Shown: piece after piece, positions 1 through 50,914 of the stretch | How positions within the stretch are numbered: the first letter of the stretch is position 1 | How the letters are laid out: each line of letters starts with the position of its first letter | NCBI GenBank assembly: GCA_046483205.1 | Contig: JAWODS010000237.1 | Span: 1 to 50,914 of the forward strand | Direction: 5' to 3' | From: Armatimonadota bacterium | GTDB lineage: Bacteria; Armatimonadota; Zipacnadia; Zipacnadales; UBA11051 | Length of the DNA stretch: 50,914 bases | Notes under the pieces: generated by a model | What the model was told of the DNA's origin: nothing | Seen by the model: the letters and a program-made list of their open reading frames with translations, nothing else | Databases searched by the model: none | Made by a program: the position numbers and the translations under genes

Positions 1-162
1 GAGACAGGGCCTCCGGCGTTGATCCGCCCCGGCTTTGCGAGTACCCCTCGCGGAGAAGCCCTCTTTTGCAGCGGCACGTCACGCTGCAGTCAGGCAGTCC
101 ACAACACGTGTCATTTCAACGGCGCAGGCTTGATCTGCGCCACCCAATGGGAGGGAGATTGT

Positions 163-1671
163 ATGCCACAGAATTACCGGATCGTCCTGGCAGTCGCAGT
201 AATCGCCGTGCTTGTTATTGGCGGGTGTGGCGGAGGTGGAGGAGGGAACGGAACCACACCTGCAGTGCCGGATGTGCCCGATGACCTTGCCGCATCAGAT
301 CCTGAAAAAGTCGAAACGGATGACGACACCGGGCTCGAGGCGGCAAACAATGAATTTCTCGTCGTTTTGAACGCATTAGACGGCCAAAGTGCGGACGATG
401 TCGCCAGCGTCACTAATGCGCAACTGGTTGGAGCAATTCCGGAAATCAATCTGGCACAGTTCCAGTTGCCTGAGGGTTCTGATCTAAAAGATGTGCAGCA
501 GGCTGTCGAAACCGCCCAAGATGACCCGAACGTAGAATTGGCTTCTGCGAATTGGCTGTTGAAATCTTCGCAGTACTATCCGGAGGATGGTTATGGTTTC
601 GAGAGTGGCGATTGGGATATGGACAACCCGGGCGGAAATAACTGGGGGCAGGAGTTTATTCGCCTGCCGTATGCCTGGGATGCATCAACCGGAGAGTCCA
701 CGTGCAAAATAGGCATCATCGATTTCGGGTTTGATGTTAGTCACACTGAACTTGCATCCAACGTAAGTCAGGTCTATCAAATCGGGCTGATAACTCCGCA
801 CGTCACCTCGCAAAAAGGAATTGACCATGGCACACATGTCACCGGCATTGCTGCCGCAGTCGGCAACAACGGGGAAGGCATTTGCGGTGTTGCACATTCG
901 TGCACGGTCGAATGTTACTGGCAATTCGGGTTCGCTGGCCAGGCTGCGAAAGCCCTGGTTGATGCTGCTAACAGCGGCTGTCGGGTGGTTAATTACAGCG
1001 GCGGACTCGCCTGGGACCATCTGCCTGGAGGCACACTCGACGAGGCAAGTCTGACCGTCGTCGAAGGAATTTTGCGTGCCGCTATAGGATACGCGGCAAG
1101 CAAGGGAACACTGTTTGTGCAATCAGCCGGTAACGGTGTGAGCGATCCCAACGGCAATGATGATATAGTTCCCCCTGATTATGGTGTGCCATTCGATGCA
1201 CGCTGGAATGGCGGACCCGGGGCGGAGGATGAGCTCTCAAACTATGTCGTGGTCGGCAACTCGACTCGCGATGCCGCTCTCTACCATAGCAGCAATTTTG
1301 GCCCTAATGTAACAGTCGCTGCGCCGGGAGACGGTATCAAGAGCTGTGTCAGTGGTAACGGCTATGCAACCTACACCGGCACTTCTATGTCGGCACCCTT
1401 TGTCACCGGATTGGCAGCACTGTGCTGGTCTGTTGATCCCTCCCTGACTCCCGGGCAGGTCAAAGATATGCTAATCCAGGGCGCGGAGGCCGCCGGTCAT
1501 TCGCTTGACGGCGGCAATTTCTCCATCATCGATGCCTGGGAAACAGTGCAGCAAATACCAGCTACCGGAAATATCACTATCAGTCAGCTTCAGGAACCAC
1601 TTTTGCAGCCAATTTCACTTCGAACCGCTGATGTGAGCAGATTCGGTCAATTGACAAGGGAGGGTTCATAA
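163..1671 (+). CDS. Secreted subtilisin-family (MEROPS S8) serine peptidase, probable lipoprotein
   Basis: ORF 19..1671. S8 triad motifs are present: IGIIDFGFD (Asp), HGTHVTGIAAAVGN (His) and GTSMSAPFVTGLAAL (Ser). I set the start at ATG 163. It is preceded by GGGAGGGAG and followed by a lipoprotein-type signal (LAVAVIAVLVIGGCGGGG). The 19..162 part begins at TTG and looks non-coding. Confidence 0.85.
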   Translation: MPQNYRIVLAVAVIAVLVIGGCGGGGGGNGTTPAVPDVPDDLAASDPEKVETDDDTGLEAANNEFLVVLNALDGQSADDVASVTNAQLVGAIPEINLAQFQLPEGSDLKDVQQAVETAQDDPNVELASANWLLKSSQYYPEDGYGFESGDWDMDNPGGNNWGQEFIRLPYAWDASTGESTCKIGIIDFGFDVSHTELASNVSQVYQIGLITPHVTSQKGIDHGTHVTGIAAAVGNNGEGICGVAHSCTVECYWQFGFAGQAAKALVDAANSGCRVVNYSGGLAWDHLPGGTLDEASLTVVEGILRAAIGYAASKGTLFVQSAGNGVSDPNGNDDIVPPDYGVPFDARWNGGPGAEDELSNYVVVGNSTRDAALYHSSNFGPNVTVAAPGDGIKSCVSGNGYATYTGTSMSAPFVTGLAALCWSVDPSLTPGQVKDMLIQGAEAAGHSLDGGNFSIIDAWETVQQIPATGNITISQLQEPLLQPISLRTADVSRFGQLTREGS

Positions 1672-3014
1672 TGGATTTGCGACGATTTTCACCGTTGTTG
1701 TGGATTCTTGCAGTCGTTGCTGTCGCAGTTTTTGCTGGCTGCGGGGGGCATTCATCCGGGGGGCCGAGTGCCGGACACCAGACCGTCGCCCCGGAGGGCT
1801 ACGGAACTGTCGAGTTCACCATTGACTGGCCGGAGGAAGTCAATCCGGCATATCTCCCGGCCGAGATGAACCGCGTTGTCATCTTCGTCAGTGCCGAAAA
1901 TATGTCACAGCCACGAGCGTTTATCGCCAACCGGCCTGATACCGGTGGGTCGAGCACGTTCACGGTTGACGGGATACCCTCCGGTCACAGGCGGCTTTTC
2001 AGCGCTCAGGCCAGAAACGTCCCGAATCCGGGCTCACAGAGCACGATTGATGACCCCACGCATTCGCAGCTCGTCGAGGGTGACATCCTTGCCTCCGGAA
2101 CGGCCGGCCCGGTGGATGTGTTGCCCAACGCCGTCATCGATGTGGACATCACCATGGAGCGACCTGCCGCACCGGATCCCGGGGATAGCGATGTGGACGG
2201 AAATATCAACCAGGTTCTCAAAGAATCCTTCCCCTCCGTGGTCGTTTTTGAGCTGTTTCACGACCAGGACGGCAATCCCATCACGGATCTGAATGCCTCC
2301 AACTTTCGTGTGACGGAGGACGGTCAGCCGTGTGTGGTCACCGATGTCCGGACGGCATCGCAGGCTCAGACACCGATATCCGTGAGTCTCGTTCTGGACC
2401 GCAGTCCCAGCATGTCTGGTTCGAACGAGGAACTGGAGGCTGCCGCATCGGAATTCGTCAATCTGATGGGGTCGCAGGATCAGGGCGAAATTGTCAATTT
2501 CGCCTCCGATATCTCAGTTGATCAGACATTCACGACCGATAAACAGCTTCTGCAGAATGCAATCGATAACTGGGATTACCTCGGCGGCTGGACGTCGCTG
2601 CACGACGCCGTGGCGGTGGGGGCTGAAGATGCCTATCATGTCGGGGGACGCTCCGCTGTGGTCGCCATGACCGACGGCGAGGAAAACGAAAGCGACAATT
2701 ACCCCTATCTATCTGATCTGCTGCCTTTTTTGCGGGGGCTGGGAGTTCCCGTCTTCTGCGTCGGACTCGATTCCGCTGACGAGGACGCTCTTGAGCAGAT
2801 CGCGTCGGAAACCGGCGGGCTGTATCACTACGCGCCGGACGCCTCGCAGCTTCAGGACATCTACGAGGCGGTTTCAGGGCAGCTCGAAGGGCAGACCCAG
2901 ATCTTCTTCATCAGTCCCGACCCGACGGTTTCGGGGCGCACGAGGACGGTCGAAGTCACCCTCATCAACTACGGCGGCTTCAGCTTCAGCCGCACGATTG
3001 ACTATACCATGTGA
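1671..3014 (+). CDS. von Willebrand factor type A (vWA) domain lipoprotein
   Basis: N-terminal signal plus lipobox (VAVFAGCGG). MIDAS-type vWA core: SLVLDRSPSMSGS ... WTSLHDAV ... VVAMTDGEENESD. The ATG overlaps the stop of the S8 gene (TAATG). AAGGGAGGG lies 6 nt upstream. Confidence 0.8.
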   Translation: MDLRRFSPLLWILAVVAVAVFAGCGGHSSGGPSAGHQTVAPEGYGTVEFTIDWPEEVNPAYLPAEMNRVVIFVSAENMSQPRAFIANRPDTGGSSTFTVDGIPSGHRRLFSAQARNVPNPGSQSTIDDPTHSQLVEGDILASGTAGPVDVLPNAVIDVDITMERPAAPDPGDSDVDGNINQVLKESFPSVVVFELFHDQDGNPITDLNASNFRVTEDGQPCVVTDVRTASQAQTPISVSLVLDRSPSMSGSNEELEAAASEFVNLMGSQDQGEIVNFASDISVDQTFTTDKQLLQNAIDNWDYLGGWTSLHDAVAVGAEDAYHVGGRSAVVAMTDGEENESDNYPYLSDLLPFLRGLGVPVFCVGLDSADEDALEQIASETGGLYHYAPDASQLQDIYEAVSGQLEGQTQIFFISPDPTVSGRTRTVEVTLINYGGFSFSRTIDYTM

Positions 3015-3102
3015 TAAACACAGTTGAATGGAGCACAGAGCGATCTGAGAGCGAGCCTGACAGATCGCATTGAAGTTACATTGCAGCTTTAGGCTCGCAG
3101 CG

Positions 3103-3143
3103 CAATCCGGTGGGGCCAATAGAATGGTCTCACCGGATTTCTT
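3103..3143 (+). terminator. Possible intrinsic terminator after the vWA gene
   Basis: 9-bp stem AATCCGGTG / CACCGGATT (3103-3111 and 3130-3138) followed by TCTTTG. The loop is large (18 nt) and the U-tract is interrupted, so this is only tentative. Confidence 0.35.
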
Positions 3144-3232
3144 TGTGCGCCACTGCAGCGGCGTGTTTTTCCAAGGAACATTGCCCCGGGCGCGCGAAAA
3201 GAACAGAAGACGAGTGAGGACACAAAGGAGTG

Positions 3233-4240
3233 ATGTCTGTGGCGACAGTGAAATGGGGCATCGTCGGGTGTGGCGATATTGCGCAGAAGGCGGTCGCGCC
3301 CGTGATGACACAGGACGTGCATTCGACGATTACGGCCTTTTGCTCCCACGATCTGCAGCGCGCGCGGGAACTGGCTGACATGTTCGGTGCCGACGCCGCC
3401 TATGATAATTATGAGCAGATGCTGGCCGATGACCGGGTTGAGGCAATATATGTGGCTTCACCGGTGCACCGGCACTGCACTGAGACGGTGCAGGCATGCC
3501 GGGCTCAAAAGCATGTGCTGTGTGAAAAGCCGATGGCGCTGACGACGGATGAGTGTCGGCAAATGATTGAAGCCGCTCACGAGGGCGACGTGCACCTGGA
3601 GATCGCCTACTGCCGGCGCTTTTGGTCCAAAACACAAAAGATGAAGGAGCTTATTTCCGACGGTGCCATCGGCCGCCCGCTGTCTGCGCGCCTGCGGGTG
3701 GGACGGCTGTACAACCCGGCGCCTGACGATTACAAGCACTGGCGCGTGGAGATGGACAAAGCCGGTGGCGGCTCGATGCAGGATGTCGGGAGTCACCGTC
3801 TCGATGTGATGTGCTATCTGCTGGGGGCTCCAGTCCGGGCGGCAGGCCTGTTTGATACTTTCGTAATGGGCTACGAGGTGCCTGATACCGAGACGCTGAT
3901 GTGCCAGTTTGAAGGCGGCACACATCTTGTGGCCGAGGCCAACTGGTGTATCGACAGGATGTATGATGAGTTCGAGGTGCGGGGGAGCAGGGGCACGCTC
4001 CTGGCGACGCCGTTTGACGGCCCGACGCTTCGGCTGGACACGTATGACGGGATCGAGGAGTTCGAGGTGCCCGAGCCGGGGGGATACCGCCACCGCCCGC
4101 TGATCGAGGAGTTCACCGATGCCGTCTCCGAGGGCCGCACGCCTGCATATTCGGGTTATGACGGGATGCTGACGACGGCGATCATCGATTCAGCCATGGA
4201 GAGTTGTGAGAGCGACCAGTGGGTTGACATTGACGTGTAA
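3233..4240 (+). CDS. Gfo/Idh/MocA family NAD(P)-dependent oxidoreductase
   Basis: N-terminal Rossmann signature KWGIVGCGDIAQKAVAPVM, then the family-typical EKPMALT segment. The start is ambiguous: GTG 3230, ATG 3233 or GTG 3239. The AAAGGAG at 3224-3230 is best spaced for 3239. Confidence 0.85.
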   Translation: MSVATVKWGIVGCGDIAQKAVAPVMTQDVHSTITAFCSHDLQRARELADMFGADAAYDNYEQMLADDRVEAIYVASPVHRHCTETVQACRAQKHVLCEKPMALTTDECRQMIEAAHEGDVHLEIAYCRRFWSKTQKMKELISDGAIGRPLSARLRVGRLYNPAPDDYKHWRVEMDKAGGGSMQDVGSHRLDVMCYLLGAPVRAAGLFDTFVMGYEVPDTETLMCQFEGGTHLVAEANWCIDRMYDEFEVRGSRGTLLATPFDGPTLRLDTYDGIEEFEVPEPGGYRHRPLIEEFTDAVSEGRTPAYSGYDGMLTTAIIDSAMESCESDQWVDIDV

Positions 4241-4249
4241 AGTCTGGCG

Positions 4250-6106
4250 TTATTGCCCGGGCTGGTGGCCGAGGCTCCTGATGATGAGCTGATTGATCAT
4301 CGTGCCCAGTCGGGTGGGATCCATCGCTCGTCCGCTCGCCAGCCGGCCCCGGAGGACCACGATTTCAGCGACCTCGCGTGCCATCTGCATTTTGGCTTCT
4401 TTGACCGTCTCGAGGAGCGAGCGGATGACGGGGCAGTCGATATTGAAGTGCAGGATGGTTTGCGGTGTCCCGCTCGATTCCGCCGAAAGTGTCCGCTGCA
4501 GGGCATCTCGAGCTTCTGAGGGGATGGCTCCGCTGACCTGGCTGAGCATAAAGAGCTGCTGAATCTGTGGCCGCATCTCATCATCTTCGACAGCCGTGAG
4601 AATGCCGGGCAGCGACGTGGGCTGGAAGCGTGCGGGCCGCGCCGTCACAGGGGGATCGAGCCCGGCGAACAGATCAACCACCGGCTGATACCGTTCGTCG
4701 GCCACCTCCTCGACCACCGGCCTGCCCGGGGCGTCAATCTTCACCAGTCGCACGGCCGGGTTCATCCGGTCATATTTATGCAAAACCGCCTCATCCAGCC
4801 CGGTGCTGGCATCAATGATCGGGATCTCTCTGTGCCGAAGCGTGCTGTACGACGCTTCGAAGGGGACAGATTGATAGTGGATGATGGCGTCGCCGCCGCG
4901 CTGCTGGACCTCCGCCAGGTACTGCGGGATGGTCCGGGGGCCGTTATTTGTATTGAAGCTCAAGTGATCGACGGCGGTTTCGAAGAAGGCGTCATTTTCC
5001 ATGGCCGCAAGTTTGACAAGCTGATCGTGGCGTTCGGCGACGTGGCTGAACTGGCCCGGGTCCTCCAGCAGCGTGTTTGAAAGATGCCGCAGCAGAAACG
5101 CCTCCAGCCGCTCCCGAAGGCCGGCGATATCCATCCGCGCGGGGCCGGGGCGGGATTCAGGATCTGTATCCAGCACATCCACAATACCCCGGAAAAACCT
5201 CGCCCATGATGGCAGCAGGTCGGGATGATCCTTCTTTACCAGAAGCCTGCGATGATATAGGTCGGCGACACCGAGAGCATCTTCAAACACCCGCAAGTCT
5301 TCCCCCGGAATCCACAAAACTCCCCGCACCTGCAGAGTCCCCTCGTCGATTTTCAGTGGTACCACCAGAAGTGGGGGCGGGCGCTGTGGAAAGTGGCTGC
5401 GCAAAAAGGCGGCATGATCCTCTTTTGTCGAGCCCTCCTGGTGCCACGGCGGAGACATGGTGTTGACCTGCCGGTCCCGCCAGAGAATGGGGAACTGCAG
5501 GTATTCGCCGCATTCACGCAAAAGCTGTGGCAGGTGACCGGGATCACACAACTGCGCAAACTCGCGCTTGAGGTGCAGTTGTATTGTGGTGCCGACGCTG
5601 CTACGATCCCCGGGGCCGGTTTCCAGGGTGTTGTCGCCTGCATATCGCCAGCGCCAGGGCGTGGTGTCATCGCCCTCGGCAAGACTGTCTATAATAATCT
5701 CACGAGAGGCCACCGTGGCCCACAAAACGGCCCGGAGGAATGAGCGAACTGCCTGGTAAATGAGCTCTGCCTCCCGGGCACCGCGGGGGCCGGCCATCCG
5801 CGAGGGTGCCACTGTGCCGAGGGCATCGATTGTCCGCTGGACGTCCTCACGCTCCAGGCCCGGGCCGTCAACGTGGATGCGGAGGGTGCGCGTCTCCGGA
5901 TCGGCATCAACGCGAATACCCAGCCCCATTTCCGATGGTGTGATTCCTTCGGCCGCGGCATGGTGCGCCCGGACGGCATTGGCGTCGGCGGCGTGAGACA
6001 GCAACGCGCGAGCGACCATACCTTCATCACAGCAGAAGTCGTCACAGACAACCTCCATTAAATTCTCCAGATCGACCTGCAGGCGTCGTTGGTCCATGTC
6101 AGCCAT
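4250..6106 (-). CDS. Divergent Hsp90/HtpG-family paralogue with substituted ATPase motifs (putative pseudo-ATPase)
   Basis: Collinear with bacterial HtpG by eye:
- RALLSHAADA (cf. RELISNASDA)
- LRIHVDGPGLEREDV (cf. LTISDNGVGMTRDEV)
- VGTTIQLHLK (cf. RGTEITLHLR)
- LLPSWARFFRGIVD (cf. FMPNYLRFVRGLID)
- ILHFNIDCPVIRSL (cf. IFELNPDHVLVKRA)
I set the start at ATG 6106 (MADMDQ...). It overlaps the upstream stop in ATGGCTGA. The 6107..6256 extension in the track lies inside the upstream gene. Confidence 0.75.
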   Translation of the reverse strand: MADMDQRRLQVDLENLMEVVCDDFCCDEGMVARALLSHAADANAVRAHHAAAEGITPSEMGLGIRVDADPETRTLRIHVDGPGLEREDVQRTIDALGTVAPSRMAGPRGAREAELIYQAVRSFLRAVLWATVASREIIIDSLAEGDDTTPWRWRYAGDNTLETGPGDRSSVGTTIQLHLKREFAQLCDPGHLPQLLRECGEYLQFPILWRDRQVNTMSPPWHQEGSTKEDHAAFLRSHFPQRPPPLLVVPLKIDEGTLQVRGVLWIPGEDLRVFEDALGVADLYHRRLLVKKDHPDLLPSWARFFRGIVDVLDTDPESRPGPARMDIAGLRERLEAFLLRHLSNTLLEDPGQFSHVAERHDQLVKLAAMENDAFFETAVDHLSFNTNNGPRTIPQYLAEVQQRGGDAIIHYQSVPFEASYSTLRHREIPIIDASTGLDEAVLHKYDRMNPAVRLVKIDAPGRPVVEEVADERYQPVVDLFAGLDPPVTARPARFQPTSLPGILTAVEDDEMRPQIQQLFMLSQVSGAIPSEARDALQRTLSAESSGTPQTILHFNIDCPVIRSLLETVKEAKMQMAREVAEIVVLRGRLASGRAMDPTRLGTMINQLIIRSLGHQPGQ

Positions 6107-8375
6107 TTTCACCCTCCGGTGGCAGCGCCCCGATCCACCATTCCCACAAACGCTGCAGCGCCTGGTGTCGGCTTTCGTCCATTGATCGCACCAGTTGGTC
6201 CCACACCCATGACGGCCGGCTGGGAGAGGCGAACGGTTCCTGTGGCTCCCACTCACGGACGCCGGCGGCGGGCCACGGATCCACGTAAATCACGTGCAGA
6301 TTGCGCCCCCGGCCATATTCTCTTTCGCAGAACTCCTGCAGATACGCCTGGTCTTCATCCGCCAGCTCGCCGCCTGCAGAGGGGCGCAGTGCAATCAGGA
6401 TCCAGGCGTCCTCATCGGGGCTGTGCACGAGATAGGTGAAATCAGGCCACGGGCGATCGTGATGATGCTGTGGCGATTCATCTTCAAGGCGGACTCCAAC
6501 CGCCAGCAAACCACTGTGCAGCAGGTGGGTTAAATCAAGACCCGGCGGCACCGAACCGTAGTCGCTGCGCCCGAGTGTTTCGCGGAAATGGAAGGTCAAA
6601 AGCTCCCGGATAACTCCGGCGGCGGCCGAGGCGATGTCGCGGGCAAGCTGTTCGAAAAACTGCCGTGCGGGGATGTTGGTCTCCGGCCCGGCGGCCACAA
6701 AGGGGACCCACCGGCGAATGTCAATAACGGCTGTGTCCGCCTGCCCGGTTTCCCCGGGCTCGTCGTCGAAAGCTCGCTTCAGGAGGATGTGACCTTCGGT
6801 CGGCACCTCGTCGGGGGTGGCGATATCGGCCCGCACGACCGTGTCGCGATGGCTCAAACAGCGGCGCGGTCCCGGCGCCCGGTGGATGGTAACGGCGCCG
6901 GAGGCAGCAGTATTTTGCAACACCGCCCTCCAGTTCACCCCATCCGGGCCCATCGGCCGAAGCCCCTCACGGCCGGTGGAGGGGGAGGGCGGCAGGCGCA
7001 ACACTTTCTGAAGCTGCTCGGCAACAGCCCCGGAGAAGGTGTAGGAGGTGTCAGTTTCAGACATCTGGTGCCGCATGAACCGCGCCTCATCACGCCTCGC
7101 CCGCCGGATGCTGTCGATCTGTTCAGAGCTGATGGCGGACAGCCGGTTATGGGTCTGAGCGAGGATGGCCGGTATGTTGGAGACGAGGCGCATGATCGCC
7201 GGGTCCTCGAAAATTTCACGGGCAGTGGTCAGGGCGTCGCTGGCCGCGAGAATGCTCTCCACGATCGCATCCCCCGGTCGTATGGCCACCGGCTCGCGGT
7301 CTCCGCGCATGTAAAGCACGGGAGCCAGTACATCAGCCGTCGAGGCCCCGCTACTTTCTCGCAGGTATGTGCGCGCCCTTGCCACCGCCACATCCACAGG
7401 CTTGCTGGTACCGAGGGTTGCATAGAATCGCTCGACAAACGGCAGGATTCCGGTTTTCACCGCGGGCTGTCCCTGGCAGGTGATCACCGCACCGACCGGC
7501 AGGTGCTGCATCAACTGCTCCGCAAATTCACACCCGGCGGTTGGCGAGCCCGGAGTGCTGAGGAATATCAACTGCAGTTCTGAAAAGCCGCCGTTGGTGA
7601 GACCAGCGGCAAATTCACCAGCGCTCACCGTCCCCTGCGGCAGCACCAGGCGCGGACTGTCCCTGTCGGCCTTCCCGATGACATGCAGCACCTGCACGCT
7701 CTGCTCCGCGATGTGAGCGAGCTGTGCCTGCAGACGATCCGCAGTGGCCGCATAGCGCATGTCTGTAAGCTCGATGCTGGGCAGCCGGCGGCGAACAATC
7801 GCGTCATATTCGGACGCGGCCTGGCGCTCCGCCGGGAGGACGTGTCGGGGGAGGAGAGAAATGGGTGCGACCCGCCACACACCGACGGGCGGGACGTGCT
7901 GGCCGACGTGCGGCGACAGGGGATTCGGTGGTTCCGGAACGTACCGGGCCAGCGCAAGGGGATTAAGCGCCTCGCCCATGAGCGCTTCCAGCGGGCAGCC
8001 GGGAAACGTAAACGGGCGCCCACCACAGGTATGGACTGCCACCCTGGGGGGAAGGACGTCGGCGTCCTCCACGGCCCGGCGGTACACTGTCAGTGCCTCT
8101 GTGTTATCCCCCCACAGCCACTGCCCCACAACATCTTCTGAGACATCCGGTGACAGCATGGGGGTTTGCTCGAGAATATGCTCAAGCGTCATGTCCAGGG
8201 TCCGCTCCCCGAGGTCCAGCCACTGCGCCCCTGTATCGAGGATGAAGCGGGCGCTTATCTGCGCAACATCGCCGTCACACGGGGGGCCGTCGTACTCGTA
8301 GCTGCATTTGTCGTCGCCGTACTGACTGCAGCGTCCGGACCCGAAGCAGATTGTGATACGCACCGCTTCCAGCAT
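6099..8375 (-). CDS. Large (758 aa) hypothetical protein with a central CHAT-like (caspase-fold) region lacking the expected His/Cys
   Basis: Long intact ORF starting at ATG 8375. Residues ~165-345 follow the CHAT pattern: ...ATADRLQAQLAHIAEQSVQVLHVIGKA ... LQLIFLSTPGS ... VGAVITCQGQPAVKTGILPFVERFYATLGTSKPVDVAVARARTYL. The HxxGH position reads HVIGK and the LSaC position reads LSTP. The N-terminal ~60 aa are Cys-rich. I could not assign the C-terminal ~400 aa. Confidence 0.6.
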   Translation of the reverse strand: MLEAVRITICFGSGRCSQYGDDKCSYEYDGPPCDGDVAQISARFILDTGAQWLDLGERTLDMTLEHILEQTPMLSPDVSEDVVGQWLWGDNTEALTVYRRAVEDADVLPPRVAVHTCGGRPFTFPGCPLEALMGEALNPLALARYVPEPPNPLSPHVGQHVPPVGVWRVAPISLLPRHVLPAERQAASEYDAIVRRRLPSIELTDMRYAATADRLQAQLAHIAEQSVQVLHVIGKADRDSPRLVLPQGTVSAGEFAAGLTNGGFSELQLIFLSTPGSPTAGCEFAEQLMQHLPVGAVITCQGQPAVKTGILPFVERFYATLGTSKPVDVAVARARTYLRESSGASTADVLAPVLYMRGDREPVAIRPGDAIVESILAASDALTTAREIFEDPAIMRLVSNIPAILAQTHNRLSAISSEQIDSIRRARRDEARFMRHQMSETDTSYTFSGAVAEQLQKVLRLPPSPSTGREGLRPMGPDGVNWRAVLQNTAASGAVTIHRAPGPRRCLSHRDTVVRADIATPDEVPTEGHILLKRAFDDEPGETGQADTAVIDIRRWVPFVAAGPETNIPARQFFEQLARDIASAAAGVIRELLTFHFRETLGRSDYGSVPPGLDLTHLLHSGLLAVGVRLEDESPQHHHDRPWPDFTYLVHSPDEDAWILIALRPSAGGELADEDQAYLQEFCEREYGRGRNLHVIYVDPWPAAGVREWEPQEPFASPSRPSWVWDQLVRSMDESRHQALQRLWEWWIGALPPEGENG

Positions 8376-8499
8376 TACTCAGTCCCTTATACCGTCCGTG
8401 CTCACCGTTATCGGTTAAAGGTCATGCACAACATTGTGTCTTTTCGCCGGCGGGTTGCATTTCTCCTGCGTCCCCCACGCTTCTCCGGGCGCCACGGAC

Positions 8500-8528
8500 T
8501 TGGCATAATAAAGCCGGGGATGTATAAT
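8500..8528 (+). promoter_or_regulatory. Near-consensus sigma70-type promoter for the activase gene
   Basis: TTGGCA (8500-8505), a 17-bp spacer, then TATAAT (8523-8528). It lies in the divergent spacer ~70 nt upstream of ATG 8596. The -35 has one mismatch to TTGACA and the -10 is perfect. Confidence 0.5.
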
Positions 8529-8537
8529 TATTATCCT

Positions 8538-8563
8538 ATGCCTCCCTACAGGGGGCATTTTTT
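8538..8563 (+). promoter_or_regulatory. 5' leader stem-loop followed by a U-run (attenuator-like or mRNA-stabilising hairpin)
   Basis: ATGCCTCCC-TACA-GGGGGCAT forms 8 bp with one bulged T, followed by TTTTT (8559-8563). It lies between the predicted -10 and the GGGAGGA ribosome-binding site at 8582-8588. Confidence 0.35.
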
Positions 8564-8595
8564 GGAGAAACAGCATTATCCGGGAGGACCAAGAT

Positions 8596-11500
8596 ATGCA
8601 TCGACCATATTATCTGGGGATAGACGTTGCCTCAGTTAGTGTGGATACCGCGGTTATCGACGCAGACACACACGAGGTACTCGAGGCGGAATACATCCGG
8701 CACAACGGCCAACCCATGAGGACGGCGGCCAACGCCATCCGCGACATTGTTGACCGCTATGGCGAAGCCGAGCTGAAGGGCATGGCGGCTACAGGTTCTG
8801 GTGGTCGTGTCATCGCCCGGGTCCTTGGCGCAGGGTTTATTAACGAGGTCGTGGCGCAGGCCAGCGCGGTAACCAACCTGTATCCCGAAGTCCGCACAAT
8901 TGTTGACATCGGTGGCGAGGATTCCAAGCTCATCTTCATCGGGCCCTCCGCCCAGGACGGGACACCCGAGTTGAAAGATTTCGCCATGAACACCCGCTGT
9001 GCCGCCGGGACCGGAAGCTTTCTGGACAAGCAGGCCTCCCGTCTCGGATTGAGCATCGAGCGGTTCGGAGAGATCGGCGCCCAGGTGGAGGATCCGCCAC
9101 GAGTCGCCGGACGCTGCAGTGTTTTTGCCAAGACCGATATGATCCATCTGCAGCAGAAGGGCACTCCCACCAACGCCATCGTCGCCGGTGTGTGCCATGC
9201 GCTGGTCCGAAACTTCAAGAGCACCGTGGCCACGGCCAGAGAGCTGAAAACTCCCATCGCCTTCCAGGGCGGCGTAGCGGCAAACGCCGGGATCCGCACG
9301 GCCATGGTCGAGGTCATGGAGATCGATGACGACGATCTCGTTATCCCCGAGCACTTCGGCTGCATGGGCGCCATCGGAGCAGTACTGAAGGGCATTGAGA
9401 CCGGCGAAGCCACCGCCCCCGACCTCGACAATCTCCAGAGACTTGATTCGTACGAGGAAGTTGCCGACACGGCGCCACTGAAGCCGCTCAAGCTCGAGAA
9501 GTCCACCATCATGCCCTCGGAGATTCACACGACTCGGGTGAATACCAGTGACCTGATACCGGCCTACCTGGGGATTGATGTGGGCTCGATTTCCACCAAC
9601 CTGGTGGTGATTGACAGCGACGGCAACCTGATGACCAAGGCGTATCTCATGACTGCCGGTGAGCCCCTGGAAGCCGTTCGCACGGGCTTGAAAATGATGG
9701 AAAAAGACGTCGGCGGCCTCGTGGATATCCGGGGTGTGTGCACCACCGGCTCCGGCCGCTATCTGACAGGCGATTTTGTCGGCGCCGATGTCGTGAAAAA
9801 TGAAATCACCGCCCACGCCCGGGGTGCGCTGTTTATTGACCCGAACGTGGACACGATCTTCGAAATCGGCGGGCAGGACTCCAAGTATATCAGCCTGCAA
9901 AACGGCAGCGTCATAGACTTTATGATGAATAAGGTCTGCGCGGCCGGAACGGGATCGTTTCTGGAGGAGCAGGCCGAGAAGCTGGATATTTCCATCAAGG
10001 ACGAATTTGCCGACCTCGCCCTGCAATCCGACACACCGCGCGACCTTGGCGAACGCTGCACTGTTTTCATGGAGACGGAAATGGTCAAGCACCAGGCGGC
10101 GGGCGCCACCACCGGCGAGCTGGTCAGCGGCCTGGCGTATTCGATCGTCAAAAACTACCTGAACCAGGTCGTCGGCAAACGCCGCATCGGAGACCACATC
10201 TTCTTCCAGGGCGGCACCGCATTCAACAAGGCTGTCGTCGCCGCCTTCGAAGAGGTCACCGGCAAGCCGATCATCGTCCCCCCTCATCACGAGGTCATGG
10301 GCGCCATCGGCTGTGCCGTCATCGCCATGGAGAACGACACCGGCGAGGGCAGCACCTTCCGCGGCTTCGATTTGAGTGAGCGCAATTACGAGGTCGAGAG
10401 CTTCATCTGCCACGACTGCCCCAATGAGTGCGAAATAAACGTGGTGAAGATCGAAAACGAAGAGCCCCTGTATTACGGCAGCAGGTGCGGCAAGTACGAT
10501 GTCGATCAATCGGAGAAGGAAAAGACGGATCTCCCGGATCTGTTCAAAGAACGGGAAAAGCTGCTCTTGCACTCTTACAAAGGGGAGCCGGATATTCCCG
10601 AAGACGCCCCGCGTGTCGGGGTTCCCCGCGCGCTTCTTTTCCATGACCTGTACCCGTACTGGCACGCGATGCTGAGCGAGCTGGGCTGCGAAATCGTGCT
10701 GTCGAATAAGACCAACAAGAGGATCCAGCACGAGGGCGCCGAGCGATCCGTCGCCGAGACGTGCTTCCCGATGAAAATCGCCCTGGGGCATATTTATAAT
10801 CTCGTGCGGGACAAAAACATTGACTACATCTTCCTGCCCAGTGTCATCAACCTGGAGAAGCAGGACCACGAGATGAACGACAGCTTCGTTTGCCCGTATT
10901 CGCAGAGCATCTGCTACACCAGCCGCGCCGCGGTGGATTACGATAAATACGGTGTGAAGGTCCTGGCGCCGACGGTGTATTTCGAATACGGCCACAAACA
11001 CCGGATGAAGGCTTTCGGCGAGATGGCTGAGCGGCTGGGAGCGACAAAAGCCGACCTCTCTCGGGCGCTGGAAGCCGGTGACGAGGCTCTTGAGTATTTC
11101 CGCACCGAAAAAGTGAAGCGAGGGAAACAGGTCCTCGACCAGCTTGGCGACGACGAATACGCCATTGTCGTCGTCAGCCGATCGTACAACGGCTGCGATC
11201 CGGGTGCAAACCTGGAGATACCCCAGAAGATTCGGGAGATGGGCGTGCTGCCGATTCCCATGGACTACCTCCCGCTGGATGAAGTGCAGCTGCGTGGCGA
11301 CTGGTGGAATATGTACTGGCGCTACGGCCAGCAGATTCTCGCGTCGGCAGAAATCGTTTCCGAAGACGCGCGCCTGTATCCCATCTATATCACCAACTTC
11401 GGGTGTGGTCCGGATTCGTTCATTACCCAGTTCTTCCAGGAGCGACTGGGCGGCAAGCCCATGCTGATCATGGAAGTTGACGAACACTCCGCAGACGCCG

Positions 11501-12819
11501 GGATGATTACACGCTGTGAGGCGTTTCTAGACAGTATCGAGGCCACCCGCGGGATGACCTACAGCCCCGGACGCGAGTTCCGGCCACTGACGATCACGCG
11601 CTCCAGCGACCGGGAGATGCTGATACCGAACATGAGCAGCCACGCCTATGCCCTGGCGGCCGCCTTCAGAGCCTCGGGCATGGACGCCCGACCGCTTCCG
11701 GAGCCGGACGAGGAAACCCTGGAATGGGGACGCAAGCATACCACTGGCAAGGAATGCTTCCCCTGCGTGGTTACCACCGGCGATATGGTGAAGTTCGTCC
11801 ACAGCGACGAGTTCGACCCCGACCGGCACGCCTTCTTCATGGGTGGCTCCGGCGGACCCTGCCGCTTCGGGCAATATAACGCCCTGCAGCGGATGGTGCT
11901 GGATGACCTGGGATACGAAGATGTTCCCATCTACGCGCCCAACCAGAGCTCCAGCTTCTTCGACGACCTTGGCATTGTTGGCCGAAAGTTCCTGCTGCAG
12001 GGATGGCGGGGACTGGCGGCCATGGACATGATCGAGAAGGCCCGCCGCGAGTTCAAACCGTACGAAGTCAACGAGGGCGAAACCGAAAAAGTCTTCCTGG
12101 AGTGCCGCGACCTGATCGAGCGTACGCTCGAAAAGAACGGCAATCTCGTCGAGGCGATGCAAACGGCGGCGCAGACATTTGCCCGTATCGAGGTGGACAG
12201 ATCAGAGCAGAAGCCCATCATCGGTGTCACCGGCGAGTTTTACATCCGGCAAAACGATTTCAGCAACCAGAACCTCGTCGAAAAGATCGAGGAGCTTGGC
12301 GGAGAGGTGTGGATCGCGCCTGTCGAGGAGTGGTTTTTGTACCGCAACTTCCGGCGCGACATGCGGGCGAAGCTGGACAGCGACTGGATACTGCGCCTGA
12401 AAAACGTGGCCATGGACTGGTTTATGAAACGCGAGGAGCACGCTCTTGTTGAGCCGTTCAAGGATATCCTGCGAAGCGCGGAGGAACCCTCCAGCATGGA
12501 AGTGCTGGAAATGGCCGAACCGTACCTGGACCGCAGCTTCGAGGGCGAGGGTGTCATGACCATCGGCAAGGCCATCGACTTCGTGAACAAGGGCCTCAGC
12601 GGTATCGTGACGGTCATGCCCTTCACCTGCATGCCCGGGACCGTCTCACACGCACTGATGCGGCTGGTGAAAGAGGAGTATGACGGGATTCCGACACTGA
12701 ACATGGTGTACGACGGTTCCGAGCAGTCGACCGCGCAGACGCGGCTGGAGGCGTTCATGTACAGCGCCCGCGAGTTCATGCGCAACCACAAAAAAGACCA
12801 GCAGACCGCCGCACACTGA
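8596..12819 (+). CDS. BcrAD/BadFG-type CoA-enzyme activase fusion protein (two ATPase modules plus DUF2229/HgdB-like C-terminal region)
   Basis: 1407 aa. Two acetate/sugar-kinase-fold activase modules each carry the cluster-ligand motif CAAGTGSFL (RCAAGTGSFLDKQA and VCAAGTGSFLEEQA) and a DIGGEDSK / EIGGQDSK phosphate loop. The long C-terminal part matches the architecture of 'acyl-CoA dehydratase activase-related' giant fusions. ATG 8596 is preceded by GGGAGGA. Confidence 0.9.
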   Translation: MHRPYYLGIDVASVSVDTAVIDADTHEVLEAEYIRHNGQPMRTAANAIRDIVDRYGEAELKGMAATGSGGRVIARVLGAGFINEVVAQASAVTNLYPEVRTIVDIGGEDSKLIFIGPSAQDGTPELKDFAMNTRCAAGTGSFLDKQASRLGLSIERFGEIGAQVEDPPRVAGRCSVFAKTDMIHLQQKGTPTNAIVAGVCHALVRNFKSTVATARELKTPIAFQGGVAANAGIRTAMVEVMEIDDDDLVIPEHFGCMGAIGAVLKGIETGEATAPDLDNLQRLDSYEEVADTAPLKPLKLEKSTIMPSEIHTTRVNTSDLIPAYLGIDVGSISTNLVVIDSDGNLMTKAYLMTAGEPLEAVRTGLKMMEKDVGGLVDIRGVCTTGSGRYLTGDFVGADVVKNEITAHARGALFIDPNVDTIFEIGGQDSKYISLQNGSVIDFMMNKVCAAGTGSFLEEQAEKLDISIKDEFADLALQSDTPRDLGERCTVFMETEMVKHQAAGATTGELVSGLAYSIVKNYLNQVVGKRRIGDHIFFQGGTAFNKAVVAAFEEVTGKPIIVPPHHEVMGAIGCAVIAMENDTGEGSTFRGFDLSERNYEVESFICHDCPNECEINVVKIENEEPLYYGSRCGKYDVDQSEKEKTDLPDLFKEREKLLLHSYKGEPDIPEDAPRVGVPRALLFHDLYPYWHAMLSELGCEIVLSNKTNKRIQHEGAERSVAETCFPMKIALGHIYNLVRDKNIDYIFLPSVINLEKQDHEMNDSFVCPYSQSICYTSRAAVDYDKYGVKVLAPTVYFEYGHKHRMKAFGEMAERLGATKADLSRALEAGDEALEYFRTEKVKRGKQVLDQLGDDEYAIVVVSRSYNGCDPGANLEIPQKIREMGVLPIPMDYLPLDEVQLRGDWWNMYWRYGQQILASAEIVSEDARLYPIYITNFGCGPDSFITQFFQERLGGKPMLIMEVDEHSADAGMITRCEAFLDSIEATRGMTYSPGREFRPLTITRSSDREMLIPNMSSHAYALAAAFRASGMDARPLPEPDEETLEWGRKHTTGKECFPCVVTTGDMVKFVHSDEFDPDRHAFFMGGSGGPCRFGQYNALQRMVLDDLGYEDVPIYAPNQSSSFFDDLGIVGRKFLLQGWRGLAAMDMIEKARREFKPYEVNEGETEKVFLECRDLIERTLEKNGNLVEAMQTAAQTFARIEVDRSEQKPIIGVTGEFYIRQNDFSNQNLVEKIEELGGEVWIAPVEEWFLYRNFRRDMRAKLDSDWILRLKNVAMDWFMKREEHALVEPFKDILRSAEEPSSMEVLEMAEPYLDRSFEGEGVMTIGKAIDFVNKGLSGIVTVMPFTCMPGTVSHALMRLVKEEYDGIPTLNMVYDGSEQSTAQTRLEAFMYSAREFMRNHKKDQQTAAH

Positions 12820-12843
12820 CCGGGGCTGTCTTCAAAAAAGCTC

Positions 12844-12875
12844 AGACCGGGGGAATCGCTCCCCCGGTCTTTTTC
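12844..12875 (+). terminator. Rho-independent terminator of the activase gene
   Basis: Perfect 11-bp stem AGACCGGGGGA / TCCCCCGGTCT with a 5-nt loop (ATCGC), followed by TTTTT. It starts 25 nt after the stop codon. Confidence 0.8.
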
Positions 12876-12961
12876 ATCGCCGGTCTCTTTCCTTCAGGTC
12901 TGTGTCGCGCCTTATCGCAACATCCGCGGACGGTCACTCCGCCAGACAGTTCGCTCCGTAA

Positions 12962-13000
12962 CGAAAGAAAGCACAACTCGGTGCAGGGGGCTGCTGCACC
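12962..13000 (-). terminator. Possible terminator of the GerW-family gene
   Basis: 7-bp stem GGTGCAG / CTGCACC (12980-13000). On the minus strand a T-rich stretch (GCTTTCTTTCG) follows, but only after a 7-nt gap. Confidence 0.3.
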
Positions 13001-13030
13001 CTTCGGAGAGTGGCCGTTGAGCGGCTGTTT

Positions 13031-13393
13031 TTATGATCTCGGACGCAGGACCAGCCCCAGAAAACACAGGGCCGCCGCTCCCAGTATCATCCCGCCGAAG
13101 AGAATCTTATTGGTGTCGATAATGGGGTGAACGATGGTCTCGTCATCAGAGACTTCAACGACCGCCACAGGTTCGGCGTTCATGCCGCCGCCCCCTCCGC
13201 CACCCTCGCCCTCTTCTGCATCGGGCTCATCATCGGGTTTGCCGCGCCCAAAGCCGCCTGCGAAGAAGGCTTTGACGCTGGCGACAGGGACGAATGAACG
13301 GCCGTTGAGCTCCACCGGCTCGCCAAAGACGCGCTCGACATTCGCGGCATCCTGTACATCAGAAATCGTCTGAACGAACTTTTCAATTGCCAT
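13031..13393 (-). CDS. GerW/YtfJ family protein (Spore_YtfJ-like) with C-terminal transmembrane helix
   Basis: VERVFGEPVELNGRSFVPVASVKAFFAGGFGRG, then a Gly-run (GGGGGGGM), then EPVAVVEVSDDETIVHPI. This is the typical YtfJ/GerW pattern. GGAGG lies 8 nt upstream of ATG 13393. Confidence 0.75.
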   Translation of the reverse strand: MAIEKFVQTISDVQDAANVERVFGEPVELNGRSFVPVASVKAFFAGGFGRGKPDDEPDAEEGEGGGGGGGMNAEPVAVVEVSDDETIVHPIIDTNKILFGGMILGAAALCFLGLVLRPRS

Positions 13394-13440
13394 GCAACTC
13401 GCCTCCAGGCTGTTTGTGATTTACGCCATGTACGGCAGGC

Positions 13441-14871
13441 TTATTGAGCAGGTGAAGAGAGAATGTCGGCAATATGCTCCTCGGTTGCTCGCACCTGTTC
13501 AATGATGGCGCCGGCTTCTATAAATCGCGTGGCGAGCTCTTCATCAGTGAGATTCGCCGCACTGTCGGGGTCCGGTATCGGGAAATTATCCTGCAGCAGA
13601 CTCACTTCGGTTTCAAAAAGCGCGGCCGTTTTCAAAAGCACGCCGGCGAGCTGTGGGGCAGCGGTTTGTGCGCTGCTGCGGCAAAATGTCGCCGCCAGGG
13701 TCCGGCCGCCTATCAGCGATTTCCGGGGGCCGGCCGCCCACACCAAAAGCTCGTTCATCCGCTCGCGGTTCATCTCGGTTCCGGCCTCGTGGAGATCTTC
13801 GCCAAGCTGCACCAGGCCCCGTATGCCGGGAATGAGGGGGCCGTATGTGCGGGCGTCGGTCATGACCCGGGAGGCCTGCCGCAGCGTTTCGACAGTCATC
13901 TTTGGCCTGTCCTGCGACTGTTCAACCGGCGTGATGGTGATGAGGGGATAGGTCCCCTTACTCTTCGGATCGCCGGCGGGATACAGTGTCCTGTAGGGGC
14001 CCTTCCACCGTGATTCGAGATCCTGCCAGCCGTACTGCTGTGCCCCGACAGGAGGTATCTGCACCGACAGCGCGTTCGTCTCCTTATCTGGAGGTGCGCT
14101 GATGAGGCCCCACACAGCTTCATCGTAGGAGGCGAAAACAGGAGACTGTGGCGGTCTCATGGCGATCATGCAGACTTTTCCGGCGTCCAGTGCCGCTTTC
14201 AAATGCCCTGCCGCATCTGTTGCCTGGCGGTCCTGGTGGGTTTCAATCTGCAGGCCAAGAATGCGGCCGGCCGCCAGCACCGGGTGGTGGTAGTATGGCC
14301 GCATCGACCAGTATTGTGGCAAATCGACATTGTAGGTGAAGGCAAACGCATCACCGCTCAAAGCGCTGACCTCCGCAAGGGAAAGCTGCAGGCCCGCTGC
14401 ACGACTGATAGCATCGGCAAGCACCGGCCCGTGCGAGCCGCCTGTGACGGAGAGCTTGATGTTACTAAATGACGTGCCGCTGAGAGTGCAGTGAGCCATG
14501 TCCGTCCCCGCCAGGTTCGTATCCAAAAAGGTCGCACCGCTTAAATCGGCATCCGAGAAGATACAGCCGGACAGATTTGTGTCGCGAAAGATGATCCCCC
14601 GCAGCGTCGCATCGGAGAAATTCGCCCCCTGAAGATCGGTTCCCACAAAGATGCCGCCACGCAGGTCCGCTCCCGACCAGTTCGTATCGGAAAGCTGGAC
14701 ATCACGGAAGCTGGTCGCCGGCAGTGTCGCCCCCGACATATCGCCGCCCGGCTGCAGGCGTGCCTCTTCTTTGAGGGCGGACAGTTCATTGACGAAAGTG
14801 ATATCCCCTGCCCGGGCCGGGAAGGTCGAAGCCACGGCGATAATCAATATGATACAGGAACGAAGCCTCAT
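13441..14871 (-). CDS. Secreted pentapeptide-repeat protein with a large uncharacterised C-terminal domain
   Basis: Signal peptide from ATG 14871 (MRLRSCIILIIAVASTFPARAG). About 100 aa of A(D/N)LxG-type pentapeptide repeats (GADLRGGIFVGTDLQGANFSDATLRGIIFRDTNLSGCIFSDADLSGATFLDTNLAGTDMAHCTLSG). The remaining ~330 aa are unassigned. The track's 20-codon N-terminal extension is not needed. Confidence 0.75.
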   Translation of the reverse strand: MRLRSCIILIIAVASTFPARAGDITFVNELSALKEEARLQPGGDMSGATLPATSFRDVQLSDTNWSGADLRGGIFVGTDLQGANFSDATLRGIIFRDTNLSGCIFSDADLSGATFLDTNLAGTDMAHCTLSGTSFSNIKLSVTGGSHGPVLADAISRAAGLQLSLAEVSALSGDAFAFTYNVDLPQYWSMRPYYHHPVLAAGRILGLQIETHQDRQATDAAGHLKAALDAGKVCMIAMRPPQSPVFASYDEAVWGLISAPPDKETNALSVQIPPVGAQQYGWQDLESRWKGPYRTLYPAGDPKSKGTYPLITITPVEQSQDRPKMTVETLRQASRVMTDARTYGPLIPGIRGLVQLGEDLHEAGTEMNRERMNELLVWAAGPRKSLIGGRTLAATFCRSSAQTAAPQLAGVLLKTAALFETEVSLLQDNFPIPDPDSAANLTDEELATRFIEAGAIIEQVRATEEHIADILSSPAQ

Positions 14872-15024
14872 CCATATCACCTCGTCGGCTGTGTCGAAAA
14901 GCCGGTGGACTATTATGTGGTTGGGCGTCATCAGCCCCTCGATGCCTCCTTCAGGCAGGCTCGGGAGGGGATTGTACCAATGAGTGGGTCTTGTCTGCAG
15001 GACTAATAAAGGAGTATACTATCA

Positions 15025-18000
15025 ATGCTGGGAAAATATAAGGGCATCGCAATCAATAAATCGGAATACAGGAGGAGATCCGGCGTGGTCAACTCCAGCA
15101 AATCCCGACGGGCATGGTCGTGTGTCCGCGCGTCTTATGTGCTCATCGCAGCAATGGTCGCATTCCTGTCTGTACCGGCCTTTGCACAAAACAACGGCCC
15201 GGTGGAACTCGAAACGGTATCCCCGCAGATGTACACGATCAACCGGCCCGACGGCACGGCTGTCACTGTGCCCGACGAGGCGGCTTCTGGACAGATACTG
15301 GTGCAGATGACCCGCATGGCCACCCGGGATGACCTCGCGCGCGTGCTGGCTCAAACCAACACCGAAGTGCTTCACAGCTACCGCACCCCGGGGCTTTTTT
15401 TGCTGCAGCTTCCTGAAGGGCAAAGTGTTGTTGACGCCCAGCGAGAGCTGTCGGGGATGCAGGGCGTTCAATACGCTGCGCCCGACCGTGTAAAGCATCT
15501 CTTCCGCACGCCCAATGACACCGATTACACCCAGCAGTGGCACTACCCCGTGATCGCCGCCCCGGATGCGTGGGACATCCAGACCGGCTCCTCCTCAACC
15601 GTTGTCGCGGTTATTGACGACGGCATTCAGCTCGACCATCCCGACCTTTCGGGCAAGATCTGGGTTAACACCGGTGAAATCCCGGATAACGGCATCGATG
15701 ATGACGGCAACGGATATGTCGATGATGTCAACGGCTGGGACTTCATCCAGCGCAATAACGATCCGAGCCCGAATCCTGTGGATGGGGCCGATGACGTGCA
15801 TCATGGCACACATGTGGCCGGTCTCATCGGTGCGATGACCAACAATATGGAGGGTGTCGCCGGCATGGACTGGGGCTGTCGGCTCATGGCCTGCCGGGTA
15901 TTTCATACGGGCATGGAAACACTTGACAGCCACGTGATGGCGGCCATCGAGTACGCTGTGGACAACGGTGCCGACATCATCAACATGAGCCTCGGAGGCG
16001 GCTACAACCCGGCGTACAATCCGATATTCGCAAACGCCGTGGAGCAGGGGGTTCTGCCGGTTGCGTCGGCCGGAAACTTTGGCTACGCATTCACAGACAA
16101 CCCCGATGAGCCAAACCGTCCGTGGTTGTCGCCTGTGTGTAATGATGGCGAAGATTTCGTTGACAACAACGTGCTGGGTGTGGGAGCGACCGGCCGCAAC
16201 GACATCGTCGCCGATTTCTCAAATCTCGATGCATCAGCCCGCAACTTCGTGGACGTCATGGCCCCCGGCGTGGAGATATACAGCACACTGTATTACGACC
16301 CCGAGTATCCCGGCGGCACATACGGCAGGCCCTACGGCTGGCACACCGAGAACGGAGAGGTTATGAGCGGCACCTCCATGTCGTGTCCCATTGTTGCCGG
16401 CCTTGCCGCGATCATTCGGGCTGAATTCTCGCAATTCAGCCCTGAGGGGCTTATCACACAGATCCGCGCCGCAGCCGAAAACATCGACGAGGAAAATCCG
16501 CAGTATGCCGGGCAGATGGGAGAGGGCCGTATCAATGCCGTCAACTCTCTTGTTGACCAGGAGCCCCGCCTGCCCCGCACCTTCTCAGCATTCGACAAGC
16601 CCAATGACGACGGCGGATATATCCAGGTCGTCTGGCAGCATTCTCCCGACGACGGCGCGGGCTTCGATGATGTCACCGGCTATATGCTGCAGCGAGCAAC
16701 CGACGCCGAAGGCCCCTGGACCACGCTGGAAACGTATGAGCCCGGCGGAGAGACGCAGTATGTTGACGCCGTCGGTGAAGATGCGCCTCCGTACTATTAC
16801 CGCCTGGGGGTCAGCGACGCTTCACAAACCGTCTATACCGCCCCGGTCGGTCCCGTGGAGGCGCGTGACGACACGCCGCCGCCGGCCCTGGCCGAAGGTG
16901 AGCTTGTCGCCGGTGATGTCCAGGGCGATGATGGTGGAGCCATCCAGTTGAACTGGGACGCATACACCCCACCTGATGATTTCTTCGCATACCGCGTCTG
17001 GCGGGCAAAGGAGCCGTTTGACGATGTCACCAACTTCCCGGAGCCCCTGGACAGGATTCTGGACGATGAGCAAAAGAGTTATACTGACCACAACGACGTC
17101 CAAGACGGGGTCGAATATTACTACGCCGTGACCGTCCAGGATGAGGAGACCCCACCCAACGAGATTATGCAGGTGAACGCCGTGGGTCCGGTTGTGGCCA
17201 GTCCGAACTTTACCTTCAGATACCCGGCCGGGCTTTCGATGATCGCGATCGGCGCGACGCCTCATAATTCCAATATGGGAGCCATTTTTGGTGTTGAGAA
17301 CCCCGGTGACCTGCAGCTCGCACGCTGGGATCCCACCGCCCAGCCCGACGGTACCTATGTGGTGTACTCGCAAAGTCCCCAGTCGCCGTTCCTCCAGCAG
17401 CGTCTCGGGCGCGGCTTCTGGTATCGAACACCGGTGCAAAAGCCGCTCAATATCAGTGGCATGCCTGCACCGGAGGGCCGTGTGTCGGTCAATGTCAGAA
17501 AGGGCTGGAACCAGCTCGGCAACCCCTACACCGCCGATATGCCCCTCGAAGGCGCCCAGGTGGAAGTTCTTGGAACCATGATGTCGCTTGAGCAGTCAGA
17601 TGATAATGGATACACCCGGGATTACGTGTGGCGCTATGACACCTTTACAAACAGCTACAAGCTGGTCAGCGCGACACTGCCCTTCCTGCCGGAGAGCCAG
17701 CGCTCTATTCCGAGGGGCGAGGGCTTTTACTTCCGGTCGCTGACTGACCAGGTGACACTGTATCTGCCCCGCCCGACGGTTGAACAGGCCAGCAGCCAGC
17801 GGGCGCCTGCCCCAAAACCGCAGGTGGATGAGAACAACTGGGCCCTCAGGCTGCAGGCCGCAATGGCCGATCAGGCGGATGTTGACAACTTCATCGGCGT
17901 CAGTCCACAGGCCGAAACATGCAGCAATGTGGCCAGCCCGCCGCACATTGACGGCGGCGTGGATTTGAGCTTTGTGGATGATAGTGGCAACAAATCGGCC

Positions 18001-18543
18001 ACAGAATTCGTCCAAAGCGTTAAAGCGGGTCACACGTGGACGGCGACGGTCTCGGCCGACAAACCTGGAGCATCGGTGCGGCTGAGCTGGCCAGACCTCA
18101 CGCAGGTCCCGTCTGACCTTCGCCTGACACTCGAAGACGCCAGCACCGGTCAGACTCAGAATATGCGCACAACGACCGGCTATGAATACACGGTGACCGA
18201 GGACGCCACACCACGGCGCTTCAAAATTACCGTATCGGATAAAACAGCCAATGCGCTTACTGTTAACTCACTACAGGCGGTCGAAACGCGGGCCGGGGCA
18301 CAGATCAGCTTTACGCTATCTGAGTCCGCCGAGGTTGATGTTGAGATCTTCAACATCGCCGGCCGCCGCGTGTGCTCGGTGGCGTCAGGAAGTCTCGCGA
18401 CCGCCGGCACCAACACTTACGTATGGAACGGCCGGGGCAATACAGCCCCTGCGCCACCCGGGCGCTACCTGGTCTCGGTGGTTGCACGCGCCGATGACGG
18501 CACACTCGTCAAGGCAGTCCGTTCTCTGCAGCTTCGTCGCTAA
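15025..18543 (+). CDS. Large secreted S8 peptidase with propeptide, two FN3-like modules, an uncharacterised module and a C-terminal FlgD-Ig-like domain
   Basis: S8 triad: VAVIDDGIQLDHPDL, HHGTHVAGLIGA, GTSMSCPIVAGLAA. Ca-binding-type insert NGIDDDGNGYVDDVNGWDF. Two modules open with NDDGGYIQVVW and GDDGGAIQLNW. The C-terminus (ISFTLSESAEVDVEIFNIAGRRV...YVWNGRGN...GRYLV) is FlgD-Ig/sorting-domain-like. AGGAG lies 11 nt upstream of ATG 15025. The signal peptide has a possible twin-arginine-like SRRAWS. Confidence 0.9.
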   Translation: MLGKYKGIAINKSEYRRRSGVVNSSKSRRAWSCVRASYVLIAAMVAFLSVPAFAQNNGPVELETVSPQMYTINRPDGTAVTVPDEAASGQILVQMTRMATRDDLARVLAQTNTEVLHSYRTPGLFLLQLPEGQSVVDAQRELSGMQGVQYAAPDRVKHLFRTPNDTDYTQQWHYPVIAAPDAWDIQTGSSSTVVAVIDDGIQLDHPDLSGKIWVNTGEIPDNGIDDDGNGYVDDVNGWDFIQRNNDPSPNPVDGADDVHHGTHVAGLIGAMTNNMEGVAGMDWGCRLMACRVFHTGMETLDSHVMAAIEYAVDNGADIINMSLGGGYNPAYNPIFANAVEQGVLPVASAGNFGYAFTDNPDEPNRPWLSPVCNDGEDFVDNNVLGVGATGRNDIVADFSNLDASARNFVDVMAPGVEIYSTLYYDPEYPGGTYGRPYGWHTENGEVMSGTSMSCPIVAGLAAIIRAEFSQFSPEGLITQIRAAAENIDEENPQYAGQMGEGRINAVNSLVDQEPRLPRTFSAFDKPNDDGGYIQVVWQHSPDDGAGFDDVTGYMLQRATDAEGPWTTLETYEPGGETQYVDAVGEDAPPYYYRLGVSDASQTVYTAPVGPVEARDDTPPPALAEGELVAGDVQGDDGGAIQLNWDAYTPPDDFFAYRVWRAKEPFDDVTNFPEPLDRILDDEQKSYTDHNDVQDGVEYYYAVTVQDEETPPNEIMQVNAVGPVVASPNFTFRYPAGLSMIAIGATPHNSNMGAIFGVENPGDLQLARWDPTAQPDGTYVVYSQSPQSPFLQQRLGRGFWYRTPVQKPLNISGMPAPEGRVSVNVRKGWNQLGNPYTADMPLEGAQVEVLGTMMSLEQSDDNGYTRDYVWRYDTFTNSYKLVSATLPFLPESQRSIPRGEGFYFRSLTDQVTLYLPRPTVEQASSQRAPAPKPQVDENNWALRLQAAMADQADVDNFIGVSPQAETCSNVASPPHIDGGVDLSFVDDSGNKSATEFVQSVKAGHTWTATVSADKPGASVRLSWPDLTQVPSDLRLTLEDASTGQTQNMRTTTGYEYTVTEDATPRRFKITVSDKTANALTVNSLQAVETRAGAQISFTLSESAEVDVEIFNIAGRRVCSVASGSLATAGTNTYVWNGRGNTAPAPPGRYLVSVVARADDGTLVKAVRSLQLRR

Positions 18544-18642
18544 AACTTGCGGCAGTGACCAGACACCGGACTACCGGGGTGGCGATAGCTGCAGTGCCAC
18601 GAGCGGGTCAGTTGTCAGGTGCGCCGGTGATCCAATAAATGT

Positions 18643-18697
18643 CCGTCCGGGATGACAGACCCTTCAGGTGGTCTTCCCGGGCGGCTTTTGTTTTTTT
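18643..18697 (+). terminator. Rho-independent terminator after the first large S8 gene
   Basis: Outer stem CCGTCCGGGA / TCCCGGGCGG (one G-U pair) and inner stem AGACC / GGTCT, followed by CTTTTGTTTTTTT. Confidence 0.75.
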
Positions 18698-18774
18698 CGC
18701 ATCGGGTTCGCAAACACGCGCCGTGGTATCAACAGATCACACGACGCCAAACACAGAGTCTGGATTGAAATGCA

Positions 18775-21700
18775 ATGAGACAGCATGATCAAGCCGCCGC
18801 CAGGCCGGTCCGGACGCCGCTGTATCCAGCGGTGACGCTGCACCTGTTTGCCATAATACTCGCCCTGCTGGTGACCGCAACCGCGCAGGCGGCCCCGCGT
18901 GAGACAGTTCACCTGCCCTATTGGCCGGGGCATGGTGGACAGGTCCGCACGGCGGCGGCAGGTCGTCCACTGGTGGCCGCAGCCGACCGGCTTCTCGTTG
19001 GACTGCCCCGGACGGTGGCGCCCCAGGCAACCAGGCAGCGCTCTGTCCAGATTGCCTCAACTGTCCGCGGCACGGTGACCCATATCCTCGCCGGCGGCCG
19101 CCTGGCTGTTGTGGAGCTTCCCGAAGGCACTGATCTGCTCGAGGCCGCAGGCAGGCTGTCTCGCACTGGTGCAACCTTCGTCGAACCCGACCTGGTTGTC
19201 GAGACAACGCGGACACCCAATGACCCGAGGTACGACGACCAGTACTACCTTCCGCAGATCAATGCCCCCGGCGCCTGGGATATTCGCACTCGCGCCGATG
19301 ATGTTGTTATCGCGGTGGTGGACAGCGGTGTTGACCTCGACCACCCGGACCTGGCCGATAACATCTGGACCAATCCCGGCGAGATCCCCAATAACGGCAA
19401 AGACGACGACGGCAACGGGTTTGTGGACGATTACTACGGCTGGGACTTTGATTCTGAAAACAACGACCCCTCACCCTCCCCGGACGGCAAGGACAACAAT
19501 GGTGACGGCGAGGCCGACGAGCAGGTCAGCCACGGGACGCTGGTGAGCGGCATCGCAGCGGCCGTTGGTAATAACAGCTTCGGAACCGCCGGTGTGGCCT
19601 GGTCGGCAAAGATCATGGCGGTGCAGGTTTTCCCCGATGACGGCAGCACCTACGTCTCCACCGTGGTCAAGGGCATCGATTACGCTGTGGACAATGGTGC
19701 CGACATTATCAATCTTTCCATCGGCTCGTCATACGACGGTGGCTTCAGCCCACCAATCGAGCGTGCCTATGAGTCGGGTATCTGCGTTATCTCGGCGGCA
19801 GGAAACGGCAGCGACGAACTCACTGCCTCCAGCAGCACCTGGGTGTCTCCGGTGTGCAACGACGGTCCCGACCCGCTGAGCGACAACTACGTTTTGGGTG
19901 TCGCCGCGGTGGACCAGTCGGACCGGGTGGCATGGTACACGAATTTTGACAACTCGGGTGGCAACTTCGTGGATGTCAGCGCTCCCGGGTCGGCGATCCT
20001 GGGGCCCGCATATCACGATCCCTCGGTCAGCGGATTCTCCAGCTACTTTTACACAAATACCGGGACGTCTTTTGCCTGCCCCATGGCCTCGGGGCTGGCG
20101 GCACTGATACTGGCGAAAAACCCGGGCTTCTCCCCCGCCCAGGTGTACGCTGCGATTCGGGGGAGTGCCGACGACATTGACAGTCTCAATCCCGGATACG
20201 AGGGAATGATGGGCACCGGTCGGCTGAATTGTGGCCGGGCGCTCGGGCAGGACCTCCCACCGGCTCCTGTCACCAGCTTTGTCGCCGCCGACACCGAGGG
20301 CGATGATGGTGGCAGCATCACCCTGACGTGGACGAAATCATCCGACGACGGTGGAGGCAGCAACTCAGTGACCGGCTATATCATCCTCAGGCGGGAGGGC
20401 GACAGCGGACAGTTCGAACAGATCGCCGAGCTCCCGGCCGGAACAACGACCTACGAGGACACCAACGTATCTGACGGCACGGAGTATTACTACATCGTAC
20501 GGACAACGGACGGTTCGAAGCATTCTGACAGCTCGACAGAGGGACCGGTGACCTCGAAAAACGACGCGCCTCCACCCGTGGTGACGGATCTGTCTGTGGC
20601 TGATGTCCCCGACGACAACGGCGGCTCTATCCAGCTCGACTGGTCGGGATACACGCCGCCTGCGGATTTTGCGGCTTACCATGTCTATCGCAGCGAGCGT
20701 GACTTCTCTTCCACCAGCGACATGGCGCCGTTAAAGACAATCACCAACCCCAACACCACCCGTATGGTGGATGCGACCGAAGACGGCACTGATTACTACT
20801 ATGCCGTGGGGGTCGCCGACGTCGCCGGAAACGAAAACCACAGTATCCGTGCGACCGGCCCGGTGCAGTCATATCCGAACAATGATATAACCGTCGGGCC
20901 CGGCCTTCTGTTCATGGGACCTGCCGCCGTTCCCGCCGATAGAGACCCGGCCACGCTCCTTAACATCCCGCCCGAGGACCTGCAACTGGCGAAGTGGGAC
21001 CCCACCGAAGAAGGATACATCACGTACTCGCCCGGGTCGATCCCGGAGCTTCTGAAGCTGAAGCTGGGACAGGGCTTCTGGGTGCTTCTGGACCGGGCGA
21101 CGACCATCAATCCGGCAGGAGCCACCGCGCCGGCGGGTGACTTCAGCATTGATCTCACTCCCGGATGGCACCAGCTCGCCAACCCGTTCTTCGGCCCGCT
21201 GGACTTCGCGGCCTCGACGGTCACATACCAGTCCAATACGATGGATCTGGCCAGTGCCGAGAATGCCGGGATTATGCGCTCCTTCGCCTGGGTGTACTCT
21301 GCGCAGCTGGAGGATTACGAGCTGGCCTATCCGGATCTCGGGCAAAACACCTCACTGATCCCCCCGTGGACCGGCTTCTGGGTGCATGCGCTGACTCCCT
21401 GCACGCTCACACTGGCGCGACCGACGGGCGTCAGCGGTGCTGACACGATGGCAGTCAAACCTCAAGCCGTGTCAACGATGACAGACGTGCCGTGGGCCGG
21501 AGGGTGGAACACCCGCATTGCCCTTCATGTTGAGGGCGTCACAGAGACATCCAACATCATCGGAACGGCCAATGAAAGCTACAGCATTCCTGCGCCGCCG
21601 CCCATCAACAAACGGCCCTGCATACGTCTGAGTGGCGCCAACGCCGATCTCGACGGCTCTGATTACGGCGTCGCCCTGGGCGCGAAGACCGATGACAGCT

Positions 21701-22215
21701 GGACCTGGAATCTCAAGGTGGACAACCTCACCAGGGGAGCCCGGGCACGTGTTTCGCTGCCTGATCTTTCTGATCTGCCGAACGATTACGTGGCGATGCT
21801 GCACGACCCGGCCGCCGGAGAGAGCCGGTACCTGCGGACGACGAGTGACTACGATTTCACGGCTCACACCGATTCACGGACACTGCAGCTTGTTGTCCAG
21901 CCCAGGCAGGCGGGAGGCAGCCTGGTGATCAGCACGCTGTCGGTCCAGCAGACTGCCGGCAGTGGCATGAACATTGTTTTCAGCCTCTCGCATCCGTGCC
22001 ACACATCTGTCGAGGTGCTGAATATCGCAGGGCGGTCGGTGGCGGCAGTTGAACAGGATACCTTGCGTTTGGCCGGGAATCATAATATATTATTTGATGG
22101 ACGCAACAGCCACGGGGCTGCGCTGCCATCTGGCCGGTACCTGGTGAAGGTGCAGGCACGGTCTGAGACAGGCCAACAGGTCCAGCGGCTCATGGCGGTC
22201 AATTATAATAGATAG
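18775..22215 (+). CDS. Paralogous large secreted S8 peptidase with the same architecture as 15025..18543
   Basis: S8 triad: IAVVDSGVDLDHPDL, SHGTLVSGIAAAVGN, GTSFACPMASGLAAL. Insert NGKDDDGNGFVDDYYGWDF. FN3-like modules open with GDDGGSITLTW and DDNGGSIQLDW. C-terminal FlgD-Ig-like segment: IVFSLSHPCHTSVEVLNIAGRSV...ILFDGRNS...GRYLV. Signal peptide LFAIILALLVTATAQA. Confidence 0.9.
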   Translation: MRQHDQAAARPVRTPLYPAVTLHLFAIILALLVTATAQAAPRETVHLPYWPGHGGQVRTAAAGRPLVAAADRLLVGLPRTVAPQATRQRSVQIASTVRGTVTHILAGGRLAVVELPEGTDLLEAAGRLSRTGATFVEPDLVVETTRTPNDPRYDDQYYLPQINAPGAWDIRTRADDVVIAVVDSGVDLDHPDLADNIWTNPGEIPNNGKDDDGNGFVDDYYGWDFDSENNDPSPSPDGKDNNGDGEADEQVSHGTLVSGIAAAVGNNSFGTAGVAWSAKIMAVQVFPDDGSTYVSTVVKGIDYAVDNGADIINLSIGSSYDGGFSPPIERAYESGICVISAAGNGSDELTASSSTWVSPVCNDGPDPLSDNYVLGVAAVDQSDRVAWYTNFDNSGGNFVDVSAPGSAILGPAYHDPSVSGFSSYFYTNTGTSFACPMASGLAALILAKNPGFSPAQVYAAIRGSADDIDSLNPGYEGMMGTGRLNCGRALGQDLPPAPVTSFVAADTEGDDGGSITLTWTKSSDDGGGSNSVTGYIILRREGDSGQFEQIAELPAGTTTYEDTNVSDGTEYYYIVRTTDGSKHSDSSTEGPVTSKNDAPPPVVTDLSVADVPDDNGGSIQLDWSGYTPPADFAAYHVYRSERDFSSTSDMAPLKTITNPNTTRMVDATEDGTDYYYAVGVADVAGNENHSIRATGPVQSYPNNDITVGPGLLFMGPAAVPADRDPATLLNIPPEDLQLAKWDPTEEGYITYSPGSIPELLKLKLGQGFWVLLDRATTINPAGATAPAGDFSIDLTPGWHQLANPFFGPLDFAASTVTYQSNTMDLASAENAGIMRSFAWVYSAQLEDYELAYPDLGQNTSLIPPWTGFWVHALTPCTLTLARPTGVSGADTMAVKPQAVSTMTDVPWAGGWNTRIALHVEGVTETSNIIGTANESYSIPAPPPINKRPCIRLSGANADLDGSDYGVALGAKTDDSWTWNLKVDNLTRGARARVSLPDLSDLPNDYVAMLHDPAAGESRYLRTTSDYDFTAHTDSRTLQLVVQPRQAGGSLVISTLSVQQTAGSGMNIVFSLSHPCHTSVEVLNIAGRSVAAVEQDTLRLAGNHNILFDGRNSHGAALPSGRYLVKVQARSETGQQVQRLMAVNYNR

Positions 22216-22262
22216 CAAAGACATCCATCTCACCCATCGCCAGACGAAGGGGCTGACTGCGC

Positions 22263-23312
22263 ATGTCGCGGTATAGTCGGCTTATTGTTCTCATCGCCAC
22301 CGTTGCCGTGCTGATCCTCGCCGGCTGTGGGGGTGACAGCCCGCCTGAGCAACCCCAGCCCGATCCGCCACCCGCGCCGGACACGGGAACCGTCAGAGGG
22401 TTCGTTGTGAAAGCGGACGCTCCCCGGGAGGGCATTGCAGGCGCCCGCGTCACCGTGACAGGAGCAGGGACCGCACAGACCGCACAGAACGCCGCTCCAT
22501 CGGACATAACGAATTTCGACGGCAGCTTCAGAATTGAAGAGGTGCCTGTCGCTGCTTCAGGAACCGTCAATCTTTCGGTGGAGACCGTCAACAGTGCCAA
22601 CTACGGTAATCAAACCGTCAACAATGTCAGCATCACCAAAGATGAGGAGACCAGTATCACGATTGCGGTTCTCCCCCTCGCCAGCGGCACACCCGTTCGC
22701 CTGACCGTCACCCCGACCAACGAAACCGTGGACCTCAACGGTGTCGTCGCCTTCGATGCAACCATCATGACCACTGCCGGCGAGATCGACGCTCAGCCAA
22801 CCTGGTACCTCAAGTCCAATATCGGTGAAGTGGATGCAACCGGTCGCTTTACCGCATTGAACCAGGGAGAAGGCCAGGTGGTGGCCACGGTCGGCAATAT
22901 CCAGGCGACTGCCAATCTGACGGTCACGCCCAGCAGGCCCCCGGAAATCACCACGGTCGTTGTCAATCCGCAAACACTGGATGCGCAGGGTGGAACCGTA
23001 CAGGTGACCGCCGCTGCCAATGACGGGGATGGACTGGCTACCGTCGAGGCACAGGTCATTGATCCCAATGTTGACCAGCGGAACTACAACATGCCGATGG
23101 TCCAGGGGACGAGTTCGAGAGACGGGACCTTCCGGACCTCCATTGTCATCGATCCCAATGACATCCGTGAAAATGAACAGGACGCCACCCGGACATTGAC
23201 CTACAGCATCCGCGTGCGGGCGGTGGACAGCCGGGGTAACGAGACATTCTCCGACTTTTTTGATGTCAAAGTACCCGGACTGGACGTCCCCCAGCCGCCA
23301 CCGTCACTGTAA
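22263..23312 (+). CDS. Lipoprotein with carboxypeptidase-regulatory-like and bacterial Ig-like (Big_2) domains
   Basis: Lipobox LILAGCGG. The GTVRGFVV...GARVTV segment is CarboxypepD_reg-like. The Big_2-like segment is VTPTNETVDLNGVVAFDA...ATGRFTALNQGEGQVVATVGNIQATANLTV. It starts only 47 nt after the S8 gene with no terminator between them, so the two are probably co-transcribed. Confidence 0.7.
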   Translation: MSRYSRLIVLIATVAVLILAGCGGDSPPEQPQPDPPPAPDTGTVRGFVVKADAPREGIAGARVTVTGAGTAQTAQNAAPSDITNFDGSFRIEEVPVAASGTVNLSVETVNSANYGNQTVNNVSITKDEETSITIAVLPLASGTPVRLTVTPTNETVDLNGVVAFDATIMTTAGEIDAQPTWYLKSNIGEVDATGRFTALNQGEGQVVATVGNIQATANLTVTPSRPPEITTVVVNPQTLDAQGGTVQVTAAANDGDGLATVEAQVIDPNVDQRNYNMPMVQGTSSRDGTFRTSIVIDPNDIRENEQDATRTLTYSIRVRAVDSRGNETFSDFFDVKVPGLDVPQPPPSL

Positions 23313-23334
23313 AATTGCACTGACAGAGAAGACA

Positions 23335-23362
23335 GGGGCCGGGGTTCGCTCGGCCCCTTTTT
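23335..23362 (+). terminator. Rho-independent terminator
   Basis: Stem GGGGCCG / CGGCCCC with a 9-nt loop, followed by TTTTT. Confidence 0.75.
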
Positions 23363-23387
23363 CATTTCTGTCCATGGAGTATCACGT

Positions 23388-24260
23388 ATGTCCTGGCTCG
23401 CACTCGCTCTGATCGCTGTTTCAGCCGTTCTGCATGCCGGGTGGAATTACATCGCCAAGCGCGCCTCCGACAGCGTTTCGTTCCTGTGGGGCGTCTGCGG
23501 CGCCGTACCGGTGATTTCCGTGCTGGTGTCACTGGGGGCATGGCTCTTTTTCGACATCCCTCTCGACCTCTCTGCATGGCGCCTGGCCCTCCTGGGCGGC
23601 TTCTTTCAGGCCCTCTACGTGGGTTTCATCAGTGCCGGGTACAACGAGGGCGACCTTTCGATTGTGTATCCCCTCGCGCGGGGGCTTGCTCCGCTTATCA
23701 TCGCCGTCCTTGCATGGGTGGCGCTGCACGAGGTTCCCACTGTGGTGGGGATCATCGGAATGGTGCTGGTGCTCATCGGCGCGATCGCGCTGGCGACCGA
23801 TCTGCAGGGCAACGATGATGCAGAAAAATCATCAGCAGCGGCGTCCGTGCGCCTGGCGCTGGCGGCCGCTGCAATGATTGCCGCGTATCATGTCATTGAT
23901 AAAGCCGGCGCACAGAACTCCAACGTCGTCTCGTATCTCCTGATGATGCAGATCGTGCTCTTCGTTTTCCTGACTCCGTTCATTTTTCTGCGCTCCAGGG
24001 CCGCAGAGGCGGTCTCGGCGGTCAGGGGCAACCTTATCAACGTTTTTGTGGCCGCCGTATTTCTCTACGCCGCTTACGCCCTGGTGGTCGCTGCGATGAT
24101 GTTTGAAGACGTCGCCTACATCGCAGCAGCCCGCAACATCAGCATCCTGTTCGGGATCATCTTTGGTGTCGTGGGTCTGAAGGAAGGGCGGCCCACCATC
24201 CGAATCATCGCGGGGCTTTTGATCACCGCAGGAATCGTGACACTCGCTACAGGAGGATAA
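23388..24260 (+). CDS. EamA/DMT-superfamily transporter
   Basis: 290 aa, about ten hydrophobic helices in a duplicated 5+5 layout. N-terminus LIAVSAVLHAGWNYIAKR is typical of EamA repeats. GGAG lies 8 nt upstream of the ATG. Confidence 0.8.
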   Translation: MSWLALALIAVSAVLHAGWNYIAKRASDSVSFLWGVCGAVPVISVLVSLGAWLFFDIPLDLSAWRLALLGGFFQALYVGFISAGYNEGDLSIVYPLARGLAPLIIAVLAWVALHEVPTVVGIIGMVLVLIGAIALATDLQGNDDAEKSSAAASVRLALAAAAMIAAYHVIDKAGAQNSNVVSYLLMMQIVLFVFLTPFIFLRSRAAEAVSAVRGNLINVFVAAVFLYAAYALVVAAMMFEDVAYIAAARNISILFGIIFGVVGLKEGRPTIRIIAGLLITAGIVTLATGG

Positions 24261-24262
24261 CC

Positions 24263-24757
24263 ATGCCAGAAACGATTACCGAAATTAGGCATCGCGTGCT
24301 CGAGGACGACCAGATATTCAAGTGCCACCTGTTGCGCCGTGGCGCCGACTGGGTGGTCGTGCGGTATGTGAACCCGGAGGATAACGAGGTCGGGGGTGTG
24401 ACGATTCCTGCGGGCTCCATCACGCTCGCACACTACGAGCAGGACGCGGAGGCCGTGTGGTGGGAGATGTTTTATCCCAACGGCGACAGGCTCGCCGACC
24501 TTATCCATCTCGCGTCGCCCGTGATGGTGGGGCCCGAAACCGTTGAGTACACCGACCTGCTCCTTGACATCTGGCAGCCCGCGGATGCAGAGCCGGAAAT
24601 CCTCGACGAAGACGAGCTGGACGAGGCGGTGCGCGAAGAAGCGCTGACCGAGGAGGCCGCCGAACATATCCGAGAAATCACCCGAACAATCGCAGGCGAT
24701 ATCCCCGCTCACGCCCCCCGCCTGTGGCGGCAGCTTTCCCCGGAGGATGAGGAGTAG
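24263..24757 (+). CDS. DUF402 (FomD/Ntdp-like nucleoside di/triphosphatase fold) protein
   Basis: Pattern YTDLLLDIWQPADAEPEILDEDELDEAV resembles the DUF402 core (DLxLDv...vlDedEl). The ATG is 2 nt after the EamA stop, and AGGAGG lies inside the EamA 3' end. Confidence 0.6.
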   Translation: MPETITEIRHRVLEDDQIFKCHLLRRGADWVVVRYVNPEDNEVGGVTIPAGSITLAHYEQDAEAVWWEMFYPNGDRLADLIHLASPVMVGPETVEYTDLLLDIWQPADAEPEILDEDELDEAVREEALTEEAAEHIREITRTIAGDIPAHAPRLWRQLSPEDEE

Positions 24758-24806
24758 TCCGCCCGGGTTCCCCTCACCGTCCGACGGTGAAATATCACGC
24801 TGTCGG

Positions 24807-25655
24807 CTACTTCGCGCCTTCGTAGCTTTGCAGGACGCGGCTGCCCGCCTCGAAAGCCTTCCGTGCCGCCTCCTGTGCGGGCAGCGATTTCAGCTCATCG
24901 CTGAAGGTTTCGATCCCCATGAAGCCGTCATAGCCCGCCCGGTCCAGCGCCCCCACGAAGGCCTGCAGGTCAATGATGCCCTCGCCCGGCAGCAGCCGCT
25001 CGCCGTCAATCTGCTCCTCGCGCGGTCGGTCGGGAGCGTCGTTGATATGCACGTGAACGATTTTCTCGACTCCCACCGCCGCAAGCTCGTCGGCGCTGTG
25101 GCCGGCTGTGTACCAGTGGAAGCTGTCCACCAGCAGCCCGACATTGTCGAGGCCGATATCCCGCTCCATCTCCAGCAGCCCGTCCATTGTGTGGATGAAC
25201 TCGTTTCCCTCCGCGCGGAGGGTCGCGGGTCCCACCCACTCCAGCCCGAGGCGCAGGCCGTAGTCTGCGGCGATTTGTCCGATTTCACGCCAGCGACGGA
25301 CGGCCATCTCATAAAACTCGTCCGGATCCGTGTCAATGGCGGGCGGAATCCACGTGCAGGCGCGGGGGCAGCCGACCGCCACACCGGTCTCGGCCCATCG
25401 CGGAAAATCTGCCAGCGTGTCCCGATAGCTGTCCTCCGGCCCCTTCCAGTCCACGGGGATCCCCCAGCTTGCAGGGATGACACCGTGGGCTTCGAACAGG
25501 TCCCGGACGGCCTGCACTCCCTCTTTTTCGACAATCTCCAGGCATGCGTTCAGGCCGAAGTCAACGCCCGGAAATCCTGTACGTCCCGCAAGATCAAGAT
25601 ACTCCTCAAATTCCAGCGGCTCGCCCAATATGACACTGTTCAATGAAAGCTGCAT
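24807..25655 (-). CDS. Sugar phosphate isomerase/epimerase (xylose isomerase-like TIM barrel)
   Basis: Family-typical motifs: GFPGVDF, LGLEWV, HVHINDA, GIETFSDE. I set the start at ATG 25655 (MQLSLNSV...) with GGAGG 9 nt upstream. The track's 20-codon extension lacks support. Confidence 0.85.
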   Translation of the reverse strand: MQLSLNSVILGEPLEFEEYLDLAGRTGFPGVDFGLNACLEIVEKEGVQAVRDLFEAHGVIPASWGIPVDWKGPEDSYRDTLADFPRWAETGVAVGCPRACTWIPPAIDTDPDEFYEMAVRRWREIGQIAADYGLRLGLEWVGPATLRAEGNEFIHTMDGLLEMERDIGLDNVGLLVDSFHWYTAGHSADELAAVGVEKIVHVHINDAPDRPREEQIDGERLLPGEGIIDLQAFVGALDRAGYDGFMGIETFSDELKSLPAQEAARKAFEAGSRVLQSYEGAK

Positions 25656-25792
25656 TATCGCTTCGCCTCCGACCGGCGCTGTTTGTGATGATGTGTCGGG
25701 ATATTCAGCGACCACACGGGCAATTCCTTCACCGCCGCCCTGTCACGACCGAGGCTGCAGAGATTTGTGAGCATCGATTCAGCGCTATTGAG

Positions 25793-25942
25793 TGTGGAAA
25801 ACCTGAACGTCTGCCACGTGAAAAATACCGCTTTCTGCCGATATATCACGCGGCTGCCGGATTTTCCACATCTTGCGGAAAGCTGTGCGATTGTGGATAA
25901 CTCTGTGGCAAAGTGCCTGTAGAGGCCGTTTCATGTGGAAAA
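25793..25942. promoter_or_regulatory. DnaA-box-like cluster A (5 boxes in 150 bp)
   Basis: Boxes:
- TGTGGAAAA at 25793
- TTTTCCACA at 25862
- TGTGGATAA at 25892 (perfect reverse complement of TTATCCACA)
- TGTGGCAAA at 25904
- TGTGGAAAA at 25934
The cluster lies in the divergent spacer between the isomerase and dehydrogenase genes. Confidence 0.55.
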
Positions 25943-26107
25943 CTTCGTCGAATCTGCGTTCGACAGGATTGAGTGGCAATTATCCGTCATTCATACCAGA
26001 CAACCGGCTACTGCGGACACCGGAGGTATAGGAGCACACCATACCGAATAACATGACAGCGCAAATTGTGTCGAGTCTGCAAAACCGGAAACACAGGAGC
26101 GGTTGTC

Positions 26108-27130
26108 ATGAGCAAGCCGAAGGTCTGGTACATTCAAACTGAATCTCACACCCAGCGGATTTTCACCGATGACGATTACCAGCGCATGCTGGACGAGTTC
26201 GATACAACGGTCAATGACACCGGCCGCAACCTCACCTCAGGGGAGATCGCCGAAGGCATTGGGGACTACGACGCGATTGTCACCGGCTGGGGAGCTCCGA
26301 CCATGACCGCGGAGGTCATGGAGAATGCCGACGATCTGCAAATCATCGCTCATTCGGCGGGCTCCATCAAGGGCCTGTGTCCGAAGGATATTGTGGAGCG
26401 CTACCTGCGGCCAAACGACATCATCCTTTTCTCGGCCAACGGAGCCATCGCCTACAATGTCGCTGAAAGCGCCGTCGGAATGATCATGATGGCTTCGCAC
26501 CGCTGGATGGATTTGGCTCTGAATATCCGCCAGACGGGCACCTGGAGGCCGCCGCACATCCGCTGGAACGGGCAGTTTCTGCTCGGGTCAACCGTCGGTG
26601 TGGTCAGTGCCTCGAAGGTCGGGCGTCACGTGATTGATCTGCTGGGTGGCTGGGACTGTGAACTGCTGCTGTATGACCCGTATGTCTCCGCCGAAGAAGC
26701 CGCTGAGATAGGCGCGGAAAAGGTGGAGCTGAACGAGCTGTTCGAGCGCTCCGACCACGTGACCATCCACGCGCCGAAGCTTGATGAGACACACCACATG
26801 ATCGGCGCCGAGCAGCTTCAGCTTTTGAAGGACCACGCGACACTGGTCAATACCTCCCGGGGCACGGTCATTGACCAGGCGGCACTGGTCGAGGAGGCGG
26901 CGACCGGCAGGATTCAGGTCTTTGTGGATGTCACGGATCCGGAGCCGATGGAGCCTCATCACCCCTTCCGGGCCATGCCGAATGTGTACATCTCTCCACA
27001 TGTCTCGGGCGCAGGCTACTACGGATACCACATGATCGGTACCCAGACCGTCAACGCCCTGGAGGCGGCGTTTGCGGGCGAGCCGGTTGAGGGGGCCGTG
27101 GATTATGACAGATACGACATCCTCGCCTGA
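26108..27130 (+). CDS. D-isomer-specific 2-hydroxyacid dehydrogenase family protein
   Basis: Catalytic-region motifs: LVNTSRGTVID (Arg), VDVTDPEP (Glu), ISPHVSG (His). The nucleotide-binding loop is atypical (GVVSASKVG). I set the start at ATG 26108 with AGGAG 9 nt upstream. Confidence 0.85.
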   Translation: MSKPKVWYIQTESHTQRIFTDDDYQRMLDEFDTTVNDTGRNLTSGEIAEGIGDYDAIVTGWGAPTMTAEVMENADDLQIIAHSAGSIKGLCPKDIVERYLRPNDIILFSANGAIAYNVAESAVGMIMMASHRWMDLALNIRQTGTWRPPHIRWNGQFLLGSTVGVVSASKVGRHVIDLLGGWDCELLLYDPYVSAEEAAEIGAEKVELNELFERSDHVTIHAPKLDETHHMIGAEQLQLLKDHATLVNTSRGTVIDQAALVEEAATGRIQVFVDVTDPEPMEPHHPFRAMPNVYISPHVSGAGYYGYHMIGTQTVNALEAAFAGEPVEGAVDYDRYDILA

Positions 27131-27253
27131 AAATCCGTAAACACCGCATCCGGCCTACAAAACCCTTCCGCTGCAGCACATCTGCAATTTGGCCCCCGAT
27201 GCTGGATTGGTGTAAAATGCTGATAATCACCTCTGCGGGTCCGATACCCGATA

Positions 27254-27274
27254 CCTGCAGGGCTGCGGGTTTTT
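27254..27274 (+). terminator. Weak terminator-like hairpin after the dehydrogenase gene
   Basis: CCTGC / GCGGG forms 5 bp including one G-U pair, with a 6-nt loop, followed by TTTTT (27270-27274). Marginal stability. Confidence 0.3.
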
Positions 27275-27330
27275 GTGACATCGCGGCGGTGCGAGACGTT
27301 GAAACGCAACACCGATGAGGAGCGCGGGGT

Positions 27331-28077
27331 ATGGCGAGCCATGAACCCTGGCTGTCAGTGGTTATTCCTGCATATAACGAGGCGCAGCGCCTGCCGCCCT
27401 CGCTGCAAACCATCCTCGAATATCTGAACAATCGCGACTTCACCTGGGAAATCGTTGTTGTTGATGATGGCAGCAGGGATGCGACGTCCGAGGTGGCACG
27501 GGAGATCCTAAACGGCTGCGGCGCCTACCAGATCATCAGAAACGATCCAAACCGCGGCAAGGCGCTGTCAGTGGTGCGGGGATTGCAGGAAAGCCACGGG
27601 GCGGTCCGGCTGTTTTCCGACGCCGACCTTTCGACACCGATTCACGAGGCGGACCGGCTCCTGGAGGCAATCAGGGACGGCGCGGATGTCGCCATCGCCT
27701 CACGGCAACTGCCCGGTTCCGTTATCGAAACACCACAGCCGTGGTACAGACAACTCGCGGGCCAGGCATTCGGACTCTTCAACCAGATCGTTTTGCTTCC
27801 GGGGATCCCCGACAGCCAGTGTGGCTTCAAGGCGTTTACCCGGGAGGCCGTTGAGCAGATTTTGCCCCACCGGAGGCTGACCGCCTGGGCGTTTGACGCA
27901 GAGCTGGTCTATATCGCGCGGCGCCTCGGGCTGCAGATCGCACAGATTCCCGTCCACTGGCGCAATTCGCCGGATACGAAGGTGAACATGTGGGTGGACG
28001 GGCCGAAAATGGTATTCGACCTGCTCCGGATCCGCTGGATACACCGGCATCTGGGGCCCGAGGACGATCGGGAGTAA
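27331..28077 (+). CDS. Family 2 glycosyltransferase (dolichyl/polyprenyl-phosphate beta-glycosyltransferase-like)
   Basis: LSVVIPAYNEAQRLP ... IVVVDDGSRDAT ... SDADLSTP ... QCGFKAF. This is the classic GT2 (GT-A) layout. GAGGAG lies 8 nt upstream of the ATG. Confidence 0.85.
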   Translation: MASHEPWLSVVIPAYNEAQRLPPSLQTILEYLNNRDFTWEIVVVDDGSRDATSEVAREILNGCGAYQIIRNDPNRGKALSVVRGLQESHGAVRLFSDADLSTPIHEADRLLEAIRDGADVAIASRQLPGSVIETPQPWYRQLAGQAFGLFNQIVLLPGIPDSQCGFKAFTREAVEQILPHRRLTAWAFDAELVYIARRLGLQIAQIPVHWRNSPDTKVNMWVDGPKMVFDLLRIRWIHRHLGPEDDRE

Positions 28078-28084
28078 TCACCGG

Positions 28085-29311
28085 ATGCAGAGCAATACCG
28101 TGGGCAAACTGGTGGATATGATACTGGGGCGGCCTTTGATTTTTCTGCTTGCCCTCTATGGCCGCCTGCGCCGCCTGCTCAACTCCCGATACCGTGCCGA
28201 TGTTTCGGAGCTGGATATCCGGTCTATTCTGGTATTGAAGCTGTGCTGCCTCGGTGACGGCATCCTCGCCCTTCCGGCCATTCGAGCCCTCAAGGAAGAG
28301 TACCCGGAGGCGTCTGTGACGGTTGTGTGCACGCCGCGCAACAAAGACGCGTTCGTCGGACAGCCGTTTATTGACCGGGTCGAGGTGCTTCAACTCACCG
28401 GCTTCGGGGGTGTGAAAGAGGTTTTGCTCAAAGGGCCGGTGCAGTTTTTGCGCGCGATTTTCGTGATCCACGCGATAGGACCTCAAATCGCCGTCGATCT
28501 GGACCTGTATTATAATGTGACGCCGTTTTTGGCCTTTGTCAGCGGCGCCATGATTCGAGCGGGCTTCGATATGCCGGGTGGCAACCGCGGACGGCTGTAC
28601 ACCCACTCCGCACCACGGGATCCCGACAGGCACGAGGCGCTTTGTTTCACCGATATCGTCGGCACCTTCGGAGTTCAGGCGCAGCGCATGCAGACCAGCC
28701 TGTGGAAGGATCCGGAGGCGGCAGAAGCTGTCAGCGAGCTGCTGAATGACAACCAGTTTGCAGAAACAGACAGCTACGCCGTGCTTGCGCCGGGAAGCTC
28801 CAGAAACTGGCCGGTGAAGCGCTGGCCGGCCGAGTGTTTTGCCGAGATCGGCAGATATCTGCACGACGAACTGGGCATGCGGGTGGTGATCATCGGGGCG
28901 GATTTTGAAAAAGATATTGGCAACCGGCTCACCGACATGCTCCCGGACACCGCCCTCGATCTCACCGGGCTCACCAGCATCCGGGAGAGCATCGAGCTTT
29001 TGCGTGGGGCGTCCATTGTCGTGTCGAATGACAGTGGCCCGATGCACCTGGCGGCCGCCGTGGGGGCCCCTGTGGTGGGTCTGTTCGGACCGACAAACCC
29101 CAAAAAGTGGCGCCCGTGGACCGAGCGGGGCATTGCGGTCACCGCAGATGATATGTGCCCCAGAGCGCCGTGTTACTATCTTTCGAGGATGCCCGCATGT
29201 GACGCCCACGAGTGTATGGGGACGCTCAGCGTGCAGCAGGTGAAGGATGCGATCGCGCAGTTGATGGATGCAACGGGGACCGGCCGCCGGCAGGCATCGC
29301 CGGCACCCTGA
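28085..29311 (+). CDS. Family 9 glycosyltransferase (heptosyltransferase-like)
   Basis: ILVLKLCCLGDGILALPAIRALKEEYPEASVTVVC at the N-terminus and VSNDSGPMHLAAAVGAPVVGLFGPTNP near the C-terminus. Both are GT9 hallmarks. Confidence 0.85.
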   Translation: MQSNTVGKLVDMILGRPLIFLLALYGRLRRLLNSRYRADVSELDIRSILVLKLCCLGDGILALPAIRALKEEYPEASVTVVCTPRNKDAFVGQPFIDRVEVLQLTGFGGVKEVLLKGPVQFLRAIFVIHAIGPQIAVDLDLYYNVTPFLAFVSGAMIRAGFDMPGGNRGRLYTHSAPRDPDRHEALCFTDIVGTFGVQAQRMQTSLWKDPEAAEAVSELLNDNQFAETDSYAVLAPGSSRNWPVKRWPAECFAEIGRYLHDELGMRVVIIGADFEKDIGNRLTDMLPDTALDLTGLTSIRESIELLRGASIVVSNDSGPMHLAAAVGAPVVGLFGPTNPKKWRPWTERGIAVTADDMCPRAPCYYLSRMPACDAHECMGTLSVQQVKDAIAQLMDATGTGRRQASPAP

Positions 29312-29326
29312 GGAGCTATTTGAGAC

Positions 29327-30406
29327 ATGAGCACCGTCTCCAGGCCACAGCACAATACAAAGAGGTCACAGGTGGAACGCGACGCGGCTGAAAAGGCCGC
29401 GCCCAGGATCGTGATCATCAAGCGAAGCTCGCTGGGTGACATCATTCACGCCATGCCCGTCGCCTGTGCGCTGCGGGAGACATATCCGGACGCCTACATC
29501 GCCTGGGTCGTTGAAACGCGGTTCGAACAGGTGCTGTACGGACACAGCGCTCTCGATGAGTTGATCTCCGTGCGCCGCCACCGCCTGGACCACCCCATCG
29601 AGGTCATCTCCGATCTTCGCACCATTTACCGCGAGCTGCACCAGCGCCACTTCGACTGGGCGATCGATCTTCAGGGTCTTTTTAAAAGCGCCCTCGTGCA
29701 AATGCTCTCCGGCGCGCGGCGGAAGATCGGTCTCGAAGGACACCAGCGCGAGCTGTCAAACCTCGTGGTCAATGACCGTGTCTCCACCCCCGGCGACAAT
29801 CACGCCGTTGAGCATTACCTGGAGGTCGCCCGCCACCTGGGAGCGGCACCCGAGACAATTACCTTCGGCCTTGCCGTCGATCCGGAGGCGAGACAATGGG
29901 CGGAGACATTCCTGAACCAGCACGGCATGCGTGACGGCTGGCCCATCGTCGGCATCAACCCGACGACCTCGCGAACAAACAAGGAATGGGAGTCCGCACG
30001 CTTCGTTAAGGCGGCCAACAGGGTCGAGGGCGCAAACTGGATCATCACCGGCGCCCCTTCCGACCGAAAGCTGGCTGAGAGCATCGCCGAGGGCATTGAC
30101 GGCCCGGCAGCGGTCACGGCCGGACACACCGATATCGCCAGACTGGTGGCCCTCATCAGCCGCCTGGACCTGCTGGTGAGCTGTGATTCAGGCCCGCTGC
30201 ACATCGCCGTCGCCCTCGATATTCCCACCATCGCCCTGTTCGGGCCCACCAACCCTCATCTCACGGGGCCGATAGGCGATGTACACACGGTCCTGTGGCA
30301 CAAAAACCCCGACAGTGACGGCACTCCCGGCCCCGATCTGGGGAGTATGGACGACATCACCGTTGACGAGGTCGCCGACGCACTTCGCACCGCCCTGCGC
30401 CCCTGA
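29327..30406 (+). CDS. Family 9 glycosyltransferase (heptosyltransferase-like), second copy
   Basis: IVIIKRSSLGDIIHAMPVACALRETYPDAYIAWVVE and VSCDSGPLHIAVALDIPTIALFGPTNP. GAGGAG lies 11 nt upstream of the ATG. Confidence 0.85.
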   Translation: MSTVSRPQHNTKRSQVERDAAEKAAPRIVIIKRSSLGDIIHAMPVACALRETYPDAYIAWVVETRFEQVLYGHSALDELISVRRHRLDHPIEVISDLRTIYRELHQRHFDWAIDLQGLFKSALVQMLSGARRKIGLEGHQRELSNLVVNDRVSTPGDNHAVEHYLEVARHLGAAPETITFGLAVDPEARQWAETFLNQHGMRDGWPIVGINPTTSRTNKEWESARFVKAANRVEGANWIITGAPSDRKLAESIAEGIDGPAAVTAGHTDIARLVALISRLDLLVSCDSGPLHIAVALDIPTIALFGPTNPHLTGPIGDVHTVLWHKNPDSDGTPGPDLGSMDDITVDEVADALRTALRP

Positions 30407-30435
30407 TGCAGGCACTGCCTCCATGCACGTTTTTT
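30407..30435 (+). terminator. Probable terminator of the glycosyltransferase operon
   Basis: TGCAGG / CC(A)TGCA stem with one bulge, followed by CGTTTTTT. It starts directly after the stop codon. Confidence 0.45.
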
Positions 30436-30525
30436 GTCGCATTCTCCGGCGATAAGCACCCTCACGCCCTGTCTGCCATTTGTTGATAAACCGTCTCTTT
30501 AAGGGCCTCTCAGGCGCTGTGGGAG

Positions 30526-30784
30526 TTTTCCACACTGAGCCATCCAGCCGTGTGAACAATTCTGTGGAATATTCTGTGAGGAATCGGGGGTCGCCGGTCA
30601 GTAATCCACAAAAATCGCCATGAGCCCAGTAATATCAGGGCATGAGCGCATTGTGGAAAGGTGTGGAAAACTCGAGGAATTTTTCCACATTTTCTGAACA
30701 CCTGTGTAAAAACAGGGATGACAGGGGGGAGTCACAGGGGTTTGTCGGGATCATGGAGCAAATTGTGGAAAACTCTGTGGAAAC
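30526..30784. promoter_or_regulatory. DnaA-box-like cluster B (8 strong boxes plus 2 weak in 259 bp)
   Basis: Strong boxes:
- TTTTCCACA at 30526 and 30681
- TGTGGAAAA at 30662 and 30764
- TAATCCACA at 30602
- TGTGGAATA at 30563
- TGTGGAAAG at 30652
- TGTGGAAAC at 30776
Weaker boxes: TGTGAACAA at 30551 and TGTGTAAAA at 30703. The cluster lies in the convergent spacer between the GT9 gene and tatD. Confidence 0.6.
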
Positions 30785-30790
30785 TCTTGA

Positions 30791-31564
30791 TTACTCCTCA
30801 ATACCGTAGAGAGTCCGCGCGTTTGCTGTTGTCATCTCCGCAGCGGCCTGCAGCGTGATTTCTCGCACTTTTGCGACCCGTTCGGCGACGTGAGAAACCA
30901 GAGCCGGCTCATTGCGTTTGCCCCGGTGGCCCTGGGGAGGCAGCCACGGACAGTCCGTTTCGACGACGATGCGATTTTCGGGCGCCGCTGCAACCACCTC
31001 ACGGAGCTTTGAAGCGTTGGGATATGTCACCGGTCCGGCGATTCCGAGCCAGCAATCCAGGTCAATATAGGCCTGCATGATGTCCGTGTCGCCTGAAAAG
31101 CAGTGGCGCACGATATTCACACCCTCGGGGCGGTTGTCCTGCAATATCGGGAGCACCTCTTCATCCGCCTCGCGGCTGTGGATGATGAGGGCTTTGCCGG
31201 TCTGGGCAGCGAGATCGAGAAACCGCCTGAAGGCGTCGCGCTGGTCCTCAGGAGGTGACAGGTTGCGGTAAAAGTCCAGCCCCGTCTCACCGATGGCCAC
31301 GACCTTCGGGTGCTCCGCCAGCTTTCTGATTGCCTCCAGCGCCTCAGTTGTGGCGTCTGAGGCGTCGTGAGGGTGGATGCCCACGGCTGCGTACAGTGGC
31401 TCGTATTTTTCGGCCAGTTCGACCGCCAGGCGGCTTGAGCCGACATCCCAGCCGACCACGACCATCCCACACACACCGCTCTTCTGCGCCCTGCTGATGG
31501 TGTCCTGCAGGTCGGCGGAGAACTTCGAATCGTTGAGGTGACAGTGTGTATCTATAAGCTCCAT
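30791..31564 (-). CDS. tatD: TatD-family metal-dependent hydrolase/DNase
   Basis: MELIDTHCHLND N-terminus, then GIHPH, IGETGLDF, IIHSR, ETDCPW. The canonical TatD motif series is complete. GGAGGG lies upstream of ATG 31564. Confidence 0.9.
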   Translation of the reverse strand: MELIDTHCHLNDSKFSADLQDTISRAQKSGVCGMVVVGWDVGSSRLAVELAEKYEPLYAAVGIHPHDASDATTEALEAIRKLAEHPKVVAIGETGLDFYRNLSPPEDQRDAFRRFLDLAAQTGKALIIHSREADEEVLPILQDNRPEGVNIVRHCFSGDTDIMQAYIDLDCWLGIAGPVTYPNASKLREVVAAAPENRIVVETDCPWLPPQGHRGKRNEPALVSHVAERVAKVREITLQAAAEMTTANARTLYGIEE

Positions 31565-31581
31565 GCTGACCCTCCAGTCAC

Positions 31582-31615
31582 AGAAAAGGGGCGAAAGTCA
31601 CAGACCCTCGCCCCT
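31582..31615 (-). terminator. Hairpin with short U-tract between the TolB-like gene and tatD
   Basis: On the minus strand: AGGGGCGA-(13 nt)-TCGCCCCT followed by TTTCT. Confidence 0.45.
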
Positions 31616-31637
31616 GGATTACAGTGTTGGCGTGTGA

Positions 31638-32606
31638 TCAGTCGTACTGTCTTGTCACCCGGTCGTAGTCCCGCTCGTCTTCATCGGCGGTGAAGTTCAC
31701 CTTCCACAGCTCGCGGTCCCGGATAAACGCCAGGTCCTCCCCGTCGGCTGACCAGATGGGGTAACCGTCGTTGCGTGAGGTGGAGGTGTACGCGCGACCG
31801 TTGGTGCCGTCGGCGTCCATTGCCCAGATGTCGTAGTACGGGCCGTTACGGTCGGAGTGGAACAGAATGGTGTTGCCGTCGGGCGACCAGGCCGGCGCTC
31901 CTTCGTCGAAGTCTGACCCGAGAAGCTCCTGCGGGTCGCTGCCGTCCGCGTTGCAGACCCATATATCGGACTGGTCGTCGCCGATGACCCGGCGTTCGAA
32001 GGCGATTTTGGTGCCATCATCATTGAAGACCGGCCACCGCAAATTCGCCCCGGCCTCGCTGAGGATGACCTCCCGGTTCGAGCCGTCGATATCCGCGACA
32101 GCGATCTGCTGGTTGCCGGTATCCTGTGTGGTCACAAATACGATTTTGGTGTTGTCTTCGGAGACGTCCGGCATACTGTCGGCCCCGTCTCCGGGCGGTG
32201 CTGTGATGAGTGTAGCGTCCTGGTTGTCATCACCCGCGCTGGCGTCTATCCTGTAGATACTGTCTTTGCCGTTGCGTCGCGCGGACATGAAAATGTAGCG
32301 CTCACCGTTAACAACGCCGTAGGTGGGGTGCCGGCCGCCCTCGTCCCCGTAGTCGCCGTCGTCGTCGGATTTGGTGAGCAGTTTGGTGCTGTTGCCGCTT
32401 GAGCTTACGGCGTAGATGTACAGCATCCGGTTGGCACCCCAGGCGGTGACTGCGAAGCCACCGTGCGGCCCCCAGGCGCCGCGCTCTGAGAGACTCAAAT
32501 AGATATCCGATGCATCATCGCCGCCGCATCCGACAAATGCCACCATGGCAGCTGATATAAGCAGGACTATAAACACAGAAACAATGAGCCTGCTGCGATT
32601 TTTCAT
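31638..32606 (-). CDS. TolB-like beta-propeller lipoprotein (PD40/WD40-like repeats)
   Basis: Lipobox MVAFVGCGG. Repeated PD40-type units: PDVSEDNTKIVFVT, PVFNDDGTKIAFE, PAWSPDGNTILFHSDRNG, PIWSADGEDLAFI. Confidence 0.8.
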   Translation of the reverse strand: MKNRSRLIVSVFIVLLISAAMVAFVGCGGDDASDIYLSLSERGAWGPHGGFAVTAWGANRMLYIYAVSSSGNSTKLLTKSDDDGDYGDEGGRHPTYGVVNGERYIFMSARRNGKDSIYRIDASAGDDNQDATLITAPPGDGADSMPDVSEDNTKIVFVTTQDTGNQQIAVADIDGSNREVILSEAGANLRWPVFNDDGTKIAFERRVIGDDQSDIWVCNADGSDPQELLGSDFDEGAPAWSPDGNTILFHSDRNGPYYDIWAMDADGTNGRAYTSTSRNDGYPIWSADGEDLAFIRDRELWKVNFTADEDERDYDRVTRQYD

Positions 32607-32909
32607 GAATACGGGTTCCCTTCACGAAGATTTTCTGTTCGGACCGTCGTCAACGGGCGTACGGACTCAAAAGCCTCATAATGATAGACAGCCCGGTGAG
32701 CCCATTGTTGCGGTCACACATCCGGGCCGAAGCATGCGGAACGGTACAGGGGCATTATAGGACGGTCTTCAAAGGCAGGTCAAGAAGCATCGGTGTCGGG
32801 CAGGTCATCTCATGTGCTCCGGTCAATTGTACCACTGTACGGACCGCACCGTGCAGCGTCTGCAACCAGCATACGTAATTCATCGGAGTGAGCTGTCATC
32901 ACAAAGCTT

Positions 32910-34871
32910 TTGCGGAATTCGTGCAGCATTGATTCGGCTTTTTGTCATCCCCGCCTTTTGCTACAGGTACTTCTGCTCGTCGGTATTGCATGCCTCTTTG
33001 CACTGCCCCAATCGGGGGTCTGCACCCCTGCCGGAGCCGAAAACCTCCTGCGCAATCCCGGCTTCGAGCAGATCGACGATGGGCAGGCGCCCGGGTGGGA
33101 AGTGGAAGCCAGCGAGGTGCAGTACGTGCAGGACCCCAACCATTCCGGCGAATGGGCCGCACGCTTTGTCGATCCTGCCCCAAACGAGAATATACACCTT
33201 TTTTCTGAGGCAATCCCCGCCCGGCCTGCAGGAACGTACACCGCGACCGCATGGTTTCGGACGAATGATGAGTGCCAGCCCGGACTGTACATCAACTTTT
33301 TCAACGATCTGAACCAGCGCATCCATCACAAATATTCCCGCGCCGACGGGCCGACTGACGGGTGGCAGCAGGTTACCGTCACAACCGTCGCACCGGCGCG
33401 GGCGATAACTGTACGCTGCAGTCTGTACGCATTCCTCGGAGATACCGGTACCTTCGAGGCCGACGATGTGACGCTCACAGTCACCGGAGGCCGTCCGCCA
33501 CTGGACATACAACTTCATGCACAACCGGGAGACACCGACATGGTCAACATCGGCTCGCGCCGTGAACTGTTCGTTGACAGCTTTCTGCTCGACGATATTG
33601 ATGGTGACGGACGGCGCCTGCTGCACCACCCCGTGCGCCGGGAGATAGCCCTGCAGGTCAATAAACCCTGGGAGGGCACCACCGCTGCGTACGTGGCCGT
33701 GATGCGTGACGGAGACACCATCCGGCTTTACTACCGCGGCGAGGGGTGCACGTGCATGGCCGAAAGCAGTGACGGCATTCACTTCACGCGCCCGAACCTC
33801 GGCCTGTTCGAATGGGAGGGCTCGAAGGACAACAATATCGTCTGGAAGGGTCCGGGTACGCACAACTTTACGCCCTTCAGGGATCCCAATCCTCAGGCGC
33901 CCGAAAATCAGCGCTATAAGGCCCTTGGCAGCTCAACACAGGATGGCACCCGTGGCCTGCTGGCATTCTCATCCCCCGACGGCATCCACTGGCAGCTCAT
34001 GCAGAAGGAACATGTGATTACCGACGGAGCGTTCGATTCGCAGAACCTGGCCTTCTGGGACCCGATGCGCGAGAAATACGTGGAATACCACCGGGACTTC
34101 CGCAACGGCGTGCGCGATATCAGGACCTGCACCTCCGACGATTTCATCCACTGGACGGACCCTGAGTGGCTTGATTACGGTGATGCCCCGCCGGAGCACC
34201 TGTACACCAATGCGGTGATCCCGTATTTTCGCGCCCCGCATATCTACCTGGGATTTCCGAACCGCTTTGTGCCGGGCCGGACGAAGGTGGCGGAGCATTC
34301 CAATAAGGGGATCAATGACGCCGTGTTGATGAGCAGCCGTGACGGCCTGCATTTTGAGCGCTGGCAGGAGGCGTGGCTGAGACCGAGCACCGACCCGAAA
34401 ACATGGACCGACCGAAACAACTACGTCGCCTGGAACATGGTGCCGACATCTGATTCGGAAATCAGCATGTACGCCAATGAGCATTACCGCTACCCCACCC
34501 AGCGGCTGCGGCGGCTGACCATCCGCACTGATGGCTTCGTGTCGCTTCACGGCGGTGCTGAGGGCGCCGAGGCAATCACCCGCCCGCTAACGTTCGCAGG
34601 CAGCCGCCTGGTCATCAATTACGAGACCTCGACTGTGGGATCGGTCCGGGTGGGGCTGTGTGATGAATCCGGAGAGGCCTATCCCGGCTTCGGCCTCGCC
34701 GACTGTCCGGCGATCTTCGGCAACGAAATCGCCCACACCGTGAGCTGGGAGAATGGATCCGACGTCACCGAGCTGGCGGGCAAACCCGTCCGACTGCGCC
34801 TGCGGGTGCGTGATGCGGATATCTATTCCTTCCAGTTCACCGACGACGAGGGTGACGCAGAGAAGGATTGA
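32910..34871 (+). CDS. Secreted putative glycoside hydrolase: N-terminal CBM4/9-like module plus beta-propeller-like catalytic region
   Basis: The N-terminal NLLRNPGFEQ...GWEVE...SGEWAARF is CBM4_9-like. The remainder (KPWEGTTAAYVAVMRDGDTIRLYYRG...SSDGIHFTRP...FSSPDGIHWQ...TSDDFIHWTD) shows repeated blade-like units, as in GH43/GH32-clan or sialidase-like propellers. The start is uncertain: TTG 32910, with no in-frame ATG near the N-terminus. Confidence 0.65.
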   Translation: MRNSCSIDSAFCHPRLLLQVLLLVGIACLFALPQSGVCTPAGAENLLRNPGFEQIDDGQAPGWEVEASEVQYVQDPNHSGEWAARFVDPAPNENIHLFSEAIPARPAGTYTATAWFRTNDECQPGLYINFFNDLNQRIHHKYSRADGPTDGWQQVTVTTVAPARAITVRCSLYAFLGDTGTFEADDVTLTVTGGRPPLDIQLHAQPGDTDMVNIGSRRELFVDSFLLDDIDGDGRRLLHHPVRREIALQVNKPWEGTTAAYVAVMRDGDTIRLYYRGEGCTCMAESSDGIHFTRPNLGLFEWEGSKDNNIVWKGPGTHNFTPFRDPNPQAPENQRYKALGSSTQDGTRGLLAFSSPDGIHWQLMQKEHVITDGAFDSQNLAFWDPMREKYVEYHRDFRNGVRDIRTCTSDDFIHWTDPEWLDYGDAPPEHLYTNAVIPYFRAPHIYLGFPNRFVPGRTKVAEHSNKGINDAVLMSSRDGLHFERWQEAWLRPSTDPKTWTDRNNYVAWNMVPTSDSEISMYANEHYRYPTQRLRRLTIRTDGFVSLHGGAEGAEAITRPLTFAGSRLVINYETSTVGSVRVGLCDESGEAYPGFGLADCPAIFGNEIAHTVSWENGSDVTELAGKPVRLRLRVRDADIYSFQFTDDEGDAEKD

Positions 34872-34923
34872 AGAAGGGTTCCGAGAAGGGCATTGTGGTG
34901 CCATTTTGTGTGGAGGTGTGCTG

Positions 34924-35943
34924 ATGAAAAAGCTGATGGTTGTGCTGACTGCAATTGTGATGGCCGCCGCCGTGTGGGGCCAGCCGGCGCTGTACCGGGT
35001 GCAGGCGAATGTGAAAGCCTCGCTGACCTTTCCTGACGGTGATGAAATCAGGAGCGTTGAATACGTCCGCGGTGACACGGACATCCAGCCGGTCGAGCTG
35101 CGCCGCTCCGACGGTCTCGTCAGCTTCGACATCACGCCACACATGCTCATCGACGGCAGCACGATACTGGTGTTCAACCGCCCGCCGGGAAAGCATCTGT
35201 CCGATCGCACTCCGCCGACTTTTGAGCGAATTGTCATTGATGGCCGCCCGGCTCACGAGCGGCCGACGCTGATGCTGCCCTATGTGCCGGACCGGGTTGA
35301 TATGGCGATCAGCGATCCCAGCGGCATTTCGGCCCGGGGCCTGCAGGTTGCGGCTGATGGCAGCCGGGTGGACCCTGACACTCTCGCCGTCGAACGCTTC
35401 GATCTCGGGCGGCGCTGGGAACTCACCTACGAACCTGCCGATCCCGAGACGATCCAGAACGTGACGGTCACCGCCACCGACCGCTCGCTTCTGGAGAATA
35501 CGTCCCGGTTTTCGCTGGTGTTCGAGCGGGCCTTCGAGCGGCTGTCGGGTGATTACAGCGGCGGGGCAGCGGTCAGGCTCACGCAGGACACGGCTTTTCT
35601 GGCAAAATACGTCGAGCTTGCCGCCGGTGAGTACGAAGTCGAGGTGGTCGCCAGCGGCCCGTCCAGCGGGGCGAATTCACTGTGGATCGAGATTGACGGA
35701 AAGCAGCAGCCCGACCCGCTGCATCTGCCGGTGGAAGAGCTCGGTGTGGCCAGCCGGCAGGTGGAAATCAATCCCGAGCGCCTCCCGCGGTTTACGGTCA
35801 CCGAGGACGGCGAGCATGCGCTTGTCTTCACCCTGCGCGAAGGGCCGGACCCGACCGTGGACTGTGTGAGAATCCTCCAGGATGGCCGGGAAATCGCCGC
35901 ATACGAGGCCGAGGACATGCTTCCCGCCTTCCCGAAGCCCTGA
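34924..35943 (+). CDS. Secreted hypothetical protein with CBM-like C-terminal domain
   Basis: I set the start at ATG 34924 (MKKLMVVLTAIVMAAAVWG) with GGAGG 8 nt upstream. The track's 34753 start would overlap the preceding gene. The C-terminal part (AGEYEVEVVASGPSSGANSLWIEIDG...HALVFTLREG) looks like a jelly-roll carbohydrate-binding module. Confidence 0.55.
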   Translation: MKKLMVVLTAIVMAAAVWGQPALYRVQANVKASLTFPDGDEIRSVEYVRGDTDIQPVELRRSDGLVSFDITPHMLIDGSTILVFNRPPGKHLSDRTPPTFERIVIDGRPAHERPTLMLPYVPDRVDMAISDPSGISARGLQVAADGSRVDPDTLAVERFDLGRRWELTYEPADPETIQNVTVTATDRSLLENTSRFSLVFERAFERLSGDYSGGAAVRLTQDTAFLAKYVELAAGEYEVEVVASGPSSGANSLWIEIDGKQQPDPLHLPVEELGVASRQVEINPERLPRFTVTEDGEHALVFTLREGPDPTVDCVRILQDGREIAAYEAEDMLPAFPKP

Positions 35944-35965
35944 GCAGGTTGCCGGGATACTGGAT

Positions 35966-36667
35966 TTACGTCACCCGCATATCCAGCACTCTCGGCCGCG
36001 GGGGATTGTTTCTGCCGCGGTATTTTTTGACGAAGTATCTGGCGAGGTAATATCCTGCTGCAAAGCCCCCGATATGCGCCCAGAAGGCAATGCCCATGCT
36101 GGAGCCGATGGAACCGAGGCCCGAAAAGATCTGAAAGACAAACCAGATGCCGATGAACAGCTTCGCGGGCAGGTCAACGACGGTGAAAATGATGAAGATC
36201 GGTACCAGGGCCCGGACGGAGGCGCGCGGAAAGGTCACAAAGTATGCACCCAGCACTCCGGCGATCGCGCCACTCGCCCCAACCATCGGCACATCCCCAA
36301 ACAGCGTGACGACGCTGTGAGCCAGGGTCGCGATGACGCCACACAGCAGGTAAAAGACGAGGTATCGGCCATGCCCCATGCGGTCCTCGACATTATCGCC
36401 GAATACCCACAAAAAGAGCATGTTAAAGATAATGTGCAGAAAATCTCCATGCATGAACATGGAGGTGAAGATGTGCAGGATTATCGGCACGACCCCAATA
36501 CTGGCCCACGCTGCGGGCGTGACCAGGTGGTCGGGAACGAATGCCCACTCCTGCAGCATGTTGCCTGAGAAGAACTGAACAATGAAAACGCCCACACAGG
36601 TGGCGATAATGGTGATGTTGACGTAGGGAGTGTGTCGGGAACGTATATTATCTTTAAGTGGAATCAT
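35966..36667 (-). CDS. Rhomboid-family intramembrane serine protease
   Basis: Motifs: HGDFLHIIFNMLFLWVFG (HxxxN region), GASGAIAGVLGAY (catalytic Ser) and AHIGGFAAGY (catalytic His). Confidence 0.9.
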   Translation of the reverse strand: MIPLKDNIRSRHTPYVNITIIATCVGVFIVQFFSGNMLQEWAFVPDHLVTPAAWASIGVVPIILHIFTSMFMHGDFLHIIFNMLFLWVFGDNVEDRMGHGRYLVFYLLCGVIATLAHSVVTLFGDVPMVGASGAIAGVLGAYFVTFPRASVRALVPIFIIFTVVDLPAKLFIGIWFVFQIFSGLGSIGSSMGIAFWAHIGGFAAGYYLARYFVKKYRGRNNPPRPRVLDMRVT

Positions 36668-36839
36668 AAATTTTCACGATTTGAAGACAGCGGCGCGACC
36701 GCGTTCGTTCGATACTTCTCGGGAGAGGTTCTCGGTGCCCGTTGACTTGGCGTAAATGGCTGTGCTATATTTCTACTGTGTAGTGTTCGAGCCTGCCAGC
36801 GAACCGTCCCGGACGAAATAAAGAGAGGTGCCCCGGACG

Positions 36840-37646
36840 ATGTCGAGATATGTCACAAGCCTGCTTATTATAGCACTTACCGCTCTGACCTTGGTGGCAT
36901 GCGCAAACACAGTGACGGTTTCTGCGGGAAGCCAGCTTGGAATTACCATAGACTCATCAGAGCCCGTCGTCAAGCTGACTGATTCTGCAGCGGTCCGTGG
37001 CGCCATCATCATGCAGCCCTCGAAAGCCCTTGCGGGGGGACAGGTCAACTTCTCCATTGACGGCAGCCTCAGGCATATCAGCGACCTGAGAGTGCCGGAC
37101 TATGCGCTCGACACCACGTCGCTTGCGGACGGCATTCACGAGGTGCGGATCGACTGGACGGACGGCGGGACGCTTCTGGCCTCCACCGGCTCCATACCCC
37201 TGCACGTGTACAACTCCACCAGCCAGGCGCTTTTCGCCCAGGCCCGCAACGCACCCGCCCCCGACTTCCTTAAGCTCAAGCGCAAGGTCATGCAGCGGGA
37301 AATCGTCTGGTTTAATGGCCGCGAGGCGGACCTGGAAAAACACGGCTTCATCCGCAACAAGCGGGTCTATATCACGCTGACGGACCTTATCCGCCATATC
37401 GGCGGAGGCATCATCTGGGGCCCAAGCCAGGATTATATCGAGGTTCACCGCAATAACATGGTTGTCCGAGTGTTCCCTCACAGTTCCAAAATACTGGTTG
37501 ACGGCAATCCCCGGTATCTCGACCGCTCCACAACGCGAAAGCAGAACCGCCTTTACGTTCCCGTTCGGCCCATGTGTCAGCTCTTTGGTGTCGGCGTGGA
37601 CTGGGAGAAAGAGATCAACCGCGCACACGTGAATTTCTCGGGCTGA
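36840..37646 (+). CDS. Lipoprotein with copper-amine-oxidase N-terminal-like ('stalk') domain
   Basis: Lipobox LTLVACAN, using ATG 36840 rather than GTG 36828. The C-terminal segment (RVYITLTDLIRHIGGGIIWGPSQDYIEVHRNN...LVDGNPRYL...LYVPVRPMCQLFGVGVDWE) has the Cu_amine_oxidN1 pattern. Confidence 0.65.
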   Translation: MSRYVTSLLIIALTALTLVACANTVTVSAGSQLGITIDSSEPVVKLTDSAAVRGAIIMQPSKALAGGQVNFSIDGSLRHISDLRVPDYALDTTSLADGIHEVRIDWTDGGTLLASTGSIPLHVYNSTSQALFAQARNAPAPDFLKLKRKVMQREIVWFNGREADLEKHGFIRNKRVYITLTDLIRHIGGGIIWGPSQDYIEVHRNNMVVRVFPHSSKILVDGNPRYLDRSTTRKQNRLYVPVRPMCQLFGVGVDWEKEINRAHVNFSG

Positions 37647-37701
37647 TGCGCCGGCGGCCGATCGCAGGCATTTGCGAACCATCCAATACGCACACGATAC
37701 G

Positions 37702-37730
37702 CCCCCTGGACTTATACGTCAGGGGGTTTT
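37702..37730 (+). terminator. Rho-independent terminator
   Basis: Stem CCCCCTG / CAGGGGG with an 11-nt loop, followed by TTTT. Because it sits here, the next gene is more likely to start at 37750 than at 37672. Confidence 0.7.
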
Positions 37731-37749
37731 GTCTGCAGGTAAATACGTT

Positions 37750-39411
37750 ATGAGCTACGGTACTGCGAGGGATCCGGCCTCGACCATTTCTGTGGGATCG
37801 GCGCATTCGTTTGTGCGTCTGATCAAGCCTGCGGCCCAACTACTGTTCGGTCTTCTTTTGATCGCCCTGTTTGTCGCGGCGGTGAATATCCGCCACTTTT
37901 CCCTCAACGGCACGGCTGTCACCACCCTCGGCCCGCTGTCGGCCGGTGACTGTGCGGCGATGATCGGTGCCGATCTTCAGCCCGGTGATCTGCATACAGT
38001 CTCCGGCGAGGTTCTCAGTCCCGGTGGCGGTAAGCCCGGCACGGTCCGGGTGAATGGTGCAGCCGTCAGCGCATCACACGCTGTCCGCTCCGGCGACAGC
38101 GTGCAGGTAAGAGCAGGTCGCGATACCACCGAGCCGCTGAAATACCGTGCGAGATGGCTCACACCCGTCATAAAACGCGGCGATAGCCTGCAATACCAGC
38201 CACATCTCACGGACACCGGCATCGGCGGCATCAAGTATGTCTCCTACGGCGCTCACAGCGGCCAGGTGCACGGCGTGCAGCTTGCCGCCGTTACGCCCGC
38301 TCCTCCACCGGGTCCTTTGGGCATCAAGCGCATAGCCCTGACCTTCGATGACGGTCCCAACCCGGTTTATACACCGCAAATCCTCGAGATCCTCGGACAA
38401 TACAACGCTCACGCGACGTTTTTCACAGTCGGCACATTCGCGCAAAAGTATCCCGACATCGTACAGCAGGTCCTCGACGGGGGTCACGAGATCGGCTGTC
38501 ACACCTGGGGACATCCCAACTGCACCGAGCTCTCCTCCAGGGAGGTTCAAAGCCAGCTTTCGCGGTGGAAAGACGCCTGCGCCGCGCACCGGCAGGCGAC
38601 GATGCGGTGGTTCCGGCCGCCGTATGGTGCCACCGACAGCCGCGTCCGCAGCATCTGTACCGGCGCGGGGTACCGCACCATCCTGTGGACCGGTGACACC
38701 GCCGACTGGACCAGGCCCGGGGCCGATGCCATCTACCAGCGCGCCCTCAACGCCGCCCGTGACGGAGCCTGCATCCTCATGCACGACGGCGGTGGGCCGA
38801 GAAGCCAGACGGTCGCAGCGGTCAGGAAGCTTGTGCCCGAACTGCAGCGCCGGGGGTATCAGCTTGTGACGCTGTCGGAGATGTACGGCTACGAGCCGGC
38901 GTGGAACTCCGATTTCATCATCCAGACCGACAGAGGCGCTCTGCGGTTAAGCCGCGCCGACGAGGAGCTGCAGGTTTCCATCAACGGACAGGTCGCCACA
39001 CTTCCGGTGCATCCGGTGGAGATTGACGGCCAGCTTCTCCTCCCCGCCCGGCCGACACTTCAGAAGCTGGGATGTGACGTGCGGTTTGATAAGTCTGAGG
39101 CGCGTTTGACGCTCGACACGCCGTCCGGCACGCTGCAGATGTCTCTGTATCGCTGTATGATGGAAGTCGGTGACCGTGAAATCTGGATGGCCGTGCCGCC
39201 TGTATTCTTCAGGGGAAACTGCATGATCCCGCTGTGGGTGCTGGTGGAATACTGTGGCGCCCGCGCCGCCTACGACCCTCTCCATACCACCCTGCACATC
39301 CACGGACAGTACTCTCCGGATGTCCTCTCACTGCCCCCCGTTCAGGAACGCCACAGCCCTTCAGATAATGAAAACATCGCCTGGCACGAACGTCTCAGCA
39401 TCATGCGCTGA
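37750..39411 (+). CDS. Polysaccharide deacetylase (NodB homology, CE4) with C-terminal copper-amine-oxidase-N-like domain
   Basis: NodB motifs: IALTFDDGPNP (motif 1) and GHEIGCHTWGHP (motif 2), then RPPYG and ILMHD. The N-terminus has a membrane anchor. The C-terminal ~170 aa resemble the stalk domain of the preceding gene. Confidence 0.85.
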   Translation: MSYGTARDPASTISVGSAHSFVRLIKPAAQLLFGLLLIALFVAAVNIRHFSLNGTAVTTLGPLSAGDCAAMIGADLQPGDLHTVSGEVLSPGGGKPGTVRVNGAAVSASHAVRSGDSVQVRAGRDTTEPLKYRARWLTPVIKRGDSLQYQPHLTDTGIGGIKYVSYGAHSGQVHGVQLAAVTPAPPPGPLGIKRIALTFDDGPNPVYTPQILEILGQYNAHATFFTVGTFAQKYPDIVQQVLDGGHEIGCHTWGHPNCTELSSREVQSQLSRWKDACAAHRQATMRWFRPPYGATDSRVRSICTGAGYRTILWTGDTADWTRPGADAIYQRALNAARDGACILMHDGGGPRSQTVAAVRKLVPELQRRGYQLVTLSEMYGYEPAWNSDFIIQTDRGALRLSRADEELQVSINGQVATLPVHPVEIDGQLLLPARPTLQKLGCDVRFDKSEARLTLDTPSGTLQMSLYRCMMEVGDREIWMAVPPVFFRGNCMIPLWVLVEYCGARAAYDPLHTTLHIHGQYSPDVLSLPPVQERHSPSDNENIAWHERLSIMR

Positions 39412-39522
39412 TTGCACCGGAAACGGCCCACGGGGCGGTCGGGAAGATTCGCGACCGGATGAGCTATGGCCGCGACCCCAGGCGCAGGCCGGAATAGGCT
39501 TTGCCCACATTGCCTCAAAACG

Positions 39523-41175
39523 CTATTGCGTGCTTTGGGGTGTCAGCTTCTCCTGGCCGGCGATCGTGACGCCCTCTTCGGTGACCTCCAATACGACGCC
39601 GCGGATGTCTGACCCGGCGCCCTCGGTGTAATAGACCATGAACACGCGGCCGTCGTGAAGCTGTGCGAAGCTCGGGTAGCCGCCGATGACGCGGTCGATA
39701 ATCTTCGGGCCGTTCCAGGTCTGTCCGTAATCCGCGCTCCACGCCACCGAGGTGCTGCGGGTGGGACGATGGCGGAATCCGGCGAGAAGGATGTCATCAT
39801 CAGTCAGCAGCAGATTCGGCGCATCGCCAGTGAACCCCAGTTCCTGTGGCTCCGACCAGGTGACACCACCGTCCTCGGACACCGACCAGTCCATCGTCGG
39901 GCGGATGAGCATGTAGATGCGGCCATCGGGGAGCGGCTCTATGGAGGGCTCATGCAGGTTCTGACCCCGGTTTGGCTCCAGCACCGCCACCTCCGGCCAT
40001 GTCTTTCCCATATCCTCCGAACGCAGCACCGCGCATGGCGTTCCCGGATCCTGTGAATCGGTGTATCGAAAGTACACCGGCAAAAGCAGCGTGCCGTCAT
40101 CGAGCTCCGTGACCGGCTCGGAGACTGCCGTCGAAGCGACCTCCTTATCGATGGGCAGAGGGACGTGCTGCGGCTCGCCCCAGGTTTCCCCACCATCGGT
40201 CGAGCGGACGGTGAACACTCTCGCTCCCGGCGTGCGGTCGGGATCCCTGTCGAAATAGCTCACCAGCAAATCACCATTGGAAAGCTGCGCGATGGAGGGG
40301 TCCCGGTCGTCCAGCGGCGTATCAACGACTATCTCGGGCTCGCTCCACGTCCGCCCCTCATCGGCCGAGCGCACCATACTCACACGCCCGCCTTTGGGAT
40401 GCTCTTCATTGGGCAGTGACACGTGCCGGTAGCCCGCGTAAAAGACGCACAGAAGCTCACCGTCGTGTGTGCGGCAGATATCGGGAAACGCCTCATACTC
40501 CCCGGCTCCGGCATCAGTGCAGACCTCCACCCATGCCGGACGGGTCACTGAAAACCCTTCATCCACGCCGCCGTCGGTGCCCTCGACCACAAAATCATCA
40601 AACGCAATGTCGCCCTGCCCGGCGCGCAATCCCACCACACCACTCTCATAGGCATCATCGCGCACCGTGAAGAGCTCCTGGTCGTCGAGGGATACGGTGT
40701 GCGTGTCACCTTCAAACTCGACCCGGGCCGAATGCCACTGCTCCTGCTGAATCTGTATGGGCCGGTGGCGGTGGGTGTTGTCCGGCGTCCACGATTTGTC
40801 GGGCTCCTTGCGCACCCACACGACCTGGCTGTTTTGGCTGTCAAAATGGATGTAATAGAAGCTGTTTTCATCCACCGCTCGGTAGATGAGACCGGGGGCC
40901 TTCACACCCGAGCCGGCCGGGTGGATGAAAAAGCGCACCTGTATGGCGCCATCGGTGTACACATGAGGGTAGAAGGCGCAGGTACCGCGGAAGCCCCCAC
41001 GAGGCTGGCGCAAATGACCGTCCTCAAGGCTCCAGCTATCACGGTCGGCCAGCCATTCCTCGAAATCCGCCGTATCATCGAACGACAGCTCGACATCCGC
41101 CACAGACTGGCATGCCGTGAAAAATGCGGACAGTAAGACGATCACGATGAACATGTGGGCGATATATCGGTTCAT
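39523..41175 (-). CDS. BNR/Asp-box exo-alpha-sialidase-like glycosidase fused to an N-terminal ConA/LamG-like (DUF1080-like) domain; lipoprotein
   Basis: Five Asp-boxes: SADEGRTW, STDGGETW, SEDMGKTW, SEDGGVTW, SADYGQTW. The N-terminal jelly-roll segment is WSLEDGHLRQ...FYYIHFDSQ...GDIAFDDFVV. I set the start at ATG 41175 (MNRYIAHMFIVIVLLSAFFTAC) with AGGAG upstream. Confidence 0.85.
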   Translation of the reverse strand: MNRYIAHMFIVIVLLSAFFTACQSVADVELSFDDTADFEEWLADRDSWSLEDGHLRQPRGGFRGTCAFYPHVYTDGAIQVRFFIHPAGSGVKAPGLIYRAVDENSFYYIHFDSQNSQVVWVRKEPDKSWTPDNTHRHRPIQIQQEQWHSARVEFEGDTHTVSLDDQELFTVRDDAYESGVVGLRAGQGDIAFDDFVVEGTDGGVDEGFSVTRPAWVEVCTDAGAGEYEAFPDICRTHDGELLCVFYAGYRHVSLPNEEHPKGGRVSMVRSADEGRTWSEPEIVVDTPLDDRDPSIAQLSNGDLLVSYFDRDPDRTPGARVFTVRSTDGGETWGEPQHVPLPIDKEVASTAVSEPVTELDDGTLLLPVYFRYTDSQDPGTPCAVLRSEDMGKTWPEVAVLEPNRGQNLHEPSIEPLPDGRIYMLIRPTMDWSVSEDGGVTWSEPQELGFTGDAPNLLLTDDDILLAGFRHRPTRSTSVAWSADYGQTWNGPKIIDRVIGGYPSFAQLHDGRVFMVYYTEGAGSDIRGVVLEVTEEGVTIAGQEKLTPQSTQ

Positions 41176-41347
41176 GGATTTCTCCTGCCTGTCGGTTGGT
41201 GTCGAAGGTCGTTTTACCACTGTGTACATTGACCGCCATCGGGCGATTCGCCTTCCCGCCGGGAGGGAAGTCTTCATCCTGCGGCGAAGGTCGTCTGTGA
41301 CATAAAGATTTGGCATGCAACGTCACACGCTGAGATGAGGAGCTATT

Positions 41348-41992
41348 ATGCAACTGCAGCAAAAAGCACCCGACAATGCGAAAATCCTGTTCGATGGAAC
41401 GAGCTTTGAGGGCTGGACACATCCCGACGGGTCCGACGTTCAGTGGATTCTGCAGGACGGTATCATGACGGTTGAGCCGAGGACCTCCAATATTGCCACC
41501 ACTGAGAACCACACCGACTGCCGCCTGCACATCGAGTTCCGCTGCCCGGATATGCCGCAGGCGGAGGGCCAGGCGAAGGGCAACTCCGGCGTGTTTTTGC
41601 AGGGTCGCTACGAGATCCAGGTGCTGGACTCCTACGGCTGGGAGGTTCCCGGCCTGGGCGACTGCGGGGCCCTGTATAACCAACACGCGCCACTGGTCAA
41701 CGCCTGCCGGCCGCCGATGGAGTGGCAGAGCTATGACGTGTTCTTCCGCGCTCCCCGCTTCGAGGATGGCGAGATGATCAGCGACGCCCGCATGACGGTG
41801 CTGCACAACGGTATCGTTATCCAGAACAACGTCGAGCTTGATGGCCCGACCGGCGCGGCTGCAAATCGTGAAGAAGATGTTTCGCAGCCGGGTCCGCTGG
41901 TGCTGCAGGATCACGGAGATGAGGTCTCCTACCGCAATATCTGGATGGTTGATCTGCCCGAAGAGGGCTCCAGCACATACGAGCCGCGCTGA
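41348..41992 (+). CDS. DUF1080 (3-keto-disaccharide hydrolase-like) domain protein
   Basis: Motifs: LFDGTSFEGW, NSGVFLQGRYEIQVLDS, GALYNQHAP, WQSYDVFFRAP, NGIVIQNN and GPLVLQDHGDEVSYRNIWMVDL. This is the full DUF1080 motif series. GAGGAG lies 5 nt upstream of the ATG. Confidence 0.85.
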   Translation: MQLQQKAPDNAKILFDGTSFEGWTHPDGSDVQWILQDGIMTVEPRTSNIATTENHTDCRLHIEFRCPDMPQAEGQAKGNSGVFLQGRYEIQVLDSYGWEVPGLGDCGALYNQHAPLVNACRPPMEWQSYDVFFRAPRFEDGEMISDARMTVLHNGIVIQNNVELDGPTGAAANREEDVSQPGPLVLQDHGDEVSYRNIWMVDLPEEGSSTYEPR

Positions 41993-42119
41993 CGGGGTGA
42001 AGACTGCTGCCGGGGCCGGCGGTGGGTAATGTCTGTCATACGGTGTCCCGGAGCATCCGTAAACCCGCTGCATTGTGACGCCAGAGTCCTGATTTATCTG
42101 TACAGAGAGTACTGCGTTT

Positions 42120-42191
42120 GAGCCGTGGTTATTCGTCTCCGTTCGAGGCCGTATCTGCCCCTCCAGAGACGATACCACGGCTCATCTTTTT
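42120..42191 (+). terminator. Long stem-loop with U6 tail (terminator of the DUF1080 gene or small structured RNA)
   Basis: GAGCCGTGGTTATTCGTCTC pairs with GAGACGATACCACGGCTC: about 18 bp with two bulged T and a 26-nt loop. ATCTTTTTT follows. It starts 128 nt after the stop codon. Confidence 0.55.
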
Positions 42192-42330
42192 TGCAGAACA
42201 TATAGCGCACGATCCCGCCGAACTGTGAAGACACCAAAGAGGGGTCCTGGTGTTTGCAGGCCGGGGGGCCTATTGCAGGTAAACGAGCAGACGCATCGCC
42301 CTGGACATTCGTGTGTCACTGCTGTCGCTA

Positions 42331-42364
42331 TAAAAAAAGCCGCGCCCCACGAAGGGACGCGGCT
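42331..42364 (-). terminator. Rho-independent terminator of the transaldolase-family gene
   Basis: On the minus strand: AGCCGCG-T-CCC, a 5-nt loop, then GGG-G-CGCGGCT (7 + 3 bp around one C-A mismatch), followed by TTTTTTT. It lies 26 nt after the stop codon. Confidence 0.7.
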
Positions 42365-42389
42365 GAAGTGTTTTGAGACAGACAGGCCG

Positions 42390-43808
42390 TTATTCGGACA
42401 TCCAGGCTACGAAGTCATCATAGCCCTCCGCGAAACCTGTCAGGGTCCTGACAACCGGCAGGAAGTCATCGAACTCGTCAACCGTCATGCCGTCAGGCTC
42501 ATAGGCCTTCCTGAACAGCTCGGACTTGTACAGCGTGTCCAGATAGCCGTCGGGAATTTCGGCCCACATGCCCTTCGGATCCAGCTCGCGGTGCTCGCTG
42601 TCGAATTCCTCCTGGCGGTCGGGGAAGACCGTGAGGAAGATCGGCATCGGCCCATCGGTCAGAGAGCGCTCGATGTTCCAGGGGCCGCGGCCGGATGCGG
42701 GCAGCGGAATGGACTTGTCCATGCCGAGGCCGCCCTGTTCCGGAGGCATGCACAGCATCCGGTATTCACGCTGCCGGATGGCCGTTGTGCACCACTTCTT
42801 GACCTCTTCCCAGTTCTCGACACCCTTCTGCTCGAGCTCTTCGCCCACGGGATCGTCGAGGCGGCCGTCCATCTGTGTGCGGTAACAGACAGGCACAGTG
42901 GAATTTTTCTGGATGGCGCCCGCGAAGGCGATCTGCTGGGGCAGCGAGTAGTTGACAGTGATGTTTACACCCATGCCCTCTGCGGTGACGGTGCTGGCCA
43001 CTTCGATACCGGCCTTGGTTCCCGGAACCTTAAAGACACAGTTGGGGGTTCCGCCGAGCGCGTTTGTGAGCCGCTCCCAGACCCACCGGGCTCCCTCGAT
43101 CATCGAATCAGCATTGTGAGCCTCTTTGGGATTAAGCTGCAGCGAGACATACCCCATCGCGCGGTCGGTCAGCTCCCAGATCGGGCGGAGCAGGCGGGCG
43201 TTGGCCACGACAACCTCGATGGTCATCGCGTAGGCCAGCTCTTCAGCGCTCATGTCGGGGTTCTGCTCTTTGATGCGGTCGCGCACGGGCGTCCAGTACT
43301 CTGGATCCTCCTCCCGGGCGATGTTCACAAGAACCGGGTTGGTGGTTACCATCGCGGCGCCCTTGCGCATGGCGGCACGCAGGTGAGCGGCGTAGTCATT
43401 GCCCCACCAGGTATTGAGCTCTCCCGCCATGGCCATGCGGGTCATCCGGGCCAGATTGGAGGTCTGAATGTCTTCGACGGTCTCGTTGACCTGTGCGATC
43501 AAGCCAGTGCGACCCCACTCTTTGAGCGCGGCGAGGTTTTCCTCGGCCAGGGCCGCCAGGTCGTCGTCGGTCAGCGCCGCATCGCCGTGCAGGTCTGCGT
43601 TCTTCAGATACCAGTCGGCCAGCACTGACTGCAGATCAATGGTGTTTTCGGCCAGAAGTTCGGCCGCCTCGTTGCGCATCTCATCATTCACGGCGCCGGC
43701 GTAGATGGCCTGAAGCTCCTCTCGCCATGATTCCAGCTCACTGGCAAGTGAGGCCGGATCGGTGTCGAACATAAATTTCTCGAGTACTTTCAGTCCACGG
43801 TCTGTCAT
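42390..43808 (-). CDS. Transaldolase-family protein (long form)
   Basis: Motifs: MVTTNPVLV (TTNP motif), GYVSLQLNP and NCVFKVPGTKAGIEVA (Schiff-base Lys context), and GVNITVNYSLPQ. I prefer ATG 43808 with GGGAGA 8 nt upstream over the TTG at 43814. Confidence 0.75.
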   Translation of the reverse strand: MTDRGLKVLEKFMFDTDPASLASELESWREELQAIYAGAVNDEMRNEAAELLAENTIDLQSVLADWYLKNADLHGDAALTDDDLAALAEENLAALKEWGRTGLIAQVNETVEDIQTSNLARMTRMAMAGELNTWWGNDYAAHLRAAMRKGAAMVTTNPVLVNIAREEDPEYWTPVRDRIKEQNPDMSAEELAYAMTIEVVVANARLLRPIWELTDRAMGYVSLQLNPKEAHNADSMIEGARWVWERLTNALGGTPNCVFKVPGTKAGIEVASTVTAEGMGVNITVNYSLPQQIAFAGAIQKNSTVPVCYRTQMDGRLDDPVGEELEQKGVENWEEVKKWCTTAIRQREYRMLCMPPEQGGLGMDKSIPLPASGRGPWNIERSLTDGPMPIFLTVFPDRQEEFDSEHRELDPKGMWAEIPDGYLDTLYKSELFRKAYEPDGMTVDEFDDFLPVVRTLTGFAEGYDDFVAWMSE

Positions 43809-43920
43809 TGGCAAAGTCTCCCGTTCGTAGTTTTCGCGTCAGGATATCTCACAGGGGATAAACGCACGGGCAGGTGCAGAAACACCTACCCCGCGCGAAT
43901 TGCAGGCTATCATGTATGGA

Positions 43921-43949
43921 ATTTTACAACATGCAGTGCGCCCTGTCCA
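43921..43949 (-). promoter_or_regulatory. Candidate sigma70-type promoter for the transaldolase-family gene
   Basis: On the minus strand: TGGACA, 17 bp, then TAAAAT (one mismatch in each hexamer), ~115 nt upstream of ATG 43808. Confidence 0.3.
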
Positions 43950-44061
43950 ATTGTAGGGGTTCTACACCGCCGGACGTTTATCCTTCATCGTCCGTGTTTT
44001 ATGTCTGCGTGTAAGATGAATATGTCTGGAATATGCGCACGCCTCGGCGTGCCGCTTAAAC

Positions 44062-44781
44062 TCACGGCAGCATGCTTTTGGGGCGGATGCGGGGCCAGAC
44101 CCACGCGGCCTGGAAGCCCTCGGCGTACTCCACTCCCCCGCCCTGCAGCCCGCGCATCTTCGCTACACCGTCCATGAAGTCCAGGATGTCGATGTCATCG
44201 TGCTCCTTCAGCCACGTCACCTGGCTGTCATGGCATTTCATCATCTCGACCTTTGTGTCATAGGTGTCGGTGATGTCCACGATGAACTCCGGCTCGAAGT
44301 TCGCCCCGGCGAGGGTATCCATGTAGAAGATGGCGGCCATGCCGTCGGGCGGTCGCGTCTCCGTCTTTATGTTGGGGATGGTCGCCACGAAGGCGGCGGC
44401 AAAGACCAGCTCGGAGGTCACGCGGTGGTCCGGGTGGTAATCATCCGGGTTGTGGGTGATGATCACCTGCGGATTCGCCCAGCGGATCATCTCGATAAAC
44501 TTCATGCGGGTGTCTCGGTTGTGAAAAAGCAGCTCATCGGGCTCGCCGACCCAGTACGTTTCGGCGCCGATGACCGCGGCGGATTTTTCAAGCTCCTCTT
44601 TGCGGATATCGGCGAGCTCATCCGGCGGGATGACGGCGTGACCGGCGCTCCCGTCGGTGGCAACGGCCATAAAGACCTCGTGGCCCTGTTCGGCATATTT
44701 GGCGAGTGTGCCGGCGGCGAGGATCTCCAGGTCGTCGGGATGAGCTCCAACACCGAGCACACGCAACTTTTCGTCAGACAT
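44062..44781 (-). CDS. PIG-L/LmbE-family N-acetylglucosaminyl deacetylase
   Basis: VLGVGAHPDDLEILAAGTLAKY (the AHPDD metal motif), then HPDH further on. I set the start at ATG 44781 with GGGAG upstream. Confidence 0.85.
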   Translation of the reverse strand: MSDEKLRVLGVGAHPDDLEILAAGTLAKYAEQGHEVFMAVATDGSAGHAVIPPDELADIRKEELEKSAAVIGAETYWVGEPDELLFHNRDTRMKFIEMIRWANPQVIITHNPDDYHPDHRVTSELVFAAAFVATIPNIKTETRPPDGMAAIFYMDTLAGANFEPEFIVDITDTYDTKVEMMKCHDSQVTWLKEHDDIDILDFMDGVAKMRGLQGGGVEYAEGFQAAWVWPRIRPKSMLP

Positions 44782-44863
44782 CAGATCACTCCCATAAGGT
44801 ACTGCAGTCACGGGACCAGGGCTATTCTAACATGCTCCGCGGCACAGGTGAATACCTGCGGCG

Positions 44864-47320
44864 CTACTGGACTGCACTGGCGCCGCCCTGCCAATCCAGC
44901 CTCACGGCACGGTCGCCGGCGGTGAACAGGTACCCGTCACCGGACGATTCCACCTGCACCTGTGGCGGCTCCTCGCCCGCATCCGCCCACGTTACAGCGG
45001 TGACGTTGCGCCACTCTGAGCCGTTCTTTTTAAGCTGGATGGTGAAGTCTTCAATCTCTCCGCCGTGCCGGGCCTGGCCCGCGATCATCTTCGCAGCGAC
45101 TTCCACACCCCGCGTCGTCAGCGGCTCAAAACGCATCACGGTATCTTCAGTGGTGCACATGTACGCCGACCCATCCTGCTGGGCCTCTTCCGGCCCCGGG
45201 TGAAACCGCAGCTCGAGATCATGTGTGCCCTCGCAGGTGATGTCGTCGGCGACGATCACCACGTTGGGCTTCATGAAAATGACGTGACGGATGAACTGCT
45301 GCAGGCCACAATCCTCCGCATACGCCTCGGTCGCATCACCCACGATATAGTGAAAGGTCTCGTGAGACTCGGCGGCGAGGATTTTCGGATGGGCCTTGGC
45401 GCGCAATTGCTCGGCTCCCTGCAACCACATTTTCCCCTCACCAAGCTGGCCCGATCCATCAATCATCAGTGTGTTGTGATGGCCGGTCCACTTCGGACGG
45501 TAGCCGTCATCACGCAGCACGAAGTCATTGTTCGCAAAGATGAGCAGGTGATTGGCGTCGGGGTGAACGTGCCCGCCGCCGGGGTCGGAGAAGAACTCGT
45601 CTATGGCCTCATGGCCGATGTAGGGGCCGCATTTGAAGAATACCATCGTCTCATCGCCCGACCAGCCGGTGCGGCATGAGACGATTTCCATGTCATCAAA
45701 ATGGTGCATGGTGGGCAGGTCATCAGGCGGCGTCGGCTCCACATCCGGGTCATACCACACCAGGTTCAGCCAGCGGGCCTGCGGAGAATCAACATCGGCC
45801 TCATCAACGCGATCCGCCAGCCACTGAGCGTAGCCGTCATCGTATTCGGCGGCCAGCTTCCGGAGAAGATAATCCGGCCCATACCAGTGGTACAGCGGGC
45901 AGTCGGCGATATTGACGATGCGCCTGCCCTCATCCCAGGCGTCACGCGGAAGGGCGCAGTAGAGCCCGTATTTCGCCGTATTGCGCCACCACTGGTTGTC
46001 GAACATATCCTCATCGAGAAGCTGTCGTGACAGGTGCATGAACTTCAGCATGTACTCGACACCGTACTCCCAGTAGCCGTAGCCCTCATGGGAGGCGCCG
46101 TCGGGGCCGAGGGCGTCCATGGTGCGTTGGAATTTCGCTCTTGCGGTGCCCACCCAGTTTCCGGCTTCCGGATGCTCATCGTAAATTGCCAGCCCGGCCG
46201 CCGCCAGGCCGCACACGTTCACCCACAGATGGTTCTGCAGGTACGCGCCATCCCACCAGCCGCTGCCCTTGGCGGCCTCGAACATGATATTTCCGCACGA
46301 TTTCAGGCAGTCCAGAATCGTCTGCCGGGTTTCGGGGCTGAGGTCGTCATGGCACCAGTCGTAGATCATGGCGAGGCCGAAAAGCTGGTGCCCGGCGGCG
46401 AGGTCCTTGCCGTCACGCGCTCCGGAGCCCCAGGTGGAATACGAACATGAGGCCAGCGCCCAGTCCTCGCACGCCTGCAGATATGTGCGGTTGCCGCTGA
46501 TGATGTAGGCCATGGCGAGGTACGGCATGTCGTTGCCCATGCCCCGCTGCCAGAGCTGCTCGCCTTCTTTGTCCTGCTTTTCAAACTCCCGCGGCCCACG
46601 CTTGACCACCCGGTCGGCGTGCTCCTGGACCTCCTCCCACAGGTGCTGGTGGGTGCTTCCGGCGGCGTGCCGCAGCTCCGCCAGTTTTTCAGCGGTGAGA
46701 TACAGGCGCGGATGCACGCCCGACATCTCTTTCATCGATTCCGGCATCTCCCCGAGCTTATACTTCTCGGGGACGGTCAGCTTATCGATGGTTTCGAGCA
46801 CCACCTCATCGAGGTAGGCGTCAATCTCCATGGGGATGTCGCTCCCCTTCTCCAGAGCCAGCCAGCAGTGGTCAACCCCCTTCGGGGCGTGAAATTCGGC
46901 GAAGAGCTTCTGCCACTGGCCCATCTTCGCGTAATCATAGCTCGTCGTGTTGGAGCGGCCGAGGCTTGCGCCCTTTTCTTTGGGTACAAACTCGCACTTC
47001 AGGAAGGGCGGTGGTGTCGTTTCACTGTGGCTGTCCACGCGCACCCATGCAGACAGGCGGTAAAGCTGGCCGGCTTCCATGGGAGCGTGATCAGAAATCG
47101 CGTAGTTCCAGCCGGTTTCGATGGGCCCTTTGATGTGCAGGCAGGCGGTGCTCTCGTCGGTGGCACCCATGTCTTCGACACGGGATATTTCGATGGTATC
47201 GGCCCTGGGCCGCCAGCCGGTCTCCGCATCCTCGAAGTTGAACTCAGCCACTACCTCGCCAAACACAGGTGTGGCGACCAGGCTTGCGATTAGCAGCAAA
47301 ACGAGCATACAGTGTTTCAT
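44864..47320 (-). CDS. Secreted heparinase II/III-like polysaccharide lyase family protein with N-terminal CBM-like module
   Basis: Signal peptide from ATG 47320 (MKHCMLVLLLIASLVATPVFG) with GGGAGG upstream. HPRLYLTAEKLAELRH opens an (alpha/alpha)-toroid-type domain. The later segment GHHNTLMIDGSGQ is typical of the Hepar_II_III C-terminal domain. The track's 61-codon extension overlaps the DegT gene. Confidence 0.75.
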   Translation of the reverse strand: MKHCMLVLLLIASLVATPVFGEVVAEFNFEDAETGWRPRADTIEISRVEDMGATDESTACLHIKGPIETGWNYAISDHAPMEAGQLYRLSAWVRVDSHSETTPPPFLKCEFVPKEKGASLGRSNTTSYDYAKMGQWQKLFAEFHAPKGVDHCWLALEKGSDIPMEIDAYLDEVVLETIDKLTVPEKYKLGEMPESMKEMSGVHPRLYLTAEKLAELRHAAGSTHQHLWEEVQEHADRVVKRGPREFEKQDKEGEQLWQRGMGNDMPYLAMAYIISGNRTYLQACEDWALASCSYSTWGSGARDGKDLAAGHQLFGLAMIYDWCHDDLSPETRQTILDCLKSCGNIMFEAAKGSGWWDGAYLQNHLWVNVCGLAAAGLAIYDEHPEAGNWVGTARAKFQRTMDALGPDGASHEGYGYWEYGVEYMLKFMHLSRQLLDEDMFDNQWWRNTAKYGLYCALPRDAWDEGRRIVNIADCPLYHWYGPDYLLRKLAAEYDDGYAQWLADRVDEADVDSPQARWLNLVWYDPDVEPTPPDDLPTMHHFDDMEIVSCRTGWSGDETMVFFKCGPYIGHEAIDEFFSDPGGGHVHPDANHLLIFANNDFVLRDDGYRPKWTGHHNTLMIDGSGQLGEGKMWLQGAEQLRAKAHPKILAAESHETFHYIVGDATEAYAEDCGLQQFIRHVIFMKPNVVIVADDITCEGTHDLELRFHPGPEEAQQDGSAYMCTTEDTVMRFEPLTTRGVEVAAKMIAGQARHGGEIEDFTIQLKKNGSEWRNVTAVTWADAGEEPPQVQVESSGDGYLFTAGDRAVRLDWQGGASAVQ

Positions 47321-47351
47321 CGTTCTGTGTGCCTCCCACGATGCTTCATCG

Positions 47352-48584
47352 TCAGCTTTTTGCGATCCGGTCGGCGGCCTCCCACAGGGCCGCACAGATG
47401 TAGCGGTTGTCCGCGTCGGGCATTTTCGGGTGTATCGGCGCACAAAGAAGCCTGTTCCCCAGCTCCTCGGAGACCGGCACCTCCTGGCCGCTGGTGGCCT
47501 CACCGAGCAGCCCTTTGATCCTCGTCACCGGAGGGTTCGCCACGACCGTGTTGACGCGATACTCCTCGGCCAGAAGCTCCATCAGGTTGTCGCGCTTCTC
47601 GCCGGCCCAGTCCTCCGGCACAAGCAGTGTGTACAGGTAGTAGCTGTGGCGGCAGTCTTCCGGCTCGTAGGGGGTGATGAGGTACGGGTTGTCTGCCAGC
47701 ATTTCGGTTCTCCGTGCGGCGAGGCGGCGGCGTCCGTCAATCATCTCATCCAGCTTCTTGAGCTGCACGGATCCGACCGCCGCCTGCACGCGCGTCATCT
47801 TATAATTGGTACCCCAACCACTGGTCTCGTTGCCGAACTGGCGGATTCCGCGCAGCATCTCGTGGGCCTGTTCATCATCGGTCACCACCGCACCGCCCTC
47901 GCCCAATGTGGTCATATTTTTCATGGTGTGGAAGCTGAAAACGGTCATCCAGCCGTGCTTGCCGATCTTTTCGCCCTTATAGCCTCCACCCAGCGCGCGG
48001 GCGGCATCGGTAATCAGCCTGATCTCGCCCTCCCGGTGGTGTTTGTGGCGCCCGGCGACCTCGGCGAGGTCGTCCATGGGGGCCGACAGACCGTTCATGT
48101 GCACGGGGTAGATAGCGCGGGTATTTTCGGTGATGCGGCGCTCGACATCAGCCGGATCCGCCTGCAGCGTCCGGGGGTCGCAGTCACACAACACCAGCTT
48201 CGCACCCTGGCCGAGAACCGAAAGCGGCGCCGCCCGGAAGTTCAGCGCCGGGACGATTACCTCGTCATCGGGCTGCAGGTCCAGGCACATCATGACCATA
48301 TCCAGCCCGGAGCCTGCACCGTTGATGGAAACCGCGTATTCGGTGCCGATATATTCGGCGAACTCCGCCTCGAAATCCAGGATATCGTCGGTGATGAAGC
48401 CGAAGCCCTCGTTGTAGGCCATGGAGCGCTTGATGCAGTCCACCACGGCGTCAATCTCCGGCTGGCCGTAATAGCTTCCGAGATGCGGTTCTCCCTGCCA
48501 GTCGATGCTGGGGCCGCCGCGGGCCAGTGCATTCCTGCGTTCCTGTTCGGTCACTGCAATCGCCTCCGTGCTACTTTCGCTCAT
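47352..48584 (-). CDS. DegT/DnrJ/EryC1/StrS-family PLP-dependent aminotransferase
   Basis: AVSINGAGSGLDMVMMCL and FSFHTMKNMTTLGEGGAVVTDD (PLP-lysine context) are family hallmarks. I set the start at ATG 48584, which overlaps the folC 3' end by 14 nt. Confidence 0.9.
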   Translation of the reverse strand: MSESSTEAIAVTEQERRNALARGGPSIDWQGEPHLGSYYGQPEIDAVVDCIKRSMAYNEGFGFITDDILDFEAEFAEYIGTEYAVSINGAGSGLDMVMMCLDLQPDDEVIVPALNFRAAPLSVLGQGAKLVLCDCDPRTLQADPADVERRITENTRAIYPVHMNGLSAPMDDLAEVAGRHKHHREGEIRLITDAARALGGGYKGEKIGKHGWMTVFSFHTMKNMTTLGEGGAVVTDDEQAHEMLRGIRQFGNETSGWGTNYKMTRVQAAVGSVQLKKLDEMIDGRRRLAARRTEMLADNPYLITPYEPEDCRHSYYLYTLLVPEDWAGEKRDNLMELLAEEYRVNTVVANPPVTRIKGLLGEATSGQEVPVSEELGNRLLCAPIHPKMPDADNRYICAALWEAADRIAKS

Positions 48585-49926
48585 GATATACACATTCGAG
48601 AAATTCGCCGACAACGTAAAACGAACCGGTTACCAGAATGCAATCCCGGGGACCTGCTGTCTTGCGAGCGCCTTCGACCGCCTCAATGACAGACCGGGTC
48701 GTCTCAAACCTCTTCCATTCGTGCTGCGTTTTTACCTTCAGGATATCCACCGGCATCGCCCGCTGAATCCGGGCCTGGGTGAGTACCGCGACATCCGTGA
48801 TCGGAGCCAGTGCCCGGGCCACCGCCGCGGCATCCTTCTCGCGGGAGATACCCAGGATCACAATGAGCCGGTCGTACTCCAGCAACGGGGGGAGGGCTTC
48901 AGCGAGGGCGGCTGCGGACTGTGCGTTGTGCGCGCAATCGGTGACGATCCACGGGCGGGCGTCCATGATCTGCAGGCGGCCGGGCCAGCGGATATCCGCG
49001 GCCCCGGTGGCGATGTCCTCGCGGCTGATCTCATAACCGCAGTCGTTCAGCACATCAACAATCCCCACCGCGACCGAGAAGTTTGTCGCCTGGTGCGGCC
49101 CCAGAAGGCTCAGATCGTAGGTGACGGCCCCGTCATCGTGCTGCAGTGTAACCTGTTGCACGGGTGGCGAGGAATCGTGGGCCTCGTCGGGCACCGGGAT
49201 TTTTCGGGGTGGTTTGACCTCGATGACCTCCGGCGGCCTGACTACCGGGGCATTGAGCTGCTTCGCGCGCTCGGTCACCACCACGTCCGCCTCCGGAGCG
49301 TTTGGAGCAACCACCACGGGTATATCAGGCTTGATAATACCCGCTTTTTCGGCGGCGATCTCCTCGATTGTATCGCCCAGCACCTTCGTATGATCCAACC
49401 CCAGGGTGGTGATGGCACAGGCGAGCGGGGTGATGATATTCGTCGAATCCAGCCGCCCGCCCAGCCCCGTCTCGATGACCGCCAGATCCACGTTTTCCCT
49501 GGCGAAATGGATAAAACACATCGCCGTATAAACTTCGAAAAAGGTGGCGGAGGTGAGTTTTTTGTCCTCCCGCATCCGCGCCACCGTCGGGCGCACCTGT
49601 TCGACGAGGTGAATCATCTCGTCGCGGGAAAGAGGGCTGCCGTTGACGCGGATGCGCTCGCGTGGAGAGACCAGGTGTGGTGAGGTGAACAGCCCTGTTT
49701 TGTAACCGGCGGCGCGGGTGATGGCCTCTACAAGCGCCGCCACAGAGCCCTTGCCCTTGGTCCCGGCGATATGCACCATGCGCAGATCATCCTGCGGATT
49801 GCCCAAGCTTTCGGCCAGGAAGGTCATGCTGTCGAGGTTGACCTTCTGGCCAAACTCCCGCCGGAACCCCAGCTTCTCGTAATCCACCAGTGAATTCAGG
49901 AACTCGATTGCCTCGCTGTAGTCCAT
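48571..49926 (-). CDS. folC: Folylpolyglutamate synthase/dihydrofolate synthase
   Basis: Mur-ligase P-loop VHIAGTKGKGS, then ETGLGGRLDSTN and GLDHTKVLGDTIEEIAAEKAGIIK. ATG 49926 is 4 nt after the upstream gene's stop. Confidence 0.9.
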   Translation of the reverse strand: MDYSEAIEFLNSLVDYEKLGFRREFGQKVNLDSMTFLAESLGNPQDDLRMVHIAGTKGKGSVAALVEAITRAAGYKTGLFTSPHLVSPRERIRVNGSPLSRDEMIHLVEQVRPTVARMREDKKLTSATFFEVYTAMCFIHFARENVDLAVIETGLGGRLDSTNIITPLACAITTLGLDHTKVLGDTIEEIAAEKAGIIKPDIPVVVAPNAPEADVVVTERAKQLNAPVVRPPEVIEVKPPRKIPVPDEAHDSSPPVQQVTLQHDDGAVTYDLSLLGPHQATNFSVAVGIVDVLNDCGYEISREDIATGAADIRWPGRLQIMDARPWIVTDCAHNAQSAAALAEALPPLLEYDRLIVILGISREKDAAAVARALAPITDVAVLTQARIQRAMPVDILKVKTQHEWKRFETTRSVIEAVEGARKTAGPRDCILVTGSFYVVGEFLECVYHERK

Positions 49927-49930
49927 GTAT

Positions 49931-50914
49931 TTAGCTCCACGGTGAAGGGACATCGAGCAGTGCGCGGCCGAGCCCGATGATGGTGTAGATGCCGTTGTAG
50001 GTGTTGGTGCGCAGCTTTTCCTCTCTGGTCATGTCCGGGAAGTTGCCCTCCCACGCCGCCTGTGCCTCGTAGGTGAAGGAGTAGATTCCGAGATTTGCGG
50101 AGAAGAAGTGGCTGTTGAACCACCGGTCGGCGCCCTGCCAGCCCTCCTGCAGCTCCGGTCCACCGGCTTCCACGGTATGCTCCCGGGTGAGCTCAAACAG
50201 TTGCACGTGCTCGTCGTAATCTCCCGACGTATGCTCCTCCGGATAGATTCCCAGCCACGGGGGGCTTTTGTGTGAATGCAGGTCCATATAGCAATCGATG
50301 CGGTTTTTGCGCAGGTACTGCAGCATCTGCTGTGTTTCGACGGCCATGCTTTCGGTGCGTGATTTGGGCCGGTTGATCAAACGCCCGGCATCGTTGAATC
50401 GCGCTCCGAGGTATTTGATGTAATCCAGCCGATCGGTCACGTCGGAGTCTTCGCCCCAGGGGCCGAAGGTGCGCTTGCGATCCAGAGTCTGGCCGTTTTT
50501 CCAGAAGCCTACATGCAGGTGATTGACGGCCTCCCACTCCATCCCGGCATAGCATTTCACGGGGCTGCGGGCGGAGGCGTCCACGTTGTACAGGGGCATG
50601 AGATAGAAGCCGACATCTTTGACAGCGTCCTGAAGCTCCGGCCACTCTTTGCCGAGGAGATCGTGGCCGCTTTCGAAGACCTTTATCATATTGGTGATCG
50701 AGGCGACGCCCTCGGTTTCCGTCCCGTGGGTCCCGCCGGTCAGACATACTGTTCGCCGGGGGTCATCTGGCCCGTAATAGGCGACAGACAGTGGACGTCC
50801 ACCGGCGCTTTGCCCCACACTCTGCAGCCTGGCTTTATTCAGGGCCCGCAGATAGCCCTGCACCTCCTCATACCCCACCAGCCAGAAATCCGGGGCGTCG
50901 GTGTACTTGCTGAT
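49931..50914 (-). CDS. M14-family zinc carboxypeptidase-like protein (5' end outside the window)
   Basis: HxxE zinc motif in LTGGTHGTETEG and a second ligand context in YMDLHSH. The reading frame stays open to the window edge (...ISKYTDAPDFWLVGYEEVQ), so the gene is truncated. Confidence 0.7.
   Translation of the reverse strand: MSKYTDAPDFWLVGYEEVQGYLRALNKARLQSVGQSAGGRPLSVAYYGPDDPRRTVCLTGGTHGTETEGVASITNMIKVFESGHDLLGKEWPELQDAVKDVGFYLMPLYNVDASARSPVKCYAGMEWEAVNHLHVGFWKNGQTLDRKRTFGPWGEDSDVTDRLDYIKYLGARFNDAGRLINRPKSRTESMAVETQQMLQYLRKNRIDCYMDLHSHKSPPWLGIYPEEHTSGDYDEHVQLFELTREHTVEAGGPELQEGWQGADRWFNSHFFSANLGIYSFTYEAQAAWEGNFPDMTREEKLRTNTYNGIYTIIGLGRALLDVPSPWS

Follow-up and report, generated by a model that had tools for sequence, protein, structure and literature searches.

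Two minus-strand genes in the window, the whole stretch of 50,914 nucleotides analysed from an Armatimonadota bacterium, form a real and undescribed module of two putative pseudoenzymes, an obligate pair in which a CHAT-derived protein (X) precedes an Hsp90-family protein (H). No described Hsp90-CHAT pairing was found in the literature searched or in PADLOC, NCBIfam and Pfam scans, in line with the first-pass annotation of this DNA, which had called the pairing undescribed. The best explanation, to which we give a probability of about 0.45, is an obligate, co-translated and vertically inherited pseudoenzyme pair whose products would form a stable complex acting as an ATP-independent scaffold or holdase. 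The features of the locus are as follows.

8376-8595, no strand assigned: divergent intergenic region with a conserved sigma-70-like promoter for the BcrAD-type gene
6099-8375, minus strand: gene X, 758 aa, predicted pseudoprotease of CHAT origin whose C-terminal half is an orphan (open reading frame and translation)
7281-8258, minus strand: X residues ~40-365, caspase/CHAT fold without the catalytic His and Cys
6534-7280, minus strand: X residues ~366-614, long helices and a variable beta-rich insert
6216-6533, minus strand: X residues ~615-720, small alpha/beta domain (alpha-beta-beta-beta-alpha-beta)
6123-6215, minus strand: X residues ~721-751, Trp-rich C-terminal helix (SWVWDQL ... RLWEWWIGAL)
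6099-6117, minus strand: translational-coupling junction, with GGAGG at 6117-6113, the H ATG at 6106-6104 and the X TGA at 6101-6099
4250-6106, minus strand: gene H, 618 aa, predicted Hsp90-family pseudo-ATPase
5492-6106, minus strand: H residues ~1-205, degenerate Bergerat (GHKL) N-domain
4253-5491, minus strand: H residues ~206-618, middle and C-terminal (dimerisation) domains of Hsp90 type, with approximate boundaries

Re-reading the sequence returned the two open reading frames, their coordinates and their 8-nt overlap (ATGGCTGA) as first described, and the junction reads ...CCGGAGGGTGAAAATGGCTGA. The open reading frame list carries H in a longer GTG form (4250-6256). A GGAGG ribosome-binding site lies 6 nt 5' of the H ATG, within the codons for a Pro-Pro-Glu near the end of X. 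Of 14 lineages, 10 preserve the ATGnnTGA overlap; the junction of L021 is GTGTCTGA, and three lineages have an X-H spacer of 48-65 nt with its own GGAG, where Pro-Pro-Glu is replaced by RVE. Both flanks were also found again as annotated, with a convergent GFO/IDH/MocA oxidoreductase gene ending at 4240, 9 nt from the H stop codon, and, beyond the spacer on the other side, a divergent 1407-aa BcrAD/BadFG-DUF2229 gene starting at 8596. The promoter TTGGCA-17-TATAAT (8500-8528, plus strand) points to this BcrAD-type gene. Its two hexamers are the only invariant blocks among 11 aligned intergenic regions, in which no conserved promoter for X was recognised.

The X family is confined to 7 protein clusters in 5.8 billion proteins. 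The pair occurs in 10 GTDB species, nine of them labelled Armatimonadota or WS1, and in no viral contig. H stands directly 3' of X in all 21 loci recovered, which represent 14 distinct lineages, and the identity matrices of the two proteins are nearly the same (r = 0.86), a sign of their co-evolution; together with the conserved overlap, these observations bear out the earlier proposal that the genes are a unit, and the suggested neighbourhood survey thus found conserved co-occurrence. The pair stays at one chromosomal position, in the order BcrAD-X-H-GFO, even between lineages whose X and H proteins are only 35-43% identical, which argues for vertical inheritance rather than island turnover. 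At the same locus, identity is 70-76% for BcrAD and 51-62% for GFO; X and H share one fast evolutionary rate, with about twice the divergence of the flanks. The X-H pair is therefore vertically inherited in one Armatimonadota clade, among conserved housekeeping synteny. The N-termini of X and H match those of homologues at 36-81% identity, and dN/dS between the window and L014 is 0.133 for X and 0.143 for H, so that at the sequence level both are confirmed as real genes under purifying selection.

H exceeds the threshold of Pfam HSP90 (5e-12) and matches NCBIfam HtpG over residues 6-607 (7e-41), with 140 bits against a cutoff of 371; it falls far under the cutoff of the PRK14083 equivalog. Its alignment with TRAP1 is full-length (2e-25) and collinear up to TRAP1 residue 653 of 672. 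The H family comprises about 11 clusters at 37% identity or more, and the next relatives reach at most 26%. H thus shares with HtpG and TRAP1 its length class and its collinear N, middle and C domains, but differs from them in its motifs. RELISNASDA has become (R/Q)xLLxxAxDA, the catalytic Glu is A, V, I or C in all members, the Mg-binding Asn is retained in P0015 only, the GQFGVGF lid is gone from the whole family, and the NISRE catalytic-Arg loop of the middle domain is replaced throughout. In contrast to canonical relatives, H has no Pfam match to HATPase_c. The TRAP1 alignment and the family-wide motif comparison agree with the initial view of H as an Hsp90-like protein with substituted ATPase motifs. 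As judged from these alignments, H lacks the residues that hydrolyse ATP (catalytic Glu, middle-domain Arg) and has very probably lost those that bind it (Asn, Gly-rich lid), so it should be unable to run an ATP-driven clamp cycle. Some ligand binding may still be possible, given that an Asp at the adenine-contacting position (DDGxGL / DNGIGM) is kept in most H lineages outside the clade of the window. H further differs from HtpG in having an obligate, translationally coupled partner; we know of no co-chaperone of bacterial HtpG.

For X, the profile and structure searches proposed earlier led to CHAT, although the Pfam CHAT model itself scores the X of the window at 13 bits, below the gathering threshold of 24. 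The top Foldseek match is SAVED-CHAT 8tl0 (1.4e-7), with separase and caspases also matched, and residues 200-360 are modelled by AF2 with a pLDDT of 70-90. The X profile retrieved about 740 proteins at E<=1e-3 in a search of 1.84 billion representatives; the best 150 of these aligned nearly all on X residues ~180-360, and each of the nine checked among them contained Pfam CHAT. The hhalign comparison of X with CHAT gave 95.8% over 251 columns. In the alignment with bona fide CHAT proteins, HFIGHG is replaced by H(V/L)I(G/A)xx and LNAC by LS(T/A/V/G)x in all members, and the His-Cys dyad is missing from every one of them. These lines of evidence converge on the earlier reading of X as CHAT-like without His and Cys. 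X is thus a predicted pseudo-CHAT protein which, keeping the fold without the dyad, should be unable to cleave. It shares the caspase/CHAT fold and the motifs PxE(A/L)L, VLHxI, LxLVxLS, PAVxxxQ, F..FY..L..G..D.A...AR and PVLYMR with CHAT proteases (SAVED-CHAT of CBASS and type III CRISPR, Csx29 TPR-CHAT of Craspase, HetF, separase), whereas the catalytic residues and any SAVED, TPR or STAND partner domain are lacking. Pseudo-caspase scaffolds are found in eukaryotes, such as the N-terminal caspase-like domain of Raptor, cFLIP and the pseudo-protease domain of separase. Like X, they have lost the dyad while purifying selection has kept their caspase fold, a pattern that suggests a role in binding or as a scaffold; however, as far as the fold matches show, their homology to X is at the fold level only, and none is known from an operon with an Hsp90 paralogue.

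In the C-terminal half of X, residues ~366-614 are modelled with low confidence (pLDDT from below 50 to ~65) and have no match in Pfam, the PDB or, outside the X family, the 1.84-billion-representative search; they carry a conserved R590xxLxxHF motif. The alpha/beta domain is better modelled (pLDDT 73-90) and has invariant D632, D699 and W701. It has no Foldseek match below E = 1e-3; nucleases of the PD-(D/E)xK type (CinB, Hjc, Shedu, Cap4, DdmD, RecU) are over-represented among its sub-threshold matches, and a conserved D...(D/E)xK motif was not found in the family alignment. The weak nuclease-fold resemblance of the model could hide an activity. The Trp-rich helix is invariant at the protein level in the 14 lineages while third codon positions vary. 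The most constrained stretch of X is residues 301-400, in the caspase p10-like part (dN/dS 0.039), and that of H is the N/M-domain junction at residues 201-300 (0.079), whereas the former nucleotide-binding N-terminus of H (residues 1-100) is its least constrained (0.30). This pattern fits retained binding surfaces together with a lost enzymatic site.

In the mechanism that we favour, translational coupling would supply X and H in fixed proportion, and the two would join in a stable hetero-oligomer, in which an H dimer plausibly carries X. H keeps all three Hsp90 domains, the C-terminal one for dimerisation among them, and such a dimer could provide a scaffold or holdase that works without ATP. 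The caspase groove of X, though dead, may act as a peptide- or client-recognition module, with the Trp-rich helix as a candidate docking element in the complex. We infer the physical complex, its scaffold or holdase action and the existence of a client.

Alternatively, the output may reside in one protein only, with H a private chaperone or stabiliser of X as its single client, or X a co-chaperone-like adaptor of H. We consider this unlikely, although strict co-occurrence and translational coupling agree with it, and to the methods used it looks no different from a stable complex. A pLDDT below 50 over more than half of the full-length X model suggests flexible or partner-dependent folding, but may just reflect alignments of 7-9 sequences, and a chaperone without ATPase would be restricted to holdase action. 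A conserved large partner is also seen in the nearest other Hsp90-like subfamily, where in Kitasatospora and a deltaproteobacterium a PRK14083-related protein is paired with a TPR protein of 770-790 aa. This pair resembles X-H in joining a non-canonical bacterial Hsp90 paralogue to a similarly sized adjoining partner. However, that paralogue retains its ATPase motifs (ELVQNAHDS, GxFGLGF), and the partner is downstream, TPR-rich and not homologous to X (hhalign probability 0.4%).

The first-pass annotation had leaned towards conflict or abortive infection. Such a system, or a domesticated relic of one, would use the CHAT- and Hsp90-like parts as sensor or regulator and, upon infection or proteotoxic stress, release the alpha/beta domain of X as a nuclease-like effector of a non-canonical type. 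CHAT domains are common in immune systems, the best structural match of X being one example, and the faint nuclease matches of its C-domain include Shedu, Cap4, DdmD and CinB. In Shedu, an active DUF4263 nuclease carries alternative N-terminal sensor domains, CHAT or GHKL/Hsp90-like, as fusions (bioRxiv 10.1101/2023.08.10.552793). The same two domain types are thus linked there to a PD-(D/E)xK-fold domain, and the Shedu nuclease domain 8ti9 is among the weak matches of the X C-domain (E-values 0.4-1.2); X, however, has no DUF4263 match or catalytic motif, and X-H consists of two separate genes at a vertically inherited locus. The fast divergence of X-H relative to its flanks is also what conflict genes show and counts against a non-defence model. 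Nevertheless, dN/dS of 0.13-0.14 gives no diversifying signal, the C-domain has no Pfam match, the protease dyad and the ATPase motifs are dead in all members, and an intact catalytic effector was not recognised. PADLOC had no match at the locus, the proposed search for nearby defence genes found none, and neither mobile nor cyclic-nucleotide or CRISPR genes were found near X-H. With the pair fixed among housekeeping genes in deep lineages, we regard a defence role as unlikely.

It is still less probable that X-H serves the divergent acyl-CoA dehydratase-activase-like BcrAD enzyme, for instance in its assembly or maturation. The divergent layout, with ~190-375 nt of shared intergenic sequence, is kept in 11 of 14 lineages, but ThrRS replaces BcrAD beside X in L008/L015 (Ca. 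Zipacnadia) while the pair persists, the intergenic conservation is limited to the BcrAD promoter, and the two may be neighbours simply through inherited synteny. Proteins of the BcrAD type are also found far more widely than X-H, which is restricted to this clade. Lastly, that H is the ordinary HtpG of the organism beside an unrelated CHAT protease is very improbable: H aligns with the HtpG model over its entire length, but its score is far from the equivalog cutoff, and family-wide motif loss in both proteins, complete co-occurrence, the conserved overlap and matched rates contradict this reading.

The X-H pair is most likely a stoichiometric, ATP-independent scaffold or holdase complex, and its role in this Armatimonadota clade would most likely lie in lineage-specific proteostasis, assembly or regulation, rather than in proteolysis, ATP-dependent folding or mobile immunity.

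The gene pair under study consists of X, a CHAT-like protein, and H, an Hsp90/HtpG-like protein. The features of the window that concern it or lie around it are as follows.

8375->6099, minus strand: X, ORF of 758 aa
6106->4250, minus strand: H, ORF of 618 aa
8596-12819, plus strand: BcrAD/BadFG + DUF2229/HGD-D fusion, 1407 aa, 70-76% identical across lineages
19-1671, 15025-18543 and 18775-22215, plus strand: three subtilase (Peptidase_S8) genes with fervidolysin-like prodomains
1671-3014: VWA protein, overlapping the stop of the first subtilase gene
13441-14931, minus strand: pentapeptide-repeat protein, 496 aa, between the BcrAD-type gene and the subtilases
22263-23312, 24747-25646, 32910-34871, 34753-35943, 35882-36568, 41075-42178 and 42225-43628: ORFs of 228-653 aa without a Pfam match

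The arrangement of X and H described in the first-pass annotation is present in the sequence in every particular. The two reading frames share an 8-nt overlap, ATGGCTGA, and a GGAGG lies inside the last X codons, six nt 5' of the H ATG. The convergent GFO/IDH/MocA oxidoreductase gene stops nine nt from the H stop codon, and 220 nt separate the start of X from that of the divergent 1407-aa BcrAD/BadFG-DUF2229 gene. Ten of 14 lineages share the overlap form ATGnnTGA; locus L021, from the 'candidate division WS1' MAG, has GTGTCTGA instead, and three lineages have a spacer of 48-65 nt, each with its own GGAG. In these three, the X-terminal Pro-Pro-Glu is replaced by Arg-Val-Glu. We therefore rejected Pro-Pro-Glu as a protein motif: it is kept because the Shine-Dalgarno sequence is embedded there, and it vanishes where the spacer carries its own. 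Locus L021 also shows, at 10240-10600, a direct duplication of ~328 nt across the junction, in which the last ~55 codons of X and the first ~56 codons of H are repeated and the intact H copy begins at 10589; this is either an assembly artefact or a genuine duplication.

X falls into only seven clusters among 5.8 billion proteins, and a third homologue search with the X alignment found no further members. Of 185,579 GTDB species genomes, ten encode it; the label is Armatimonadota, Armatimonadia, Ca. Zipacnadia or WS1 for nine of them and simply 'bacterium' for the tenth. Seven metagenome loci also contain it, and none of the viral contigs searched carries the pair. The H subfamily is as small, identity falling from at least 37% to at most 26% beyond it. 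A neighbourhood survey bore out the conserved co-occurrence of the two genes, with H directly downstream of X in each of the 21 loci surveyed, which represent 14 distinct lineages. Their pairwise identities track each other (r = 0.86), and both genes are under purifying selection, with a dN/dS of 0.133 for X and 0.143 for H; the neighbouring BcrAD gene has 0.072. Over this set of lineages, the BcrAD and GFO proteins of the flanks are 70-76% and 51-62% identical, respectively, whereas X and H are only 35-43% identical. The higher identity of the flanks at the same locus indicates that the pair has stayed at a single ancestral site in the chromosome and diverges roughly twice as fast as the genes beside it. 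Neither flanking gene is always there: ThrRS takes the place of BcrAD in the Zipacnadia lineage, and several others (L003-type, L017 and L021) have no GFO. Thus the X-H pair is a real module, narrow in distribution and vertically inherited.

The genes neighbouring X-H are housekeeping genes in conserved synteny. With a G+C content of 0.62-0.64 at 4001-8000, the X-H region lies a little above the mean of the window (~0.60) and does not resemble a foreign island. Elsewhere the window encodes ordinary carbohydrate, cell-wall and protease metabolism; htpG, defence genes and Rfam matches are all absent. Two of the three subtilases exceed 1100 aa and carry FlgD-Ig or fn3 tails; the subtilase and VWA genes are absent from the other X-H loci surveyed. 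Some of the ORFs without a Pfam match overlap ORFs on the other strand or frame, and not all may be genes. The BcrAD-type protein has two activase-like ATPase domains. In the intergenic region (8376-8595), the BcrAD promoter, TTGGCA-17-TATAAT (8500-8528), is the only invariant block across lineages. A stem-loop followed by a T-run (8538-8564) is seen in the 5' leader of this gene in the window sequence. We rejected the idea that the region holds a conserved operator or RNA element, as the promoter hexamers alone are conserved and there is no Rfam match.

The central part of X was proposed earlier to be CHAT-like without the catalytic His and Cys, and a fold search, a profile search, hhalign and an alignment with CHAT proteins agree on this. 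The AF2 model of X contains a caspase-like alpha/beta fold, with a pLDDT of 70-90 in the CHAT region (mean of 52.6 for the full-length model), and Foldseek matches it in the PDB to SAVED-CHAT (8tl0, 1.4e-7), separase (8.8e-5) and caspases-7, -6 and -3 (6e-4 to 1e-2). Pfam CHAT (PF12770) is sub-threshold on the window X (13 bits against 24, E = 0.07) and matches seven of nine family members (best E = 7.9e-5). A search of 1.84 billion representatives with the X-family profile returned eight family members and then ~740 proteins down to E = 1e-3, with CHAT proteins scoring 3e-9 at best. Among the best 150 of these ~740 matches, almost all cover X residues ~180-360, and all nine that were checked carry Pfam CHAT. 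By hhalign, X and CHAT are related with 95.8% probability over 251 columns (94.7% in a second comparison). An alignment to eight bona fide members of the CHAT family shows that X retains the structural motifs, but that in all X members aligned the catalytic His position (HxxxHG; His of HFIGHG) is occupied by K, G, D or Q and the catalytic Cys position (LxxC; Cys of LNAC) by P, Q, A, F or V. Hence X has the fold of the CHAT/caspase family but lacks its His-Cys dyad. Neither the single sequence nor the family profile of X gave a usable match among PADLOC, NCBIfam or PDB sequences. Two proteins of similar length, P0089 and P0060, were rejected as distant full-length relatives, since the CHAT domain alone is common to them and X; P0089 combines CHAT with PAP2 and has no Hsp90 neighbour on its short contig. 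A zinc ribbon formed by four N-terminal Cys of X was likewise rejected because these Cys are not conserved.

The C-terminal half of X was modelled separately by AF2, and the model is only partly confident. In residues 366-614 the model shows helices or is of poor quality, and searches of the PDB and of the 1.84 billion representatives by profile found no relatives of them. Residues ~615-720 form in the model a small alpha-beta-beta-beta-alpha-beta domain (pLDDT 73-90). Foldseek of this half against PDB and BFVD gave sub-threshold matches only (E of at least 0.01), with none of any kind below 1e-3 for the C-domain; PD-(D/E)xK nucleases recur among the C-domain matches from both databases, at E of at least 0.027 and probabilities of at most 0.6. 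The invariant residues of the domain are D632, D699 and W701, the two Asp being its sole invariant acidic residues. The domain lacks a conserved D...(D/E)xK motif, with no (D/E)xK conserved in the third strand, and no Pfam nuclease family matches the X family. At the C terminus of X lies an invariant Trp-rich helix, SWVWDQL...RLWEWWIGAL, whose codons vary at synonymous sites; the constraint therefore acts on the protein. Judged by sequence and model, X is a predicted CHAT-derived pseudoprotease with an orphan C-terminal half.

For H, the three-domain order of Hsp90 (GHKL N-domain, middle domain, C-terminal dimerisation domain) is collinear and the profile matches are significant. Pfam HSP90 scores 45.9 bits against a cutoff of 24.4, significant over residues 209-311 only, and the NCBIfam HtpG model aligns residues 6-607 to its positions 2-613 of 614. 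The best solved relative is TRAP1, which aligns over the full length (H 6-615, E = 2e-25). The TRAP1 alignment, together with an H-family alignment including canonical relatives, shows that the motif substitutions suspected in this one protein extend throughout the family. The catalytic Glu of RELISNASDA is replaced by A, V, I or C in 10 of 10 members, and the Mg-binding Asn by H, C, Y, S or L, being retained in the homologue P0015 only. The Bergerat motifs for ATP binding and hydrolysis (ExxxNxxDA, DxGxG and the GQFGVGF lid) are thus not intact in the family: the Gly-rich lid is absent, and the DxGxG position reads VDGPGL in the window's clade. The middle-domain catalytic Arg loop (N-L/I-S-R-E; NISRE) is replaced throughout by variable sequence such as DTDPESRPGPAR. 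There is no precomputed Pfam match to a HATPase_c-type domain in any H-family member; one is present in the distant relatives P0019-P0027. Along H, residues 1-100 are the least constrained (dN/dS 0.30) and residues 201-300 the most (0.079). The architecture of H therefore agrees with the Hsp90 superfamily, but H scores below the HtpG equivalog NF003555 (140.4 bits against 371) and the 'HSP90 family protein' model NF010683 (122.6 against 455), and lacks every ATPase motif. Bacterial 'HSP90-like' proteins without the family marker residues were noted earlier (Chen et al. 2006, PMC1525184).

A wider link between Hsp90 and CHAT was rejected, as the next-nearest Hsp90-like proteins have a TPR partner unrelated to X. 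These nearest relatives outside the H family, from Kitasatospora sp. RG8 (L012:8001-12464) and Deltaproteobacteria bacterium Smac51 (L013:8001-12379), retain the ATPase motifs and do not reach the cutoff of PRK14083. In each, the gene is followed by one for a TPR-containing protein of 770-790 aa, and the TPR proteins from the two phyla share 34% identity. A bacterial Hsp90 paralogue with a dedicated TPR partner may be a second, wider module, known here from Actinomycetota and a deltaproteobacterium.

The first-pass annotation knew of no described Hsp90-CHAT pairing, and searches of the literature, PADLOC and NCBIfam likewise yielded no described system, database model or paper. Given this and the family assignments, we rate X-H as known families in an undescribed combination.

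As X and H are obligately linked, co-translated, co-evolving and vertically inherited, and remain under selection although catalysis is lost family-wide in both, the data point to a stoichiometric partnership. In our leading model, which we infer as a whole and to which we assign a probability of about 0.45, X and H would assemble into a stable hetero-oligomer. The Hsp90-like H dimer would act as an ATP-independent scaffold or holdase, the dead caspase groove of X could recognise a peptide or client, and its Trp-rich helix is a candidate docking element. It is also possible that H is a private chaperone of X, which would fit their constant adjacency, or that the role of the pair is tied to the BcrAD-type enzyme, a neighbour conserved in most lineages and replaced by ThrRS in one. 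A bolder proposal, which we consider improbable, is that H represents the first case in bacteria of an Hsp90-family member having an obligate partner subunit, with H as an ATP-independent, clamp-shaped pseudo-chaperone loaded by a pseudo-caspase adaptor. Under this proposal, the pair may go back to an ancestral CHAT-GHKL-nuclease conflict system domesticated in one Armatimonadota lineage, all three activities having been lost before domestication. A defence role, favoured by the first-pass annotation, draws its best argument from the weak nuclease-fold resemblance of the X C-domain and the precedent of Shedu nucleases, which carry CHAT or GHKL/Hsp90-like sensor domains (bioRxiv 10.1101/2023.08.10.552793), but it lacks positive support, since neither X nor H has a PADLOC match and the pair has no island context, mobility, intact effector motif or diversifying signal.

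The practical weight of X-H is limited by the tiny size of the family and its confinement to uncultured Armatimonadota; conceptually, it is of note for Hsp90 biology and for bacterial pseudo-caspases. Pseudo-caspases are known mainly as eukaryotic scaffolds; candidates in bacteria are rare, X being one. The general view of HtpG, the bacterial Hsp90, is that it strictly requires ATP and works without co-chaperones; dedicated co-chaperone-like partners of Hsp90 are not known in bacteria. Because the loss of ATPase residues is lineage-wide, selection is purifying and co-translation with one partner is constant, H offers a natural experiment on what an Hsp90 scaffold can do without nucleotide. If H does have an obligate partner subunit, then X-H together with the Hsp90-like/TPR pair would mean that bacterial Hsp90 paralogues have repeatedly gained dedicated co-chaperone-like partners.
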